Assembly: GCA_965208325.1 (NCBI GenBank) | Contig: OZ242326.1 | Location: forward strand, 864,001-928,000 | Source of the DNA: Candidatus Poribacteria bacterium | GTDB lineage: Bacteria > Poribacteria > WGA-4E > PCPOR2b | Reading direction: 5' to 3' | Length of the DNA stretch: 64,000 bases | In this document: positions 1 to 64,000 of the stretch, piece after piece | Position numbering within the stretch: the stretch's first letter is position 1 | Layout: each line of letters opens with the position of its first letter | Notes under the pieces: generated by a model | The model's database searches: none | Seen by the model: only the letters and a program-made list of their open reading frames with translations | Told to the model about the DNA's origin: nothing | Translations under genes and position numbers: made by a program

Positions 1-604
1 ACACGCAGAGCGCAAGAAACGGTGCATTGCGCGGCTGCACGATTGCCGTCATCAAGAAACTGACAGCCATGGCGCTTGCATACACAGGAATCCACTCGCG
101 CCAATCGAAAAATCCGTTTTGAGCATGGTCACAGAGCGACAGAACGAAATTGCCAAGAAATCCGACACACGCCATAACCAGCACCCATCTACCCCATTCT
201 AGTGACTCTTCGTGGACCGTATGGTGCATGATTAACAGCAAACCAATGCCGGCAAAAGAGAGCGGCGCAATGAACGGCGCAGTGTACACCAGACTCTGAA
301 TGGTGAAATCGACGAAGAACTGGCTATCAAGATGATACAGCATACCTCCCACGCCGACAAAAATGGACACCCAACCAACGCCAACGCCTGTTAGCCGGTT
401 CACCTGTGTGCTTCCCATGAAGCGTGCAACCAACAGCAGCGGTACGGCGGCAATCGAAACAATGAACGGTATCCATTCCGCTCTGTGTGCGAAGGCATTT
501 ATAGAGTGTGCGATGTAAACGTCGATAGCCAAAAAAGCTAGGTTAATGGCGATAAAACACTCCAATAACACTGGACACTTATCCAGCAGCCTACGGTTTT
601 GCAT
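1..604 (-). CDS. Polytopic membrane protein (runs off the window start), partner of the octaheme cytochrome
   Basis: Manual translation from ATG 604, overlapping the cytochrome stop: MQNRRLLDKCPVLLECFIAINLAFLAIDVYIAHSINAF..EWIP..DHAQNGFFDWREWIP; several hydrophobic helices, internal H..N.F...EWIP repeat, open to the window edge. Confidence 0.75.
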   Translation of the reverse strand, partial: MQNRRLLDKCPVLLECFIAINLAFLAIDVYIAHSINAFAHRAEWIPFIVSIAAVPLLLVARFMGSTQVNRLTGVGVGWVSIFVGVGGMLYHLDSQFFVDFTIQSLVYTAPFIAPLSFAGIGLLLIMHHTVHEESLEWGRWVLVMACVGFLGNFVLSLCDHAQNGFFDWREWIPVYASAMAVSFLMTAIVQPRNAPFLALCV

Positions 605-1826
605 GGCGTTCTCGGAGTTCCGCCGCAATGTGCTTCATCTCAGTGGCCTTCAGCAGCAGCTCATAATTCCCATGCCACTGCACGAAATCTGCGCCGCCCA
701 TAAATGCGCCGTGTTTGGCGGTCCGTCCATAATAATGCCACAGGTCGAAATAGATAAATTCTATCGGCTCATCGAAAGGATCGGGCGTAAGCAAACCCTC
801 CTGCCGAAGTTCAGTCATTAACGCTTTCGCTTCGGATATCTTCGCGTTCGTCGCTTCAACAACCCCTTCAGCTTCTTGATAAATTCTCTCCACATGCGTT
901 TGGGCGTGACATTTCAGGCAGGTCTCTTTCATCGCGCTCTGTGCCTGATGATAGGTTGGTCGCTGCTTTGACACCGGCGAGAATAACCAGTACGATAACC
1001 GCTCTGACGTGTCGTGCGTAACCTTCAAGCCTTCCAATCCGCTAAGGTGGCAGGTCGAACATGTGGGTACAGACATATCAGCGGTGGATAGATGTTTCGG
1101 ATCAGCGCCGAGATTCATCTCGCGTTTCTGTGCGTTGTAAAGTACGCCGTGTTTCGACTCATGGAAAATCTCGATTTGCGAGTGATCCGGACCCATGTGG
1201 CATTGTCCGCAGGTCTCGGGTTCCCGTGCGAGCGCGACTGATGTAGTGTGCCACGCGTGGCAATGCGTGCATGTACCGATTGATCCGTCCGAGTTCGGCT
1301 TGCCGATGTCGTGACAGCCTAAACATCCAACATCAATAGCGCTTTGCCCTTCTCTCTGCGCGAGTTGATTGGCAGCACGATTGACCGCCCCTTCATGGTA
1401 AGTTTCCGCAAATTCAATCTGTTCAACCGTGAAATCCTGCTTACCTCGGACGGCTGCCCAAGCCGGCGCGCCGTGGCGGCTCTTGATAAACTGCTGGTAC
1501 TCAGTCGTGTGGCACTGGCTACAGTTTTTCGCCGTAAGTTCCCCGGCGATGGTGAATCCGTTATGCGGCTGCTGTGCTTGCCCTTCTAGCGCTTGGTGAC
1601 AATCGAGGCAGGTCACGCCGCTATTCGCATGACGGCTTCTTTCAAATTGATGTACGACCGCTGAGGTCTCTCTTCGATGGCATGTTGCACACTTGCCAGT
1701 CGCTCGCACAAACTCGGCTTTCGGTTGCTCCGTCTCGTGAGCCGGGCGTCTTGCATTGAAAAACACCGCGCCCACAATGAAGGCAGCGCCCACAACCACA
1801 CTGATGAAAATTGCTCTGAACGTCAT
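591..1826 (-). CDS. Octaheme cytochrome c, hydroxylamine oxidoreductase (HAO)-like family
   Basis: Eight CxxCH motifs (CATCH, CLDCH, CSQCH, CLGCH, CTHCH, CGQCH, CSTCH, CLKCH), HAO-type CGQCHMGPDHSQIEIFHESKHG segment, N-terminal hydrophobic anchor. Confidence 0.85.
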   Translation of the reverse strand: MTFRAIFISVVVGAAFIVGAVFFNARRPAHETEQPKAEFVRATGKCATCHRRETSAVVHQFERSRHANSGVTCLDCHQALEGQAQQPHNGFTIAGELTAKNCSQCHTTEYQQFIKSRHGAPAWAAVRGKQDFTVEQIEFAETYHEGAVNRAANQLAQREGQSAIDVGCLGCHDIGKPNSDGSIGTCTHCHAWHTTSVALAREPETCGQCHMGPDHSQIEIFHESKHGVLYNAQKREMNLGADPKHLSTADMSVPTCSTCHLSGLEGLKVTHDTSERLSYWLFSPVSKQRPTYHQAQSAMKETCLKCHAQTHVERIYQEAEGVVEATNAKISEAKALMTELRQEGLLTPDPFDEPIEFIYFDLWHYYGRTAKHGAFMGGADFVQWHGNYELLLKATEMKHIAAELRERHAKP

Positions 1827-2064
1827 TTGTGCCCTCTGATTATTTTCTGCCTACGCCCCGGATTTCCCATATGTGAATGGTACATGTACATGCTATCGAA
1901 GCCGATATTGACCAACTCAACATCGGAATCTGAAGCAAACTGCGTTTCCACCTAGTGGAGTGATAAGGTGAGATTTAGAAACGACTTCATGGTGCTGCAA
2001 GTAATTTACGCAAATTATACGACAAGAAGTCACCCAAGATCAAGTTAGCTTCCACGAGTTTTGA

Positions 2065-2093
2065 TTGCGCAACGCATTTGATCGCATTATAAT
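2065..2093 (+). promoter_or_regulatory. Putative sigma70 promoter of the bdh gene run
   Basis: TTGCGC-17 nt-TATAAT upstream of ATG 2220. Confidence 0.45.
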
Positions 2094-2219
2094 ACCCTAT
2101 CTGTAATTTTCACTGAACGATAAATTCTATAAGTGCCTATCCGCCAAAAACACCGCCTACACTATACGAAAATCGCAGTTAATCCGTCAATCCCGTGAAT
2201 TACCAGTAAATAGGAGATT

Positions 2220-2999
2220 ATGGTTAGCGAAGAGGTTACAGGCGGCTCGCGTGTCGCCATCGTTACAGGGGCAGCTAGTGGAATTGGACGCGCTATTGCC
2301 GAAGCGTTCGCGCTTGGCGGCATCCAAGTAATCGTAGCCGATTTTAACAGAGAACAGGGACAGGCTGTCGCTGACGCGGCGGGCGGCGACTTGGTAGTTG
2401 TGGATCTCGCTTTAAAAGATGACTGCCGCCGTTTGGTGCACGAAACACTGGCACTCCATGGCAGAATTGACATTTTGGTCAATAACGCAGGGATGCAGCA
2501 TGTTGATCCTATTGAGATGTTTCCTGAGGAGATTTGGGATAGGATGCTGGCGGTGATGCTCACCGCTCCGTTTTTACTCACCAAATATGTTTGGCGAACG
2601 ATGACAGCGTCCGGTTGGGGGCGCATTGTGAATGTCGGTTCGATTCACAGCCGAGTCGCATCGCCCTTTAAGAGCGCCTACGTGACAGCCAAGCACGGTC
2701 TCATCGGTCTCACGCGCACTGCCGCACTGGAAGGCGGCGCGCACGGCATTACCGTCAACGCAATTTGCCCCGCCTATGTGGATTCCGCCCTTACGGAAGA
2801 CCAAATCGCCGATCAGGCACGTACGCGTGCACTCTCGCCCCAAGAAGTAATTGCGCAAGTTATGTTGGAACCTGCTGCAATCAAACGGCTCATTGCACCT
2901 GAAGAGGTGGCGTCGCTAGTCGCCTACTTGTGTTCGGACGCCGCTAACGCCGTCACTGGGGCGGACTGGACGATTGATTTAGGCTGGACGGCGCGCTAA
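2220..2999 (+). CDS. bdhA: 3-hydroxybutyrate dehydrogenase (SDR)
   Basis: [30 protein letters not shown] motifs; GGAG RBS. Confidence 0.85.
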
Positions 3000-3116
3000 C
3001 CGAGAAAAACCGTAAACCTGATGAATGAACACAAGCTGAAGAAGCGGATTTAGAGCTTGGGTGTTCATCACTATGCACCATGCACAAACGCACTTTCCGC
3101 GCGTGGAGGACGTACT

Positions 3117-4247
3117 TTGCCTGAGGACATTTACGATGCGATTATCATCGGCGCCGGAGGTATGGGGAGTGCAACAGCATATCACCTTGCCAGCTCTGGC
3201 GCCAAAACGCTGGTATTGGAACAATTTTCCCGCGGACATGCACTCGGCAGTTCGCACGGAGATAGCCGGATTATTCGTCTTGCCTACGAGAAAACGATCT
3301 ATGTGAAGTTGATGAAATCTGCATACGCAGAATGGCGTAAGCTGGAGGCGGCGTCAGGGAAGAAACTGCTGTACGACACCGGTGGTATTACAATTGCTCC
3401 TAAAGAGCACGATTATATCATTGGTTTGCGTAACAGCTTAGAGGCGGCGGGCGTTGAATCGGAATGGTGGGACAGAAGGCAGGTTTCCCAGCGTTTCCCT
3501 CAATTTGAGATTGATGACAACGTGTGCGTGCTGTGGCAAGCAGATACCGGTTTCCTCTACGCCTCCGAGTGTGTTTCAACGCATTTGCAGCTGGCTGAAA
3601 GTCACGGCGCTGAGATTCGAGAAAACACCTGTGTCAGCAATATCGACTGGCAGCGCAGTGTTGCTCAGGTAATCGCTAATGGCGAATCCTTCAAAGGAAT
3701 AAACGTGATTGTAACCGCCGGACCTTGGACAACTTCCATTCTCAGCACACTTGAACTCCCCTTGACAGTAACCCGTCAGCAGGTCGTTTATTTCCGTCCC
3801 ACAGACGTAAACCTATTTCAACCGGGAAGATTCCCCGTCTTCATCGAAATATCACAAGGCGAGTTCATCTACGGGATACCAATCTTCAAATTTGGCGGCG
3901 TAAAGGCTGCCCGGCACGGGTTGGGGGAAACAGTATCACCGGACAAATGCGACCGCAACCCTAGCGCAGACTATATAGAGCATTTGCACGCTTATCTGAA
4001 GGCACGCATTCCCGATGCCGCCGGCGAGTTGCTTCACGCTCAAGTTTGCCTGTACACGGAGACTCCCGATGGCGACTTTATAATCGACACCCATCCTGAC
4101 TGTCCGCAACTCATCATTGCGGCGGGGTTTTCCGGTCATGGGTTTAAGTTCTGTAGTCTTGTGGGGCGCATTCTTGCGGAATTAACTTCTTCCGGTAAAA
4201 CGAACTTCGACGTTCGGCCATTCAGTGTGGCGCGATTCGCGCCGTGA
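3117..4247 (+). CDS. solA: Monomeric sarcosine oxidase / N-methyltryptophan oxidase family flavoenzyme
   Basis: IIIGAGGMG, GSSHGDSRIIR, CLYTETPD (FAD-linked Cys region), GFSGHGFKF; start moved to TTG 3117 after GGAGGA. Confidence 0.8.
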   Translation: MPEDIYDAIIIGAGGMGSATAYHLASSGAKTLVLEQFSRGHALGSSHGDSRIIRLAYEKTIYVKLMKSAYAEWRKLEAASGKKLLYDTGGITIAPKEHDYIIGLRNSLEAAGVESEWWDRRQVSQRFPQFEIDDNVCVLWQADTGFLYASECVSTHLQLAESHGAEIRENTCVSNIDWQRSVAQVIANGESFKGINVIVTAGPWTTSILSTLELPLTVTRQQVVYFRPTDVNLFQPGRFPVFIEISQGEFIYGIPIFKFGGVKAARHGLGETVSPDKCDRNPSADYIEHLHAYLKARIPDAAGELLHAQVCLYTETPDGDFIIDTHPDCPQLIIAAGFSGHGFKFCSLVGRILAELTSSGKTNFDVRPFSVARFAP

Positions 4248-4344
4248 GGGCAAACACCAAAATAGACTCAGTGAAACTTCTCAGAGCATACGTCCGCTCC
4301 TAAATTAATCTCGTCAGAGTTGGGTGCCAACCACATCAGAACCC

Positions 4345-4914
4345 ATGAACACGCAATCACATGTGATTATCAATGCCGCACTGCTGAGTCGGAAGGATAA
4401 GCCGCATCTGCAGCGCTACTTGCTTTTGGGTGCATTGATACCAGACCTGCCGATGTTTGTCTTTTTCGTTGTCGAAGCGTTCATGTTTGGACATCCTCAA
4501 CAACAGATTTGGTCAGAACGCTATTTTCTCCCGCAATGGCAAAACTTCATTGACATTTTCAACGCCGTGCCGCTCATACTGATTGTTCTCGGAATTGGTT
4601 ACCGCCTCAAGTCCGAGGCGGTTAAATTCTGCTGCTTGAGCATGCTGTTACACTGCGCCGCGGATTTTTTCCTGCATCACGACGACGCCCATCGGCATTT
4701 TTTCCCATTACTACAATTCAGATTCAGCAGCCCAATCTCATACTGGGATGCAGCCCGTTACGGGCGCATTGTTTCGCTCATTGAAATCGTGATAACAATC
4801 TTGGCTTCCATCTACCTTTTTCCTCGACTAAATTCCCGCATCGCGCGAGGCGTTTTAATTGCCGTGAATTGCCTCTCCGTGCTCCTCTACATCGGCTTTG
4901 CAACACTGAATTAA
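4345..4914 (+). CDS. Membrane protein, metal-dependent hydrolase-like
   Basis: MNTQSH, GALIPD, HxxxDxxxHHDDAH motifs, hydrophobic segments. Confidence 0.6.
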   Translation: MNTQSHVIINAALLSRKDKPHLQRYLLLGALIPDLPMFVFFVVEAFMFGHPQQQIWSERYFLPQWQNFIDIFNAVPLILIVLGIGYRLKSEAVKFCCLSMLLHCAADFFLHHDDAHRHFFPLLQFRFSSPISYWDAARYGRIVSLIEIVITILASIYLFPRLNSRIARGVLIAVNCLSVLLYIGFATLN

Positions 4915-4950
4915 CCGACCGCTTATACCCTTGATGCAGTGAGCCGCTGG

Positions 4951-5832
4951 TTACACATGCAGTCGATCAATCAAGGCACGCAGGTTTCGCATGCAGTGCC
5001 GCGACGCTTCTTCTCCACCTTGGGAAAACGCGGTGCCACCCGGGCGATTAAGCTGGTCGTCGTCGATTCTCAGACTTGGGCGCCAATGCGTTTCCAAACA
5101 GAGGTGTCCACGATACCCATCATCAACAAAAGCCTGAAGTTGCCCGAGCCAATCAATCGTACCTTCACCGACAGCGACGCATTCGATTTTACCGGTCACA
5201 GGGTTTTTTAGCGCGTCCTTCAAGTGAGCATGAACCATTAGTGTTTTGAGGCGGTGATAGGCGTTAGGGTAAGGTATTTCTCCATCCTTATCCGCATGGG
5301 CTTCATTTGCTGGGTCCCAGATGGCGCGGACGTTTGGCGATTTGATTTCGCGCACAAATCGTTCCGTCAGTTTGGCAGTCGCGAGCGAAGTAGAATGTTC
5401 GTTTTCCATACCCAAGATTACCCCTTCATGCTCAGCAATCCGCACCGGTTCAAAATAGGCGGCGACAATTTCAGGCCAACGCTCCTCCGTGTTATCCGTC
5501 TTCCAGAATGCGAAGGTGCGAACCAGATTGGTGTCAAGCGCCTTCGCTAGATTGATACACCGCTTCAGTATATTCAGATGCTCCCTGCGTTCATTTTTAT
5601 TGTCAATGTCACATTTCAAGAACGGCGAAGCGATTCCGGCAATCTTGAGGTTTGTCCCTTTCAAAATCCGTTTCATTTCACCGATGTCGGTCTCGGACAA
5701 ATCCTGCGGCGGCTTTCCCCACACGGTCCTAATCTCAATGGAATCGAGTTTGAACGACGTTGCAAAATCTACAACCGTTTGAAAGTCCTGTGACACCTCG
5801 TCACTGACAACACCAATTTTGAACATCTGCAT
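4951..5832 (-). CDS. Sugar phosphate isomerase/epimerase (AP endonuclease 2 TIM barrel)
   Basis: GMENEH, WDPAN, HLKD, LETH metal-ligand motifs. Confidence 0.85.
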   Translation of the reverse strand: MQMFKIGVVSDEVSQDFQTVVDFATSFKLDSIEIRTVWGKPPQDLSETDIGEMKRILKGTNLKIAGIASPFLKCDIDNKNERREHLNILKRCINLAKALDTNLVRTFAFWKTDNTEERWPEIVAAYFEPVRIAEHEGVILGMENEHSTSLATAKLTERFVREIKSPNVRAIWDPANEAHADKDGEIPYPNAYHRLKTLMVHAHLKDALKNPVTGKIECVAVGEGTIDWLGQLQAFVDDGYRGHLCLETHWRPSLRIDDDQLNRPGGTAFSQGGEEASRHCMRNLRALIDRLHV

Positions 5833-5848
5833 CTACTCCAAGCGTAAG

Positions 5849-7474
5849 TTAACGCCAAGGGTCGCCCGTATAACGATGGCGGAGCGACTTCTTGTCAAGT
5901 TTGCCCACACTGGTCTTCGGAATTTCATCTACGAATGAAATTTTGTCGGGCAACCAAAATTTTGGGAACTTTGAATCGAGGTGCAAAACTAGTTCTTCTT
6001 CCGTTACGGCGCCTGCGTCCGAATCCAAAACAACAACTGCAAGCGGCCGCTCAATCCACCGTTCATCGGGTATTGCAATGACTGCGGCTTCCCTTACCTT
6101 GGGGTGATCCAAAAGTGCGTTTTCGATTTCGAGGCTTGAAATCCATTCACCGCCGCTTTTTACTAGGTCTTTCGCACGGTCGACTATCTGCATGCACCCA
6201 TCGGTGCTAATCACCGCCACGTCGCCGGTACGAAACCATCCATCCGTAGTGAAGTGCTCTGGACTGGGCTTAACCTTGTAATAGCTATTGGCAACCCACG
6301 GCCCGCGGACTTGCAGTTCGCCCATCGCAACACCGTCCCAAGGTAATAATTCGCCTGTTTCATCCACAATGCGCATCTCGACACCCGCAAGGGGGTAACC
6401 CTGCTTTGCTTTGATATCCCATTGGGCGTGTTCTAAGATTGCGCTATGATGGCTCTGCAGATTCAACAGCGTTCCAACCGGTGATGTCTCTGTCATACCC
6501 CATCCTTGCATCACATTGACATGCAACTCTGTCTCGTAGGCTTGAATAAGAGGACGGGGCATAGCGGCGCCTCCTACCGCCAATGTGCGGATATGTGATG
6601 TATCCCTTGGTTTTGTCTTTAGCTCTTCATACAAACCTGACCAGAGCGTCGGCACCCCTGCGGGTACCGTAACCTTTTGGTCCGCGATCATTTGTGCCAG
6701 ATCGGAAGGTTTTAGATATTGTCCAGGCAAAACCATATCCGCTCCGGCAAATGCGCAGGCGTATGGCAACCCCCACGCCATAGCATGGTACATCGGTACA
6801 GCCGGCATGACCACGTCTTGTTCGCTTAAGGCGAATGCGTTTGCGTGGCTAATTCCCATCGTGTGCAGATACACGGATCGGTGGCTGTAAAGCACACCCT
6901 TTGGATTTCCCGTGGTGCCGCTCGTGTAACACAAGCCCATTGCCGCTTTTTCGTCCATGCCGCTCCATTCATAATCCTCGAACGCTTGCGCCATCAAATC
7001 TTCGTAAAAACTGACGTTAGGCAGTTTCGTTTGCACCCCGGAATCGACGTTGAACAAGACATAGTGCTCCACGCAGCCAATCTGATCGGCGGCCTGCTCG
7101 AATACCGGCAACACGGCCGCGTCAATAAACACAGCCTTATCCTCCGCATGATTTACGACATAAGCGAGTAGTTCAGGAGATAGGCGGATGTTCAACGTGT
7201 GACACACTGCGGCGGTGCACGGCACTGCGAAATACAATTCGAGGTGTTGAAAACTGTTCCATGCAAAGGTGCCCACCCGGTCGCCCGATTCGATGCCTAG
7301 AGCGCCCAACACGTTTGCCAGCCGTTTAACGCGATGATAAAGATCGGCGTATGAATACCGGTGCATAGTGCCGCCGGGAAGCTTTGTGGTAACCTGCTTG
7401 TGTGGATGCATGCGGTAAGCGTGTTCCAAAATACGGTCTATTGTGAGTTGGTAATCCATCATTAGACCTTCCAT
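5849..7474 (-). CDS. Medium/long-chain fatty-acid--CoA ligase
   Basis: [51 protein letters not shown]. Confidence 0.9.
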
Positions 7475-7592
7475 TGATATTGCTCCTCAAACGAGTTAAC
7501 CTGGTTAGCCGTAATTCAACAATCAATCCTCGGATTCACCGTTCCGTGCACAGCGCCTTGAACGTGACACCCCGTCTTCATCGTAATGGACG

Positions 7593-10500
7593 CTAAGACA
7601 GTTCATTCAGCAGAGCCTTTGCCAGCTTGAGATCTGCAGTATCAAATCCCTCCGTGAACCAGCCGTAAACCTGACTAAGCATGGTTCGAGCTTCCTCTTG
7701 TCTACCTTGCGTCTGCCACAGGCGGCTCAAACTTACTGCTGCCCGCAACTCTAAAGATTTTGCATTCTGCCGCCGCGCGATTTCGAAAGCTCGGCGCAAA
7801 CACACCTCGGCATCTGATACGGCATCGCCTTCCAATAACAACAGTTCTCCTTTGATTCGATACAATTCGGCTTCAAATAAACGTTCGTCACTATCGGAAA
7901 CTGCCGCTAACGCATCATTCAGTACGTAATGTCCTTCCTTCGGCTTTCCCGCTTTCAAAAACGATTCTGCCAACAGGGCTTGAAAATATGGGCGCAATAT
8001 TTCCGCGCCGGTTGCACGCCAGTCCGCCAGCCCCTGTTGCATTTGTGCAATTCCCGCGGTTTCCATGCCCTGCTCGGATTGCGCCCAACCCTCACCAAAG
8101 GTTCCTGCAGATGCCCAGAGCGTAAATCCTTGTTCAGTTGAAATCTTTTTCACCGCTTCCGCCTGCGCTTCGGCAGTTTCCACTTCGCGCCGGCACTGAT
8201 GAACCATTCCAGCGAAATACAACGCAACCGCCATGCTGAATGGGTGGTCTATCGATTTAGCAAGGCCTAACACCTCATGAATCCTTTTCATGGCTTGGTC
8301 CGGGTAGCCAAGAACCCACAGTACGGCACCTGAATAGGATAGACATGTGAGACGGGCGTCCGCCAAATAATGGAAGAAAGTGCGGGAACGGTGTTCCTGC
8401 GAGTCATAAAGTTTAATGCCGTGCTCTAAGTGTTCTTCAGAAGCAACTAAGTCTCCAAGATAACACAAAGTTGCCCCTAACGCCCGATATGCTTCCAAAA
8501 GCAAAGCACGGTCTTCTGTCTGCTCAGCCAGTTTGAGCAGTTGCTCTCCCAGCTCGCGCGCCGCCTGTAACTCCGCCCTTACTAAATGCGCTAACCACAG
8601 CCCGAACAGCACGGGGAATAGTTGAGGACTTTCGCCCAACTCCTGGCAGAGTTCGCGTGCGCGAGTGTAGGCGTCTACTACTTCTGAAGCTGCATATCCT
8701 CTAGTGGCTATTAACGCCGGACCAAGGGTGGTTTGCAATTTGAGTTCATGCTGGGATTTTGCGGGACTATCCGGAAGGGCATTTAACAACTCTAATCCTC
8801 TGGATACGTGACGAATTGCTTCTACGTTGGCTGACCGTTCAATGGCTCGCTGGCCTGCCCGCTGCCAATAGACTAACGCGTCATTGTCGAGGCTTGCTTC
8901 AGCGTAATGGTGGGCTAATACGCCAGGCTGAGTTTCGGCAACCTCCGGAAATTTCTCCGCCAGAACCTGTGCAATTTGCCGATGGTACTGCCCCCTTGCA
9001 CTTTTGAGCAGTGAGTGATAAGCAGCCTCTCGAATAAGGGGGTGCTTGAAAAAATAAAATCCCGATTGGTTGTGTTGCTGGTAACCGAGAAGCCCAGCGT
9101 CAACTAACCGAGATAATTCTTTGTGCAGCGTCTTATCGTCAAGCGGCGAGACCGCGCCGAGTACCTCATCGGAAAACTGGCTTCCCATAACAGCGCCTAG
9201 TTGTGCTAACTCTTTGGCTGTGCCGAGCTGATCTAACCGGGCGGTCAGCGAATCTTGCAGTGTCGTAGGAATTGCCAGCGACAAAAGCGGCTGCGTTAAT
9301 TCATAACCCCCGTCGCGTTCCTGGAGGAGACCCGATTCTAAAACCATCTTGGTCAATTCTTCCACAAACAGAGGCACGCCATCCGTCTTCGAAACAATCT
9401 GTTTCATCACTTCGGACGGCAGCAATTTGCTCTTTGTGACGTGTTCAACCATAATTGCTACCTGTTTCCGAGTTAAGCGGTTTAGCGTAATTGGTGTAAC
9501 ATACGGGCATGAAAGCCACGGCGGGCTAAAATCCGGGCGAAACGTCAGTAAGGTAAGCAGATTGGGAGTCGAACCTCGATCGACAATGAGGTCGAGCAGT
9601 TCTAGCGTGGATGGATCAGCCCAGTGCAGGTCCTCTACAACGAGCAAAACAGGCTGCCGATTTGCCCGTCCTAGAAAAATCTCAAGCAGGGCTTCAAGTG
9701 TTTTTTGCCGCTGTTGCTGGGGGGTAAGAAATTGAGGCGGGTACCGGCCATCATCATACGGTATAGAAAGGAAGGAAGCAAATAGAGGTAAGTTTTCTTC
9801 AACGGAGAGTTTTGAAAATGCAAGGAAATCTGTTAATTTTGACAACTTTTTCTGCGGCGAATCCCCGCGTTCAAACCCCAACACCGCGCGCTGGAACATG
9901 TCAATAATTGGGTAAAGGGCGCTGTTCTGATGGTATGGCGAACAGCGGCACTCAATTATCGGTGAATTCTCCCACCATGCATCCGATATGTCGTTTGGAC
10001 GTTTCTCAGAGGATGTTCTACTTTTAACGTGCTCTTTCAGCATCTGCACCATGCGCGATTTGCCTATTCCGGGTTCGCCGTTAAGCAGCACGACCTGTCC
10101 CGCGCCTTCTACACTTTGCTCCCAACGCTCCAGCAATAAGCCTACGACCTGCTCACGGCCTACCAGCGGCGTAAGTCCAGTAGTCGCCGCCACATCAATG
10201 CGATTGCGAGCTTCACTCGCAATAACTTGATACACGCGAATCGGGTAGGATATCCCTTTGAGCGTTCGAGCACCCAACGCTTGACATTCGAAGAATCCCG
10301 CAATGAGTCTATAAGTTGCTGCGCTAACCAACACGGTATTCGGCTCGGCAAGTTCCTGTAAACGGCCGGCGATGTTTGGGGTTTCACCTACGATTGCCAT
10401 CAATTCCAACTCGCCGCCTTTGCCCATGTCTCCCGCTACTACCAACCCTGTGTGAATTCCAATGCGAACTTCCAACCGTAGTTCATTTTCCTGTTGAAGG

Positions 10501-10928
10501 CGTGCATTCAAATTCTCCATTCCCTCAATGATCGCCAATCCCGCACGAACCGCACGCTGGGCGTTGTCCTCGTGGGCATGGGGGTAACCGAAGTAGACTA
10601 GCAGCCCGTCACCGAAATATCGGGCGATATGCCCCTCAAAGCGCCTGATGGCTTTAGCACAAACCGCTTGGTAGTCGCCGAGGACATCGCGTAACTCTTC
10701 AGGGTCGAGTCTTTCGGAGAGTGAGGTTGAGCCAGCCAGATCGCAAAACATCACTGTCAACTGGCGGCGGTCCGCTTCAGGAATTTCACGAGGGTTAGAG
10801 GCGGGTTTGGCGGACGTTTCGGCAGGCGGCGCAGGTGCCGCGCGAGAATTGAGTTTCGCGCCGCAATTCATGCAGAATTGGGCTTCTTCCGGATTGGTAT
10901 GTTCACAAATACGACAACGCATTTGCAC
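7593..10928 (-). CDS. Zn-ribbon + class III nucleotide cyclase + AAA/STAND-like ATPase + TPR protein
   Basis: CRIC..CMNC; TVMFCDLAGST, YFGDG, IGIHTG, GETPNIAGRLQ; Walker A GEPGIGKS, Walker B VVEDLHW; helical C-terminus ending FTEGFDTADL. Confidence 0.88.
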   Translation of the reverse strand: MQMRCRICEHTNPEEAQFCMNCGAKLNSRAAPAPPAETSAKPASNPREIPEADRRQLTVMFCDLAGSTSLSERLDPEELRDVLGDYQAVCAKAIRRFEGHIARYFGDGLLVYFGYPHAHEDNAQRAVRAGLAIIEGMENLNARLQQENELRLEVRIGIHTGLVVAGDMGKGGELELMAIVGETPNIAGRLQELAEPNTVLVSAATYRLIAGFFECQALGARTLKGISYPIRVYQVIASEARNRIDVAATTGLTPLVGREQVVGLLLERWEQSVEGAGQVVLLNGEPGIGKSRMVQMLKEHVKSRTSSEKRPNDISDAWWENSPIIECRCSPYHQNSALYPIIDMFQRAVLGFERGDSPQKKLSKLTDFLAFSKLSVEENLPLFASFLSIPYDDGRYPPQFLTPQQQRQKTLEALLEIFLGRANRQPVLLVVEDLHWADPSTLELLDLIVDRGSTPNLLTLLTFRPDFSPPWLSCPYVTPITLNRLTRKQVAIMVEHVTKSKLLPSEVMKQIVSKTDGVPLFVEELTKMVLESGLLQERDGGYELTQPLLSLAIPTTLQDSLTARLDQLGTAKELAQLGAVMGSQFSDEVLGAVSPLDDKTLHKELSRLVDAGLLGYQQHNQSGFYFFKHPLIREAAYHSLLKSARGQYHRQIAQVLAEKFPEVAETQPGVLAHHYAEASLDNDALVYWQRAGQRAIERSANVEAIRHVSRGLELLNALPDSPAKSQHELKLQTTLGPALIATRGYAASEVVDAYTRARELCQELGESPQLFPVLFGLWLAHLVRAELQAARELGEQLLKLAEQTEDRALLLEAYRALGATLCYLGDLVASEEHLEHGIKLYDSQEHRSRTFFHYLADARLTCLSYSGAVLWVLGYPDQAMKRIHEVLGLAKSIDHPFSMAVALYFAGMVHQCRREVETAEAQAEAVKKISTEQGFTLWASAGTFGEGWAQSEQGMETAGIAQMQQGLADWRATGAEILRPYFQALLAESFLKAGKPKEGHYVLNDALAAVSDSDERLFEAELYRIKGELLLLEGDAVSDAEVCLRRAFEIARRQNAKSLELRAAVSLSRLWQTQGRQEEARTMLSQVYGWFTEGFDTADLKLAKALLNELS

Positions 10929-10979
10929 AACTCCAAATTGGGCATGATGCTCAACTCTAATACAAAATGAATTGTGCGT

Positions 10980-12416
10980 TTACCACCACCCGAGAAACTT
11001 CCACCACATCATGCCGACGCTCAACCAGATTGCTAAATGAAAGAGAGACACCAAGAATCCGATGCCGAACCACTTCGGCTGGGGTACATACCCAAGTCCA
11101 AAATAGATAATTAAGGGTCCGGTGGAATAATTTGTGACGCATCCGCACAAGTTAGAAAAGTAAGCCAGTATCGCAACGGTTAGCATCGCAGGCGCACCAA
11201 CTCCTAACGCTACCGCGAAAAAAGCGGCAACCATTGCAGCGATATGCGCGGTCAACATGGAAAAAAAGTACATTGAATAAAAGTAAATCAATGCGAGGCT
11301 GATAATGATGGCTATACCGCTTAGGTCTTCAACCAAAAACTTCATGTTGCTTGCAAACCAATCGATGAATTCATAGGTCTTGAGACTGTTCGCCATAGTT
11401 AATAAGCCGCCCAGCCAGATTAGCGTATCCCATGCCTTGTCATTCCCCGTGATATCCTCCCAACTCTCGGTACGCGCTAAAAGCAATAGACTGACGCCTA
11501 TCCAAGCCACAAGCGTCGTGCTCATGCCGTGCAGGGCTTTTGTCGTCCACATGCCCAAGAGTATGATGAAGACCGCGCACATCACCTTTTCGCCAGATGA
11601 CCACGGCCCCATCCTACGGAGTTCGTCTTGCGCCGTTTCTTGGGCGGCGTGCGTGTCCTTTAGTGTCGGTTTTGCGAGAAAATAGATTACAATTGGGAGT
11701 AAACTTAAACCTACGAGTCCCGGAACGATCGCGCCGAGCGCCCATGTACCCCAACCGAAGTCAATTGCAAACACATCGCTTGCGGCCTTTTTGACGAGAG
11801 GATTCGCAGCCATTCCCGTCAGAAACATTGCCGCTGCGATAAGATTGGCATGGGCGCCGACCAGTGTCAAATACTCCCCAGCACGTTTGGGTTCTCTTTC
11901 CGGGCGCGAATCGAGCGCTTCCGCTAACGAACGCATAATCGGCGCCAATACTCCGCCGCCGCGAGCCGTGTTCGAGGGCACGAACGGCCCAAGCAGCAGC
12001 TCTGCGCCGCACAAAGAATATCCTAACCCAATAATTGACTTCCCTAGCCAACTTACCAGCGTCAAAGCCAATCGCCGGCCGAAACCGGTGCGCACAACGC
12101 CGCCGGCAATCAGGAATGCGGCGACGACTAACCAAACTGTGCTGTCCGCATATCCTGCAAGTGCTTCGGATACCGTTAGCGTCTTGGTCGCCATCAGCAC
12201 GACCAGTCCAAATAAGACCATCGGCCCATTCGGAAAAGGGCGCAAAATGAAACCGACAATCACCGTGATAAACACGGCAAAGATTTTCCAACCTTTCGAG
12301 TATAGTTCACTTGGGTCTATCTCACGCGGCGCCGGAACCACCCACCACAGTGTGAGCAGCAAGAGAACACAGCCGCCAAGTCTCAGAATTTTATGCTTTT
12401 GTAAGTTTCCTGTCAT
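10980..12416 (-). CDS. DASS family (2-oxoglutarate/malate-type) anion transporter
   Basis: VPSNTARGGG, MFLTGMAANP, YFFSMLTAH motifs, many TM helices; start set at ATG 12416 after GAGGA. Confidence 0.88.
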   Translation of the reverse strand: MTGNLQKHKILRLGGCVLLLLTLWWVVPAPREIDPSELYSKGWKIFAVFITVIVGFILRPFPNGPMVLFGLVVLMATKTLTVSEALAGYADSTVWLVVAAFLIAGGVVRTGFGRRLALTLVSWLGKSIIGLGYSLCGAELLLGPFVPSNTARGGGVLAPIMRSLAEALDSRPEREPKRAGEYLTLVGAHANLIAAAMFLTGMAANPLVKKAASDVFAIDFGWGTWALGAIVPGLVGLSLLPIVIYFLAKPTLKDTHAAQETAQDELRRMGPWSSGEKVMCAVFIILLGMWTTKALHGMSTTLVAWIGVSLLLLARTESWEDITGNDKAWDTLIWLGGLLTMANSLKTYEFIDWFASNMKFLVEDLSGIAIIISLALIYFYSMYFFSMLTAHIAAMVAAFFAVALGVGAPAMLTVAILAYFSNLCGCVTNYSTGPLIIYFGLGYVPQPKWFGIGFLVSLFHLAIWLSVGMMWWKFLGWW

Positions 12417-12445
12417 AGTCCAGTTCCTCAGCGAAAAAACCCGCA

Positions 12446-13621
12446 TTACATACATTCAAAAATTCCTGCCGCGCCCATTCCGCCGCCGATGCACATCGTG
12501 ACCATGCCGTAGCGTGCATTCCGCCGGCGCATCTCGTTAATCAGCGTGACTGATAGCTTTGTACCAGTGCATCCAAGCGGGTGTCCCAGCGCAATGGCGT
12601 TGCCATTGACGTTGACTTTATCGATTGGAAGATTGAGTTCGTCAATTACCGCAAGCGCCTGTACCGCAAACGCTTCGTTCAGTTCAATCAGATCGATGTC
12701 GTCGAGAGAAAGGCCCGCGAGTTTCAACGCTTTTGGAACAGCCGCAACTGGTCCAATCCCCATGATTTCTGGCGGGACACCCGCAGTGGCATAACCAACA
12801 AACCGCGCCATCGGTTCGCATCCGAGTTCCGCGGCTTTCTCCGCAGACATAAGCACGACCGCCGCCGCACCGTCGCTCATCTGGGATGAGTTTCCGGCGG
12901 TGACGCTGCCGTCCTCGCGAAATACAGGTTTAAGTTTTGCCAATGCCAGAATGGATGTATCCCGGCGAACACCTTCGTCAACGGTGAATTCAAAGGTCCG
13001 CGTTTCTTGCACGCCGTTATCATTCGCATGCGTCTCAGTCACAGAGATAGGTAAAATTTCAGCCTTGAACTTGCCTGTATCAATCGCATCAGCCGCTTTC
13101 TGATGGCTAGACATCGCGTACGCGTCCTGAATTTCACGCGAGATACGGTATTTGCTTACTAGATTCTCGGCGGTCAAGCCCATACTGAGATAAACATCGG
13201 GATAGTGCTCAACAAGGTGTGGGTTCGGTGCCGACGTGATGTCGTAAGGAACGAAACTCATGCTTTCCGTTCCTCCAGCTACCACTACGTCAGCGAACCC
13301 GCACATAATTCGTTCCGCCCCCATAGCAATCGTCTGCAAGCCTGAAGCACAAAAACGGTTCACGGTCATTGCAGGAACAGAAACCGGTATACCCGCACGT
13401 ACGCAGGCAATTCGCGCGACATTCACCCCCTGCGGGCCTTCGGGCATGGCACAGCCAATTATTACGTCGTCGATTTTTTCGGCATCAAGGTTCGGCACCC
13501 GATTGATAGCTTCTTTAATGACAAATGCAGCGAGATCGTCTGGGCGCGTATCTTTTAGCGAGCCGCGGTTTGCTTTTCCAACAGCTGTCCGTACCCCCGC
13601 TGCAATAACTGCTGAATTCAT
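12446..13621 (-). CDS. fadA: Acetyl-CoA C-acyltransferase (3-ketoacyl-CoA thiolase)
   Basis: [25 protein letters not shown]. Confidence 0.92.
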
Positions 13622-13801
13622 TCATTCACTCCTAAACGTCGTTTTGGAAACGGAAAAGATATTTGAATCGCTCGGAAAACAACAATGTTTTAAACCTCTG
13701 AATCTTCATCTTTCCATCTGCACATGATACTAATTTGGTTTGCTATTCATCACCAACAACCAGTTTCCCGCACTATGCAGAACTCTCGTGTTTCTTTCGT
13801 C

Positions 13802-16219
13802 TCAATTGCGAAGCGGCTTTCCAGTCTTTAGCGTAAACTCAATCCGATTCTGTGTCTTCTCCTCCCCGCACAGGCTAATAAACGCCTCTCGCTCAAGGTC
13901 GAGTATGTACGACTCGGAGACGCGCTGCGGCGACGTAAGTTCACCGCCGCACAAAACGTAGGCGAGTTTATTCAGGACAGCGGCGTCATGCTCGCTGATA
14001 TAATTAGCGCTACGCATCTGATGAATTTCCAGCTTATGTTGCGCGAGTCCGTTTCTTCCCGGCACCAACGTCTCTCGCGGCTGCGGTTGCTGGTAGCCCC
14101 TCGCGGCGATTGAACGTACCATCTCTTTTGCATCGTAGAGATGGCGCCTACTGTTTATTGAAATGAAATCTGTGTTGCGAAGATACCCTAGCTGCCTCGC
14201 GTGTTCGCCGCTCTCGGACACGCTTGAGCGTGCAATAGTCTCAAAAGCACGCTTCACATTCTGAATTGCGTCCGCGCTGCTGTCAATCGGCAGATTTTCT
14301 TGGCAACGGAGAATCATCTCCTTTGTGCCGCCCGCACCCGGGATGAGTCCGACACGCACCTCGACCAAACCCATATAAGTTTCTGCGGCGGCGCAGACCG
14401 CATCCGAATTGAGAACAACCTCACACCCGCCGCCGTACGTCATTCCCGATGGGGCGGATACGACGGTTTTCGGCGAACTACGCAGCGACATATTTGCCGT
14501 CTGGAAATTCAGGAGGATTTCGTCAATCGCGTCCCAATCTTTGTTCCTCGCCTTTTCAAGAACCAAGACAAGGTTTAACCCCACCGAAAAGTTGTCACTG
14601 TGGTTGCCGATGATGAGTCCGACAAAGTTCCGCTCGACCTCGTCGAGGGCGTTTAGCATCATCTCAAGCGTGGAAGTATTGATGATATTCATCTTGCTGT
14701 GGAACTCAAGGCAAGCTACACCATCCCCAATATCAATTAGGCTGGCATCAGCATTGGATTGCACCGTCTTACCGTCTGATCGGAGGTCCGAGAGAACGAT
14801 GTCCTCTGAAGGAGTTTCGGTCTCTTGGTAACTATTTGACCCGAGATCGAAATAAGCGCTCTTGGCATGCGAATCTTCCGGATTGACCGCCCTGTAAAAG
14901 GACGTGTGCCCCGAATCCAACAGATTGGCGGCGAGCGGCGGAATTGCACCGCCTTCGGACTGCATTCGTTCAACGGATTCCGGCACGCCGATTGCGTCCC
15001 AAATCTCAAACACGCCAAGCTCCCAATTGAAACCCCATTTCATGGCTTTGTCGACGCTCGCCAAATCATCCGAGATTTCGGGGATACACGACGCAGCATA
15101 GCGCAACAAGTTACTCAGACTTTTCCACACTAACCGCCCTTCCCGGCTGTCGTTGTCCGTAAGTGCCTTGATCCGCGCACCGGCATCCCTAATTCGCTTT
15201 ACTGAGTCGAGCGTACGAGATTGCACACTTTCACGAGGTACATATTCAAGTGTATTGTAGTTCAACGTCAAGATTTCACTGCCTTTTTCACCGGGACGTT
15301 TATGATAAAATCCTCGTCCTGTTTTGTCACCAAGCCAATTCCTCTCGATCATGTGCAAAATGAACTCCGGCACACGGAAAACAGCACGCCGTTCATCGTC
15401 AGGCAACGCTGTGTTAAGATTCTTTGCCATATCCACAAGTATATCTACCCCGATAAGATCGCCCAGCCGGAAGGTGGCGCTTCGCGGCCGCCCAATCAGA
15501 GGCCCTGTAATCACATCGACCTCATCAATGGTATAATCCTCTTCAAGCATCAGATGGATAGTGTGCATCATCGCAAAGGTGCCGATCCGGTTGGCGATGA
15601 AATTGGGCGTATCCTTGCAGCGTACAATCCCTTTTCCGAGTATCCGCTCTCCAAAATCGGCAGCAAAATCGACCAGATTCGTTCGAGTCTCCGCTGTTGG
15701 AATAATTTCAAGCAGGTGCATGTACCGTGGCGGGTTAAAGAAATGCGTTCCTAAAAAGCACTCCCGAAAGTTTGCAGAGCGCCCTTTGGAAAGTGCATTG
15801 ATGGAGATTCCAGATGTGTTAGAACTTACGAGCGTGCCGTGTCTGCGGTGCCGGTCGATTAATTCGTGAACCTGTTTTTTTACCTGTAAATTTTCGGTGA
15901 CTGCTTCAACGATCCAGTCCGCCTCAGCCAACCGGTCGGCGTGGTCGCTAAGGTTTCCCGCCCGAATCAACCGCGCTGCTTCGCGAACATAGAACGGTGA
16001 ACGGGTTTTCGCGATTTTCATCCGATCCAGTGCAGACGCCGCGATTCGATTCCGCTCAACAGAGCGGCCGCAATTTCCATCCTTCATGCCAGCGGGTAAA
16101 ACGTCCAACAAGTCACAAGGGATACCGACGTTGGCGAAATGGGCGGCAATCTGCGAACCCATTGTACCGGCGCCCAAGACTGCAACTCGTTTTATTTTGC
16201 GATATAATTCTACTTGCAA
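13802..16219 (-). CDS. fadN: 3-hydroxyacyl-CoA dehydrogenase / enoyl-CoA hydratase-like fusion (FadN type)
   Basis: VLGAGTMG, SNTSG, HFFNPPRYM, C-terminal crotonase-like GGGCE and GLIPGAGG, ends GKPLRN. Confidence 0.9.
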   Translation of the reverse strand: MQVELYRKIKRVAVLGAGTMGSQIAAHFANVGIPCDLLDVLPAGMKDGNCGRSVERNRIAASALDRMKIAKTRSPFYVREAARLIRAGNLSDHADRLAEADWIVEAVTENLQVKKQVHELIDRHRRHGTLVSSNTSGISINALSKGRSANFRECFLGTHFFNPPRYMHLLEIIPTAETRTNLVDFAADFGERILGKGIVRCKDTPNFIANRIGTFAMMHTIHLMLEEDYTIDEVDVITGPLIGRPRSATFRLGDLIGVDILVDMAKNLNTALPDDERRAVFRVPEFILHMIERNWLGDKTGRGFYHKRPGEKGSEILTLNYNTLEYVPRESVQSRTLDSVKRIRDAGARIKALTDNDSREGRLVWKSLSNLLRYAASCIPEISDDLASVDKAMKWGFNWELGVFEIWDAIGVPESVERMQSEGGAIPPLAANLLDSGHTSFYRAVNPEDSHAKSAYFDLGSNSYQETETPSEDIVLSDLRSDGKTVQSNADASLIDIGDGVACLEFHSKMNIINTSTLEMMLNALDEVERNFVGLIIGNHSDNFSVGLNLVLVLEKARNKDWDAIDEILLNFQTANMSLRSSPKTVVSAPSGMTYGGGCEVVLNSDAVCAAAETYMGLVEVRVGLIPGAGGTKEMILRCQENLPIDSSADAIQNVKRAFETIARSSVSESGEHARQLGYLRNTDFISINSRRHLYDAKEMVRSIAARGYQQPQPRETLVPGRNGLAQHKLEIHQMRSANYISEHDAAVLNKLAYVLCGGELTSPQRVSESYILDLEREAFISLCGEEKTQNRIEFTLKTGKPLRN

Positions 16220-16230
16220 TTTATTCGCCT

Positions 16231-17763
16231 CTACCTTGTTTCCTCATTACTATCTCTACTGAATCGGGTGAGTGCATCGCCGATTTTATCTTGCAAGGAT
16301 CGGCGTAAATTTGCAGAGCCTTTGAAATTACTCATCAAGACCGCGAAAGCCAAAATTTCGCCTTCCGCCGTCATGGTATAACCGGCAAGCGTCGAAACAC
16401 CTCTCATCGTACCCGTTTTTGCCCGTAAAATGCCGCCCGCTCTCATGTCATTCATCCGCCTTTTCAACGTCCCATCAACGCCCGCAATGGGCAAAGATAC
16501 AAGATATTCGGGCATCATCGCAAAATTGTTGAACATATAAGTTAGAAGACTCGTTAAGGCCGAAGCCGTGACAAGATTGTATCGGGAAACGCCCGAACCG
16601 TCCGCTAAGGTGTACCGTGAATTGTCCAACCCAATTTCTCTCAAAAACTCGCCGATAGCGGCAATCCCTTTTTGCGCTGTACCGGGTGCGCCCTTTAACT
16701 CCGCGCCAATCGTTTTTAGGATGAGTTCCGCCGTTAAATTATCGCTAGATTTGTTCATCCCCCAGAGAATGCGAGATAGCGGCACTGATACATGATTGGC
16801 AATTTTCAACGCCCTTTCGGGAACAACACCGTGACGTATACTCCCCCGAAACATGATGCCTTTCTGCGCAAGCTTCTCCTTCAATAGCGTCCCACAATAA
16901 AGCGCGGGATCGACGACATCCACCTGTCGATTGACGTCAGCTTGACCAATCTCCATTGATCCGCGGATGGTCAATACATTTGCCTCCACCGGCTTCCACT
17001 GTCGTTTAATGCTCAATCTTGTCGCGTCTGAAGCGGTGACGGTCGCCGCCTCATTGACAATTTTCATGTACTGCGTGGGCGGTTCAAGTTGCACGTCAAC
17101 GGGATCGTCTATATTGCGGCCCGGTGACACGCGGACGCGAACGCCGTTGTGATTGATGGTCAGCGCGCTCAAATGCGAGTAATATCCGCCTAAGGGGCCG
17201 TCGTCCCACATCCACCCTTTCCCCCGCCGGATATCGTCGAAATAAGACTCATCCACAACAATATCGCCGTCTACAGATTTAACACCCATCGCGGCCAGCT
17301 TTTCAGTAAATTCTTCCAGATCGCCGCTCTCAAACCTTGGGTCGCCCCGGCCCTTGAAGTAGAGATTTCCTACAACACGCCCATCTTCGATTGCATCCGC
17401 ATACAGGGTAGTGTGGAAACGATAGTTTGGACCCAGTTTGACGAGCGCCGCCGCAGCGGTAATCAATTTCATCGTCGAAGCCGGATGATGCAGTTTATCG
17501 GCAGCATTTTCATAAATTACGCTGCCGTTCGACAACGATACGACTTTAACCCCGACATTTGAAGCGGCGAGCAGCGGATCGCCCAAAATCGTTTCAATTT
17601 CACTCGCTAATACATGGGTCGGTTCAATCGGTGTTGGTGAGGAAACCGTGGCGCAACTGATGAGAACAACCAATAAACACAACAAAAACAGCGGCATATA
17701 GGTGGTGCCGGTGCCCGTTCGTTTCTTAAAGGTGACTCGCTTTATCCGGAGAATTTTAAACAT
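16231..17763 (-). CDS. dacB: D-Ala-D-Ala carboxypeptidase/endopeptidase (PBP4, S13), probable lipoprotein
   Basis: PASTMK (SxxK), SDN, DGSG, KTGT; lipobox-like LISC; true start may be ATG 17697. Confidence 0.92.
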   Translation of the reverse strand: MFKILRIKRVTFKKRTGTGTTYMPLFLLCLLVVLISCATVSSPTPIEPTHVLASEIETILGDPLLAASNVGVKVVSLSNGSVIYENAADKLHHPASTMKLITAAAALVKLGPNYRFHTTLYADAIEDGRVVGNLYFKGRGDPRFESGDLEEFTEKLAAMGVKSVDGDIVVDESYFDDIRRGKGWMWDDGPLGGYYSHLSALTINHNGVRVRVSPGRNIDDPVDVQLEPPTQYMKIVNEAATVTASDATRLSIKRQWKPVEANVLTIRGSMEIGQADVNRQVDVVDPALYCGTLLKEKLAQKGIMFRGSIRHGVVPERALKIANHVSVPLSRILWGMNKSSDNLTAELILKTIGAELKGAPGTAQKGIAAIGEFLREIGLDNSRYTLADGSGVSRYNLVTASALTSLLTYMFNNFAMMPEYLVSLPIAGVDGTLKRRMNDMRAGGILRAKTGTMRGVSTLAGYTMTAEGEILAFAVLMSNFKGSANLRRSLQDKIGDALTRFSRDSNEETR

Positions 17764-18007
17764 GTTAACCGCCCGTAATTGAAGGTGAATTCGCCGAGGA
17801 ATTTTCTCACATAAGGGTTATGAAGTCAAGCTCTTTTTCGGCGGCGGCAATCCGTTACTGTACCCATGCACGGTGATATGCTACAATAGAATGCACGTTG
17901 TATGAGGTTGTCGATACAACCCCGATTTCGAATTGGATTCAGGCATTGATTCACAAATTGGCATAAAAGGCAATATATACATTCATTGTGCAAGGAGAAC
18001 ACCATAT

Positions 18008-19066
18008 ATGGCAAACCCATTAAAAGTTGGCATCATCGGCGTTGGCGGCATCGCCCGCACCCACGTACCGGGTTGGAACGCCTCGCCGCACGCCGAGTTG
18101 GTGGCTGGCTGTGATATCAGAGACGATGTCGTCAAACACTGGGGCGAAGCAAACCAAATAAAAACACTGGCGACCAATCCGGAAGAACTCTTCAGCGATG
18201 CGGATATCGATATCATTGATGTGTGCACACCGAACATGTATCACGCGCCGCTGGCAGTTGCAGCGCTTGAATCGGGTAAACATGTCATCTGCGAAAAGCC
18301 ATTGGCGCCGACGCCGCAAGACATCTACAAAATGATCGAAGCCCGCAATCAGTCCGGAAAATTGCTCATGACGGCACAGCATTTCCGGTTTGAACCTAAA
18401 TCGAAAGCCATGAAAGCCGAAATAGACAGGGGTGTGCTCGGCGACGTATACCATGCGCGCAGTTGGATGCTGCGCCGTAACGGGTTCTCACCAGGGCCGG
18501 GATTCGTCCTCAAGAAAAACAGCGGAGGGGGACCGTGCATCGACATCGGCGTTCATATTTTGGATTTAACCCTCTGGTTCATGGGCAATCCGCAGCCAGC
18601 CGCTGTGACGGGGGTAGCACGGGCTGAGCTCGCACATCGAAAGGGCGCTTTCTGCGCATGGGGCGGCGAGATTCCGGAAGCGTTCGATGTCGAAGATTTT
18701 GCGGCGGCGTTCGTGCGATTTGAGACCGGCGCCACCCTAATCCTAGAGGTGAGTTGGCTGCTCCACCACGATATACGCGGCGAGGACATGCAGATGTGGC
18801 TTTACGGGACGGATGCCGGCGCGCACTGGCCAAAATGCGAGTTTCTTGAGAGCAATGCTGCCACGAAGCAGCATTTCAATCGATCCTTACAACTTTTCCC
18901 GAATCTTTTGGAAGCGCATGCACAGGAGTGCGTCGAGTTTGCGCAGGCAATTGTTGACGGCGCGCCCTCACCCGTACCTGCCGAACAGTCGCTGCAGGTG
19001 ATTTCCATTCTGGACGGCATCTACAGGAGCCAAGAACAGGGCGGAGAAGTGCGAGTCAATGCGTAG
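18008..19066 (+). CDS. Gfo/Idh/MocA family oxidoreductase
   Basis: GIIGVGGIA, ICEKP, GGGPCIDIGVH; AAGGAG RBS before ATG 18008. Confidence 0.9.
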   Translation: MANPLKVGIIGVGGIARTHVPGWNASPHAELVAGCDIRDDVVKHWGEANQIKTLATNPEELFSDADIDIIDVCTPNMYHAPLAVAALESGKHVICEKPLAPTPQDIYKMIEARNQSGKLLMTAQHFRFEPKSKAMKAEIDRGVLGDVYHARSWMLRRNGFSPGPGFVLKKNSGGGPCIDIGVHILDLTLWFMGNPQPAAVTGVARAELAHRKGAFCAWGGEIPEAFDVEDFAAAFVRFETGATLILEVSWLLHHDIRGEDMQMWLYGTDAGAHWPKCEFLESNAATKQHFNRSLQLFPNLLEAHAQECVEFAQAIVDGAPSPVPAEQSLQVISILDGIYRSQEQGGEVRVNA

Positions 19067-19067
19067 T

Positions 19068-19166
19068 CTAGCAGGCACACTCAGTATGCCGTAGCATTAT
19101 CCCGACCCGTCCATCAGCTTTCAATGCAATATACGCAAACAACGGCACACGGAGTGTGCTTACTAC
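19068..19166. repeat. Degenerate REP doublet (GGCACAC-TCC-GTGTGCC family)
   Basis: ctagcaggcacactcagtatgccgta (19068-19093) and acggcacacggagtgtgcttactac (19142-19166) are imperfect inverted copies matching 23725-23824. Confidence 0.75.
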
Positions 19167-19324
19167 TATAGTCACTGCAACTAAAAATTACACATTACCT
19201 TTTCAATCCGATCAAAAAGAGGTGTAACCCCCCCTAACCCCCCTTTTCAGCTTACTATTGCCCACAAGTCCAGAAATTTGCACGGTGCCACCTGTGGGAG
19301 GGAGATCCTTCTCCCGATTGTCGA

Positions 19325-19461
19325 GAATCAAGCGACCGAATAGGGAGCGCGATAGTTTTAAGTGTCTCTCCTACAGTGAGGACACTTTAGTCGGTTCATT
19401 GACAATAATCATTCCCCTCCTTACTAAGGAGGATCAACTGACCGAATAAGGAAGGCGATAG
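19325..19461 (+). repeat. Two copies of a dispersed 31-bp repeat GGATCAACCGACCGAATAGGGAGGGCGATAG
   Basis: Variants at 19325-19355 and 19431-19461; reference copy at 22444-22474. Confidence 0.75.
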
Positions 19462-19602
19462 GTTTTATAGTTCTTCCTAGTTCTTATAGGTTGGGTTGAA
19501 CGCTGTTTCTAGCACCCTCATTAAGATGTGGGTAATAGTAAGTCCTTTTCAGGGGGTATCTGAATGTGTGTAAATATGAATGTAAATGGCTATATTATGC
19601 GC

Positions 19603-20793
19603 TCAAACGACCTCATCCCTGCACAACTCCGTTATCGCATCGTCATCTAAGCCTAGTATTTCCTTGAGAACTTCAGCCGTGTGCTGGCCCAGCGTGGGCG
19701 GCGGCAGACGCATCTCGGCAGGGGTCATCGACAGTTTGAACGGAGTTCCAGCGAGTTTCACGCTGCCCGCAGAGGGGTGGGGCATCTCGACAGTCATTTC
19801 CCGTGCGGCTGCCTGCGGATCGGCGAACACGGTGTCAAGTGTATTGACTGGTCCTGCGGGTACGTCAGCATCGGCGCAGAGTTGCAGCCATTCGGCAACA
19901 GTCCTCCGGCGGAACAAGTTCTCCAACATGGGTATCAATACGTCCCGGTGTGCGACGCGCTGCGGGTTGGACGCAAAACGCACATCCTTACCCAACGCAC
20001 TCACACCCGCCGCTTCACAGAATCGCAGCCATTGTCCGTCGTTGCCGATGGCTAAGACTAAAAAATCGTCCGCCGCTTGAAACGCCTGATACGGAACGAT
20101 GCTGGCGTGTGCGTTCCCCCACCGCAGCGGCACCTCGCCCGAACACAGATAATTGCTGCCGACGTTTGCCAACAGCGCAATCTGCGAATCGAACAAGGAA
20201 ATATCAAGATGCTGTCCCTCACCGCTGCGTTCACGAGCGTACAGTGCGGCAAGTATCGCATTGCATGCGAACAGCGCAGCCGCAACATCAACAATGGCAA
20301 CGCCTACCTTCATGGGCGCCCCGCCGCGCTCGCCGGTGATGGACATAAACCCGCCGCGTCCTTGAATCAGAGAATCGTATCCCGCTAACTCACGGTCAGG
20401 ACCGGTGTGCCCAAAACCGCTAATGGAGCAGTAAATTAATCGAGGATTAATATCCTTGAGTTCGGTGTACCCTAAACCGAGTTGGTCGGCGCCTCCGATT
20501 CGAAAGTTCTCGACCAACACATCGCTGTTGCGCGCTAAATCCTGCGCAATGGCGGCGCCTCGCCTGTCCTTGAGGTCGAGGGTGATGCTTTTCTTGTTGC
20601 GGTTGCAGCATAGGTAATATGCCGACTCGCCCCCGACAAACGGCGGGCCCCATTGCCGTGTTTCGTCGCCGGCATCCGGACGCTCGACTTTGATTACCTC
20701 CGCGCCCAGATCGCCCAACATCATGGCACAATAGGGACCGGCTAAATGCCGCGACAATTCCAGCACGCGCACGCCATCGAGCGCACCTGCCAT
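19603..20793 (-). CDS. Class III CoA transferase (CaiB/BaiF)
   Basis: LAGPYC..LGDLGAEVIKVE, NRNKKSITLDLK, ENFR, catalytic Asp in AIVDV, PPTLGQHT. Confidence 0.92.
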   Translation of the reverse strand: MAGALDGVRVLELSRHLAGPYCAMMLGDLGAEVIKVERPDAGDETRQWGPPFVGGESAYYLCCNRNKKSITLDLKDRRGAAIAQDLARNSDVLVENFRIGGADQLGLGYTELKDINPRLIYCSISGFGHTGPDRELAGYDSLIQGRGGFMSITGERGGAPMKVGVAIVDVAAALFACNAILAALYARERSGEGQHLDISLFDSQIALLANVGSNYLCSGEVPLRWGNAHASIVPYQAFQAADDFLVLAIGNDGQWLRFCEAAGVSALGKDVRFASNPQRVAHRDVLIPMLENLFRRRTVAEWLQLCADADVPAGPVNTLDTVFADPQAAAREMTVEMPHPSAGSVKLAGTPFKLSMTPAEMRLPPPTLGQHTAEVLKEILGLDDDAITELCRDEVV

Positions 20794-22007
20794 TACGTAT
20801 CCTCCGCAAACGGATACGGCGGCAGTATTTGCGTTAAACGCTTGTCAGTTCGGTATCCGAGCGCATATTCTGCCTGCATCAATTGGTGAATTTCCTGCGT
20901 TCCCTCGTAGATTAACGCCCCACGGGAGTTTCGCAAGTAGCGTTCGACCGGGTACTCGTCGCTATAACCGTTGGCGCCATGGACTTGCACGGCGTCATCC
21001 GCAGCTCTGAAGGCGTTCTGACAATTCACCCACTTCGCCAGGCTCGCCTCGCGTGTACAGCGCGCCCCTCGATTCATCATCCAGCCAATCTGATAGTATA
21101 GCAGCCGCCCGGTGTCCCTCCCCGCGACCATGCGGGCAATTTTTTGCTGAACGAGTTGGTGTTTTCCAATCGGACGCCCAAACGTCTCGCGCGCCTTAAC
21201 GTAGGATGTACTCGCCTCAAGGCACGCCTCTATCAAACCGACCGCCCCGGCGGCAACTGTGTAGCGACCGCTGTCCAATGCACTCATGGCGATCTTGAAT
21301 CCTTCGCCCTCTTCACCGACACGATTCGCTGCCGGTACGTGCACCTCTCGCAGTACGATCCCACCGGTAGCGCCGATGCGTCCCCCCAGTTTGTGTTTGA
21401 TGCTAGAGGTGCTGACACCCTCGAAGCTGCGTTCCACGATAAATGCCGAAATGCCGCGGTACTTGGTGCTAGGGTCGGTGTAGGCAAAAACCAAATATTG
21501 GTCGGCGATGTCGGCGAAACCGATCCACGTTTTCTCGCCGTCGAGAATATAACTGCCGCCCTCCCGCCGGGCGGTGGTGCGAATATTCGAGACATCGCTT
21601 CCCGCATGCGGTTCAGTCAGCGCAAACACCCCCAACTTCTCGCCGCGCGCCTGCGGCGCAAGATAATCGGCCTTTTGCGCGCCGCTTCCCCACCGAAACA
21701 ACGTCAACGAGTTGAGGCCTAGATGCACGGAAACCAACACGCGAAAAGCGCTGTCCGCACGCTCCAACTCTTCACAGACGATGCCGAGGCTTAGATAGTC
21801 GCGCCCCAATCCGCCGTGGCATCGGGGAATGCAAACGCCGAACAGCCCCTCTGCCGCCATCTTCGGCAAAATTTCCCGCGGAAATTTCTGTGCGCGGTCC
21901 CATTCGCGGACATACGGCAAAATCTCGCGTGCACAAAACTCGCGCGCCGCATTGCGGATGGCGTCGTGCTCCGATGTCAATGTGAAGTCCAAAATTTGAA
22001 TCTCCAT
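20793..22007 (-). CDS. Acyl-CoA dehydrogenase
   Basis: FALTEPHAGSD, GEKTWI, RETFGRPI, QVHGANGY, IYEGTQEI; TAATG overlap with the CoA transferase. Confidence 0.92.
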   Translation of the reverse strand: MEIQILDFTLTSEHDAIRNAAREFCAREILPYVREWDRAQKFPREILPKMAAEGLFGVCIPRCHGGLGRDYLSLGIVCEELERADSAFRVLVSVHLGLNSLTLFRWGSGAQKADYLAPQARGEKLGVFALTEPHAGSDVSNIRTTARREGGSYILDGEKTWIGFADIADQYLVFAYTDPSTKYRGISAFIVERSFEGVSTSSIKHKLGGRIGATGGIVLREVHVPAANRVGEEGEGFKIAMSALDSGRYTVAAGAVGLIEACLEASTSYVKARETFGRPIGKHQLVQQKIARMVAGRDTGRLLYYQIGWMMNRGARCTREASLAKWVNCQNAFRAADDAVQVHGANGYSDEYPVERYLRNSRGALIYEGTQEIHQLMQAEYALGYRTDKRLTQILPPYPFAEDT

Positions 22008-22088
22008 GCTTGGGAAGGGGTTGTCGGTATTGATTACAGTATATCAAATTCGAATTTTCTGATAAACAGAAAAAACAGACAATCCCTC

Positions 22089-22116
22089 TTGACAAAATCT
22101 GCAATTTTCGTATAAT
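22089..22116 (+). promoter_or_regulatory. Consensus sigma70 promoter
   Basis: TTGACA (22089-22094)-16 nt-TATAAT (22111-22116). Confidence 0.6.
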
Positions 22117-22193
22117 GAGAAACGGTCGTGTAGATTGTAGACACTTGCTAACGCCATGTTCTAGCCATTCAGCGGAGAAGAATGCGATTCGTT

Positions 22194-22223
22194 AAACCGA
22201 GTTTTTTCTTCAAAACTCGGTTT
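22194..22223. repeat. Perfect 12-bp-stem palindrome (hairpin repeat or terminator)
   Basis: AAACCGAGTTTT-ttcttc-AAAACTCGGTTT. Confidence 0.65.
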
Positions 22224-22420
22224 CTGTAATTTGATATCAATCGGTTTGGATTTCCAAGCCCTCATTGATAGAACCTGCCTATCCGCGGTAACAATACAAT
22301 GTGTGAACCATCTCATTGACAAATACTAATTTTCGTAATTATTGCATAATCGAATTAATTTGAGCCAGAGATGTTTGATGTTCATGATTACCATTCACGG
22401 AAAGTTGCCGTAGCCGTAGG

Positions 22421-22474
22421 GGATCAACCGAGTGAATAGCGAGGGATCAACCGACCGAATAGGGAGGGCGATAG
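22421..22474 (+). repeat. Partial plus full tandem copy of the 31-bp dispersed repeat
   Basis: ggatcaaccgagtgaatagcgag followed by ggatcaaccgaccgaatagggagggcgatag. Confidence 0.75.
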
Positions 22475-22703
22475 TCTTACCTCAACACACCTCCTGTGGG
22501 AGCGTCCTCCCGGACGCGATAATCCCCGAATATTGAGGAAAGGATGCCTCTCCCACCGAGGACATTACGGCGAATATCAAAAATGTGCCGCCCTAAAAAA
22601 CTAGCACCAAAGGTTTTGAAGACATTTACAGGAATGTGGGAAGGCTGCCATTGAAATTCTTTAATCGCATGTACCCGCACATAGAGAAAAAGAGGATTAA
22701 ACA

Positions 22704-23603
22704 ATGCGAGTTTTTGTTACGGGCGGCACCGGATATATCGGCAGCGCCGTTGTATCGGAACTTGTCAAGGGGTCTCACCAGGTAACCGGACTCGCCAGAT
22801 CGGCGGACAAGGAGACCGAACTGGCGGATCTTGGAGTCGCACCGGTGCGAGGCGATTTGAGAGACGTTTACGGCTTCAGGGACCTCGCGGCGGAACACGA
22901 CGCCATCATTCATATCGGCTTTGAACGCAGCCCGGAAGGCTACGCCGCCGACCGCGCAGTCATGGAAGCGCTCCTCGCCGCCGCAAACGCCGCGTCCGGC
23001 GCCCGCCATGTAATCTATACCTCCGGTCTGTGGGTACTCGGCACCGTCAGCCAAGACCCCGTGGATGAAGATGCTACGACAGAACAGCCGGTTCCACTCG
23101 TCGCCTGGCGCCCGCCGCACGAAAGGCTGGTGTTGGACGCCGATTCGGAATCGGTGACTACATCAATTATCCGCCCGGGAATGGTTTATGGCGGAGACGG
23201 CGGAATCTTAGAGTCGTACTTCATTTCGGCGGATAAGGGCGAGCCGGTTGTTCATGTTGGCGAGGGGGTTAACCGCTTCTGCTTTGTGCACCGCGAGGAC
23301 CTGGCGGAGCTATACCGGCTCGTCGTAGAGAAACGGGCAGCCGGCATCTTCCACGGGATTGATGATGCATTTATCACAATTTCCGATGCGGCGCGCGCCG
23401 TTAGCCAAGCCGCAGGCAAAGGCAGCCCGGTACATAGCCAGCCGCTCGAAGACGCGCGGGATGAGATGGGATTGTTCGCCGATGCGCTCTGCACCGATCA
23501 GGCGGTGGTTGCGCGCCGTTCCCGTGAACTTGGTTGGCAGCCGCGTCATCCCCCGTTTCCCGAAAGCGCCCGCGCAGCCTATCGTGAGTGGAAAGAAAGT
23601 TAA
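22704..23603 (+). CDS. NAD-dependent epimerase/dehydratase family (atypical SDR)
   Basis: VFVTGGTGYIG, IYTSG, IRPGMVYG, VHREDLA, ELGWQP; GAGGA RBS. Confidence 0.88.
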   Translation: MRVFVTGGTGYIGSAVVSELVKGSHQVTGLARSADKETELADLGVAPVRGDLRDVYGFRDLAAEHDAIIHIGFERSPEGYAADRAVMEALLAAANAASGARHVIYTSGLWVLGTVSQDPVDEDATTEQPVPLVAWRPPHERLVLDADSESVTTSIIRPGMVYGGDGGILESYFISADKGEPVVHVGEGVNRFCFVHREDLAELYRLVVEKRAAGIFHGIDDAFITISDAARAVSQAAGKGSPVHSQPLEDARDEMGLFADALCTDQAVVARRSRELGWQPRHPPFPESARAAYREWKES

Positions 23604-23724
23604 ACTATTTGGGAGTTACGCACTTCAATAGTGAACAACGATCGATGTTCATTACGAAATGGAGAAAATACTGGGGCATTACCCTTGAAATTGTCGCGCC
23701 CTGTGGCGATGAATCTCCTGTAAA

Positions 23725-23824
23725 GTAGTAGGCACACTCCGTGTGCCGTAAGTTACAAATGCTGCTTAACGGCCGGATGGCGGCATCGGGACGAGGTTTA
23801 CGGCACACGGAGTGTGCCTACTAC
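23725..23824. repeat. REPIN-like element: perfect 27-bp inverted repeats, each a GTAG-led hairpin
   Basis: GTAGTAGGCACACTCCGTGTGCCGTAA at 23725-23751 and its exact reverse complement at 23798-23824. Confidence 0.85.
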
Positions 23825-24114
23825 GATGCCTTGCGCGTTCAACTGCTTACGTCCTATCCAATTTGAATTTTTGGCATGCGCGAATTCCTTGGGCTAAGGC
23901 GTATCAACATTTTGATGTTGCGAATGGGTCAATTGACCGTGTGATTTGCCAAAAACCCAAACTGTGTGAGAAGTCCCACCTAGTGGGCAACCGCGAGCGT
24001 TGCTCCAATGTAGTGGCAGGTCTTGTGCCTGACCAAAAACCTCGAAATCGAGATGCGTTAAACTAGTGTCAACAGAATCTAATACAGCCCAATAAAATAC
24101 AAAAGGAGCAATCT

Positions 24115-25008
24115 ATGAGATTTGTATCTTTCGCAACCGACGGCGGCTCACATTATGGTATTTTAAAAGATGACCGCGTCCTCGACTTAACAGTGGCGGG
24201 CGGCGCAGACCTTCCCAGCGACATGCTCGGTTTAATTGACCTTGGGGCTTCCGGAATTGCACGTGCGCAGCAAGTGGCGGACCAGTCACCGGACTCGGCG
24301 TGGCAGCCGCTCGATTCATCCAAATTGCTCGCGCCTATCCCGGTCCCCCGCCGCAACGTGTTCTGCATAGGCATGAACTACGCCGCCCACGCAGCCGAAG
24401 GCGCTTTGGCGAGGGGCGTAGAGCCTTCACTTCCCACAGTACCGGTTTTCTTCACAAAAACCACGACCGCGGTCACGGGACCATATTCGGATGTCCCGTT
24501 CGATGCCGCCGTATCCGATCAGATTGACTGGGAAGTCGAATTGGCGGTCATCATCGGCGGGCGCGGGAAGAACATCTCGCCGGAATCGGCGATGGACTAC
24601 GTCTTCGGGTATACCGTCGTCAACGACCTCTCGGCTCGAGATTTACAATTCAGCCATAACCAGTTCTTTAAGGGCAAGAGCCTGGACGGCGCGTGTCCGA
24701 TGGGACCGTGCATTGTGACCGCGGACGAGATTTCAGACCCCCATGCACTCGACGTGCGCTGCACTGTCAACGGCGTCCTCAAGCAGGAGTCCAACACATC
24801 CGATCTCATCTTCGACATCCCGGCGACCATTGACTGGCTTTCGCGCGGGTTGACGATTCAACCGGGCGATGTCATCTCCACCGGCACCCCCAGCGGCGTC
24901 GGCTTCGCACGAACACCGCCGGAATTCCTGTTCCCCGGCGATGTCGTCGAATGCGAAGTCGAGGAAATCGGAATTATAAAAAATCGGATGATTGATGTTG
25001 GTGGATGA
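24115..25008 (+). CDS. Fumarylacetoacetate hydrolase family protein
   Basis: CIGMNYAAH, DWEVEL, NDLSARD, GKS, TGTPSGVG; AAGGAG RBS. Confidence 0.92.
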   Translation: MRFVSFATDGGSHYGILKDDRVLDLTVAGGADLPSDMLGLIDLGASGIARAQQVADQSPDSAWQPLDSSKLLAPIPVPRRNVFCIGMNYAAHAAEGALARGVEPSLPTVPVFFTKTTTAVTGPYSDVPFDAAVSDQIDWEVELAVIIGGRGKNISPESAMDYVFGYTVVNDLSARDLQFSHNQFFKGKSLDGACPMGPCIVTADEISDPHALDVRCTVNGVLKQESNTSDLIFDIPATIDWLSRGLTIQPGDVISTGTPSGVGFARTPPEFLFPGDVVECEVEEIGIIKNRMIDVGG

Positions 25009-25081
25009 ACATCTCCTCTCCCGACTACTACATAATCAACATTAAATCTTTCATCACGCTAAGCGAATTCAGGTATTGGCA

Positions 25082-27961
25082 ATGAGGAAATCGGTCACAC
25101 CCGTCCCCAATCCCCAGCAACAGAAGGCGATTCGGACAACAGAAGGGCCGCTGCTCATTATTGCTGGTCCTGGATCTGGAAAGACCTTTACGCTTGTTGA
25201 GCGTATCAATCTCTTAATTTCGCAAAAGGGAATTCCGCCGGAATCGCTCTTCGTCGCAACTTTTACTGAAAAAGCCGCGGCCGAACTGATCAGTCGAATC
25301 TCACTAAAATTGGATTCCGCCAAAATCACCGCCAATCTGAACGAGATGTACATTGGCACCTTCCACTCCATCTGTCTTCGATTTCTTGAGGAACACCGTA
25401 GATTTACCCGCCTGGCGCGCAACTTCACCTTATTAGATCAATTCGATCAGCAGTATTTTCTTTATCAGCGCTTGTCTGACTATCAGGCGATTGAGGGAAG
25501 TGAGCATATTTTGGATAATCCAAGAGCTACATGGTGGGGTAAGGCGGAAAATCTTATGAAATGGGTGAACAAGGTGAGCGAGGAGGCGCTTGCCCCGGAA
25601 GATTTGCTTGATGCCGACGAGCCTGAAGTTCAAGCGCTTGGACGCTGTTATCAACAGTATCAGGCACATCTCGAAGCCGAAAACTGCCTTGATTTTTCCA
25701 CGATTCAAGTTGAGGCGTTGCGTCTGCTCGACCAATACCCGGAGGTACTTGACGAGATTCGCACTAAGATTCAGTATTTGATGATCGATGAGTTTCAGGA
25801 CACCAACACCGTTCAAGAAATCATCCTGTTCAAACTTGCCGAACCGAACTACAATCTCTGCGTTGTAGGTGACGATGACCAAGGACTTTACCGATTTCGG
25901 GGCGCGACGATACGTAACATTCTCCAATTCCCGCAGCGGTTCCCGCCGGGAGATTGCCAGCAAGTCAAACTCACGACCAACTACCGATCGCACCCGGATG
26001 TCATCGGTTTTTACAACGATTGGATGGATAGCCTTGATTGGTCCGAGGACGGCAAAACTTTCCGCTATGAGAAAACAATTGTTGAAAACTCGGAACGAGA
26101 ATTCACGGAGGTGCCGGCCGTGCTGAAGGTCTCAGGTGAATTAGACTCTGAGAACTGGCACGAGGAAGTCCTTGCGTTCCTTCGCCACCTAAAAGGCAAC
26201 GGTTCATTGACGGATTGGAATCAGGTCGCATTCCTTTTTCGATCGGTGCGGAATGAGAAAGTCGTTGCACTCGCAGGCGCGTTGGAGGAAAACGGAATTC
26301 CCGTCTATTCCCCGCGATCTAATCTGTTCTTCGACCGGGCAGAAATTCGCCTCATGATCGGCGCGTTAATTTTCCTCTTCCCCCAATTTGAAAATGTTCG
26401 GAAGTGGAATAAAGACGCTTCGCTTGATATCTGGAACTATTACGATGACGACTGTTTTCGGGATTTTGCTGACGAACTCCGCAAGCCAGACAATAAGTCT
26501 ATGTTGGCGTGGTGCAGAAGGCGAGCAAAAGCGCATCTCCACCTGATAGAGTCGACAGACTATGCCTTCTCTGGGCTGTTCTACGAATTGTTGCAGTTTC
26601 CACTATTCAGTCAATACCTTGGCGAAGCTACGCAAGGCGGAGCAATAGACACCCGTCCTGCCCGAAACTTGGCAATTTTATCCCAACTCCTCAGCAAGTA
26701 TGAGTATCTGCATCACATCAACGTCTTAACGCCTGATTATCTGAACACGAATCTACGCAGGTTGTTCAATCGTTATTTTCGATTCCTTAAAGAGGGTGGG
26801 ATTGAAGAATTCGAGGATGCGTCTGATTATGCGCCAACAGGCTGCGTCTCCTTCATGACGATTCATCAGTCTAAAGGGTTGGAATTTCCGGTTGTATTAG
26901 TAGGCTCAATGGAAGCCAGACCTTACAAGCAACACACGGACCTTGATGCTGTGCTCCAGCGGAATTACTATAGAAAGCCGCCGTTTGAACCATTGGAGAA
27001 TACCAAAAGCTATGACTTCTGGCGACTTTTTTACACGGCATTTTCCCGAGCACAAAATCTACTAATTCTCACCTGTCAGGAACGAAAGGGGCGGTGGCCT
27101 GCTCCATCTGGATATCTCAGCGATTCCTACGCTCAAACCTGCGCATGGCGGGACCCCGCATTTCAATCACAAAACCTCACACTTGAAACAATCAGGGAAG
27201 TATCTCTAAAGCATGAGTATTCATTCACGTCCCATATCACCCTATATGAGAACTGCGCGCGGCAATACAAATTCTACCGCGACCTCCAGTTTGCCCCAAT
27301 TCGGCGGAACCCAATCCTCTTCGGGGTCGTGGTACATCAGACTATTGAGGACATCCACAAAGCCGTTCTACGAGGCGAAGAAAACAGTGTCACTGATGAA
27401 CAAATTTCGCGCTGGTTCAACGCCAACTATACTCACCTGTCTCGTCAAGAACGCCTTTATTTAAGCGCGGGCGGCCAAAATGCCGCCTTGGAACACGTCC
27501 TGAGATATGCTCACCGTGAGCGCAGAACATGGGATCGCCTTCGCGAAACAGAGGTCAAGGTTTCCGTTGTGAAGGACACCTACTTTTTAACCGGACATGT
27601 GGACTTAATCCGCGGCGAAGACGAGTCAATGGAAATTGTGGATTTTAAGTCGGAACGTAAACCTGACCTATTTGGCGAACGCGAGACGTTAGACCGCTAC
27701 CGGCGTCAACTCGAAGTCTATGCCCACATTGTAGAAGGACGCACCGGGCACAAGATTAGTAGAATGCACCTCTACTACACAGGAGAGGACAATAGTAATC
27801 CTTATGTCAGTTTTGACAAGAATCCGCGCTCAATTAATCGCACGATGGCAGCCTTTGACGATGTCGTTGAGCGTATCGAAGCAAAAAATTTCGAGATATC
27901 GGGACGTCCGGAGAAACTGTGCAAGAATTGTGACATGAAGGCATATTGTGATGCGATATAG
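25082..27961 (+). CDS. UvrD/PcrA-type SF1 helicase fused to a C-terminal RecB-like PD-(D/E)xK nuclease
   Basis: AGPGSGKT, DEFQD, GDDDQGLYRFRGA, NYRS, TIHQSKGLEF, YTAFSRA; nuclease GHVDL, VDFKS, QLEVY; Cys pattern C...CxxC-x5-C. Confidence 0.9.
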   Translation: MRKSVTPVPNPQQQKAIRTTEGPLLIIAGPGSGKTFTLVERINLLISQKGIPPESLFVATFTEKAAAELISRISLKLDSAKITANLNEMYIGTFHSICLRFLEEHRRFTRLARNFTLLDQFDQQYFLYQRLSDYQAIEGSEHILDNPRATWWGKAENLMKWVNKVSEEALAPEDLLDADEPEVQALGRCYQQYQAHLEAENCLDFSTIQVEALRLLDQYPEVLDEIRTKIQYLMIDEFQDTNTVQEIILFKLAEPNYNLCVVGDDDQGLYRFRGATIRNILQFPQRFPPGDCQQVKLTTNYRSHPDVIGFYNDWMDSLDWSEDGKTFRYEKTIVENSEREFTEVPAVLKVSGELDSENWHEEVLAFLRHLKGNGSLTDWNQVAFLFRSVRNEKVVALAGALEENGIPVYSPRSNLFFDRAEIRLMIGALIFLFPQFENVRKWNKDASLDIWNYYDDDCFRDFADELRKPDNKSMLAWCRRRAKAHLHLIESTDYAFSGLFYELLQFPLFSQYLGEATQGGAIDTRPARNLAILSQLLSKYEYLHHINVLTPDYLNTNLRRLFNRYFRFLKEGGIEEFEDASDYAPTGCVSFMTIHQSKGLEFPVVLVGSMEARPYKQHTDLDAVLQRNYYRKPPFEPLENTKSYDFWRLFYTAFSRAQNLLILTCQERKGRWPAPSGYLSDSYAQTCAWRDPAFQSQNLTLETIREVSLKHEYSFTSHITLYENCARQYKFYRDLQFAPIRRNPILFGVVVHQTIEDIHKAVLRGEENSVTDEQISRWFNANYTHLSRQERLYLSAGGQNAALEHVLRYAHRERRTWDRLRETEVKVSVVKDTYFLTGHVDLIRGEDESMEIVDFKSERKPDLFGERETLDRYRRQLEVYAHIVEGRTGHKISRMHLYYTGEDNSNPYVSFDKNPRSINRTMAAFDDVVERIEAKNFEISGRPEKLCKNCDMKAYCDAI

Positions 27962-28001
27962 CAAGAGATTCAAATCGACGCAAGACGCAAGGAGAAGATT
28001 C

Positions 28002-29918
28002 ATGGAAACACAATCCCATCTCAAAATTTTAGAACCTATTAATTCTGTTGAATCATACGAATTTGAGCCTATTCAGGGTTACCCCATGCTCAACTGGAAA
28101 GGTAAACGCCCTTTCCGATCCACACAATACTATCCAGCCCAACTTAAAGAGACGTATGGTGAGGAAGTAGAGGGTTGGCAAAACAAAATATACTGGGGCG
28201 ATAACTTGCAGGTAATGAGCCATTTACTTAAAACCTTTCGGGGCAGGATAAACTTGATTTACATTGATCCCCCGTTTGATTCAAAGGCAGACTACAAGAA
28301 GCAAATAGAACTTAAGGGAAAGAAAGTTGAGAACGATAAAAGTGCATTTGAAGAGAAACAATACACTGACATTTGGACGAATGATGAGTATTTACAATTC
28401 ATGTATGAGCGATTAATCTTGATGAAAGAATTGTTGGCAGATGATGGGACGATATATGTTCATTCTGACTGGCGAATGAATAGTTACCTTCAATTGGTTT
28501 TAAATGAGGTGTTTGGGAAGAGTAATTTTCTTAACTTGATAACATGGCGACGGCAAATAGTCCGCGGGATGAAAAAATACGCACGATTCATGCCATTCAG
28601 TTCGGATTACATTTATCTCTATGCAAAAGACAAAAGCAAAGCGATTTGGAACAAAATCGAAAAAGTTAATGCTATCTCATTGAAAAAGGCCGAACAAAAA
28701 TATAAGAAAGATGATAAAGGATTCTTCCGAACTTCCGACCGCGGGACATACTCGGACGAGAGCATCATTCAACTCTATAAGGAAGGACGAATTCATGTCA
28801 CGCACGGTGGAAAATTCCAGATAAAGGAGGGCAAGGTGTCGGTATCAGCCGGCAAAATTGGCATCAAATATTACCGCGAAACAGTTGGTGATAAAGTCCT
28901 TGAAAAAACGGTTTTTGATAATCTATGGGATGATATATCTGGATTGGGTATTACTCCCCACGAATATCTTGATTACCCAACCCAAAAACCCGAAGCACTG
29001 CTCGAACGTATAATCAAAGCCTCGTCCAATCCCACCGACATCGTCTTGGACTGCTTCATGGGCAGCGGCACGACGCAAGCGGTCGCTATGAAACTTGGCC
29101 GTCGCTTCATTGGGGCAGACATCAACCTCGGTGCCGTGGAAACTGCGACAAAGCGTCTCCTGATTGTTGCAGCATCGCTAAAGGAAAAAACGGCACAAAG
29201 GCGAATTGAAGAAACCCTAATCCACTTTTCGGGATTTGAAGTGTATAACGTCAACCACTATGATGTATTCCGAAATCCCGTTGAGGCGAAAGACCTGTTG
29301 ATAGAGGCATTAGAGATACAACCTCTGCCAAACGGCGGTATTTTCGATGGCGAAAAGGACGGGCGCATGGTGAAAATCATGCCAATCAATCGAATTTCAA
29401 CCCGAGCAGACCTCAACGAACTAATCGCGGGATTTAACTACCAAACATTTGAAAGGCGTCAGGAAGAAAATCCAGATGCTCCGGTCGAAAAGCTATTACT
29501 GGTCTGCATGGGCCACGAACCTGGCCTCGCCGCAGCACTGCAAAACGAAGTACCTCACAAACTTGACATAGAAATAATGGATGTTTTGCGCGATAAATCC
29601 CGACTAGAGTTCAAGCGTGAATCCGAAGCGAAGATTGTTCGTAACAACGGATACCTAATCATAGAGCAATTCTACCCGATGAACCTTCTTCAAAAGTTGA
29701 GCCTGATAGAGGAAAACGTCGCTGATTGGCGCGAACTGGTGGAATCTGTAAAGGTTGACTTCAACTACGACGGCGGGGTGATGAACCCATTAGTGGTCGA
29801 TCTGGCGAAAGAACATCAACTAGTTGAGGGCACTTACCCCATTCCAGAAGACGCGGGCACAATCCGAGTTAAAATCACCGATTTGCTGTCAGAATCTTTG
29901 GAAAAGACAGTGGAATAG
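28002..29918 (+). CDS. mod: Beta-class amino-methyltransferase, type III R-M Mod-like
   Basis: YIDPPF precedes YPTQKP and DCFMGSGTT; start ATG 28002 after AAGGAG (alternative GTG 27948 overlaps the helicase). Confidence 0.88.
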   Translation: METQSHLKILEPINSVESYEFEPIQGYPMLNWKGKRPFRSTQYYPAQLKETYGEEVEGWQNKIYWGDNLQVMSHLLKTFRGRINLIYIDPPFDSKADYKKQIELKGKKVENDKSAFEEKQYTDIWTNDEYLQFMYERLILMKELLADDGTIYVHSDWRMNSYLQLVLNEVFGKSNFLNLITWRRQIVRGMKKYARFMPFSSDYIYLYAKDKSKAIWNKIEKVNAISLKKAEQKYKKDDKGFFRTSDRGTYSDESIIQLYKEGRIHVTHGGKFQIKEGKVSVSAGKIGIKYYRETVGDKVLEKTVFDNLWDDISGLGITPHEYLDYPTQKPEALLERIIKASSNPTDIVLDCFMGSGTTQAVAMKLGRRFIGADINLGAVETATKRLLIVAASLKEKTAQRRIEETLIHFSGFEVYNVNHYDVFRNPVEAKDLLIEALEIQPLPNGGIFDGEKDGRMVKIMPINRISTRADLNELIAGFNYQTFERRQEENPDAPVEKLLLVCMGHEPGLAAALQNEVPHKLDIEIMDVLRDKSRLEFKRESEAKIVRNNGYLIIEQFYPMNLLQKLSLIEENVADWRELVESVKVDFNYDGGVMNPLVVDLAKEHQLVEGTYPIPEDAGTIRVKITDLLSESLEKTVE

Positions 29919-29936
29919 CGACTTATAGGGGAAAAA

Positions 29937-32540
29937 ATGGCACGAATTGCGCGAACACAGATTAATCTCGATTTCGCCTTCTTCACCTACCTACGCATCT
30001 TTTATACTGAGAACCGCGGGCGAATTCGCAATCACTTTCGAGATCTATCTAAAAAATTCCTAGATTTCAACACCCCTGAATCAGGGGCGTTTTTGCGCGA
30101 ACCGCAGTTTGAGGCGTTAGAGATGTACATTTTCCTTAAGGAATATCTAGGTAACCGACACGTTCACGAGATTTTCACTGACTGGTACACAAAACAAAAC
30201 GGGTTTGAAGGGCGGTCAACTCTTGGTATCGAACAGCTTGAACTGCTTGGAGAACTCAATACGACGCAATACGAGGCTGTATTCCGCTATATTAGAAAAT
30301 CTGGAAATCGAAATTATGCGAATTATATTTTTGCGCTTCCAATGGGTACGGGCAAGACGATTCTCATGGCAACCTGTATCTTCTACGAGTTTCTGCTCGC
30401 CAATAAATTTCCGAAAGATCCAAAATATTGTCGTAATGCCCTTGTCTTCGCACCCGATCGAACGGTGTTACAGTCTCTCAAAGAGATTCAGACCTTCGAC
30501 ATGACAAAAGTTATACCGCATGAATACTTCAATTTCCTTTCACGCCACATCCAATTCCACTTCCTTGAAGAAGCCGGAACTACACTCTCTACAATGGACC
30601 GCTCGCAATTCAACATTATCATCTCCAATGCGCAGAAGATAATACTCAAAAAGCAACACACTGAGAAAAGTGCCAGTGAACGCTTGTTTAAGAGCGGAGC
30701 ACCGACTTACAAACCGGGAAGCGTCTACGACCAATTTTCAGGTCTCTACAATTTTGACACGCCCGAAGATGAGAACGAATTAACAACCAATCAGCGATTT
30801 CAGAAACTGACAAGGCTTGAACAACTCGCAATCTTTGTCGACGAGGCACATCATGCGTTCGGCAGTAAACTGGCAAGGGACATGGGGCTTCAGAAGTCAA
30901 AGACCAGTCTGCGGCTTACCATTGATGAACTTGCGGCAAGTTTGGAGCGTGCGGGAACGCGCGTCTGCGCCTGCTACAATTTCACGGGTACACCATACGT
31001 CGGGCAACAGGTCTTACCCGAAGTAGTTTACGGGTACGGGTTAAAAGAAGCAATTGACAAAGGATTCTTGAAAAAAGTTAGGCTTCATACCTACACCAAT
31101 CCTAAAGACTCGGAGTTTGTGCGACTGACGATTAAGGATTTCTGGGACAATCATCGTGGATTACGACATGAAGGGATGTTGCCGAAACTCGCACTATTTT
31201 CATCCACAATCGACGAGTTAAAGAACGATCTTCGCCCCGCTGTTGAATCGGCGTTAAGCGAGTTTGGTGTGCCGCTCTCTAGCATCCTTGTTAATGTGGG
31301 AGATTCAAAGCTGACATCCAACGATGAACTCCGCGAGTTTATTAACCTTGACACCCAATCATCCGAAAAACAGTTTATCTTGTTAGTCAATAAAGGAAAA
31401 GAAGGATGGAACTGCCGATCGCTGTTTGGCGTGGCACTTTACCGGAGACCGAAATCCAAAATTTTTGTTCTACAAGCCAGTATGCGATGCTTACGGCAGA
31501 TTGGCGAAGACCAGCAAACTGGACACATTTATCTTTCCGCAGAGAATGCTCAGATTCTTGATGACGAGTTGCAGCAAAACTTCCGCGTGTCCGTCAATGA
31601 AATTCATAACTTCGGTGTTGAAAAATTAAATTATAAGGTACGAGTTAACAAACCGCCCGTGAACGTGACGCTCAAACGCATCAGAAAGTTGCACCAGCTG
31701 GTAGAAAAGCAATCCCAGAACGGGCTGTGTTTGGAGCTCGATCAGATAGACACAGAAAAGTATCGCTTAATACACGAAGAAAGTGAAGGGCTGGCGGCTC
31801 CTCACCCGATTCTAACGGAGGACCTATCCGAATACAAGTTAAAGCGAGATTTCAGTCAGTTGACGCTGTGTGCGGAAATTTCTCGCTACCTAAATCGATC
31901 TCCGCTGAAAATTGAGGAAATGCTGACGAATACAGAAGAAGGGATGCAAAGGATTCTGTCGAATGTCAATGAGTTTAATGAACTACTTTACGACTGGATA
32001 ATTCCACGAATTTTTAAGGCATTATATGATTTGCAGGAATTTGAAAATCACGAATCAGAAGAAATTGAATTGGTTAAGGAGCCCGAGGAGGGGTACTACA
32101 CTGTTCGGGCGACGCCTAACCTTGTTTTTACAGATAACAACACTGAAGTAATACAGCACCGGCGAAAGAGTTTTCACTTGGACACCTACGCTTTTGACTC
32201 CAACCCTGAAAAGGCTTTATTTTGGTCACTGCTGCGGGCTGGAAAAGTTAAAAAAGTGTATTTCACAGGAATGCTGACGCATGGGCAATCAGATTTTTAC
32301 ATCCAATACATTGACCCAGAATCGCATGCAGTCAGGCGATATTATCCCGATTTCCTCATGCGGAAGGATGACGACTCATGGGTCATCGTCGAAGTAAAGG
32401 GTGACAATATGGTTGACGACCAGATAGTTCAGGCAAAAGCTGCGGCTACCTATCAGCGAGCAAATGCAAGTCGCATGACATACAAAATCATTAAGGGCAG
32501 CGATGCTCAGGCGGGAAGATATAGTTCATTGTTGGAATAG
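29937..32540 (+). CDS. res: Type III R-M Res-like SF2 helicase with a C-terminal PD-(D/E)xK nuclease
   Basis: LREPQ Q-tip, PMGTGKT, VDEAHH, FTGTP, KEGWN, QASMRCLR, YYPDF..IVEVKG. Confidence 0.85.
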   Translation: MARIARTQINLDFAFFTYLRIFYTENRGRIRNHFRDLSKKFLDFNTPESGAFLREPQFEALEMYIFLKEYLGNRHVHEIFTDWYTKQNGFEGRSTLGIEQLELLGELNTTQYEAVFRYIRKSGNRNYANYIFALPMGTGKTILMATCIFYEFLLANKFPKDPKYCRNALVFAPDRTVLQSLKEIQTFDMTKVIPHEYFNFLSRHIQFHFLEEAGTTLSTMDRSQFNIIISNAQKIILKKQHTEKSASERLFKSGAPTYKPGSVYDQFSGLYNFDTPEDENELTTNQRFQKLTRLEQLAIFVDEAHHAFGSKLARDMGLQKSKTSLRLTIDELAASLERAGTRVCACYNFTGTPYVGQQVLPEVVYGYGLKEAIDKGFLKKVRLHTYTNPKDSEFVRLTIKDFWDNHRGLRHEGMLPKLALFSSTIDELKNDLRPAVESALSEFGVPLSSILVNVGDSKLTSNDELREFINLDTQSSEKQFILLVNKGKEGWNCRSLFGVALYRRPKSKIFVLQASMRCLRQIGEDQQTGHIYLSAENAQILDDELQQNFRVSVNEIHNFGVEKLNYKVRVNKPPVNVTLKRIRKLHQLVEKQSQNGLCLELDQIDTEKYRLIHEESEGLAAPHPILTEDLSEYKLKRDFSQLTLCAEISRYLNRSPLKIEEMLTNTEEGMQRILSNVNEFNELLYDWIIPRIFKALYDLQEFENHESEEIELVKEPEEGYYTVRATPNLVFTDNNTEVIQHRRKSFHLDTYAFDSNPEKALFWSLLRAGKVKKVYFTGMLTHGQSDFYIQYIDPESHAVRRYYPDFLMRKDDDSWVIVEVKGDNMVDDQIVQAKAAATYQRANASRMTYKIIKGSDAQAGRYSSLLE

Positions 32541-32585
32541 GGCATAATCGCAAACATTAAGAGTTCGGGGTCGTTCTTTTTGGCA

Positions 32586-33422
32586 ATGAGAAAGATCAAA
32601 ACAGGACTACGCTGGCTCTGTGGGAAGGTCGGCAAACTTAGTTTTGAACACATACCCCCGGAAAAAGCATTCAACGACCAGAAAGTTTTCCATGACTGCG
32701 TTATCAACATCCTTGAAAACCAAAAGCTTAAAACATCTCAACGAGGTGTTGGGGACCATACGCTGTGTATTACCTGCAACAATAATACAGGTACAATGTA
32801 TGGGTCTGCTTTTGTAGAATTTTGCAAACGTGCTGCTGACGTGCTGTCTCAGGCGTACGGTTATCCTACGCTGCATTACGAGTATAGTACCTACCCCTTG
32901 CGGGTCATTAAACAAATCGTAACGATGTTCTTTTCGACCAATAGCCCAGAATGGCGGAAATCATGTCCTGATTTGGAGAAATTCGTATTGGATAAGCAGG
33001 ATAGATACCTGCCTGAAAGATACGGCATCTTCCTCTATTACAATATTGAAGGTACGCTGCTGAAGCACACAGGCATACAACGTGTGCTTAAATTCGACCC
33101 CGACTGGATTGCTTCACCCAACCTGTCAGAATTCAGTGAAATCGTGCACCCTCCTTTCGGGTATTTGATGACAACAGACTCGGACAAACCAGATGATAGG
33201 CTGTTTGACATTTCTTGGTTCAGCAATTTCACCTTTGATGACTATCGGCGAGTGTATCTAAAAATTCCCGTGTTACCCATTTACACAATGTATGCGGGGC
33301 AATATCCGAGTCGAAAAGAAATAGACGAAATTCGACGCAAAAATCCGGCACGAGGTCTCCAAGATTACCTTGAAGACATCGTGAGTCAGTCTGTCAACAG
33401 GAAAGGCGAACAATCCAAATAG
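32586..33422 (+). CDS. HNH-like endonuclease domain protein
   Basis: LCG..LSFEHIPP..LCITCNN N-terminal pattern; first Zn-knuckle Cys position reads Arg (RWLC). Confidence 0.6.
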   Translation: MRKIKTGLRWLCGKVGKLSFEHIPPEKAFNDQKVFHDCVINILENQKLKTSQRGVGDHTLCITCNNNTGTMYGSAFVEFCKRAADVLSQAYGYPTLHYEYSTYPLRVIKQIVTMFFSTNSPEWRKSCPDLEKFVLDKQDRYLPERYGIFLYYNIEGTLLKHTGIQRVLKFDPDWIASPNLSEFSEIVHPPFGYLMTTDSDKPDDRLFDISWFSNFTFDDYRRVYLKIPVLPIYTMYAGQYPSRKEIDEIRRKNPARGLQDYLEDIVSQSVNRKGEQSK

Positions 33423-33773
33423 CATTTTCTAAGCATTAATTACGAATTGCTAAGTAGAAAATATATGTATCAATTGGAGGTAATCTGTAAAATCCGTCAA
33501 ATCTTGTAAACTATTGTAAACTTGAATGATGCGACAAATGCGCGAGAAAATCGCTACATACGCTTAAGCGATTGCGACCGGCGTTTGAAGCTGCGGCTGA
33601 AGGATACAGTAACCAACTTAAATTAAATAGTAAATGGATACGGTGACTCTCAACACCCGGCAACGCCATTCGATCGCTCGTTAATCCATTCATTTGGTTG
33701 TAGTTAAAGTCACTATTCCCACGCGTTCCCTTCATCTTAACGCCCGCTTTAATTTAGCAAGGGAGAATACGAT

Positions 33774-34220
33774 ATGACAAAGCGAATTTGGGTACTTCTT
33801 GGAGTTGGAATTATCGCTATTGTCTTCATATTAATTGCTGTATTTGCAGTTCGATCTTGCGGACAGCCCCCGGCCGAGACTCCGGTCCCCGACGATGATG
33901 CAACATCAGCCGCTCCTAAGCCCACACGCGCGATAAAACCTGCGCCCGCGTATGTATCCGTTTCAATCAACGCCGTTCCGTGGGCAGAGGTTTTCATAAG
34001 GACTCCTGGAAGCGCTCGATTCGTAAAACCGGGGACTAAATACTTTAATATCAAGCCTCCTTCCAATGGAAAGGATGCCCACGTCACTCCGATTCGCGGA
34101 AAATTGAAAGTGCCGGCCGGCACAGCGATAAAGTTGGTGTATGATGGACGAGAGAAAATTTTCCCTTACGAGTCTTGGAAGACAAGGCGTTCAATCTCAC
34201 ACGATTTTCTGGGGCAATAA
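33774..34220 (+). CDS. Membrane-anchored protein with Pro-rich linker and PEGA-like beta domain
   Basis: N-terminal TM helix, PPAETPVP linker, VSINAVPWAEVFI; GGGAG RBS. Confidence 0.55.
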   Translation: MTKRIWVLLGVGIIAIVFILIAVFAVRSCGQPPAETPVPDDDATSAAPKPTRAIKPAPAYVSVSINAVPWAEVFIRTPGSARFVKPGTKYFNIKPPSNGKDAHVTPIRGKLKVPAGTAIKLVYDGREKIFPYESWKTRRSISHDFLGQ

Positions 34221-34266
34221 CCTATCATTAAATAGAGTCGCTGGTAGATTTTTGGTGATACTTAAA

Positions 34267-36621
34267 ATGAGATTTTTCGTCATTTTTACGAAATTAATCC
34301 TTTTGACGGTCTGGAATTCGTCAGTCGCCATGGCCCTTACATCGGAAGAGATTGCCAAGAAAGCGTTGGACGCTACTGTACTTCTTGTCATGGTCGATGT
34401 CAATGGCAAGGTCGAATCACAAGGCAGCGGGTTTTTTGTACAATCAAATCGCATTGTGACCAATTTCCACGTTATTGATGGTTTCACTAGAGGCGACGCA
34501 AAACCTGTTGGTCGACAGACGGTGTACCCGATTGAGCATGTCTCGGCGGTGGACAGGAAGCACAATTTGGCAATTTTACAGGTGTCGGCACCCGGAATTG
34601 AACCACTTTCCATAGGGAACAGTGCGTCAGTTGCGGTTGAAGATCAGATTTATGTCGTGGGCAATCCATTAGGCGTCCTTGAGGGCACATTCTCTGAAGG
34701 GATTATCAGTGCGATCCGAGAAGTGGATTCGGTAAAGCTGTTTGAGGTTACTGCACCCATCTCTGAGGGTAACAGCGGCGGTCCAGTGCTAAACGCCCAA
34801 GGCGAAGTAATTGGAGTTTCACACGGAGCGGTCCCTGCAGGGCGGAATCTAAATTTTGCGATCCCGTCAATCCACATTCAAGTGCTCGCCAACAAATTGG
34901 GCAAAGAACTGCTAGAAAAGGGTATTCTGCAATATGAAGCTACCCAATTCAATGAGGCAATAAAATCATTGCGATTAGCCCTAACCGAGCTTAGCGATTC
35001 GAAACTGCGAGCCGTTGCCCACCTTTACCTTGGATGCTCAAAACGAGGATATGGAGAATCTGATTACCCCGTTAGCGCGGCGTTTGTAGAGGCGCTTCGA
35101 CACAATCCTGAACAGATGTTGCCGCCTAGAATAGGAGAGGACCACCCGGTTTTTAAACCGATGCTCGAAAAAGTACGGTCTGAGTCAACTGGGAAATTGA
35201 CGGTTAACTGCTCACTCCCCGAAACTGAAATCTGGATTGACGGGGAGGTAATTGACAGGAAAATGATTGGCAGCGGCAATGCCGCCGTCCGACTATTTGT
35301 GGGCGGCTACACCGCGGAGGGGGTTTTTGAAGACGTGTACCGAAAGGCCTCATTCTCTATTGTACCTGATGGGCATGAGATTCTTTATCTAGATATGCCG
35401 CCCGTATTAAGGCATGAACCCCCATCTAGAGTTTCCGTCGGTGAGGTTATCTCTCTTTCTTTGGATATAATTAGCCGCGATAAGGCGAAGCAGGTTCAGA
35501 TCCACTACACCATCTTCGACAGAAACGGGGAAGAATTGGTCCGGGGGATGCAGGACATGCTTTTGTGGAAGGAACAGCCCATACCGTCTACGTGGATTCA
35601 CCGCTCGGATTTGCCATCGCAAACCACCGTAGGAAGAATTTCATATTTCATCATGGCGGATGAAGGAAGGTCTCCTACTAGTCAGTTTCATGAAATCGCA
35701 ATTGTTGACGAGAATCTCCCAATAATTGACCTGCTAGAGCCCCCTGAAACTGCCGAATTCAGGGTCAACCAATCCATTTCGGTTAGAGCAAAAGTAACTG
35801 ATAACACCGCTATTGATGAGGTTCGTATTCATTATGCTTTCTCGAGTTCAGGCAATTCAAGACCTTCCGAGACAATTCCGTCTGAACCACTGGTGAAGGA
35901 AACCTCTGGCGACGTATATGCCGGGTTAATCCCGCCGCAAAAGAGCGGTCCCGGCTACATCTGGTATTATCTGACCGCAATTGATGAAGAAAATAACCAG
36001 CGCCGCTCCGATTTCAGACGAATAAGTATAGTAAAAATTCCCGATGAGCGGCCCATGATGCCGGCGATAATTAAACGAAGCGCCCCGGTACGCCTCCCAC
36101 ATCAGAGTGTATGGGCAAGCCTCGGGTTGTGGAACGATATTCTCAAATTACATCGACCTGATGCTTTTTCGTGGGAAAGAGGAAATGTAATCAGTCTCGG
36201 TTACTTGAGTGAAGGCAGGGGCTATCCGACACTTGGCGTAAAACTGGATTATTCGTATCAGATTCGCGAAAACATAAATGCGACAATAGAATTGGGGCCT
36301 GCAATTAGAAACGCTGCAATCACAGTAGCATTACTGGGCGGTGTTGCACGGTACAAAAAAATTTACGATGAATCGAATCCAATTACACCTTTTCTCGGTG
36401 CGAGTTTAAGGCTTTACCCAATGGATACCGTCACAATTGACATCGCAAGTTCGATTAATCTTAGGTCGTTTGACACCACTTCCATACAATTCCAGCACTA
36501 CGAAATGGGCCTGCGGATTTACCTAACGCCAACTCTGAACCTCAAGTTAAGTTACGGAAATTGGTACATAAGAGAGCACGGAAACAAAAGCGTTCAGATT
36601 GGACTGGGGATTAAATTCTGA
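34267..36621 (+). CDS. Exported trypsin-like (S1) peptidase-domain protein with helical and Ig-like modules and a probable C-terminal beta-barrel
   Basis: Signal-like MRFFVIF..AMA, GSGF, TNFHV, GNPLG, GNSGGP; amphipathic C-terminal strands ending GLGIKF. Confidence 0.75.
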   Translation: MRFFVIFTKLILLTVWNSSVAMALTSEEIAKKALDATVLLVMVDVNGKVESQGSGFFVQSNRIVTNFHVIDGFTRGDAKPVGRQTVYPIEHVSAVDRKHNLAILQVSAPGIEPLSIGNSASVAVEDQIYVVGNPLGVLEGTFSEGIISAIREVDSVKLFEVTAPISEGNSGGPVLNAQGEVIGVSHGAVPAGRNLNFAIPSIHIQVLANKLGKELLEKGILQYEATQFNEAIKSLRLALTELSDSKLRAVAHLYLGCSKRGYGESDYPVSAAFVEALRHNPEQMLPPRIGEDHPVFKPMLEKVRSESTGKLTVNCSLPETEIWIDGEVIDRKMIGSGNAAVRLFVGGYTAEGVFEDVYRKASFSIVPDGHEILYLDMPPVLRHEPPSRVSVGEVISLSLDIISRDKAKQVQIHYTIFDRNGEELVRGMQDMLLWKEQPIPSTWIHRSDLPSQTTVGRISYFIMADEGRSPTSQFHEIAIVDENLPIIDLLEPPETAEFRVNQSISVRAKVTDNTAIDEVRIHYAFSSSGNSRPSETIPSEPLVKETSGDVYAGLIPPQKSGPGYIWYYLTAIDEENNQRRSDFRRISIVKIPDERPMMPAIIKRSAPVRLPHQSVWASLGLWNDILKLHRPDAFSWERGNVISLGYLSEGRGYPTLGVKLDYSYQIRENINATIELGPAIRNAAITVALLGGVARYKKIYDESNPITPFLGASLRLYPMDTVTIDIASSINLRSFDTTSIQFQHYEMGLRIYLTPTLNLKLSYGNWYIREHGNKSVQIGLGIKF

Positions 36622-36786
36622 GCGTTCATACCTTTATTGTGACTACACTTATTATCCCCCAAATATCAATCTAAACACGTGCACGACGACACCGATATTT
36701 TTCCAACTTTACATCATCGCATTTCTCGCCCTTAACGGCGGATGCAAAGACGCAAGATGTGTCTTGGGTTGGCAACTCTTTGAATA

Positions 36787-37275
36787 TTGGAGATTCATGT
36801 GCTTCAATCAACGTTCAACCAACGCCTAGCGTCGTGCATTATTGTTGCATTGTTGATTTTTTTGAACATAGGTTGCGCTACAATTACGCGGGGTAGTAAA
36901 CAAGAGATATCAATATCTAGTGAACCACCGGGAGCATCTGTAACCATCGATAATCAGCTTTATGGGGTAACCCCTACGGCGGTGCAACTTGCTCGTTCCA
37001 AACCCCATTCGGTGTTCCTTCAACTTGAAGGTTACGAACCCGTTTTAATACAGATTCAGTCACAACCCGATGCTGCTGTCGCGGGAAACTGTCTGATGTG
37101 TTGTTGTTTGGGTGTACCTGGCATTGTAGCCTTTGCAGTAGACATAATAACGGGTTCCGGTCGAACGTTAACGCCTGAAACAATTCACGTAGTTTTAATC
37201 CCCTTTGATGTTATTCTACCACCAGAAGTTGGGCAAAAATGGTATGTACGTCGTGCCTCTAGCGGCGAAAGATAG
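36787..37275 (+). CDS. PEGA-domain lipoprotein
   Basis: Hydrophobic stretch + IGCATI, ISSEPPGASVTID..GVTP..LEGYE. Confidence 0.7.
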   Translation: MEIHVLQSTFNQRLASCIIVALLIFLNIGCATITRGSKQEISISSEPPGASVTIDNQLYGVTPTAVQLARSKPHSVFLQLEGYEPVLIQIQSQPDAAVAGNCLMCCCLGVPGIVAFAVDIITGSGRTLTPETIHVVLIPFDVILPPEVGQKWYVRRASSGER

Positions 37276-37555
37276 ATGGGAGTATAAGCACCAGTGTCCA
37301 ATAGAGTATAGCGTTACGACGAAAATTACGGTTCCGACATGTCCAACTACATAATCGGCTATTCAAATAAAAAACCTGACGAGCGGCAATTAAATTTTTA
37401 GATCGATTTCAAATGCCTACTCCAGTGAGGAATTTCTAAACTTTACGTCTGAATTGCCTCGCGAATTCTTTCAACATCAGCTTCAAACAAGAAGACTGAG
37501 ACCCTGACATTCGAACTAAGTCATTGGCGAGCCTAGTTAGGTATTGGACTGTATT

Positions 37556-38167
37556 CTAATAAAACACTACACCAATTGCAAAACTGTCAATTGCCCCGGT
37601 AAACGAAAAAGCATACGTACCCGAAATTATCAAAGATGGAGAAACCGTTAGTTCTAACCCCATCGCCGCATTTACGTGGCCTTCATCGATTTCCAACTCA
37701 TCATTCAGAAACTCCCAGTTGTAATTGTATCCCACACCGAAAAAAGGCGCAAATTCCATTGGGCTTGATTCGGATTTCAGTCGTTTTAATAGACCGGCAT
37801 AGCCGCCTAAGCCAAGTCCATAGATGTGTAGGTCACTGGCAAGGTTTTGATATGAGCCCCCTCCCCCAATCGTGACAAACGAATCGAATCCCGTAGTGCC
37901 AAACGGAGCGATGTGCATAAAGTCTAGTGAGGCTGCGGGAGAGGGCGGAACATCTAATTCATCGAAAAACCGAATCGCACCGGTAAACGATGCTTTTGCG
38001 TTTGCGTCAATGCCATATTCGAGATTGGCCCAAATGGCACGATTCATTTCAGTAAAGGCTAATCCAAGTCCAAATGTGCTTTGTGTGGGCGCCAACCGTT
38101 TAAAGCTTGCAAAAGCGCTTGTGGCACACACATAAAAGCAAATTGCAATAATGAAGATTTTTTTCAT
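37556..38167 (-). CDS. Small outer-membrane beta-barrel-like protein
   Basis: Signal peptide MKKIFIIAICFYVCATSAFA, alternating Gly/aromatic strands, aromatic C-terminus IGVVFY. Confidence 0.6.
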   Translation of the reverse strand: MKKIFIIAICFYVCATSAFASFKRLAPTQSTFGLGLAFTEMNRAIWANLEYGIDANAKASFTGAIRFFDELDVPPSPAASLDFMHIAPFGTTGFDSFVTIGGGGSYQNLASDLHIYGLGLGGYAGLLKRLKSESSPMEFAPFFGVGYNYNWEFLNDELEIDEGHVNAAMGLELTVSPSLIISGTYAFSFTGAIDSFAIGVVFY

Positions 38168-38319
38168 GGTAACTGGGTTCTCCATAAAACCAAGTGAGTT
38201 GCTAGATTTTTCTAGAACTTCATGATGTAATTTTGTTGTCCGCAGTTGTAATGATTGCGGAATGTCAGATAGCGGCACGTATCAGGCCATCCCATGTAAT
38301 GCGGATTTGGGAAAAAGGG

Positions 38320-38649
38320 TTATTCACCGTATACCGTTATAGTATAGGTGGCCACAATTCCTAGAACACTCTGTGAGTGTTGCTCAACATGGTGGATCTT
38401 GGTGATACCACCATTCCTAGCCGCCGTTTGGATACTTGCATCCCCTATTGCGACCCATCCAAGAATGGATTGTGCGAATGCCGTTCCTGATTTGAGCGGT
38501 TTGACATTGTTATCTATACTTGAAGGAATTGGTGCCTTTACATCGGAGTATAGAAAACCCGTAACGGGTTGTTTAGCCTGTGCAGCACATCCTGTCAGAT
38601 ACATAACCAGCAATAACGGGATTGTAACAGTAACAACAAATTTTGACAT
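38320..38649 (-). CDS. TRL-like family lipoprotein
   Basis: Lipobox LTGC; SILGWVAIGDASIQTAARNGGITKIHHVE..TVYGE; AAGGAG RBS. Confidence 0.8.
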   Translation of the reverse strand: MSKFVVTVTIPLLLVMYLTGCAAQAKQPVTGFLYSDVKAPIPSSIDNNVKPLKSGTAFAQSILGWVAIGDASIQTAARNGGITKIHHVEQHSQSVLGIVATYTITVYGE

Positions 38650-39274
38650 GGTAAACTCCTTTTAATTGAGCAAAATAAAATCATCACCTATAATCATAGC
38701 CGGCATCGCTGTCCTTTATCACTTAATGCCGAACTTGTAGCGGCTTTGACCCCGCCCCCAATCTCAGAAGACGGCTTTCGCGATGCCTAGCAATCGGAAT
38801 CACTAAACCCATTTGGAATTTAGCAGCAAATAACAGACAGAAATCGATGAACGCGTATCGTTTGGCAAGGAAATGATTTGCGCCGTACATCGGCATTTCA
38901 ATCTTAGATTGACGCTCTTGTTATTCTTCATTAAGTAATGATTTATGATACCACAAGAAACCTTTCTCGGCAACGCCAAAAATCTGCGAACGCCGGTTGA
39001 CGGATACTCCTGTCCTAGTATAAAATCTTAAATTTTCACAAATTGTATTTTACCGCCACCACGCATTATATCCGATACTGTCAGTAACGCTTTTTTTAAT
39101 GAGAAAACTCATAGTTGAGAATCTACCGCCGGATGCCACATAGAAACTGAAAATCATGTAAACTTCTTTAAACTTTGTAAACTTGATCGAGAGAAAATTT
39201 CATCAAAATTTACGTCGCTACAACTTGACATACTTCGAGGTTTTGTCGACATCTCTTTATAAGGTTGTGGCATT

Positions 39275-39954
39275 ATGTTAAGAATGATGCCGATAACCTT
39301 ACCTGATAACCAATGGGAAAAAATATATGAGTTTCTTCTGGGTTGTTCCAACATCTTTGTCCGCAACGAAGCCGAAACCCGACGATTCGTCGAAGCTGTC
39401 CTGTGGGTGGCTCGCAGCGGTGCGCAATGGAGATTATTGCCTACTGCTTATGGCAAGTGGAACTCCATTTACAAGCGGTTTAGTAACTGGTGCGACATAG
39501 GAATCTTCGAACATATGCACCGCCACTTTGCCTCCGACCCAGATATGGCGTCGCTTATTATTGACTCGACCATTTGCCGGGCTCACCCATGCGCACCTGG
39601 CGCCTCAAAAAAAACGGGGGTGCCGAAAACCAAGCGTTAGGACGTTCTCGCGGCGGCTTCAGCACCAAGATTCACATCACAGTTGACGCACTAGGTAATC
39701 CGCTTAGACTCCAGCTAACCCCCGGTCAGAGACACGACATAGCTGAAGCCGAATCGTTGATAGTTGGATATAACAGCCAGCATGTAATTGGAGACAAAGG
39801 ATATGACTCAGTTGAATTTATCACCGTTATTGAAGCCAATGGTGCCATTCCGGTGATACCACCACGACGTAATCGTGGTGCTCAAAGAACATTCGACCCC
39901 CATTTATACAAAGAGAGACATCTAGTCGAATGTTTCATCAAAAAAAAATACTAA
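39275..39954 (+). mobile_element. IS5-family transposase in two frames (-1 frameshift), 3'-truncated
   Basis: orfA RSGAQWR.LP..YGKWNSIYKRF..W, IIDST; A8 slippery run 39607-39614; orfB GRSRGGFSTKIH, GDKGYD, YKERHLVE, then a stop right after an A9 run (39940-39948); no right end found. Confidence 0.88.
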
Positions 39955-40300
39955 TCCACGCCACATCACCAACAGCGATTCACCATCCGTGGCAACGCCG
40001 CATGATTATGTGCCCACGTAATCATAGCCCATCGTTTAATCATACAAATCACAGTTCAGACAGTCTTCTCAATAACGCAACACTACACCCGCCGCGGCAA
40101 CAATATGTAGGTTTCATTTTGTTTTTCGAGATTCCCACCGAGCGCCAAAGAATGCCCTGAATCAGAATCCAAAACAACACTGTCCCAAAATTTCCCCTTC
40201 ATACCCACCTGCAACGGCACAAACCCTTGCCCCGTCCGCATCCAAGCGATGGATTTTTCAACCCTTTCCGCCAAAAACCCCGATAACCTCGCACTCCGCC

Positions 40301-40329
40301 TTGACAATCGCTAAATCTCAAAGTATACT
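40301..40329 (+). promoter_or_regulatory. Near-consensus sigma70 promoter giving a nearly leaderless mRNA for the terminase pair
   Basis: TTGACA (40301-40306)-17 nt-TATACT (40324-40329); ATG at 40339 with no Shine-Dalgarno. Confidence 0.7.
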
Positions 40330-40338
40330 ACAATTATT

Positions 40339-40872
40339 ATGCCAACTACAAATGTCCAATTCGGCGAATCGGACATTGACTTCACCATTGAGCGTTTTGC
40401 TTATTATGGTGAGGGAAAAGCTAATGCGAAGCGCGTAATTCGTGATGTATGTGATTATTTTGGGATTGAAGACAATGCTAGCAATCATAAATTATTATCC
40501 AATAAAATTCGTACCTTTAATCCCAACCGAAAAGACTGCGCAGAGCATTATCGGAGTCGCTATCTCATGAAACGAAATCAGGTTCTTACACACAGACACG
40601 AACCCAACGGCATTTTTTCACAACAGCTACATGCACTTTTACTCGTTGCATTCAAAGTTCTGTCTGAAGAGATGACGCCGCCCCTCGCACTCAAGCTCAT
40701 TGAAGCCGAAATCCGATTCGCAATTGAAAACAAACACATAAATGTTCAGGAAAGAATTGAACGACAATGTTTAGCCGCCGACACGGGAGATAGTTCATTT
40801 CTAAATGGAAAGACGGAGCCGGATTTACGGAAACCACAGTCGGTTTCTGAAAATCCATCGCGCATACCATAG
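40339..40872 (+). CDS. Putative terminase small subunit
   Basis: 177 aa, mostly helical, directly upstream of TerL; FTIERFAYY..V..YFGI..FNPNR pattern recalls DUF2280-type TerS (from memory, unverified). Confidence 0.5.
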   Translation: MPTTNVQFGESDIDFTIERFAYYGEGKANAKRVIRDVCDYFGIEDNASNHKLLSNKIRTFNPNRKDCAEHYRSRYLMKRNQVLTHRHEPNGIFSQQLHALLLVAFKVLSEEMTPPLALKLIEAEIRFAIENKHINVQERIERQCLAADTGDSSFLNGKTEPDLRKPQSVSENPSRIP

Positions 40873-42619
40873 TGTAAGCGTGCCGTCCGCCATTAAAAGA
40901 ACTGGAGAGGAACAGGACATCTATCTCCGCGGCTTCCATGATGTCCTCTTCTTTGCCAAGCATCACTTTCCCAATGTGTTTACGGTGGAGTGCGGTCCCC
41001 ATGCTTCTCCTATTCTGAATTGCATTCCTTCAGGTGAGCGCGGACAGCGCGTCAATATTATTGCGCCTAGAGGTTGCGGCAAAAGCACCTACATCGCCGT
41101 AATCTATGTGCTGCACTGCGTTTACTACAAAGACGAATACGAACGGCGCGGCTTAATGCCCGATAGCTTCATCGTTATCCTGTGCGGTACCAAAGACCTC
41201 GCTGTGGCGCGGCTGCACGACATCCGAGACAAAATCGAGGACGATCCCAACTTCCGCCATCTCAAAGGAAACGGTAAGTGGAGCGCGGACCAGCTCGATA
41301 CGGCAAACGGAGCATGCCTAATTCCCGTCGGGCGGCACGGAAGAATCCGCGGTGAACTCAAGGATCTCGCAAGACCGACGCTAATTATCCTCGACGATGT
41401 TGAAGACTGCGAGGAAGTCCAAAACCCCCGTATCCGAGATAAAAACTGGAAATGGTTCAACGAAGATGTCATGGCTGCTGGTAGAATTGACGGCAAGACT
41501 AACTTCATCCACGTCGACACCGTAAAGCACGAGGAAGCCATCTCCAAGCGTCTGCAACTTCTGCCCGACTGGTACAACCAATTCTACCGTTCTATTGAAC
41601 ATCCCCGAGACCTACGCCACCCCACCGCCGAACCGTTTTGGGAAGAGTGGCAGAAAATCTATACGGACTTGACGCTCGAAAAAGACGAGCGTGACCGCCT
41701 TGCGCATGCATTTCTTGAGGAACACAAGAATGAAATGCTGGACGGCATCCAAGAACTCTGGCCCCAAATGCTCTCGTACACCTACATCCGGCGGCTCATC
41801 TGCAACGATGGCTATATCCCCGTCATGCGTGAGCGGCAAAACTCGACACGCGACCCTTCTAAAGAAATTTTCAACATGGAAAAAGCCGTTCGCTTCAAAA
41901 TCACGCCCGACGGACTCTTGCGTAGCGACGGGCGGCTAGTCCTATGGAGCGACATCGCTGGCGGTACAGTTTTCCTCGACTGGGCTGGCGGAAAGGACGC
42001 TTACGATTCCTGCTACGCCGCCGCTGTGTTTGTCGTGTGGGAACCGCTGCCTCAAGCGACTATGAGGCGTAAGGGAGAACCGGTTGCCGCCCTCTCTAAC
42101 ACCCACGCCTACGTCCTGAACGTCTGGATGGACAAAGTCCCCGTCACGACCCAACTCGAGGAGACTTTTAAACTCATAAAGCGCAGTGTCAGCGCTGTAC
42201 CGAACATTCGATTCGATTCCATCCTGCTCGCAGTCGAGGAAATTCCGAAAGACACCGGTAACGCGTTACACACCATGATATCGCGGGCTTTTAAGGGTGC
42301 GCGGGAAAAATACGGCATGACCTCGTTAGTCCGCCTTAAATTCCACAAACGAAGTGTCCGGAAGTTGGACCGCATCGCCGCGTTGGAACCGCCAATCGCC
42401 AACGGTTGGCTCGTCTTCAATGAGACGCTGCCAGAAGTGTTTATGCGCCAGATGCGGCAATTCCCGACCGGGGATTTCTGCGACGGTCCCGACGCCCTGC
42501 AAGGCGGGACTGAGTTGCCCATCACGCGCTTCCCCGCCCATAAACTGCCGCACGGAATGCCGATGCCGTTCGACGACGATCCGGACGCGCCAATGCACGT
42601 TATAAGGAGTTATCTATGA
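40805..42619 (+). CDS. terL: Phage terminase large subunit
   Basis: FAKHHFP, Walker A APRGCGKST, IRG..RPTLIILDDVE Walker B, nuclease VFLDWA, AVEE, KLDRI..LEP..NG, QFPTG..DGPDA; start may be GTG 40880. Confidence 0.85.
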   Translation: MERRSRIYGNHSRFLKIHRAYHSVSVPSAIKRTGEEQDIYLRGFHDVLFFAKHHFPNVFTVECGPHASPILNCIPSGERGQRVNIIAPRGCGKSTYIAVIYVLHCVYYKDEYERRGLMPDSFIVILCGTKDLAVARLHDIRDKIEDDPNFRHLKGNGKWSADQLDTANGACLIPVGRHGRIRGELKDLARPTLIILDDVEDCEEVQNPRIRDKNWKWFNEDVMAAGRIDGKTNFIHVDTVKHEEAISKRLQLLPDWYNQFYRSIEHPRDLRHPTAEPFWEEWQKIYTDLTLEKDERDRLAHAFLEEHKNEMLDGIQELWPQMLSYTYIRRLICNDGYIPVMRERQNSTRDPSKEIFNMEKAVRFKITPDGLLRSDGRLVLWSDIAGGTVFLDWAGGKDAYDSCYAAAVFVVWEPLPQATMRRKGEPVAALSNTHAYVLNVWMDKVPVTTQLEETFKLIKRSVSAVPNIRFDSILLAVEEIPKDTGNALHTMISRAFKGAREKYGMTSLVRLKFHKRSVRKLDRIAALEPPIANGWLVFNETLPEVFMRQMRQFPTGDFCDGPDALQGGTELPITRFPAHKLPHGMPMPFDDDPDAPMHVIRSYL

Positions 42620-42874
42620 TGGCTGAATTAACCAACATGTTAGGGCCTTCAAAAATGAGCATTCTCAACTTATTTTTTCTGGCGCACAACAATGCTCAAC
42701 GCCCCAAACCCGCTCCCTGTCTAGCTTTCCACGCGTTTTGCTTATTTCACTATGTCCCAAATACTCAAAAAATAAGCAAATCCAATATCCCAAATTTACC
42801 TCGCCTCAACTTAACCAAAGTCACGCTTATTTCCCTGAACATGTGCCAAATTTCATTTGGAGAGAGGCCGAGAT

Positions 42875-43360
42875 ATGACTAAAATTGTTAGCACGCTTCT
42901 CGCGTTTGGGGCTATAGCCGCTGTCATGCTTGTTTTCATTGTTACTCTTTTGCACAGCGACTCCTTCAATATACGTACGTCATCTGAGCCCGAGAGTGTT
43001 GAACTTGATGCGGCAAATCAGTCGCCAAATAATCTGGGATTGTCTTCCGAAGTGGACTTTTTGTTTGGGAGACCTAGATGGTTGCCGGGTGGGGTGATTC
43101 AAATTATCCCAACTGTCGGCGTGGATTTTGGGTTCATCCGACCAATCGCATCCGGGTATGCTGTCGGAAGGTCATTCATGGTCGGTACGAGCACCACGCT
43201 ATCCGATGAAGAGTTAGGTTTCAGCACAAAACATCGCGTCTCCTTTGAAACGGGAATCCGCGTTTACCTATCCCCTTCGCAGTATGTGTCGATCACTTGC
43301 GGCAAACAGTACGACGAAGATAGCGTTACGACAAACTTTAAAACTGCGTTGCGGCTTTAA
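42875..43360 (+). CDS. Membrane-anchored hypothetical protein with a beta-strand-rich C-terminus
   Basis: GGAGAGAGG RBS, N-terminal TM helix, SFETGIRVYLSP strand pattern. Confidence 0.5.
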   Translation: MTKIVSTLLAFGAIAAVMLVFIVTLLHSDSFNIRTSSEPESVELDAANQSPNNLGLSSEVDFLFGRPRWLPGGVIQIIPTVGVDFGFIRPIASGYAVGRSFMVGTSTTLSDEELGFSTKHRVSFETGIRVYLSPSQYVSITCGKQYDEDSVTTNFKTALRL

Positions 43361-43405
43361 TGTTGGCGCGCGCCGGTTATATGACAACGGTGCAATGATG
43401 ATGGG

Positions 43406-44620
43406 TTGTTGGAAAGCAATCAAATAATTGTGCGATGCTCCCGCGCAAATATAACCAAGTTCTATGTCAGCTCAGCGCTCGGCGGTTTTACGCTATTTCA
43501 CGGCGTGTTGGGTTTTTACATGCGGCAGATTGGGTTTTCGTACACCCAAATCTTCTTTTTAGCCGCCCTATACGAAATCTTGGTTTTTCTCTTGGAAATT
43601 CCGACTGGCGTATTTGCCGACCGTTTCGGGCTTAAAAAGTGCGCAGTCCTAGGGCACTTCATATCCGCCGCAAGTTGTTTTCCGATTGCACTGTTCCCCA
43701 CATCTTACAGCGTGTTCCTTCTCTGGAGCGTGTTGTCAGCGATATGCACGACACTGAATTCCGGATCGGTAGAGGCGCTGCAATTCGAGTCGTTGCGAGA
43801 TATATCGCGCGAAGCAGAATACACAAAGTTGCGCGGCAGATTAGCCGCAATCGGAGGCTTGTCAATGCCGGTTGGGGCTCTTATCGGCGGCGTTCTTTGC
43901 GAGAACATCGGGTTTGGTAACGTCGTCGCGCTCGGCGGGCTGACCGGACTATTTATTACCGCAGTTTATGTCAGTATGAGCGAACCGAGCGAGGTTCAAC
44001 TAGCGCGCGAAAGTTTGACAGATCAAAGCATATTTAAGTGGATAGCCGAAAACTTTCGATTTATTAAAAAGGATAAGGAATTAACCGGAGTCATTATCGC
44101 CGGAGCGGTGGTCTATGCAGCGTATCTTCTGATTAATAACTATTCGCAGCCGTGTTTGGAAGAGGCAGGAATACAGTCGTATCGAATTGTTGGCTTGGTT
44201 AGCGGCTCCTTTATGCTCGCGTTCGCCGCAGTCTCATGGTGGGCGGGATATTTGACGCAACGCATCGGAGCGAAAGGCACATTCGTGTGGTTGTCCGGCG
44301 TGCCGATTTTGAGTTTAATAGGCTTGGGAAGACTTAACGGCATCACATTATTGGCACCGCTCTATCTCTCCAGGTTGGGCGAGGGTGTCGCCGAGCCTGT
44401 CATCTCGAACCGGTTGCTTCAGAAAAGCCCAGCGGGAAGAACCGCAACGCTCCTTTCCACGCATAGCCTTCTTACATCGCTGGTATTTTCTATATGGAGC
44501 ATGGCGAGCGGGTTTGGTCTGGACAATGTAGGTCGATTCTTCACATTTTCTGCGGGTGCCGCCTTCGCGGTTATAATATTGCTGTGGAGCGGGCGGTGGG
44601 TAGTGAGAACTGACGATTAG
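43406..44620 (+). CDS. MFS transporter
   Basis: LEIPTGVFADRFGLK (motif A), SGSVEAL, about 12 hydrophobic segments. Confidence 0.85.
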   Translation: MLESNQIIVRCSRANITKFYVSSALGGFTLFHGVLGFYMRQIGFSYTQIFFLAALYEILVFLLEIPTGVFADRFGLKKCAVLGHFISAASCFPIALFPTSYSVFLLWSVLSAICTTLNSGSVEALQFESLRDISREAEYTKLRGRLAAIGGLSMPVGALIGGVLCENIGFGNVVALGGLTGLFITAVYVSMSEPSEVQLARESLTDQSIFKWIAENFRFIKKDKELTGVIIAGAVVYAAYLLINNYSQPCLEEAGIQSYRIVGLVSGSFMLAFAAVSWWAGYLTQRIGAKGTFVWLSGVPILSLIGLGRLNGITLLAPLYLSRLGEGVAEPVISNRLLQKSPAGRTATLLSTHSLLTSLVFSIWSMASGFGLDNVGRFFTFSAGAAFAVIILLWSGRWVVRTDD

Positions 44621-44669
44621 AACTCGTCAAACTAAGCGGGTTATTGAGATTGACTTAGGGAATATTTTT

Positions 44670-46502
44670 TTGCTGCGTTTTGCGAAAACACACAACGGCG
44701 TTGCCGTAAGATTTTTATCACAGCATGGACCATCATTCAATTTCAGTCCGAACAATGGTAGGAAACCGCTGCTTCCAATTTTTCTCACAATTCAATTGAC
44801 CGGTTTGATTGCTGCCGTTTTCGCGGCGGAGATATACGGGGGGCAAAAGGAGGAATCTATGATGCGAAGTGAACAACTAGTGGGTACCCCCAACACCCTG
44901 GATTTGGTAGAGCGGGCGCGGTATGCGATTAACGCGATGACGCAAAGCACCAATCCGGAAGCGGAGTACGCGGTCTACTTCACCGGGGTGCTTCACCGCA
45001 ATCCGCCGACGCTATTGAGGGAAATCCCGCTGTACGGAAAATTCATGGAAGGGTTGGCTTTAATGCGCATCATGACGAGCGGCGAATTCGATACACGCGC
45101 ATCTACGCAACCCGATGATTTTAACCGGCATGTGGACCGCGTCTGGCGGGAAGCCTTTCTGCGCAAGCTAAAGAAACAGGAACTTACATTAGTTGGCGCC
45201 GAAGGCGGACGGCAGCTCGCTTGGTTGGCGATCCAATATCAACAGACCCAAGACTCAATGTGGAAAGAACTCGGCGAAACGGTGATTCAGCGGGCGCTAA
45301 AAACGACGGTCCATCAAAACGGCTACTGCTATTTCCCGACTGACGCGGAAGGCACAATGCCGACGAGTTGGGAGGCGACCTACCAAGGGTGGACGCTCCA
45401 GGGCGTAACCCAATTTTATATGGCGACCGGCTCTGAAGCGGCGCTGGAACTGGCGGGCAAACTCGCCCGCTACTTGAAAGATCACTCCGGCATGTTTGAT
45501 GCCGACGGACGCTTTCTCGCACGCCACGACGTTGATGTTCCGCTCGACCCGCCGGCTACACTTGGACCTGCGCTGCATTTCCACCACAATGGCAACACGA
45601 TGGAAGCGCTCTCGGAGTATGCGTGGGCAAGCGGCGAATCGGAATTTGGAGAATTCGCCAAGAAATGCTACGAATACGCCCGTTCACTCCCCGACTCATC
45701 GCCGCTTATCGGCTTTTTCCAAGAGTACATCGACGATTGGCCCGATAACCGCGGTGTCATAGACTGCGAAACCTGCTGTGTCGTTGACATGATGTTGACT
45801 GCGCTCTGGATGACGAAGGCGGGCGTGGAGGATTATTGGGACGATATCGACCGATATTTGCGAAACCAGTTCGCCGAGATGCAGATGACCTCCGGAGATT
45901 GGTTAACCCGGATGACAGAAGCACTGCCGTATCGGCCGCCGGGCGAGGGCGAAATTGCCATGGGGTCGCCGGACCGCTGGGTCGGCACCTTCGCCGGTTG
46001 GGCGACTGCCAATGACTTCTTCGCCATCGGCGCAGGTCCCGGCATCATGCACTGCTGCACCGGCAACGGGTCACGGGCGCTTTACTACCTTTGGGAGAAT
46101 ATGCTTGAGTTCAGCGGCGGAGAGTTACGGCTCAATCTACTGCTCAACCGGAATTCTCCGTGGGTCGAGGTCAGCAGCCGCATCCCGTATGAAGGCAAGG
46201 TTGAGTTGAAGGTCAAGGCGGGGTGTGAAAATATTTCGGTTCGCGCGCCCGAATGGGTGGAAGGCTCAAACGGCGCAATGTCGTGCCGCGTTAACGGCGC
46301 CTCCCGAAACTTCAGTTGGAAGGGCCGCTGTGTACACATCGGCAAAGCCGCACCCGGTGATAAAGTTGAAATTACATTTCCCATATCGAATCGGACGGTG
46401 GAAGAAACGGTAGGCGGTGTGCCGTACACGCTTGTAATCCGGGGCAATAACGTGATTTCCATCTCTCCGCCGGGGAAGCATTACCCTTTTTATAACCGAT
46501 AA
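44670..46502 (+). CDS. GH127/GH146-like (beta-L-arabinofuranosidase-like) protein, paralogue 1
   Basis: CETCC and HCCTGNG Zn/Cys motifs, IPYEGKV, VRAPEW; strong internal start ATG 44859 after AAGGAGGA. Confidence 0.7.
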   Translation: MLRFAKTHNGVAVRFLSQHGPSFNFSPNNGRKPLLPIFLTIQLTGLIAAVFAAEIYGGQKEESMMRSEQLVGTPNTLDLVERARYAINAMTQSTNPEAEYAVYFTGVLHRNPPTLLREIPLYGKFMEGLALMRIMTSGEFDTRASTQPDDFNRHVDRVWREAFLRKLKKQELTLVGAEGGRQLAWLAIQYQQTQDSMWKELGETVIQRALKTTVHQNGYCYFPTDAEGTMPTSWEATYQGWTLQGVTQFYMATGSEAALELAGKLARYLKDHSGMFDADGRFLARHDVDVPLDPPATLGPALHFHHNGNTMEALSEYAWASGESEFGEFAKKCYEYARSLPDSSPLIGFFQEYIDDWPDNRGVIDCETCCVVDMMLTALWMTKAGVEDYWDDIDRYLRNQFAEMQMTSGDWLTRMTEALPYRPPGEGEIAMGSPDRWVGTFAGWATANDFFAIGAGPGIMHCCTGNGSRALYYLWENMLEFSGGELRLNLLLNRNSPWVEVSSRIPYEGKVELKVKAGCENISVRAPEWVEGSNGAMSCRVNGASRNFSWKGRCVHIGKAAPGDKVEITFPISNRTVEETVGGVPYTLVIRGNNVISISPPGKHYPFYNR

Positions 46503-46673
46503 TGGATTTGCGCCTGTCTTAAGCTAACTAATCTGAACAAATGCGCCCTCAATTTGATTCGTGGTAGTTTGATATGCGCCGCACAATTCAACCTACCTAC
46601 TAATGTCAATGACGATGATATGACATATCCCAACGATTCACTAATCGGTCTTATAGAAAAAGACCCATCAACA

Positions 46674-48455
46674 ATGAGACGGCTATGCATTTTCAATCCC
46701 TCGAAACGTTGGAAACTGAGACTCCCATTATTTCGCGCGATTCTGCCGATCGGGTTAATTGCCGCCGTTTTCGTTTCGGGGGGCTACGGAAAGCTCAAGG
46801 AGGAACCAACGATGCAAAATGAACAATTAGCAGAGGCACCCAACACGCTGGATTTGGTAGAGCGGGCTGGGTATGCGATTAACGCGATGACGCGAAGCAC
46901 CAATCCGGAAGCGGAGTACGCGGTCTACTTCACCGGCGTGCTCCACCGCAACCCGCCGACCCTATCAGGGCAAATTCCACTGTACGGAAAATTCATGGAA
47001 GGGACGGCGTTGATGCGCATTATGACGAGCGGCGAATTCAACACACGCCCATCTTCCCAACCCAAGGATTTCAATCGACACGTGGACCGCGTCTGGCAAG
47101 ATGCGTTTGTGCGGTTACTGACTGAAAGTAAGCCGGTGCTTACGGGACCCGAAGGCGGACGGCAACTCGCATGGTTAGCCATTCAGTATCGGCGGACGAA
47201 TAACGAAATGTGGAAAGAACTCGGTGAATCGGCGATTCAGCGCGCGCTTGATGCGGCAGTCCATCAAGATGGCTACTGTTATTTCCCGCACGGCGCAGAA
47301 GGGACGATGCCGACGGGCTGGGGGGCGACCTACCAAGGGTGGACGCTTCAAGGGCTCAGCCAGTTTCATATTGCGACCGGTTCGGACGTTGCACTGGAAC
47401 TGGCGGGCAAACTTGCCCGCTATTTGAAGGATTACGCTGGCGTTTTTGATGCGGACGGCCGGTTTCTATCGCGCCACGGCGATTCCATTCCGCACAGCCC
47501 GCCAGCCACACTGGGACCTGCACTGCATTTCCACCACAACGGCAATGCGATGGAAGGGCTGATGGAGTACGCGTTGGCGAGCGGCGATGCGGAATATGCT
47601 GAATTCGCGAAAAAATGCTATGAATACGCCCGTTCGCTCCCCGACTCATCGCCGCTTATCGGCTTTTTTCAGGAGTACATTGACGATTGGCCCGATAACC
47701 GCGGCGTCATTGACTGCGAAACCTGCTGTGTTGTTGACATGATGCTGACGGCGCTCTGGATGACGAAGGCGGGTGTTGGCGATTATTGGGACGACATTGA
47801 CCGGTACATGCGGAACCAGTTCGCCGAGATGCAGATGACCACCGGAGATTGGCTGGAAAAAATGAATGAAGGGCTATCATATCAACCGCCGGGCGATGAT
47901 GAGATTGCGATGGGTTCACCTCAGCGTTGGATCGGCACCTTCGCCGGTTGGGCGACTGCCAATGACTTCTTCGCCATCGGTGCAGGTCCAGGTATTATGC
48001 ACTGCTGCACCGGCAACGGGTCACGGGCGCTTTACTATCTCTGGGAAAATACGCTAGAATACAACGACGGAGAGTTACGGCTCAATCTGCTTCTTAACCG
48101 GCAATCTCCATGGGTGCAAGTCAGCAGCCATATCCCGTATGAAGGCAAGGTTGAGTTGAAGGTCAAGGCAGGGTGTGAAAATATTGCCGTTCGCGCGCCC
48201 GAATGGGTGGAAGGGTCGAGCGGCGTACTGTCGTGCCGCGTCAACGGCGCCGTCCGCAAAATTAGTTGGACGGACCGCTATGTGCACATCGGTGAAGCGG
48301 CGCCTGGCGACACAGTTGAACTCGCATTTCCGATATCTGAACGGACGGTCGAGGAAACAGTTGGCGGTGTTCCTTATACGCTTGTAATCAGGGGAAATAA
48401 CGTGGTTTCCATCTCACCGCAGGGAAAGAATTATCCGTTTTACCACCGTAATTAA
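46674..48455 (+). CDS. GH127/GH146-like protein, paralogue 2
   Basis: Highly similar to paralogue 1 with the same motifs; ATG 46674 gives a signal-like leader, ATG 46812 follows AAGGAGGA. Confidence 0.7.
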   Translation: MRRLCIFNPSKRWKLRLPLFRAILPIGLIAAVFVSGGYGKLKEEPTMQNEQLAEAPNTLDLVERAGYAINAMTRSTNPEAEYAVYFTGVLHRNPPTLSGQIPLYGKFMEGTALMRIMTSGEFNTRPSSQPKDFNRHVDRVWQDAFVRLLTESKPVLTGPEGGRQLAWLAIQYRRTNNEMWKELGESAIQRALDAAVHQDGYCYFPHGAEGTMPTGWGATYQGWTLQGLSQFHIATGSDVALELAGKLARYLKDYAGVFDADGRFLSRHGDSIPHSPPATLGPALHFHHNGNAMEGLMEYALASGDAEYAEFAKKCYEYARSLPDSSPLIGFFQEYIDDWPDNRGVIDCETCCVVDMMLTALWMTKAGVGDYWDDIDRYMRNQFAEMQMTTGDWLEKMNEGLSYQPPGDDEIAMGSPQRWIGTFAGWATANDFFAIGAGPGIMHCCTGNGSRALYYLWENTLEYNDGELRLNLLLNRQSPWVQVSSHIPYEGKVELKVKAGCENIAVRAPEWVEGSSGVLSCRVNGAVRKISWTDRYVHIGEAAPGDTVELAFPISERTVEETVGGVPYTLVIRGNNVVSISPQGKNYPFYHRN

Positions 48456-48508
48456 ATCGGTCCTGAGAACCCCCTGCACTCACCCAAATAACTAAAAAAA
48501 ACGTTCAA

Positions 48509-48814
48509 TTAGCACTTGACCTGGATTTCGCCATCCTCAACGAGAACGTCATAAGATTTCACTTGTAACCGCACATCGGTGCGGCACACGCCGGTTTCGA
48601 CATCGTATGCGTAACCGTGAACCGGACAGATTGCCAAGCCGTTTTTAATGCGTCCTCTGCCGAGTGACCCCAGGGCGTGGGCGCATGTATTATCAAGCGC
48701 GTAAAAATTCTCGCCATCGTTGAAAACCGCAATACGTTTTCCGTTTATGGTGAAGGCTTTCCCCCGCCCGACGGGAATATCCGACGTTTTTGCCACGGGC
48801 GCATAAGATGACAT
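48509..48814 (-). CDS. Rieske [2Fe-2S] ferredoxin
   Basis: CAH...CPVHG; GAGGAG RBS. Confidence 0.88.
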   Translation of the reverse strand: MSSYAPVAKTSDIPVGRGKAFTINGKRIAVFNDGENFYALDNTCAHALGSLGRGRIKNGLAICPVHGYAYDVETGVCRTDVRLQVKSYDVLVEDGEIQVKC

Positions 48815-48865
48815 CGCGTTTCTCCTCTTGAGTTAAACTTTCTTCAGTATAAAAAACGACACAGA

Positions 48866-49072
48866 CTAGGGCGTGTTGACATTTGGCATCCCGTAGGTTG
48901 AATTGAACGGTTAAACGGCAGTCCCTATCAAGTACAATGGAATCTTTTGTAACACAATCTGTTAGATTGTGATCCGAGCCCGCAAACTAACAGTTTGTGC
49001 TACTTATATCAGATTATCCAATGGTGACAACGTTTGCGGAATCAGTAGCCTCAAAATGTCAACAGAACCTAG
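48866..49072. mobile_element. MITE-like element with IS5-type ends flanked by CTAG
   Basis: CTAG-GGCGTGTTGACATTT ... AAATGTCAACAGAAC-CTAG (11-bp exact inverted core), no ORF; a second left end begins at 49069. Confidence 0.7.
48949..49003. repeat. REP doublet nested in the MITE
   Basis: gtaacacaatctgttagattgtg / cgcaaactaacagtttgtgctac imperfect inverted pair, each arm self-palindromic. Confidence 0.7.
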
Positions 49073-49200
49073 GGCGTGTTGACAAATTAGTCATGACAGC
49101 ACAGCTTAGTAGGAACGACAATTAAACGCATTGGCAAGTCCATTGTTTGCTGTTCCCATTTTACATTGATTCACGGCGGATTGTAAAGCGGCACGTCTGT

Positions 49201-51306
49201 TCACGCATTCTGAGCATCATCATCTTCCATCTTCTTTACCAACCGGTCAATCCTTTGAAACTGCCACGTCCAGCGGACATTGTAGAGAAATTGCCTGAGG
49301 TCAAATCGATTGTCATCAGGCGAATAGGATTCGGCATGATATGAAGGCGTCAACGTTGTCATCTTATGGCGGTTGAGTGAATAGTGGTAGAAAAAATACC
49401 TGACCTTTGCAGCCACTTCCTGGCGCGAAAGATGATGCCACTCATGAACCAATTTCTCAAACATGTTTACTGGCCCGCACCGATCTATTTTGCGGAGCCT
49501 TCCGAACCGGCTAAGTTCCTGGTAGGTCAACCCCATATCCGCTTCGTCTTCCTGCGTATACGACTCGGTGATGGGTTCTAGCTCCGCTGTCGGCGGCGCG
49601 TCCAAAACATCGTTAAGAATCGTATACCCCAGATTTTCCGCCGCCCACCGCAAAAACCGGCGGAGATCCTCCTTGCTTATTCCCCCAATCGGATTTATGT
49701 CAGCGCTGCTGCAGTCGTATTTTGTTACGTAGCCGCGCAGGCTCTCATCCACATTCGCCGTTCCCAGCACCAGCAATACCCCGCGTTTGCCGCGCACCCA
49801 CGGCAACAGTTGCGCCAATAGGTAGGAAAATACCATGCGAAGGCGTGCTTGGATGTTCTGCAGAGCGGTGTTTTCCGATGCCGTGCCGCCGTCCACCTTG
49901 AACCGCGGAGTTTTCTGGGTCAGCTTTATAAAGAGGGAGAGCATTGCAGCGACGACGGAATCAATATTGACATTCAGGTGGTACGCCCCAATCTGATCCG
50001 CCAACTCTTTTGCACGCGTGCGTGTCACCTTTGAGCTGTTCACAGTCGCCAGATAGCATGTGTGGAGAATTCGGTTGGCGAATTCACGCGCATCGGTCGG
50101 CAGATAGCCGCCCGCCTCGTCTTCTCCGGCGATGCGGCGAGCGTCTCGGATGACCGCACGATTCCCCGCCTTTGCTTCTTTGGCTACCATTTGGCACATC
50201 GATCCGACCAAGGTAGCAACCGTGGAACTATCCGCTCCCCCCGAGATTGGCAGGAAATACCCCGCTGCACCGGAGCGCCTCAGATAATCCCATAGCCAGC
50301 ATGCCGGGCCGTAAGCAATTTCGCCTTCCGGTGTGTGATAGCGAATCTCTATCGGCGGGGACGGCGCAAGTCCATAATCCTCGGCGGTAAGGTCGAAATC
50401 CACAGCAACTCTGGGAACCAATTCCGATTGGCTCGCCTGCACGCCGCGGCTAGTTTTCGCCCCGCGATACGAGCGGACATCTTCCAAATCGAGCGTGGCG
50501 GTTAACACTTCGATGTCGTTTAGCGAAAACTGTGTTCCTTGCGCCACAATCTCGCCGTTAACGGCTATCATGGCACAGCCGTCGAAGTAAAGACGTCCCC
50601 CATCGCAGCCTTGCTGGTTTGCATAGAGGTAGATCCCGCCGGCTTTTGACGTGGCGTTGCGGATGAGATTTACGCGCTGGTCGAGTTTACGAAGTTCGTG
50701 ATGCGATCCCGATGCGTTGGTGATAATCTCAACCCCGTTCAAGCTGAGGTAGATATGCGGGCTATTCGGTGCAAAAAGCCCCTCACAAGTTTCCGCCGCA
50801 AGCACAGTGTCGCGCGTCGCGACGGCGGCATCGCCGAACGGGACGGTATCCTGACCCGTGATTTCCCGAATCATGCGCGGCAGATAGAAGTCTTCTAGCG
50901 TCTTGGAATGCTGCCACGCTGCGAACCACCGCATTTCACGGTAATTTCCGTCCGCCGCGAGAATCGGCTTCGGTATAATCAGGACAATTTTTCGATCCAG
51001 CACGAGAATGCGGCAGTTGTACCGCACATTTTTGTGCATCACCGGCATCCCGATATCGCAAAGCATGCTTGTTGTCAAATCCCCACTGAGTATCTCGGCG
51101 AGGCATTCCCACGAATGAAGAAAAGTATCCTGCTCCAAAAAATGATCTTCGCATCCGTAACCGGAAATCTCTAATTCGGGACCGACGCGATACCGTGCTC
51201 CCTTTTCTTTTGCAATCTGAGTCGAGGCAACAATTCGCTCAAGATTTCCTTCGAAGTCCATCGCCCATTGATTGAGATTGCAGGTTGCGAGGGTTACTAA
51301 TTTCAT
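49201..51306 (-). CDS. nadE: Glutamine-dependent NAD+ synthetase (eukaryotic NADSYN1/Qns1-like)
   Basis: Nitrilase triad GPELE / IPK / ETC; PP-loop [36 protein letters not shown]. Confidence 0.95.
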
Positions 51307-51906
51307 AGTTTTTCCGTTTCGTGCCAGAGTTACAGGTCCGGTCAGAAGCCAAATGCCCTACCGCCGAGATTCCTTGTTCACTCGTACCTTTATTGCATCG
51401 TGCAAGATACGGGGGTCTGGTGTTTTATGCGAGGTTGGCGGCGTAAAACGCCACACATTTTATCATAACATCGGTTTGCATGCGAAAGATAACGGTTCGC
51501 CGCAGCGTTACTGAGGTGCTGGAAGACCGGCAAAACAGCGGCCCGCACCGTGAATTTTGGAGACAAAATTTCACAGTTTTCACAGTAAACTGAAAAAACG
51601 GGAAAACGAAATATGCCCACAAACATAGGTGAGGCGCGGGTTCAGCCGACTGTTAAGAATATGTTACTGTGAAATTTTCATAGTTTTAGTGGTTAGGTGG
51701 TTGAACGTCCAAAAGCTCGTATTAGGGCAATTCTTTGCCCGTTATTACACATAAAATCTGGCAGACCGAGAAAGTGAATAGCCTGCCGGACGCTCAATTG
51801 ATTGCGCGACTACGAACCTCTACCATGGTGCGCTCAAACCGTCAACCGTTTTCCACCAGCATTCCGCGAGTAGGACGACGGAGGATTGTAGTATAAGTTG
51901 GTTTGA

Positions 51907-52410
51907 TTACTTTACGGATTCATTGAAAATTGGATCCGTTGTTCGGAATCTGAGGTTGTCTTTTGCTTTGATTTCATCGATTAAGTTTCTAACGTCTGGT
52001 TGCGTCAAAATTCCACATTCCCAAAGCGCCCGTAAGGTCTCGGCTAGGTTGACGCAGTCTATTTTGATTCTCAGACAGTGATGTTTGACTCGCCGTTCGT
52101 TGCTAACAAAGACGGCGCCTAATCGTTTGCAAATTGCCATTGTCTCGCGTTCCCCCAAACCGAGTGTCCAAGGCAAAGTTTCCATGAACTGTTGGTCTGC
52201 ATCTGTCGGTTGATACGTCACGATTCGTCCTTGCGCGTGTAATGCCATGACATTTTCTACAAAATTGAACCCCTTAACGGCGCCCGTTTGTAGTTCGCGC
52301 TCCACGGCGGAAGAAATGTTGAGTAAATCCGCATTGAAGACGGTGAACAACAGCGGCAAACGGTGAACTTTAGCAAAAATCGAAAGCACATCCGTGTCAA
52401 TGAAAACCAC
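51907..52410 (-). CDS. PIN-domain protein (DUF3368-like toxin)
   Basis: FIDTDVLS, AVEREL, LGLGERE, VSNER; 2 nt after the partner gene. Confidence 0.75.
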   Translation of the reverse strand: MVFIDTDVLSIFAKVHRLPLLFTVFNADLLNISSAVERELQTGAVKGFNFVENVMALHAQGRIVTYQPTDADQQFMETLPWTLGLGERETMAICKRLGAVFVSNERRVKHHCLRIKIDCVNLAETLRALWECGILTQPDVRNLIDEIKAKDNLRFRTTDPIFNESVK

Positions 52411-52412
52411 GG

Positions 52413-52763
52413 TTAAGCCCCTTCGGAATTGTCGTTTGGCTTGTGAACTTGCTTGACGACCGAAACTCCCGCCTGCAATGCGTCCACCGATTCGATTTCA
52501 ATTGTCTTTGGGATACCCTTCGCGCTCAAAGCCACGTCAAACTCAAAACGGTGGATTCCAGCCAATTCCGCTGCCCTCGCAAGCGTCACTTCACCGTGTT
52601 GATAAAGCAAAATTGCGGCATCAAGACGAGATTCTTTTTTCGTAGTGACTAATTTTTCAAGTGCATCGGTCATCAACGCATGCGAATCGGCATAAAGTCC
52701 CACATCAATCAGGGCGTTCACCTCTTCTTCAAGGGTAGGTGAGTGAATTTCAATCTGGAGCAT
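52413..52763 (-). CDS. UPF0175-family antitoxin-like protein
   Basis: AILLYQHGEVTLARAAELAGI..FEF HTH; N-terminal GLY.D segment. Confidence 0.8.
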   Translation of the reverse strand: MLQIEIHSPTLEEEVNALIDVGLYADSHALMTDALEKLVTTKKESRLDAAILLYQHGEVTLARAAELAGIHRFEFDVALSAKGIPKTIEIESVDALQAGVSVVKQVHKPNDNSEGA

Positions 52764-53046
52764 GGCTTTCTTTCCTTTCGATATCGAAGTTAATTACGAA
52801 AAGTCAACCTCATCGGCGTCGAGCTTGCGGAGAAAAAGATCTTGAGATTGGTGGAGGATTCGAATTTTCAAAATCATTTTCCCAATGCGAAAAGATTGGT
52901 TCGATAAATTTAGGTACGCAAGGATTATGGACAGGGTTATACCGGTACCGCAGCGGGCGAACCATCCACTCCCATGGCGTCAACTGCTTCATCTAGCGAA
53001 ATGGTTAGGTTTGCATAATGAGGCATAATCTGAATCTCATTCACGT

Positions 53047-54000
53047 TTAATTTTGCAATTCATGCAGCAAATCTACCCAACTCAGGCGTTCTCGTGCGGG
53101 GTCTACCAGCGGTTTAAGCCGTTCGCACCACCCCTTGACGGTATTGTAAAACGCCGGGTCTGTCTCAATTCGCTCTAGGAGTTTCGCCAATGCGTACGTA
53201 TCGCCTACCGGAAAGTAGCCCGGATAATCCTCGCCGAGTAGACCGATTGATCCGGATATTTGCGACGAAATGACGGGCACCGAACAGGCGATCGCCTCGC
53301 CAACCACATTCGCGCCGCCCTCCATCTGTGAAGTCAACACGAGCGCACGGCAGCGGGCTAACCGGCGAAGTGCCTTCCACCGAGGAATTTCCCCTAACCA
53401 ACGATAGCGCGGATTGGATGCTTCCTCTGCTCTTGCGGTTATTTCCGTATCTTCGCTTAAGGCGCCGCCGATATGCACCACCTGGACTCGCGAGTGGGCG
53501 CGCAGGGAGCGGGAAGCTATCGCCGTCCGGAATGGGTCCTTCACGGGACGCAAATGTCCAATCACGCACACCTCAAAGACATCCTTTTTCGGAGAAAAGG
53601 CGCGTGGCGGTTTCTTTACGGATTGGTAAATGACGCTTGCCTTGCCTCGCAAGTGTACCGGAAGTTCATCAATTCCCATCGCTTGCAGCACGATGAACCT
53701 CGACGCTATCTCCAGCGATTCTTGAGCGTACGAATCGATATGGATATCGCTGTACAGATCTGTTCCGGTCAACGCCAGGATAAGTGGTAGGTCGGGGTAT
53801 TTTCCCCGAAAGCGTTTAATGGAAACATAACTGCGGCGTGCGTGAAGCGCGACCATCAAATCGCACCGCTCGCCGCCATACGTTTGCTGAACCAGGACAC
53901 GGTGACCAAGTTCGCGCAATATGCGAGCCCAGCGCAGCGCTGTTACACGGTTTCCTTTGCGGGAGCGCGGCGGCGCCGGGGTAATCATACAAATTTTCAT
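53047..54000 (-). CDS. senB: Selenosugar synthase SenB (glycosyltransferase)
   Basis: ITPA..GNRVTALRW, ALHARRS, LTGTDLY, GHLRPVKDP, MEGGANV, GLLGEDYPGYF. Confidence 0.88.
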   Translation of the reverse strand: MKICMITPAPPRSRKGNRVTALRWARILRELGHRVLVQQTYGGERCDLMVALHARRSYVSIKRFRGKYPDLPLILALTGTDLYSDIHIDSYAQESLEIASRFIVLQAMGIDELPVHLRGKASVIYQSVKKPPRAFSPKKDVFEVCVIGHLRPVKDPFRTAIASRSLRAHSRVQVVHIGGALSEDTEITARAEEASNPRYRWLGEIPRWKALRRLARCRALVLTSQMEGGANVVGEAIACSVPVISSQISGSIGLLGEDYPGYFPVGDTYALAKLLERIETDPAFYNTVKGWCERLKPLVDPARERLSWVDLLHELQN

Positions 54001-54085
54001 GGTGTTCTCTTCAAGAGTTCAAAGTGAAAACGGCTGAAATTTCTTTTTTATATGCGCGTATCATGGCGTTAACGGTGTCTGCGCA

Positions 54086-55399
54086 TCAGTCGCACGCACA
54101 GGTGCGAAATCCAGCCAGCACATCCCGCCGATCCGGCGTGTAGAAATTGCGCCAGGTGTTGCGCAGCATCCGGGAACGCGTTGTCCAGCACCCGCCGCGC
54201 AGCACTTTTCGAGATCCAAACCAGGGGGCGGAATACTCCTTGTACAGGTCAACCTCAAAACCCGGATAAGGGTGAAAACTGCTGCTCGTCCATTCCCATA
54301 CATTGCCAATCATTTGGCGGCAGCCGAAGCCGCTGTCCCCCTCCGGTAATGCGTTTACACTGACGCAACCCATCTGATTCCAATCCAAGTTAGCCCGCTC
54401 GGGCGTATGCGGTTCGCTGCCCCAAGGGAAGCGCCGCTTCGCCGACGAAAGCCCCTCACCGCCAAGGCGCGGTTCTGCGGCGGCGGCAACCTCCCACTCA
54501 ACCTCTGTTGGGAGCCGGCGCTTCGCCCAACGGCAGTACGCTTCAACCTCATACCAGTTGACATGGATTACGGGAAGGCGGGGTTCGAGCGGCACCCATT
54601 CGCCAAAATGCCGCCGCAACCATTCGCCATCCGTGTCGCAACGCCAGTAGACGGGATGTTGCGCCGCCTCCGAGTTACGCCAATCCCATCCGTCCGAACT
54701 CCAGAGGTCTCTTCGGCGGTAACCATCATTGTCCACAAATGCAGCGAATTCGGATTGGGTGACGGCGGTAGGCGCAATCGCAAATGGTTTGACCTCGACA
54801 GGATGCGCCCATTTTTCGTTGTCAAACACGAATTCTTCATCTTGCTCGGCGCCCAACAGGAAGGTCCCGCCGGGAATTTCAACATCGCCGGGAAGCGTGT
54901 TGTCCATCCAATCTTCATTGAAAGGGTTCACACTTTCAGAGAATTGCGGCGGACGATATCCCAACGTCTGCCGTGTATACGTGAACGCCTCGGTGTGCAT
55001 GTCTTCGTGAAAAACGGTGTAGCGGACGAGATAGATTTGCTCATGACTCAATTCGCCGCTTTCAATAGTTTCGATAACCGCATCCCGCACGTTGCGCATG
55101 TACGCCAGCGTCTCTTCCCGAGATGGAATTGACAGTGCCCAGCGAGTATCATGTTCAATCGCGATCGAATCCCAGAGTGTATCAGCGTCGTCCCGAATCG
55201 GCTTCTGTTTGCAAGCGTGCCGCAGCACCCATTTTTCTTGAAACCACGCCACATGCCCGATTTCCCACAACGGCGGATTGACGATTGGCAAGTACGGACC
55301 TATTAGCTGCTCGTCATCCAGATCGGCGGCCAAATCGAAGGTTCGCTGGCGTGCATCGTAGACCCACTCAACGAGCTGTGCCGTTATATCGCATTTCAT
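54086..55399 (-). CDS. senA: Selenoneine synthase SenA (EgtB-like DinB + FGE-sulfatase)
   Basis: NPPLWEIGHVAWFQE, Fe motif HEDMHTEA, FDNEKWAH, RLPTEVEWE, GNVWEW, WRNFY, AGFRTC; adjacent to senB. Confidence 0.85.
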   Translation of the reverse strand: MKCDITAQLVEWVYDARQRTFDLAADLDDEQLIGPYLPIVNPPLWEIGHVAWFQEKWVLRHACKQKPIRDDADTLWDSIAIEHDTRWALSIPSREETLAYMRNVRDAVIETIESGELSHEQIYLVRYTVFHEDMHTEAFTYTRQTLGYRPPQFSESVNPFNEDWMDNTLPGDVEIPGGTFLLGAEQDEEFVFDNEKWAHPVEVKPFAIAPTAVTQSEFAAFVDNDGYRRRDLWSSDGWDWRNSEAAQHPVYWRCDTDGEWLRRHFGEWVPLEPRLPVIHVNWYEVEAYCRWAKRRLPTEVEWEVAAAAEPRLGGEGLSSAKRRFPWGSEPHTPERANLDWNQMGCVSVNALPEGDSGFGCRQMIGNVWEWTSSSFHPYPGFEVDLYKEYSAPWFGSRKVLRGGCWTTRSRMLRNTWRNFYTPDRRDVLAGFRTCACD

Positions 55400-55610
55400 G
55401 CCTTAACCTTTTGGCTCATGTCAAAGATTTTAAACGCAAAAAGTCTAGCACAACAGAAATAGGGATGCAACTGAATTTAGTCCGCACGGGATATAACACC
55501 CCAACGGTAGATTCGGCATAGTGACGTGGGAAAACGGTTGCGTTTCAACTTGAAACTGGGTAAAATATCGGTAAGACGTGATTTGAAATGTTAGGCTAAA
55601 ATTTTCGCAC

Positions 55611-57719
55611 ATGAATGAAGGAAAACACGAACTCAGGTTAGTTGTAATGGGCGATCTTTCACATTCGCCAGAGACATCGCCCGAATTGGATGAAGCTGTC
55701 GACGACCTTAACCGGCTGCACCCAGACATCATCATGGTCACCGGCGATTTGGACGACACCCGCCAGGGTTTCGAGGCTGTCGGCAAAACACTGCGCGCCT
55801 TCGACGGGATTGTGTTGCCCGCAATGGGTAATCATGACCTTGACTTGGAGGGTTGCGAAACAGACGAGGCAAATATTAAGTTGTTTGTTGACTCATTCGG
55901 GTTGGAAAACCACTACTATGCCTATGAACATTCAGGGTTACGGTTCATTACGCTCAGCGCAGAACGGCATCGAAGCCTTCCATGGCAGCCGCATGAGGTT
56001 TTTTTGAGCGGCGAACAACTCGACTGGTTTCGCCGAACGTTGGAAGCGCACCCTGCGACACCGACAATCGTACAGTGCCATGCGCCGGTATTCGGCACGC
56101 ATATTCCTGTCCTCCCAACGGTTCACGTCCGTTCAACGAACGCCTACATCAATCATAACCATCACCCCGAGCAGATTCTTGAACTCATCGGTCGATACCC
56201 ACAGATAATCCTGTGGTTTTCCGGACACTCTCATCTCGGTCAAGGCTATCCCAATTCAATCTGTTCCCATCACGGCGTCTATTTTGTTCACGCCGGCGTC
56301 CACGGCAACCGAGCGACACGCGATGGACGCCGACACTCTCGCGTTGTGGAAATTGAAACTGACCATATCTTGATTCGGACTTTCGATCATGCGGGTCGAG
56401 CGATTGTTCCGCTTTACGACTATGTGCTGGATGAAAGCCCTATCGGATTGATGTCGTGTTGGCAGGCTTCTACACGGGCAAGCTTTTTGTCGGGGGAATT
56501 AAAGGGATTTCACCTAGGCAATGACGGTTTATCTCTAAAGCCATTGCCGACAAGCCGCTATCTGGCGTACCTTGACGCCCCCGCATCGCATGGCATCCAT
56601 GCAATTTGCCCCACCGATAAAAAAATTTATGTTGCGACGGAAGGCGGTTATGTGTGGGAATATGACCGCACCTCGGGGTTGCCGCTCGGGGCAATCTACA
56701 TGGATAAATCTCCAACGAACATCCTAGCGACCGATACACATGTGTGGATCGGCGGCGGCGACGGGTATCTGCGACGAATTGCCGTTGATCGGCCTGAACG
56801 ATTTTTACGAAAAAATAGCACTGATGTCCATGACGGCGAAATTCCTATCAAGGGAATTATCCGCACAATGCGACTAATAGAAGGAGATCGACTGCTGGTG
56901 GGAGCGGATCGGCGGCTCTATGAGGTAAACCGTCAAACCGAGGAACTATGGCCGAAGGCGATATTCAAGACGAACATCCACGCGCTGATGTCTGATCGAG
57001 AGCGTCTCTATGTGCTCACTTCGAACGGCGAACTTGAGGTTTTCTCCATTTCCGATCTTCAACTGGAACAAACACTTCAAATCCCGCCCCAACTGCGGAA
57101 GTCGGGCTTCCCGATTGGGGTTGATTTCATCCATGTTACCGAAAGAGTTTGCTTTCTTGTTTCCAAGCATCATCGCACTATTCTTCAATGTAACTTGGAC
57201 AATATGTCGGTTGCTGATCAGTTCCGTATCCCGGGAAAAATTCGAACCACTCTGTTTGATGACCGAGAGATATACCTGTTAACCGAGACTGGACTCCTTA
57301 CCTGCCTAGACGTGAAGGGAATGACCATCAAGATGCAACGAGACCTCGAGATGGAAGCCGCTTCTACCATGGCGATAGACAGCGAATTCGTTTATGTTGC
57401 GACATCAAACTCCAATAGTGCGCGGCAGGAAGTTCAAATCATTGAACGACATGCGGACATGATCGGAAAACTCGTTTATTCTGTACGCAGCGTCGAAAAC
57501 ATTTATCCCGAATTGGAACTGGACATAGAACTGACGGAGGGCAATTTTTTCCATACCGACCTCCGTGCAAAAGTCGATGAAAAGTGGGTGAAACTGACCG
57601 ACGAGGAATTGTTGAGCAGAGAGTTTGAAATACGTATGACGCTCGGGCGCGGCCGAGCAGAGGCACTGCCGTACATCTCACGCATGAAGTTGACGGGAAA
57701 GGGAAAATTCAGCAATTGA
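55611..57719 (+). CDS. Calcineurin-like metallophosphoesterase fused to a beta-propeller-like domain
   Basis: GDLSH, TGDL, GNHD, CHAP, SGHSH; repeated IYVAT..G / LYVLT..G blades. Confidence 0.75.
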   Translation: MNEGKHELRLVVMGDLSHSPETSPELDEAVDDLNRLHPDIIMVTGDLDDTRQGFEAVGKTLRAFDGIVLPAMGNHDLDLEGCETDEANIKLFVDSFGLENHYYAYEHSGLRFITLSAERHRSLPWQPHEVFLSGEQLDWFRRTLEAHPATPTIVQCHAPVFGTHIPVLPTVHVRSTNAYINHNHHPEQILELIGRYPQIILWFSGHSHLGQGYPNSICSHHGVYFVHAGVHGNRATRDGRRHSRVVEIETDHILIRTFDHAGRAIVPLYDYVLDESPIGLMSCWQASTRASFLSGELKGFHLGNDGLSLKPLPTSRYLAYLDAPASHGIHAICPTDKKIYVATEGGYVWEYDRTSGLPLGAIYMDKSPTNILATDTHVWIGGGDGYLRRIAVDRPERFLRKNSTDVHDGEIPIKGIIRTMRLIEGDRLLVGADRRLYEVNRQTEELWPKAIFKTNIHALMSDRERLYVLTSNGELEVFSISDLQLEQTLQIPPQLRKSGFPIGVDFIHVTERVCFLVSKHHRTILQCNLDNMSVADQFRIPGKIRTTLFDDREIYLLTETGLLTCLDVKGMTIKMQRDLEMEAASTMAIDSEFVYVATSNSNSARQEVQIIERHADMIGKLVYSVRSVENIYPELELDIELTEGNFFHTDLRAKVDEKWVKLTDEELLSREFEIRMTLGRGRAEALPYISRMKLTGKGKFSN

Positions 57720-57729
57720 GTTGCAAAGA

Positions 57730-58293
57730 CTATTTGGATGTTAAATACATCATGTCAATCAATACGTCGAGTCCTGAAGAAATAAGGTCCAAATATTCCC
57801 CTAGTTTCTCAAGGTTTAAACCTCCGTGTTTTGAGGGTATAGCTGAAGAGGATTGTGTAACCGTCGTATGAGTTCTTTGTACTAAAAACTTTTCGAGTTC
57901 GCCGGTGTCAGGATTTGGGACGTACTCCCATACTTCCTCAATTGTCTCCGAGGGAGTTTCTGAAACTATCGTATGCGTTTTGTATACTAGTAATTTTTCG
58001 AGTTCACCGGTTTCAGGATTTGGTACGTATTTCCATTCTTCCTCAATCGTCTCAGACGGAGTTTGATTAACTATCGTATGCGATTTGAGTACTGTCAGTT
58101 TTTCGAGTCCGCCGGTGTCAGGATTAAGCACGTGCTTGGTTTCTTCCACAAATGTCTCCGATGTTAACCTAGGTAAATGCCCGGTTGATTCTATTTTGGC
58201 AGCTCCCGAACATCCTTGAAGAAGTATTAACGCGAGAACAACACATGTGCAGCAACATGTTGCTAAGACGTCACCGAATCTACCCTTTATCAT
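57730..58293 (-). CDS. Lipoprotein with three 35-aa tandem repeats
   Basis: GGAG RBS before ATG 58293, lipobox LQGC, repeats ET.EE.W.YVPNP.TGELEK. Confidence 0.65.
   Translation of the reverse strand: MIKGRFGDVLATCCCTCVVLALILLQGCSGAAKIESTGHLPRLTSETFVEETKHVLNPDTGGLEKLTVLKSHTIVNQTPSETIEEEWKYVPNPETGELEKLLVYKTHTIVSETPSETIEEVWEYVPNPDTGELEKFLVQRTHTTVTQSSSAIPSKHGGLNLEKLGEYLDLISSGLDVLIDMMYLTSK
57858..58162. repeat. Coding tandem repeat, period 105 bp, about 3 copies
   Basis: ttttcgagt.c.ccggt.tcaggatt recurs at 57890, 57995 and 58100. Confidence 0.9.
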
Positions 58294-58562
58294 AACAGTT
58301 CTCCATTCGTCATCAGTCATTCTAGCGCTCGGCCGAGGTATTTCGTACAGCATAGGCACAGTGGATACCATCATACTCAAAAAGTCAATTTCAGGTCAAG
58401 GGAAAAGAACATGACGTTTTATTTCTGATTCTCATGCGTTGCGTATGTTGAGTTTTCAGTTGCGTTTTTGCCTGTCGGCGTGTTATGCTTTTTCAGCCAT
58501 TTCCAATTAGCCAAAGCCGTTTCGGAAGCGTTAACTTAAAAAATTGCCGATGACTGGGGCGA

Positions 58563-59387
58563 ATGCAGGCTTTTACATCCGAAAATCCCAAGAAATTCGA
58601 CCTAGCAACAAAGATTCTCGCCAACGAACAGGCCGCCCAAGACCACTATTTGCTGCGCTGCGAATGCCCGGATATTGCAGAGCGTGCGCTTCCAGGTCAA
58701 TTCATCCATGTGTTGATTTCAGATGCGTCTGCGCTGCTGCTACGCCGCCCATTCACAATCTACTCCGTTGAAGGCGATCAGATTACAATACTCTACCAGC
58801 GTGTCGGAGCAGGCACGGACTCATTGTCACACCTCCGCCCCGGCGATTCGCTCCATGTGATGGGACCGCTTGGCAACAATTTCAGTATCCCGCCAAATTT
58901 AGATCCGGCAATTATCGTTGGAGGCGGAGCCGGGATTGCATCGTTGATGCTGCACGCGGCTGCACTGCGAAAGTTAGGTACACGCACGTTAGGGCTAGTC
59001 GGATCCATTAACGCTGCTCGGGTGTTGTCCTTAGCGGATTTAGAAGCAATCGAGGTTGAAACGCACATTTCAACAGACGATGGCAGCATTGGGCATCACG
59101 GATTTGTTACGGAAGTTCTCGCGCAGATTTTAGAACAGCCACATGTTTATGACTTGCAAAACCCGGTTATCTACGCCTGCGGCCCTTACGGAATGCTTCG
59201 TGCTGTGACCAACATTTCTCGTAAGTATCGAGTACCGATGCAACTAGCGATGGAGAACCGGATGGGGTGCGCGATGGGGGTATGCCTCGGCTGCGTGTGC
59301 AAAGTTCGCACGCCGGATGACGGGTTTGAATATCAACGGGTTTGCACTGAAGGTCCGGTGTTTGATGCGGAGGACATCGTCTGGTAA
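58563..59387 (+). CDS. pyrK: Dihydroorotate dehydrogenase electron-transfer subunit
   Basis: PGQF, LRRPFT, GPLGN, GGGAGIA, CGP, MGCAMGVCLGC..VCTEGPVF. Confidence 0.93.
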   Translation: MQAFTSENPKKFDLATKILANEQAAQDHYLLRCECPDIAERALPGQFIHVLISDASALLLRRPFTIYSVEGDQITILYQRVGAGTDSLSHLRPGDSLHVMGPLGNNFSIPPNLDPAIIVGGGAGIASLMLHAAALRKLGTRTLGLVGSINAARVLSLADLEAIEVETHISTDDGSIGHHGFVTEVLAQILEQPHVYDLQNPVIYACGPYGMLRAVTNISRKYRVPMQLAMENRMGCAMGVCLGCVCKVRTPDDGFEYQRVCTEGPVFDAEDIVW

Positions 59388-59423
59388 ATGCTGCAACTCA
59401 TCTCCAACCACAGATGAAAAACA

Positions 59424-60347
59424 ATGGAAAACGGCTCGGCTTCGCTTGAAACAAACGTAGCGGGCATCCAAATGAAAAACCCGGTCATGACGGCTTCGGG
59501 GACATTTGGCTACGGCAACGAATACAGCGACTTCATCGATCTGAATCAACTCGGCGCAACGGTTGTCAAAGGCATTACGAGCGTACCTTGGCCCGGCAAC
59601 CCGATGGAACGAATTGCCGAAACGCCGTCAGGGATGCTCAATGCAATCGGTTTACAGAACGTCGGTGTAGACGGATTCATAGAAAAAAAGCTACCCTATC
59701 TCCGGAAATTCGATGTCCCCGTTATCGTGAATATTTGCGGTGAGCGGCGGGAAGAGTACGAGGAGGTCACGGAAAAACTGAACCTCACTGATGGGGTCGC
59801 TGCGGTAGAACTCAACATCTCTTGCCCTAACCTTCATTGCGGCGGAATGAGTTTTGGCGTTGACCCCGAATTGACCCATCAGCTTGTCAAAGCCGTGCGG
59901 GAAAAAACCGCGCTGCCGCTGCTCGTGAAGCTTTCGCCCAACGTCACGGACATAACTGCCATTGCCGCCGCCGCCGAAGATGCCGGTGCTGACGGACTAT
60001 CCGTAATTAACACGGTACTGGGTATGGCGATTGACGTAAATACACGGCAGCCAATGCTACAGAATGTTACTGGCGGGCTGTCTGGCCCGGCGATAAAGCC
60101 GATCGCGTTACGCATGGTCTGGCAGGTCTATAATGCCGTTAAGATACCCATCGTCGGCATGGGCGGAATTATGACTTCTGAAGACGCGCTCGAGTTTTTC
60201 ATTGCGGGCGCTTCCGCGGTTGCAGTTGGCACAGCGAACTTCGTCAATCCACGAGCCCCATTGGACATCATCCACGGCATCCGCGCCTATTTGGAACAGA
60301 ACGGGATTAGGTCGATTGCGGACCTGGTGGGAAGTTTGCAAACGTGA
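59424..60347 (+). CDS. pyrD: Dihydroorotate dehydrogenase 1B catalytic subunit
   Basis: ASGTFGYG, NAIGLQN, ELNISCPN, KLSPN, GGLSGPAIKP. Confidence 0.95.
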   Translation: MENGSASLETNVAGIQMKNPVMTASGTFGYGNEYSDFIDLNQLGATVVKGITSVPWPGNPMERIAETPSGMLNAIGLQNVGVDGFIEKKLPYLRKFDVPVIVNICGERREEYEEVTEKLNLTDGVAAVELNISCPNLHCGGMSFGVDPELTHQLVKAVREKTALPLLVKLSPNVTDITAIAAAAEDAGADGLSVINTVLGMAIDVNTRQPMLQNVTGGLSGPAIKPIALRMVWQVYNAVKIPIVGMGGIMTSEDALEFFIAGASAVAVGTANFVNPRAPLDIIHGIRAYLEQNGIRSIADLVGSLQT

Positions 60348-60396
60348 ATCCCGCCGCACATAAAATCATACTTGTGCGAAAATTGAGGTTGAAGCA

Positions 60397-61485
60397 ATGC
60401 GTCATTTCATAACACTCGATGACTTATCGAATTTTGAGATTGAACAGATCTTTCGACTTGCGGATCAGATGCGGACACAGATAGCAACTTGGTCGGGGTT
60501 TTGCAAAGGCAAATTGTTGGCAACGCTTTTCTATGAGCCGAGCACCCGGACTAGGCTGTCATTTGAAAGCGCCGTGGAACGCCTCGACGGGCGGGCAATC
60601 GGCTTCGCTGATCCGCATGCCGCATCCGTCGCCAAGGGCGAAACCATCGCCGATACAGTGCGCATGGTCGCCAACTATTCGGATATCATCGTTGTTCGCC
60701 ACAACTGGGCGGGTTCCGCACGAGTCATGGCGTGTTATTCTACCGTACCGGTCATCAACGGCGGGGATGGCAGCCATCGCCACCCCACGCAGGCGCTCAC
60801 GGATTTGTATACCATACTACAGCGGAAAGGCGGCATAGAAGGCATTAAGGTAGGCATCTGCGGTGATTTGCGCTACGGCAGGTCTGCCCACTCGCTTGCA
60901 CTTGCGGTGGCGCGATTCGGCGGGCGTCTCGTCCACATTGCCCCCCATGGCTTTCAGATGCCTGAGTGGGTTCTTAGCCGGGTGAAACATCTTTACGGCC
61001 AGGAACCGCTTGAGCGGGGTCATCTCAGCGATGTAATTGGTGAGCTTGATGTCATCTATGTCAATCGGCTTCAGCAGGAACGCCTGCCTCCGGAAATTGA
61101 TCGGGAGGCGGCAAGTAAAAGCTATCTCGTGAACTCTGCGGTGATGAGCGGCGCAAAATCCGATGCCATCATCATGCATCCACTGCCGCGAGTTAATGAA
61201 TTAGCTTATGAATTAGACGCCGACGGACGCGCCGCTTATTTTGAACAGTCAGCGAACGGAGTTCCCATTCGGATGGCACTGATTGCGAGCCTGCTAGGAC
61301 TAGAACAGTTAATTTTGACCCAACCGCCAGAGAGAAAAATCGCATCTGATAATCGTTCTTGTGATAATCTCAACTGCGTCACTGCCCACGAGCACTATCT
61401 GGAACCCGAAACTGAGATGATTACAGACGATTTGACGACTGCTGTATGTGCGTATTGCGGCGCTATCAAACCTGTGACGATGTGA
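60397..61485 (+). CDS. pyrB: Aspartate carbamoyltransferase with a C-terminal PyrI-like Zn domain
   Basis: FYEPSTRTRLSFE, HPTQAL, MHPLPR; tail CDNLNC..CAYC. Confidence 0.95.
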   Translation: MRHFITLDDLSNFEIEQIFRLADQMRTQIATWSGFCKGKLLATLFYEPSTRTRLSFESAVERLDGRAIGFADPHAASVAKGETIADTVRMVANYSDIIVVRHNWAGSARVMACYSTVPVINGGDGSHRHPTQALTDLYTILQRKGGIEGIKVGICGDLRYGRSAHSLALAVARFGGRLVHIAPHGFQMPEWVLSRVKHLYGQEPLERGHLSDVIGELDVIYVNRLQQERLPPEIDREAASKSYLVNSAVMSGAKSDAIIMHPLPRVNELAYELDADGRAAYFEQSANGVPIRMALIASLLGLEQLILTQPPERKIASDNRSCDNLNCVTAHEHYLEPETEMITDDLTTAVCAYCGAIKPVTM

Positions 61486-61509
61486 AGGGAATACTGCCGA
61501 CGCAACTCC

Positions 61510-62961
61510 ATGAACCGTGTTTTTGAAAATACTTCTGCGCTGTTTATCGCCCAACTCATTGGCCGCATCCTGTCCTTTGGCCTGATGGCTATCCTGATGC
61601 CTCGCTACTTCACAGAGGCGGCATTGGGCAGTTACATCACGGCGATGTCCCTTACCAATTTAATCGCCGTCCTTGCCGAATTGGGTATGCAATCTCCGTT
61701 AATCCGTGAGATGACATTGCATCGCAGACAGGCACGCCATTTCTTGGGGAACGCATTAATTATAAGAATTCTCTCGTCGATTATTGCCTTTGGGTTGATG
61801 GTCGGAACCGGCTATGTGATTGGTCATTTGCTTGACTTGCAGCAAAATTTTTTGCGAATGATTCTACTGCTCGGTTTAGCTGATATCATTAACTCAACCG
61901 CTCTACTCTTCCGGTATGTTTTTCGCGCGTTTGAACGGATGGGGTATGAGGCACTCACGGTAGTAGTGGAGCGTTCATTAGTTGTCTTCGTTGGAGGCGT
62001 GTTTATTGGGTTGGGGATGAATCTAGTTAATTTCTGCGCTGTGGTGTTAGTTGCAAGCATCTTCAACCTCCTCCTCAGTATCGGCATTGTTGCTAGAAGG
62101 TTCATTCCGCTGGGATTCCATGCCGATCTGGGGATTTGGAAGTCGCTGATGCGCCAGGCTTTGCCCTTTGCGGTCGGCAATATCTGCAACCTAATCTACT
62201 TTCGAATTGACAGGGTCCTACTCCCCATATTAAGTCCGCATGGGGTTACTGCCAACGCCTGGTACGGTTTAGCGTATTCACTAGTGATTGCTTTCACGAT
62301 ACTGCCGGGAGCATTCATGGGTGCAATGTTCCCGGTGATGGCGCGGACTTTTGTGGAAAAACGGAGGGAATTTGGCGGCATTTACACCGACGCCCTTCGA
62401 TGGATGTTTCTGGTAGGCGTCCCCTTCGCTGTCGGGATGGCAACTTTATCGGAAAAAATATCTTCCGTCCTATTTCCGAATTATGAATGGACCGCCATTG
62501 CCCCCGCTTTGCGCCTGTTGAGTTGGTCTGCGGGACTGAGTTTCCTTACAACTGTCGCAGTCTCAGTGCTGCGGGTTACTGACAAACGCCGCGCTTTCTC
62601 GATTTTTATGGGAACAACAGCTTTTCTCAATATTGCGTTAAATCTGATTCTCATCCCTCGCTTTAACCACGTCGGCGCAGCCATGGCGATGATCATTAGC
62701 GAGGTGTACCTCTTTATCGGGAGTTTTATTTATATAACCCTGCGAATTTCGAAATTAACCTACATCAGTTTTGCAATCAAAACGGGCATTGTTTCCGCAC
62801 TGATGGGGGCAGCCTTGATGTTTCTTCGAGACCGCTTTTCAATCTGGCTATTGATTCCGTGTGCAATGATATTTTATCTTGCCGCAATGGCCGCCGTTGG
62901 AGAACTCAGACGGGGTATAATCCCAAAAGGAATGGAACTCACGGATGAATCGTCTTTTTAA
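61510..62961 (+). CDS. Wzx-like polysaccharide flippase (MOP superfamily)
   Basis: RVFENT..Q, ELG...LIRE, IYFRID, NLILIPRF..GAA; 12-14 TM segments. Confidence 0.85.
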   Translation: MNRVFENTSALFIAQLIGRILSFGLMAILMPRYFTEAALGSYITAMSLTNLIAVLAELGMQSPLIREMTLHRRQARHFLGNALIIRILSSIIAFGLMVGTGYVIGHLLDLQQNFLRMILLLGLADIINSTALLFRYVFRAFERMGYEALTVVVERSLVVFVGGVFIGLGMNLVNFCAVVLVASIFNLLLSIGIVARRFIPLGFHADLGIWKSLMRQALPFAVGNICNLIYFRIDRVLLPILSPHGVTANAWYGLAYSLVIAFTILPGAFMGAMFPVMARTFVEKRREFGGIYTDALRWMFLVGVPFAVGMATLSEKISSVLFPNYEWTAIAPALRLLSWSAGLSFLTTVAVSVLRVTDKRRAFSIFMGTTAFLNIALNLILIPRFNHVGAAMAMIISEVYLFIGSFIYITLRISKLTYISFAIKTGIVSALMGAALMFLRDRFSIWLLIPCAMIFYLAAMAAVGELRRGIIPKGMELTDESSF

Positions 62962-62989
62962 TCTTCTCTTTTTATAGGGTGCGTTATCC

Positions 62990-63484
62990 TCAGGATTCTC
63001 TGTGAATTTCAAAGGTCTGTATCACTTCATTTGCTAGAAGCCGCTGAGAAATTATTTCCAGCTTTGCTCGATCTAAACTGCCTTGTATCCAGTATTTTTC
63101 TCCGGTCTGCGCAGCCTGAACGCCCATAATATTCGCATCACGAATTCCTTTGAGGACGCTATCGCCAACCGCATCTGTCACACCGGACTTAAATCGAATT
63201 TCTATCGCCCAGGTGTTTGTAAGTAAAGCTGAACGAACACCTTGCGAAGGCAAATTATCCTTGATTTTCCTGTAAACGTAACGCTGCGTTACCGGATCCG
63301 CAAGGAGATTGGAACAGATACACTCAACCGCTTGTGAATCGATATTTCCTTCAATCCAATAAATTTGCGCGGTACGAACCGAGGTAACACCAGCGATGCC
63401 CAAGTCGGCAATATCTTCGAGGATGCTTTTCCCAACAACATCTGGTGCATCGGACTTGCCGCAAATTTCAATCTTCCATTTCAA
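62990..63484 (-). CDS. purS: Tandem (two-domain) PurS-like subunit of FGAM synthase
   Basis: Two similar halves: D.VG.S.L..I...Y.I.G...LLADPV and GVTDAVG...LLANEVIQ. Confidence 0.75.
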   Translation of the reverse strand: MKWKIEICGKSDAPDVVGKSILEDIADLGIAGVTSVRTAQIYWIEGNIDSQAVECICSNLLADPVTQRYVYRKIKDNLPSQGVRSALLTNTWAIEIRFKSGVTDAVGDSVLKGIRDANIMGVQAAQTGEKYWIQGSLDRAKLEIISQRLLANEVIQTFEIHRES

Positions 63485-63579
63485 TCTTTAGGTCTCCTGA
63501 TTGAACATCCCGATCCGCCGGCTGCTTGGCTGTTGCTAGCCTCGTACATTTAATTCATTGAATCATTAAGGAGTAAAGC

Positions 63580-63855
63580 GTGCCGACCGAAAAAGCTAAC
63601 GCACGAATTCTCATGATTATTGTAAGTGTAATTGGACTAATTTTTGCCATTGTTATGGTAATCCTGTTCTTCAACGCGGCTCCCGCGCTTTCTGACCTAC
63701 CAGAACACCGCACCTACACGGACGCTCCCGCGTGTTTGAAATGCCACCTAATCGGGGATGCAAAAGAATCGCCTACCATGCCCCACATTAACGTTGGCGC
63801 CTGCCATCTCTGTCACAGTCTCGCTGAAGAACAACAGGAAGGTGTGCCGCAATAA
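63580..63855 (+). CDS. Small membrane-anchored diheme cytochrome c
   Basis: AAGGAG RBS + GTG, TM helix, CLKCH and CHLCH, PEH/MPH candidate distal ligands. Confidence 0.75.
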   Translation: MPTEKANARILMIIVSVIGLIFAIVMVILFFNAAPALSDLPEHRTYTDAPACLKCHLIGDAKESPTMPHINVGACHLCHSLAEEQQEGVPQ

Positions 63856-64000
63856 CCAATTGCACATTCCAAACCACATCAACAGCCGTATCCGCACTTT
63901 AGCATATTTGACCAAATAATGCAAGTGTCGGGCCGCAATTGCATCTTCGAAGGCGACACCGATAATCTACCGATTTCACAAATGGCGCGAGACATGTTGT

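Follow-up and report, generated by a model that had tools for sequence, protein, structure and literature searches.

A multicopy terminase large-subunit cassette without phage structural genes in Candidatus Poribacteria

Organization of the cassette and its flanking segments

The DNA analyzed (the window) is a 64-kb stretch of a sponge-symbiont genome labelled Candidatus Poribacteria. It contains an intact two-gene cassette (copy A, or G0_A) with both genes on the plus strand. The small partner gene (40339-40872) occupies the position of a terminase small subunit (TerS) gene and codes for a 177-aa protein that belongs to an uncharacterized family and is all-helical in its model; a palindrome (40352-40376) lies in the 5' part of this gene. 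It is followed by a homologue of terL (40805-42619), which codes for a 604-aa protein with a predicted N-terminal packaging ATPase and a C-terminal RNase H-like nuclease. The terL reading frame has no internal stops and overlaps the small ORF by 68 nt; an alternative in-frame start, GTG at 40880, lies 8 nt past the stop of the small ORF and is the start taken in the 579-aa database record P0001.

A sigma-70-type promoter was predicted from the sequence on the plus strand (40301-40329), with TTGACA at 40301, a 17-nt spacer and TATACT ending at 40329, followed after 9 nt by the ATG at 40339. The first-pass annotation of this DNA had described this host-type promoter and its closeness to the start codon, and both were confirmed: the boxes match 11 of 12 consensus positions and the -35/17 nt/-10/9 nt/ATG geometry is kept in all five subfamily-I paralogues, despite about 20% divergence of their DNA. 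The window has two sites of this quality, counting both strands, whereas 30 local shuffles gave 0.8 on average. Since the ATG is only 9 nt past the -10 box, the cassette mRNA is predicted to have no leader or a very short one.

The upstream non-coding part of the unit (40015-40338, plus strand) is common to a 91%-identical copy in the sister genome G002, with which homology covers window positions 40015-42816, and it opens with a 47-bp dispersed repeat (40019-40065) whose 47-mer is present in more than 50 copies in the genome. An antisense ORF at 40083-40307 was considered as a third gene and rejected because stops interrupt that frame in the G002 copy. In the units of subfamily II, the 650-bp upstream part showed no convincing conserved ORF that could be a third gene. 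Directly upstream of copy A, and outside the cassette, lies an IS5-family insertion sequence (39238-39946, plus strand; DUF4096 and DDE_Tnp_1) whose transposase (39275-39954) carries a frameshift. The element is multicopy in the congeners (84-93% identity), independently of the cassette.

Downstream of terL, subfamily I has a conserved non-coding segment (42620-42816, plus strand), in which DNA homology extends to 42795 between copies A and B and to 42816 between copy A and the G002 copy. It contains a cluster of AATRCTCA octamers at 42656-42663 (minus strand), 42691-42698 and 42760-42767, that is, three octamers in 112 bp compared with 4.07 expected per 64 kb. The segment was also found elsewhere in the genome, as four solo copies and once within a mini-derivative. 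The possibility that it acts as a structured RNA was rejected, the alifold energy being only -5.3 kcal/mol and the single-sequence z-score -2.1, with no consensus fold. Because the sequence is conserved yet has no consensus RNA fold, the segment is read as a DNA site, and the octamer cluster is a candidate cis site.

Properties of the large and small proteins

Both its profile match and its predicted fold identify the 604-aa protein as a terminase large subunit (TerL). It matched phrog_38 (2.1e-47), as did all five TerLs of the genome. Foldseek with its AF2 model (pLDDT 84) gave the T7-like PhiV-1 TerL as the best match (1.2e-16); the top nine ranks were full-length TerL structures of three phages (PhiV-1, T4 gp17 and phage D6E), and further matches were to the nuclease domains of HK97, Sf6 and herpesvirus. 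None of the Pfam terminase families was matched, the sole Pfam match being DEAD, below its cut-off. By sequence, the protein alone retrieved nothing from the PDB, and its profile retrieved only weak T7-like TerL matches (E 0.011 and 0.082).

Walker A (APRGCGKST) is located at residues 87-95 and Walker B (LIILDD) at 193-198. Residues R89, K93, D197, D198 and T239 are invariant in 26 aligned sequences and, by analogy with T4 gp17 and related work, we take R89 and K93 to belong to Walker A, D197 and D198 to Walker B and T239 to the C-motif. In the acidic set of the nuclease, E478, D560 and D563 do not vary among the 26 aligned homologues, at least 90% of which also have D392; the AF2 model places these residues at strand ends and one helix start of the C-terminal domain. 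TerL keeps the ASCE ATPase motifs and the RNase H-like acidic catalytic set, and catalysis is predicted. The uninterrupted TerL ORF with Walker A/B and acidic nuclease motifs reported in the first pass is thus borne out by the ORF, the motifs, phrog_38 and the fold alike.

The cassette TerL and the phage TerLs of phrog_38 (T7-like gp19/PhiV-1, T4 gp17) have in common the two-domain architecture and the catalytic residues, and here too a small gene overlaps immediately upstream. In contrast to phage TerLs, the cassette TerL is multicopy in the chromosome, with no portal or capsid gene beside it or found in the genome. The copy A TerL shares no more than 26% identity with the TerLs of cultured phages and no more than 33% with viral contigs of IMG/VR, and a scan of metagenome contigs revealed no relative above 34% identity. 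TerL relatives at 43-47% identity sit on contigs of 42-43 kb.

The two genes had been annotated as a terminase pair. The TerL is real and a small partner gene lies upstream of it, but the small ORF of copy A gave no profile or fold match to TerS. Its 177-aa product had no matches in Pfam, PHROG or PADLOC. The AF2 model (pLDDT 76) is all-helical, with six helices, among them three short N-terminal helices and a long C-terminal one. Foldseek against the PDB gave nothing at E<=0.001 (the TerS of E217 appeared at E=4, below fold significance), and the ESM Atlas gave no usable match. The small protein has 26 close homologues, and a profile search of 1.84 billion representatives gave 65 proteins or clusters; among the 53 of these that were scanned, one matched phrog_4102 and one DUF2280 (3.3e-4), and the rest showed scattered single weak matches. 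The small gene of copy C codes for a recognized TerS (phrog_4102, 3.6e-20), and hhalign of the copy A small protein against this phrog_4102-type TerS gave a probability of 0.3%. The small ORF of copy A is TerS-like only by its size, position and modelled helical architecture. A complex prediction for the small protein with TerL scored 0.00, a value that has no bearing for or against binding.

A mobile family maintained by purifying selection

Five intact two-gene cassettes are present in this genome, together with two decayed fragments and a mini-derivative, and each of the five intact terL copies has an overlapping upstream small ORF. Four congeneric genomes have 24 intact copies belonging to four subfamilies. 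Frames are open in all 24 full-length copies of these genomes, and the upstream small ORF overlaps terL by 23-287 nt in 24 of 24 (longest-ORF starts). Among 41 related genomes from 14 genera, the family was found in 15 genomes from 4 genera, and a single genome has between 0 and 9 matches. In the portions of the literature returned by our search, poribacterial terminases that are orphan or multicopy were not described.

A portal-like gene lies 1-3 kb downstream of terL in 7 of 26 poribacterial loci. In the tree these portal-linked TerLs, which are only about 40% identical and are recognized by their portal-like neighbour rather than as parts of intact phages, interleave with the orphan clades, and a portal-linked clade clusters with subfamilies II and III. 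Such interleaving would be predicted if the orphans have to fit the portals of contemporary phages. These results show that copy A is one member of a Poribacteria-specific family consisting of a small helical partner gene and a complete TerL, and that the family derives from terminases of phages of this phylum.

Pfam revealed no phage genes among the two cassette ORFs and 26 neighbouring ORFs (13.8-57.7 kb of the window), and no integrase was seen among the Pfam-scanned neighbours; PHROGs gave no structural-module gene on seven of them. A weak PHROG 'head closure' match (1.2e-6) to the TnsA-like nuclease tail of a ResIII protein (29937-32540) is read as a shared nuclease fold and not as a phage gene. 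The whole genome (4.7 Mb, single contig, 95.6% complete) gave no matches to phrog_156, PF04860, PF05133, PF05065, PF10145 or PF03354, which represent three portal families, one capsid (HK97), one tape-measure and one other TerL ATPase family, and each of which gave matches in control genomes. Tblastn with poribacterial portal queries also gave no match in the genome, and no portal or capsid gene is located near any of the five copies. The orphan status claimed in the first pass therefore stands in that no phage structural genes were found around the cassette or in the genome, but the cassette is not alone: the genome search for extra copies and for portal or capsid loci returned the five intact copies and none of the hallmark loci, and 24 are present in four congeners.

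Defence genes (R-M, Zorya or SIR2) lie 2-7 kb from three of the five copies. An R-M-like operon is 7 kb from copy A, Zorya II is 2 kb from copy C, and the neighbourhood of copy E contains genes for a Type IIG R-M, a ThsA-like SIR2 and a NucC-like protein; strong defence neighbours are absent around copies B and D. Neither cassette protein matched any PADLOC-DB v2 family.

The dN/dS of TerL was 0.13-0.37 in all 81 within-subfamily pairs and 0.13-0.20 within the subfamily of copy A. For the small gene it was 0.09-0.34 within the latter subfamily; a single subfamily-III pair was an outlier at 0.71 (dS 0.10), and subfamily-IV pairs, with saturated dS, reached 0.73. In nearly all pairs, both genes gave values far below 1. 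These results show that, with no capsid, portal or tail genes, the module is maintained and multiplies in chromosomes, and that both genes are under purifying selection. The first-pass proposal of a domesticated packaging module is supported by this recurrence of the pair without phage genes and under purifying selection, the opposite of the decayed prophage remnant named there as the contrary case.

The syntenic site of copy A is empty in G002, which has its 91%-identical copy elsewhere. In one congener, three copies (G1_b, G1_d and G1_e) are 90-92% identical over 3.0 kb, occupy unrelated loci and have sharp shared ends, and in G000 the sequences of their left flanks are found at three separate places. 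Decayed fragments in G000 adjoin flanks that border intact copies in congeners. Mini-derivatives, internally deleted with both ends kept, were found at two non-orthologous loci of G003 and retain the 3' AATRCTCA array and the 5' end of the small gene. Since its presence and position vary between sister genomes and it has duplicated within genomes, the cassette behaves as a mobile module, and it has spread to new chromosomal sites.

The ends of the unit in young paralogues are sharp on the left and ragged on the right, and neither terminal inverted repeats nor target duplications were found at the ends of young copies or mini-derivatives. At sites filled in a congener and empty in G000 only one flank maps near in all seven inspected, so that none of them is a clean insertion. 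A dispersed 12-mer repeat, ACCCAACCTACA, borders several of the copies, which makes recombination or mobilisation through dispersed repeats a candidate route to new sites. The 12-mer was rejected as the element's own terminal repeat, its abundance being unrelated to cassette copy number across 41 genomes (six TerL matches and two motifs in G040; no matches and 34 motifs in G028). Like insertion sequences and MITEs, the cassette is multicopy and patchy between sister genomes, and shows young duplicates within a genome, derivatives with internal deletions, and solo ends. Unlike insertion sequences, it has no recognized transposase, and no terminal inverted repeats of its own or target duplication were found.

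Possible role of the module

The cassette behaves as a small mobile module, whose probable role is to exploit infecting phages or to block them. We tentatively propose, from sequence comparisons, a phage-derived, duplicatively mobile terminase module that may hijack or jam the packaging of related phages. Such a module would be silent until a related phage infects. The small subunit would then bind the module's own candidate cis sites, the AATRCTCA array just downstream of terL and the small gene's 5' end, both of which the mini-derivatives retain. TerL would dock on the procapsid portal of the invader, cut, and pump chromosomal DNA, starting at the cassette, into the phage heads. One outcome would be a lower phage yield, that is, packaging interference with a defence-like benefit; another would be export of the cassette with flanking DNA by transduction, a selfish benefit. 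Packaging-driven transfer alone gives no account of insertion at new loci.

PICI satellites are reported to redirect helper packaging with TerS alone, resulting in interference and self-transfer, and capsid-forming PICIs to carry TerS and TerL together with capsid genes (PMC10690885; bioRxiv 10.1101/2022.09.08.507074; PMC6739421). PICIs and SaPIs are likewise chromosomal elements with terminase genes, and a redirection of packaging such as theirs is proposed for the cassette. The cassette differs from PICI, SaPI and P4-like elements in its unit of 2.5-3 kb with two genes only and without integrase, repressor, replication or capsid genes, and from PICIs and SaPIs in having several divergent copies per genome. 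It is conceivable, albeit doubtful, that minimal phage parasites of a new class are represented here: a mobile module of 2.5-3 kb, terminase-only and free of integrase, replicon and capsid genes, which would wait in the chromosome in several portal-matched versions and, upon infection, seize the procapsids of the invader to package DNA from its own site onwards. In an alternative that would be just as new, TerL would itself be the recombinase that moves the unit.

The other readings are less supported than the hijacking or jamming of packaging. The cassette could be a stand-alone anti-phage effector, in which an infection-triggered TerL ATPase-nuclease under control of the small protein would degrade phage or host DNA in an abortive-infection-like manner, with no capsid packaging. 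The location of three of the five copies in defence-rich variable regions, the NACHT, Type ISP, ResIII, methyltransferase and Uma2 neighbours in other Poribacteria, the patchy distribution of diversified paralogues, the purifying selection and the cassette's own promoter are all consistent with this. Location in defence islands is, however, weak evidence, because mobile elements also accumulate there, and we consider such an effector unlikely: PADLOC matched neither protein, the invariant residues make up a complete translocase motif set, beyond a nuclease alone, and the interleaving with portal-linked phage TerLs is easier to explain if portal compatibility matters. Quite unlikely too is an autonomous transposable element, with the TerL nuclease and ATPase as recombinase, the small protein as end-binding factor and the mini-derivatives as non-autonomous forms. 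It would account for the way in which a 2.5-3.0 kb unit has duplicated into unrelated loci, the presence/absence polymorphism with an empty site, the internally deleted derivatives keeping both ends at two non-orthologous loci of one genome and the solo 3' ends, and the unit holds no other recombinase. On the other hand, terminal inverted repeats of its own and target-site duplications were not found, the left ends are sharp but the right ends ragged, none of the seven inspected sites is a clean insertion, and the orphans are not monophyletic against the portal-linked phage TerLs. In addition, the partial texts returned by the literature search described no transposon that uses a terminase as transposase.

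That the cassettes are inert relics, the last genes of several decayed prophages with no current function, is very improbable and already contradicted by the selection and copy-boundary data, although related poribacterial TerLs adjoin portal-like genes, decayed fragments exist and an IS lies beside copy A. All 24 full-length copies of the four genomes are open, nearly all pairs have a dN/dS far below 1 in both genes, the identical two genes, and only those, survive at every locus, young paralogues have identical unit ends at different loci, and the promoter is conserved. Gene transfer agents of the RcGTA type likewise have terminase genes under host control in the chromosome. They keep the terminase in or with a head-tail cluster, whereas head-tail structural genes were not found in this genome with the six families and the portal queries. 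The first-pass suggestion of a dispersed gene transfer agent is therefore unsupported, the searches for portal, capsid, tape-measure and other TerL families having given no match. A packaging enzyme of such a system, or of a tailocin-like one, encoded elsewhere in the chromosome would fit the host-type promoter and the multi-locus chromosomal arrangement, but searches for the three portal families, the HK97 capsid, the tape measure and the other TerL ATPase family gave no match while controls were positive, poribacterial portal queries had no match, and five divergent terminases for one agent would be unexplained; this reading has the slimmest chance of being right.

Terminases are treated as hallmark genes of tailed phages and as markers for prophage calling, and they are the trigger sensed by Avs-type immune proteins. 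The cassettes will cause false prophage calls in metagenome-assembled genomes. Complete terminase pairs multiply here in chromosomes without particles of their own and under selection and, if this holds, packaging motors also lead a separate existence apart from viruses. Were TerL the agent that moves the unit, there would be a functional link between viral packaging nucleases and transposases. Should the module redirect phage packaging, it would be smaller than any satellite-like element known and would offer uncultured sponge symbionts a new route to phage resistance and horizontal transfer. In them it would serve for defence and also drive gene export of a lateral-transduction-like kind.

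The cassette of the window and its surroundings

The genome holding the window (G000) is a single contig of 4.71 Mb, 95.6% complete. Cassette A, the terminase pair of the window, consists of a small ORF of 177 aa (40339-40872) and a large ORF of 604 aa encoding TerL (40805-42619), which lie on the same strand and share 68 nt. A 579-aa database record uses another start, a GTG at 40880 that lies 8 nt beyond the stop of the small ORF. The promoter described in the first-pass annotation was recovered as given, with TTGACA at 40301, a 17-nt spacer, TATACT and 9 nt to the ATG (11/12 positions matching). The window has two such 11/12 sites in all, where shuffling predicts 0.8. The promoter geometry was conserved in 5/5 copies of subfamily I, the group of cassette A; in its place subfamilies II-IV have Shine-Dalgarno leaders. 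Close to its start codon the small ORF carries a 25-bp near-palindrome (ATGTCCAATTCG G CGAATCGGACAT, 40352-40376), whose palindromic character was kept, with differing left halves, in 3-4 of the 5 subfamily-I copies; subfamily IV has TTACA..TGTAA repeats upstream and not this near-palindrome.

TerL matched phrog_38 (terminase large subunit, 2.1e-47) and no terminase family in Pfam. The structure prediction that the first-pass annotation had suggested, an AlphaFold model built with 26 homologues (pLDDT 84), retrieved with Foldseek full-length terminases (T7-like PhiV-1 TerL at 1.2e-16, T4 gp17, D6E, HK97 and Sf6) as well as herpesvirus nuclease domains. Residues R89, K93, D197, D198, T239, E478, D560 and D563 were invariant and D392 nearly so; from this conservation the translocating ATPase and the nuclease both look intact. 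Identity was just 24-26% to TerLs of cultured phages and at most 33% to IMG/VR contigs.

The ORF preceding terL had been called TerS-sized, and its position and size agree with that description; searches of Pfam, PHROG, PADLOC, Atlas and PDB folds gave no match for the protein, to TerS or otherwise. It is predicted to be all-helical, and its family comprises 65 clusters in 1.84 billion representatives. Position, size and analogy alone suggest that it may be a TerS. The small gene of cassette C, a paralogue in the same genome, encodes a recognised TerS (phrog_4102, 3.6e-20), with which the small protein of cassette A has no detectable homology. At one orthologous locus (L011, L135, L127 and L142), the TerL genes of G0_E/G2_c and G1_c/G3_d are related (dN ~0.21) and the small genes can hardly be aligned (dN ~0.8), so the small gene alone was probably replaced, which implies modular shuffling of a putative specificity subunit.

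Directly upstream of cassette A lies an IS5-family element (39238-39946) with its transposase in two frames (DUF4096, 39275-39640; DDE, 39574-39954); it has many copies in congeners at 84-93% identity, at least 13 of them in G003. The block at 25-40 kb is lower in G+C (0.44-0.48) and contains an operon (25076-33422), 7 kb from cassette A, encoding a GajB-like (PADLOC) UvrD helicase/PD-(D/E)XK nuclease fusion, a Type III-like N6/N4 methylase, a ResIII helicase that ends in a TnsA-like endonuclease, and a 280-aa protein that fits no known family. As an R-M-like or defence system this operon is unusual. On the other side are a tandem paralogous gene pair (44670-48455; 610 and 633 aa) with a weak GH127-like domain, and a 136-bp stretch (48865-49000, the end of a 33000-49000 query) that recurs at 95-99% identity in at least 20 places of the sister genome G002, a pattern suggestive of a young MITE or IS end.

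A family under selection and its relation to phages

Cassette A belongs to a family and is not a lone orphan. The search for extra copies proposed in the first-pass annotation revealed five intact TerL paralogues in G000 (identities 100, 79, 40, 40 and 39%), each with an upstream small ORF overlapping terL, and two stop-ridden fragments. Of 41 related genomes 15 have the family, spread over 4 of the 14 genera, and the matches in any one genome numbered 0-9. Records titled Poribacteria were the sole source of the clade at 39% identity or more. Four congeners yielded 24 full-length copies in four subfamilies, none with internal stops. The dN/dS of TerL, likewise proposed for analysis, was 0.13-0.37 within subfamilies (81/81 pairs) and 0.25-0.29 between young intragenomic paralogues. 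For the small gene it was 0.09-0.34 in subfamilies I and II and 0.71 in a single low-divergence subfamily-III pair (dS 0.10); it was also high in subfamily-IV pairs, in which the great divergence of the small genes (dN ~0.8-0.9) makes the estimate unreliable.

The absence of phage genes around the cassette, noted at first pass, was borne out. Pfam assigned only cellular, defence and transposase genes among 26 neighbouring ORFs of the window and 40 neighbours of copies B-E (the other intact paralogues), and PHROGs revealed no phage module among 22 mostly unexplained neighbours, bar one weak 'head closure' match (1.2e-6) on the TnsA-like tail of the ResIII protein. Genome-wide searches of G000 for portals (phrog_156, PF04860, PF05133), HK97 capsid (PF05065), tape measure (PF10145) and another TerL ATPase (PF03354) gave 0 matches, all six finding matches in control genomes; they are sequence-based, and divergent structural proteins could escape them. 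Poribacterial portal-like proteins also had no tblastn match in G000.

A portal-like gene (phrog_156; 7.6e-15 and 1.8e-13 in the two scanned) lay 1-3 kb downstream of terL at 7 of 26 poribacterial loci, regions that may be intact phages. In a quick, midpoint-rooted tree the portal-linked TerLs interleaved with orphan clades (cassettes without phage genes), and subfamilies II and III grouped with one portal-linked clade. The interleaving indicates that the phages of this phylum are the source of the orphans or an exchange partner.

Mobility and dispersed repeats

In G002 the site of cassette A is empty, window position 39184 being joined to 42806 via 161 unrelated bp, and a 91%-identical copy matching 40015-42816 is present elsewhere. 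Three G001 copies (G1_b, G1_d and G1_e) were 90-92% identical across 3.0 kb, with left flanks corresponding to three different G000 regions, and two G003 copies (G3_a and G3_b) were 89% identical at two loci. Next to decayed G000 fragments (987120-987260 and 2586685-2587011) lies sequence that in congeners flanks intact copies. Seven other congener cassette loci have no copy in G000; at the seven corresponding regions just one flank mapped nearby, which places the cassettes at breaks in synteny. Stably shared loci were G0_D/G2_e and G0_E/G2_c/G1_c/G3_d.

Internally deleted mini-derivatives of ~540 bp keep the promoter, ~64 small-gene codons, the non-coding 3' segment after terL and an outward-facing TTGACT-17-TATAAT. 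Two non-orthologous loci carry them in G003; G001 has one orthologous copy, and G000 has a degraded one. Four solo copies of the 3' segment (42620-42816 in the window) were also found in G000. The unit ends examined showed no terminal inverted repeats of their own and no target duplications.

The subfamily-II unit has inverted copies of the 12-mer ACCCAACCTACA at both bounds. With its reverse complement this 12-mer forms a dispersed repeat family (274 exact copies in G000, 151-248 in congeners and 0-56 in other genera) whose abundance did not follow the number of cassettes in the genomes compared. In 10 of the 24 copies (manual count) it occurs no more than 240 nt downstream of terL, and window positions 38300-44300 have none. 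It often adjoins terminase cassettes, as at unit ends in L126, L128 and L129; its copies commonly come in pairs spaced at 222-224, 250-254 or 330-336 bp, or in 227-bp tandem arrays. A 47-bp repeat (TAATCATAGCCC...CAGACAGTC, 40019-40065), with more than 50 often clustered genome copies, forms the left edge of the stretch common to cassette A and the G002 copy.

Possible roles of the terminase module

The cassette is a two-gene terminase module of phage origin that is under selection, multicopy and duplicatively mobile, in genomes that yielded no capsid genes. The results on phage genes, selection and mobility contradict two explanations: that the copies are inert relics, which is very unlikely, and that they form part of a gene transfer agent, which is extremely so. 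The dispersed form of the latter, an option of the first-pass annotation, found no match in G000 among portal, HK97 capsid or tape-measure families. A terminase-driven transposon would be duplicatively mobile, as the module is; with unit ends showing neither inverted repeats of their own nor target duplications, we consider it quite unlikely.

A defence nuclease acting independently of packaging is an unlikely reading. Three of the five G000 copies, cassette A among them, have defence or R-M genes nearby. A Zorya type II set (ZorE, ZorB, ZorA) lies 2 kb downstream of cassette C (L009 12957-16345; G000:C1 ~3141950-3145350), and cassette E is flanked by a NucC/DUF6602-like nuclease, a Type IIG/ISP R-M enzyme and a ThsA-like SIR2 protein (L011 2985-3878 and 12970-17252); copies B and D had no strong defence neighbours. 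A Tn5-like IS between cassette E and the R-M gene is absent from the orthologous G002 locus. Cassette neighbours in other Poribacteria included NACHT NTPase, methylases, Type ISP, ResIII, Uma2 and transposases, and in one genome a 1357-aa NACHT-type NTPase is encoded directly upstream of the cassette on the same strand (L149 3015-7088). Some STAND NTPases sense terminases, and the title of one PDB entry matched by the TerL fold search names Avs3 bound to terminase.

We tentatively favour, as possible but short of probable, a module that acts on infecting related phages. On infection it would take over the procapsids of the phage, resulting in interference with the phage and export of the module itself; candidate sites for recognition are the AATRCTCA cluster of the 3' segment and the small gene at its 5' end. 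Known satellites are described, in the literature consulted, as carrying either just a TerS or an entire module of capsid and terminase genes (PMC10690885; 10.1101/2022.09.08.507074; PMC6739421); the unit of the present family holds two genes only. In our literature search no account of multicopy modules made up of terminase genes alone came up, and there is a real chance that the module represents a new kind of element.
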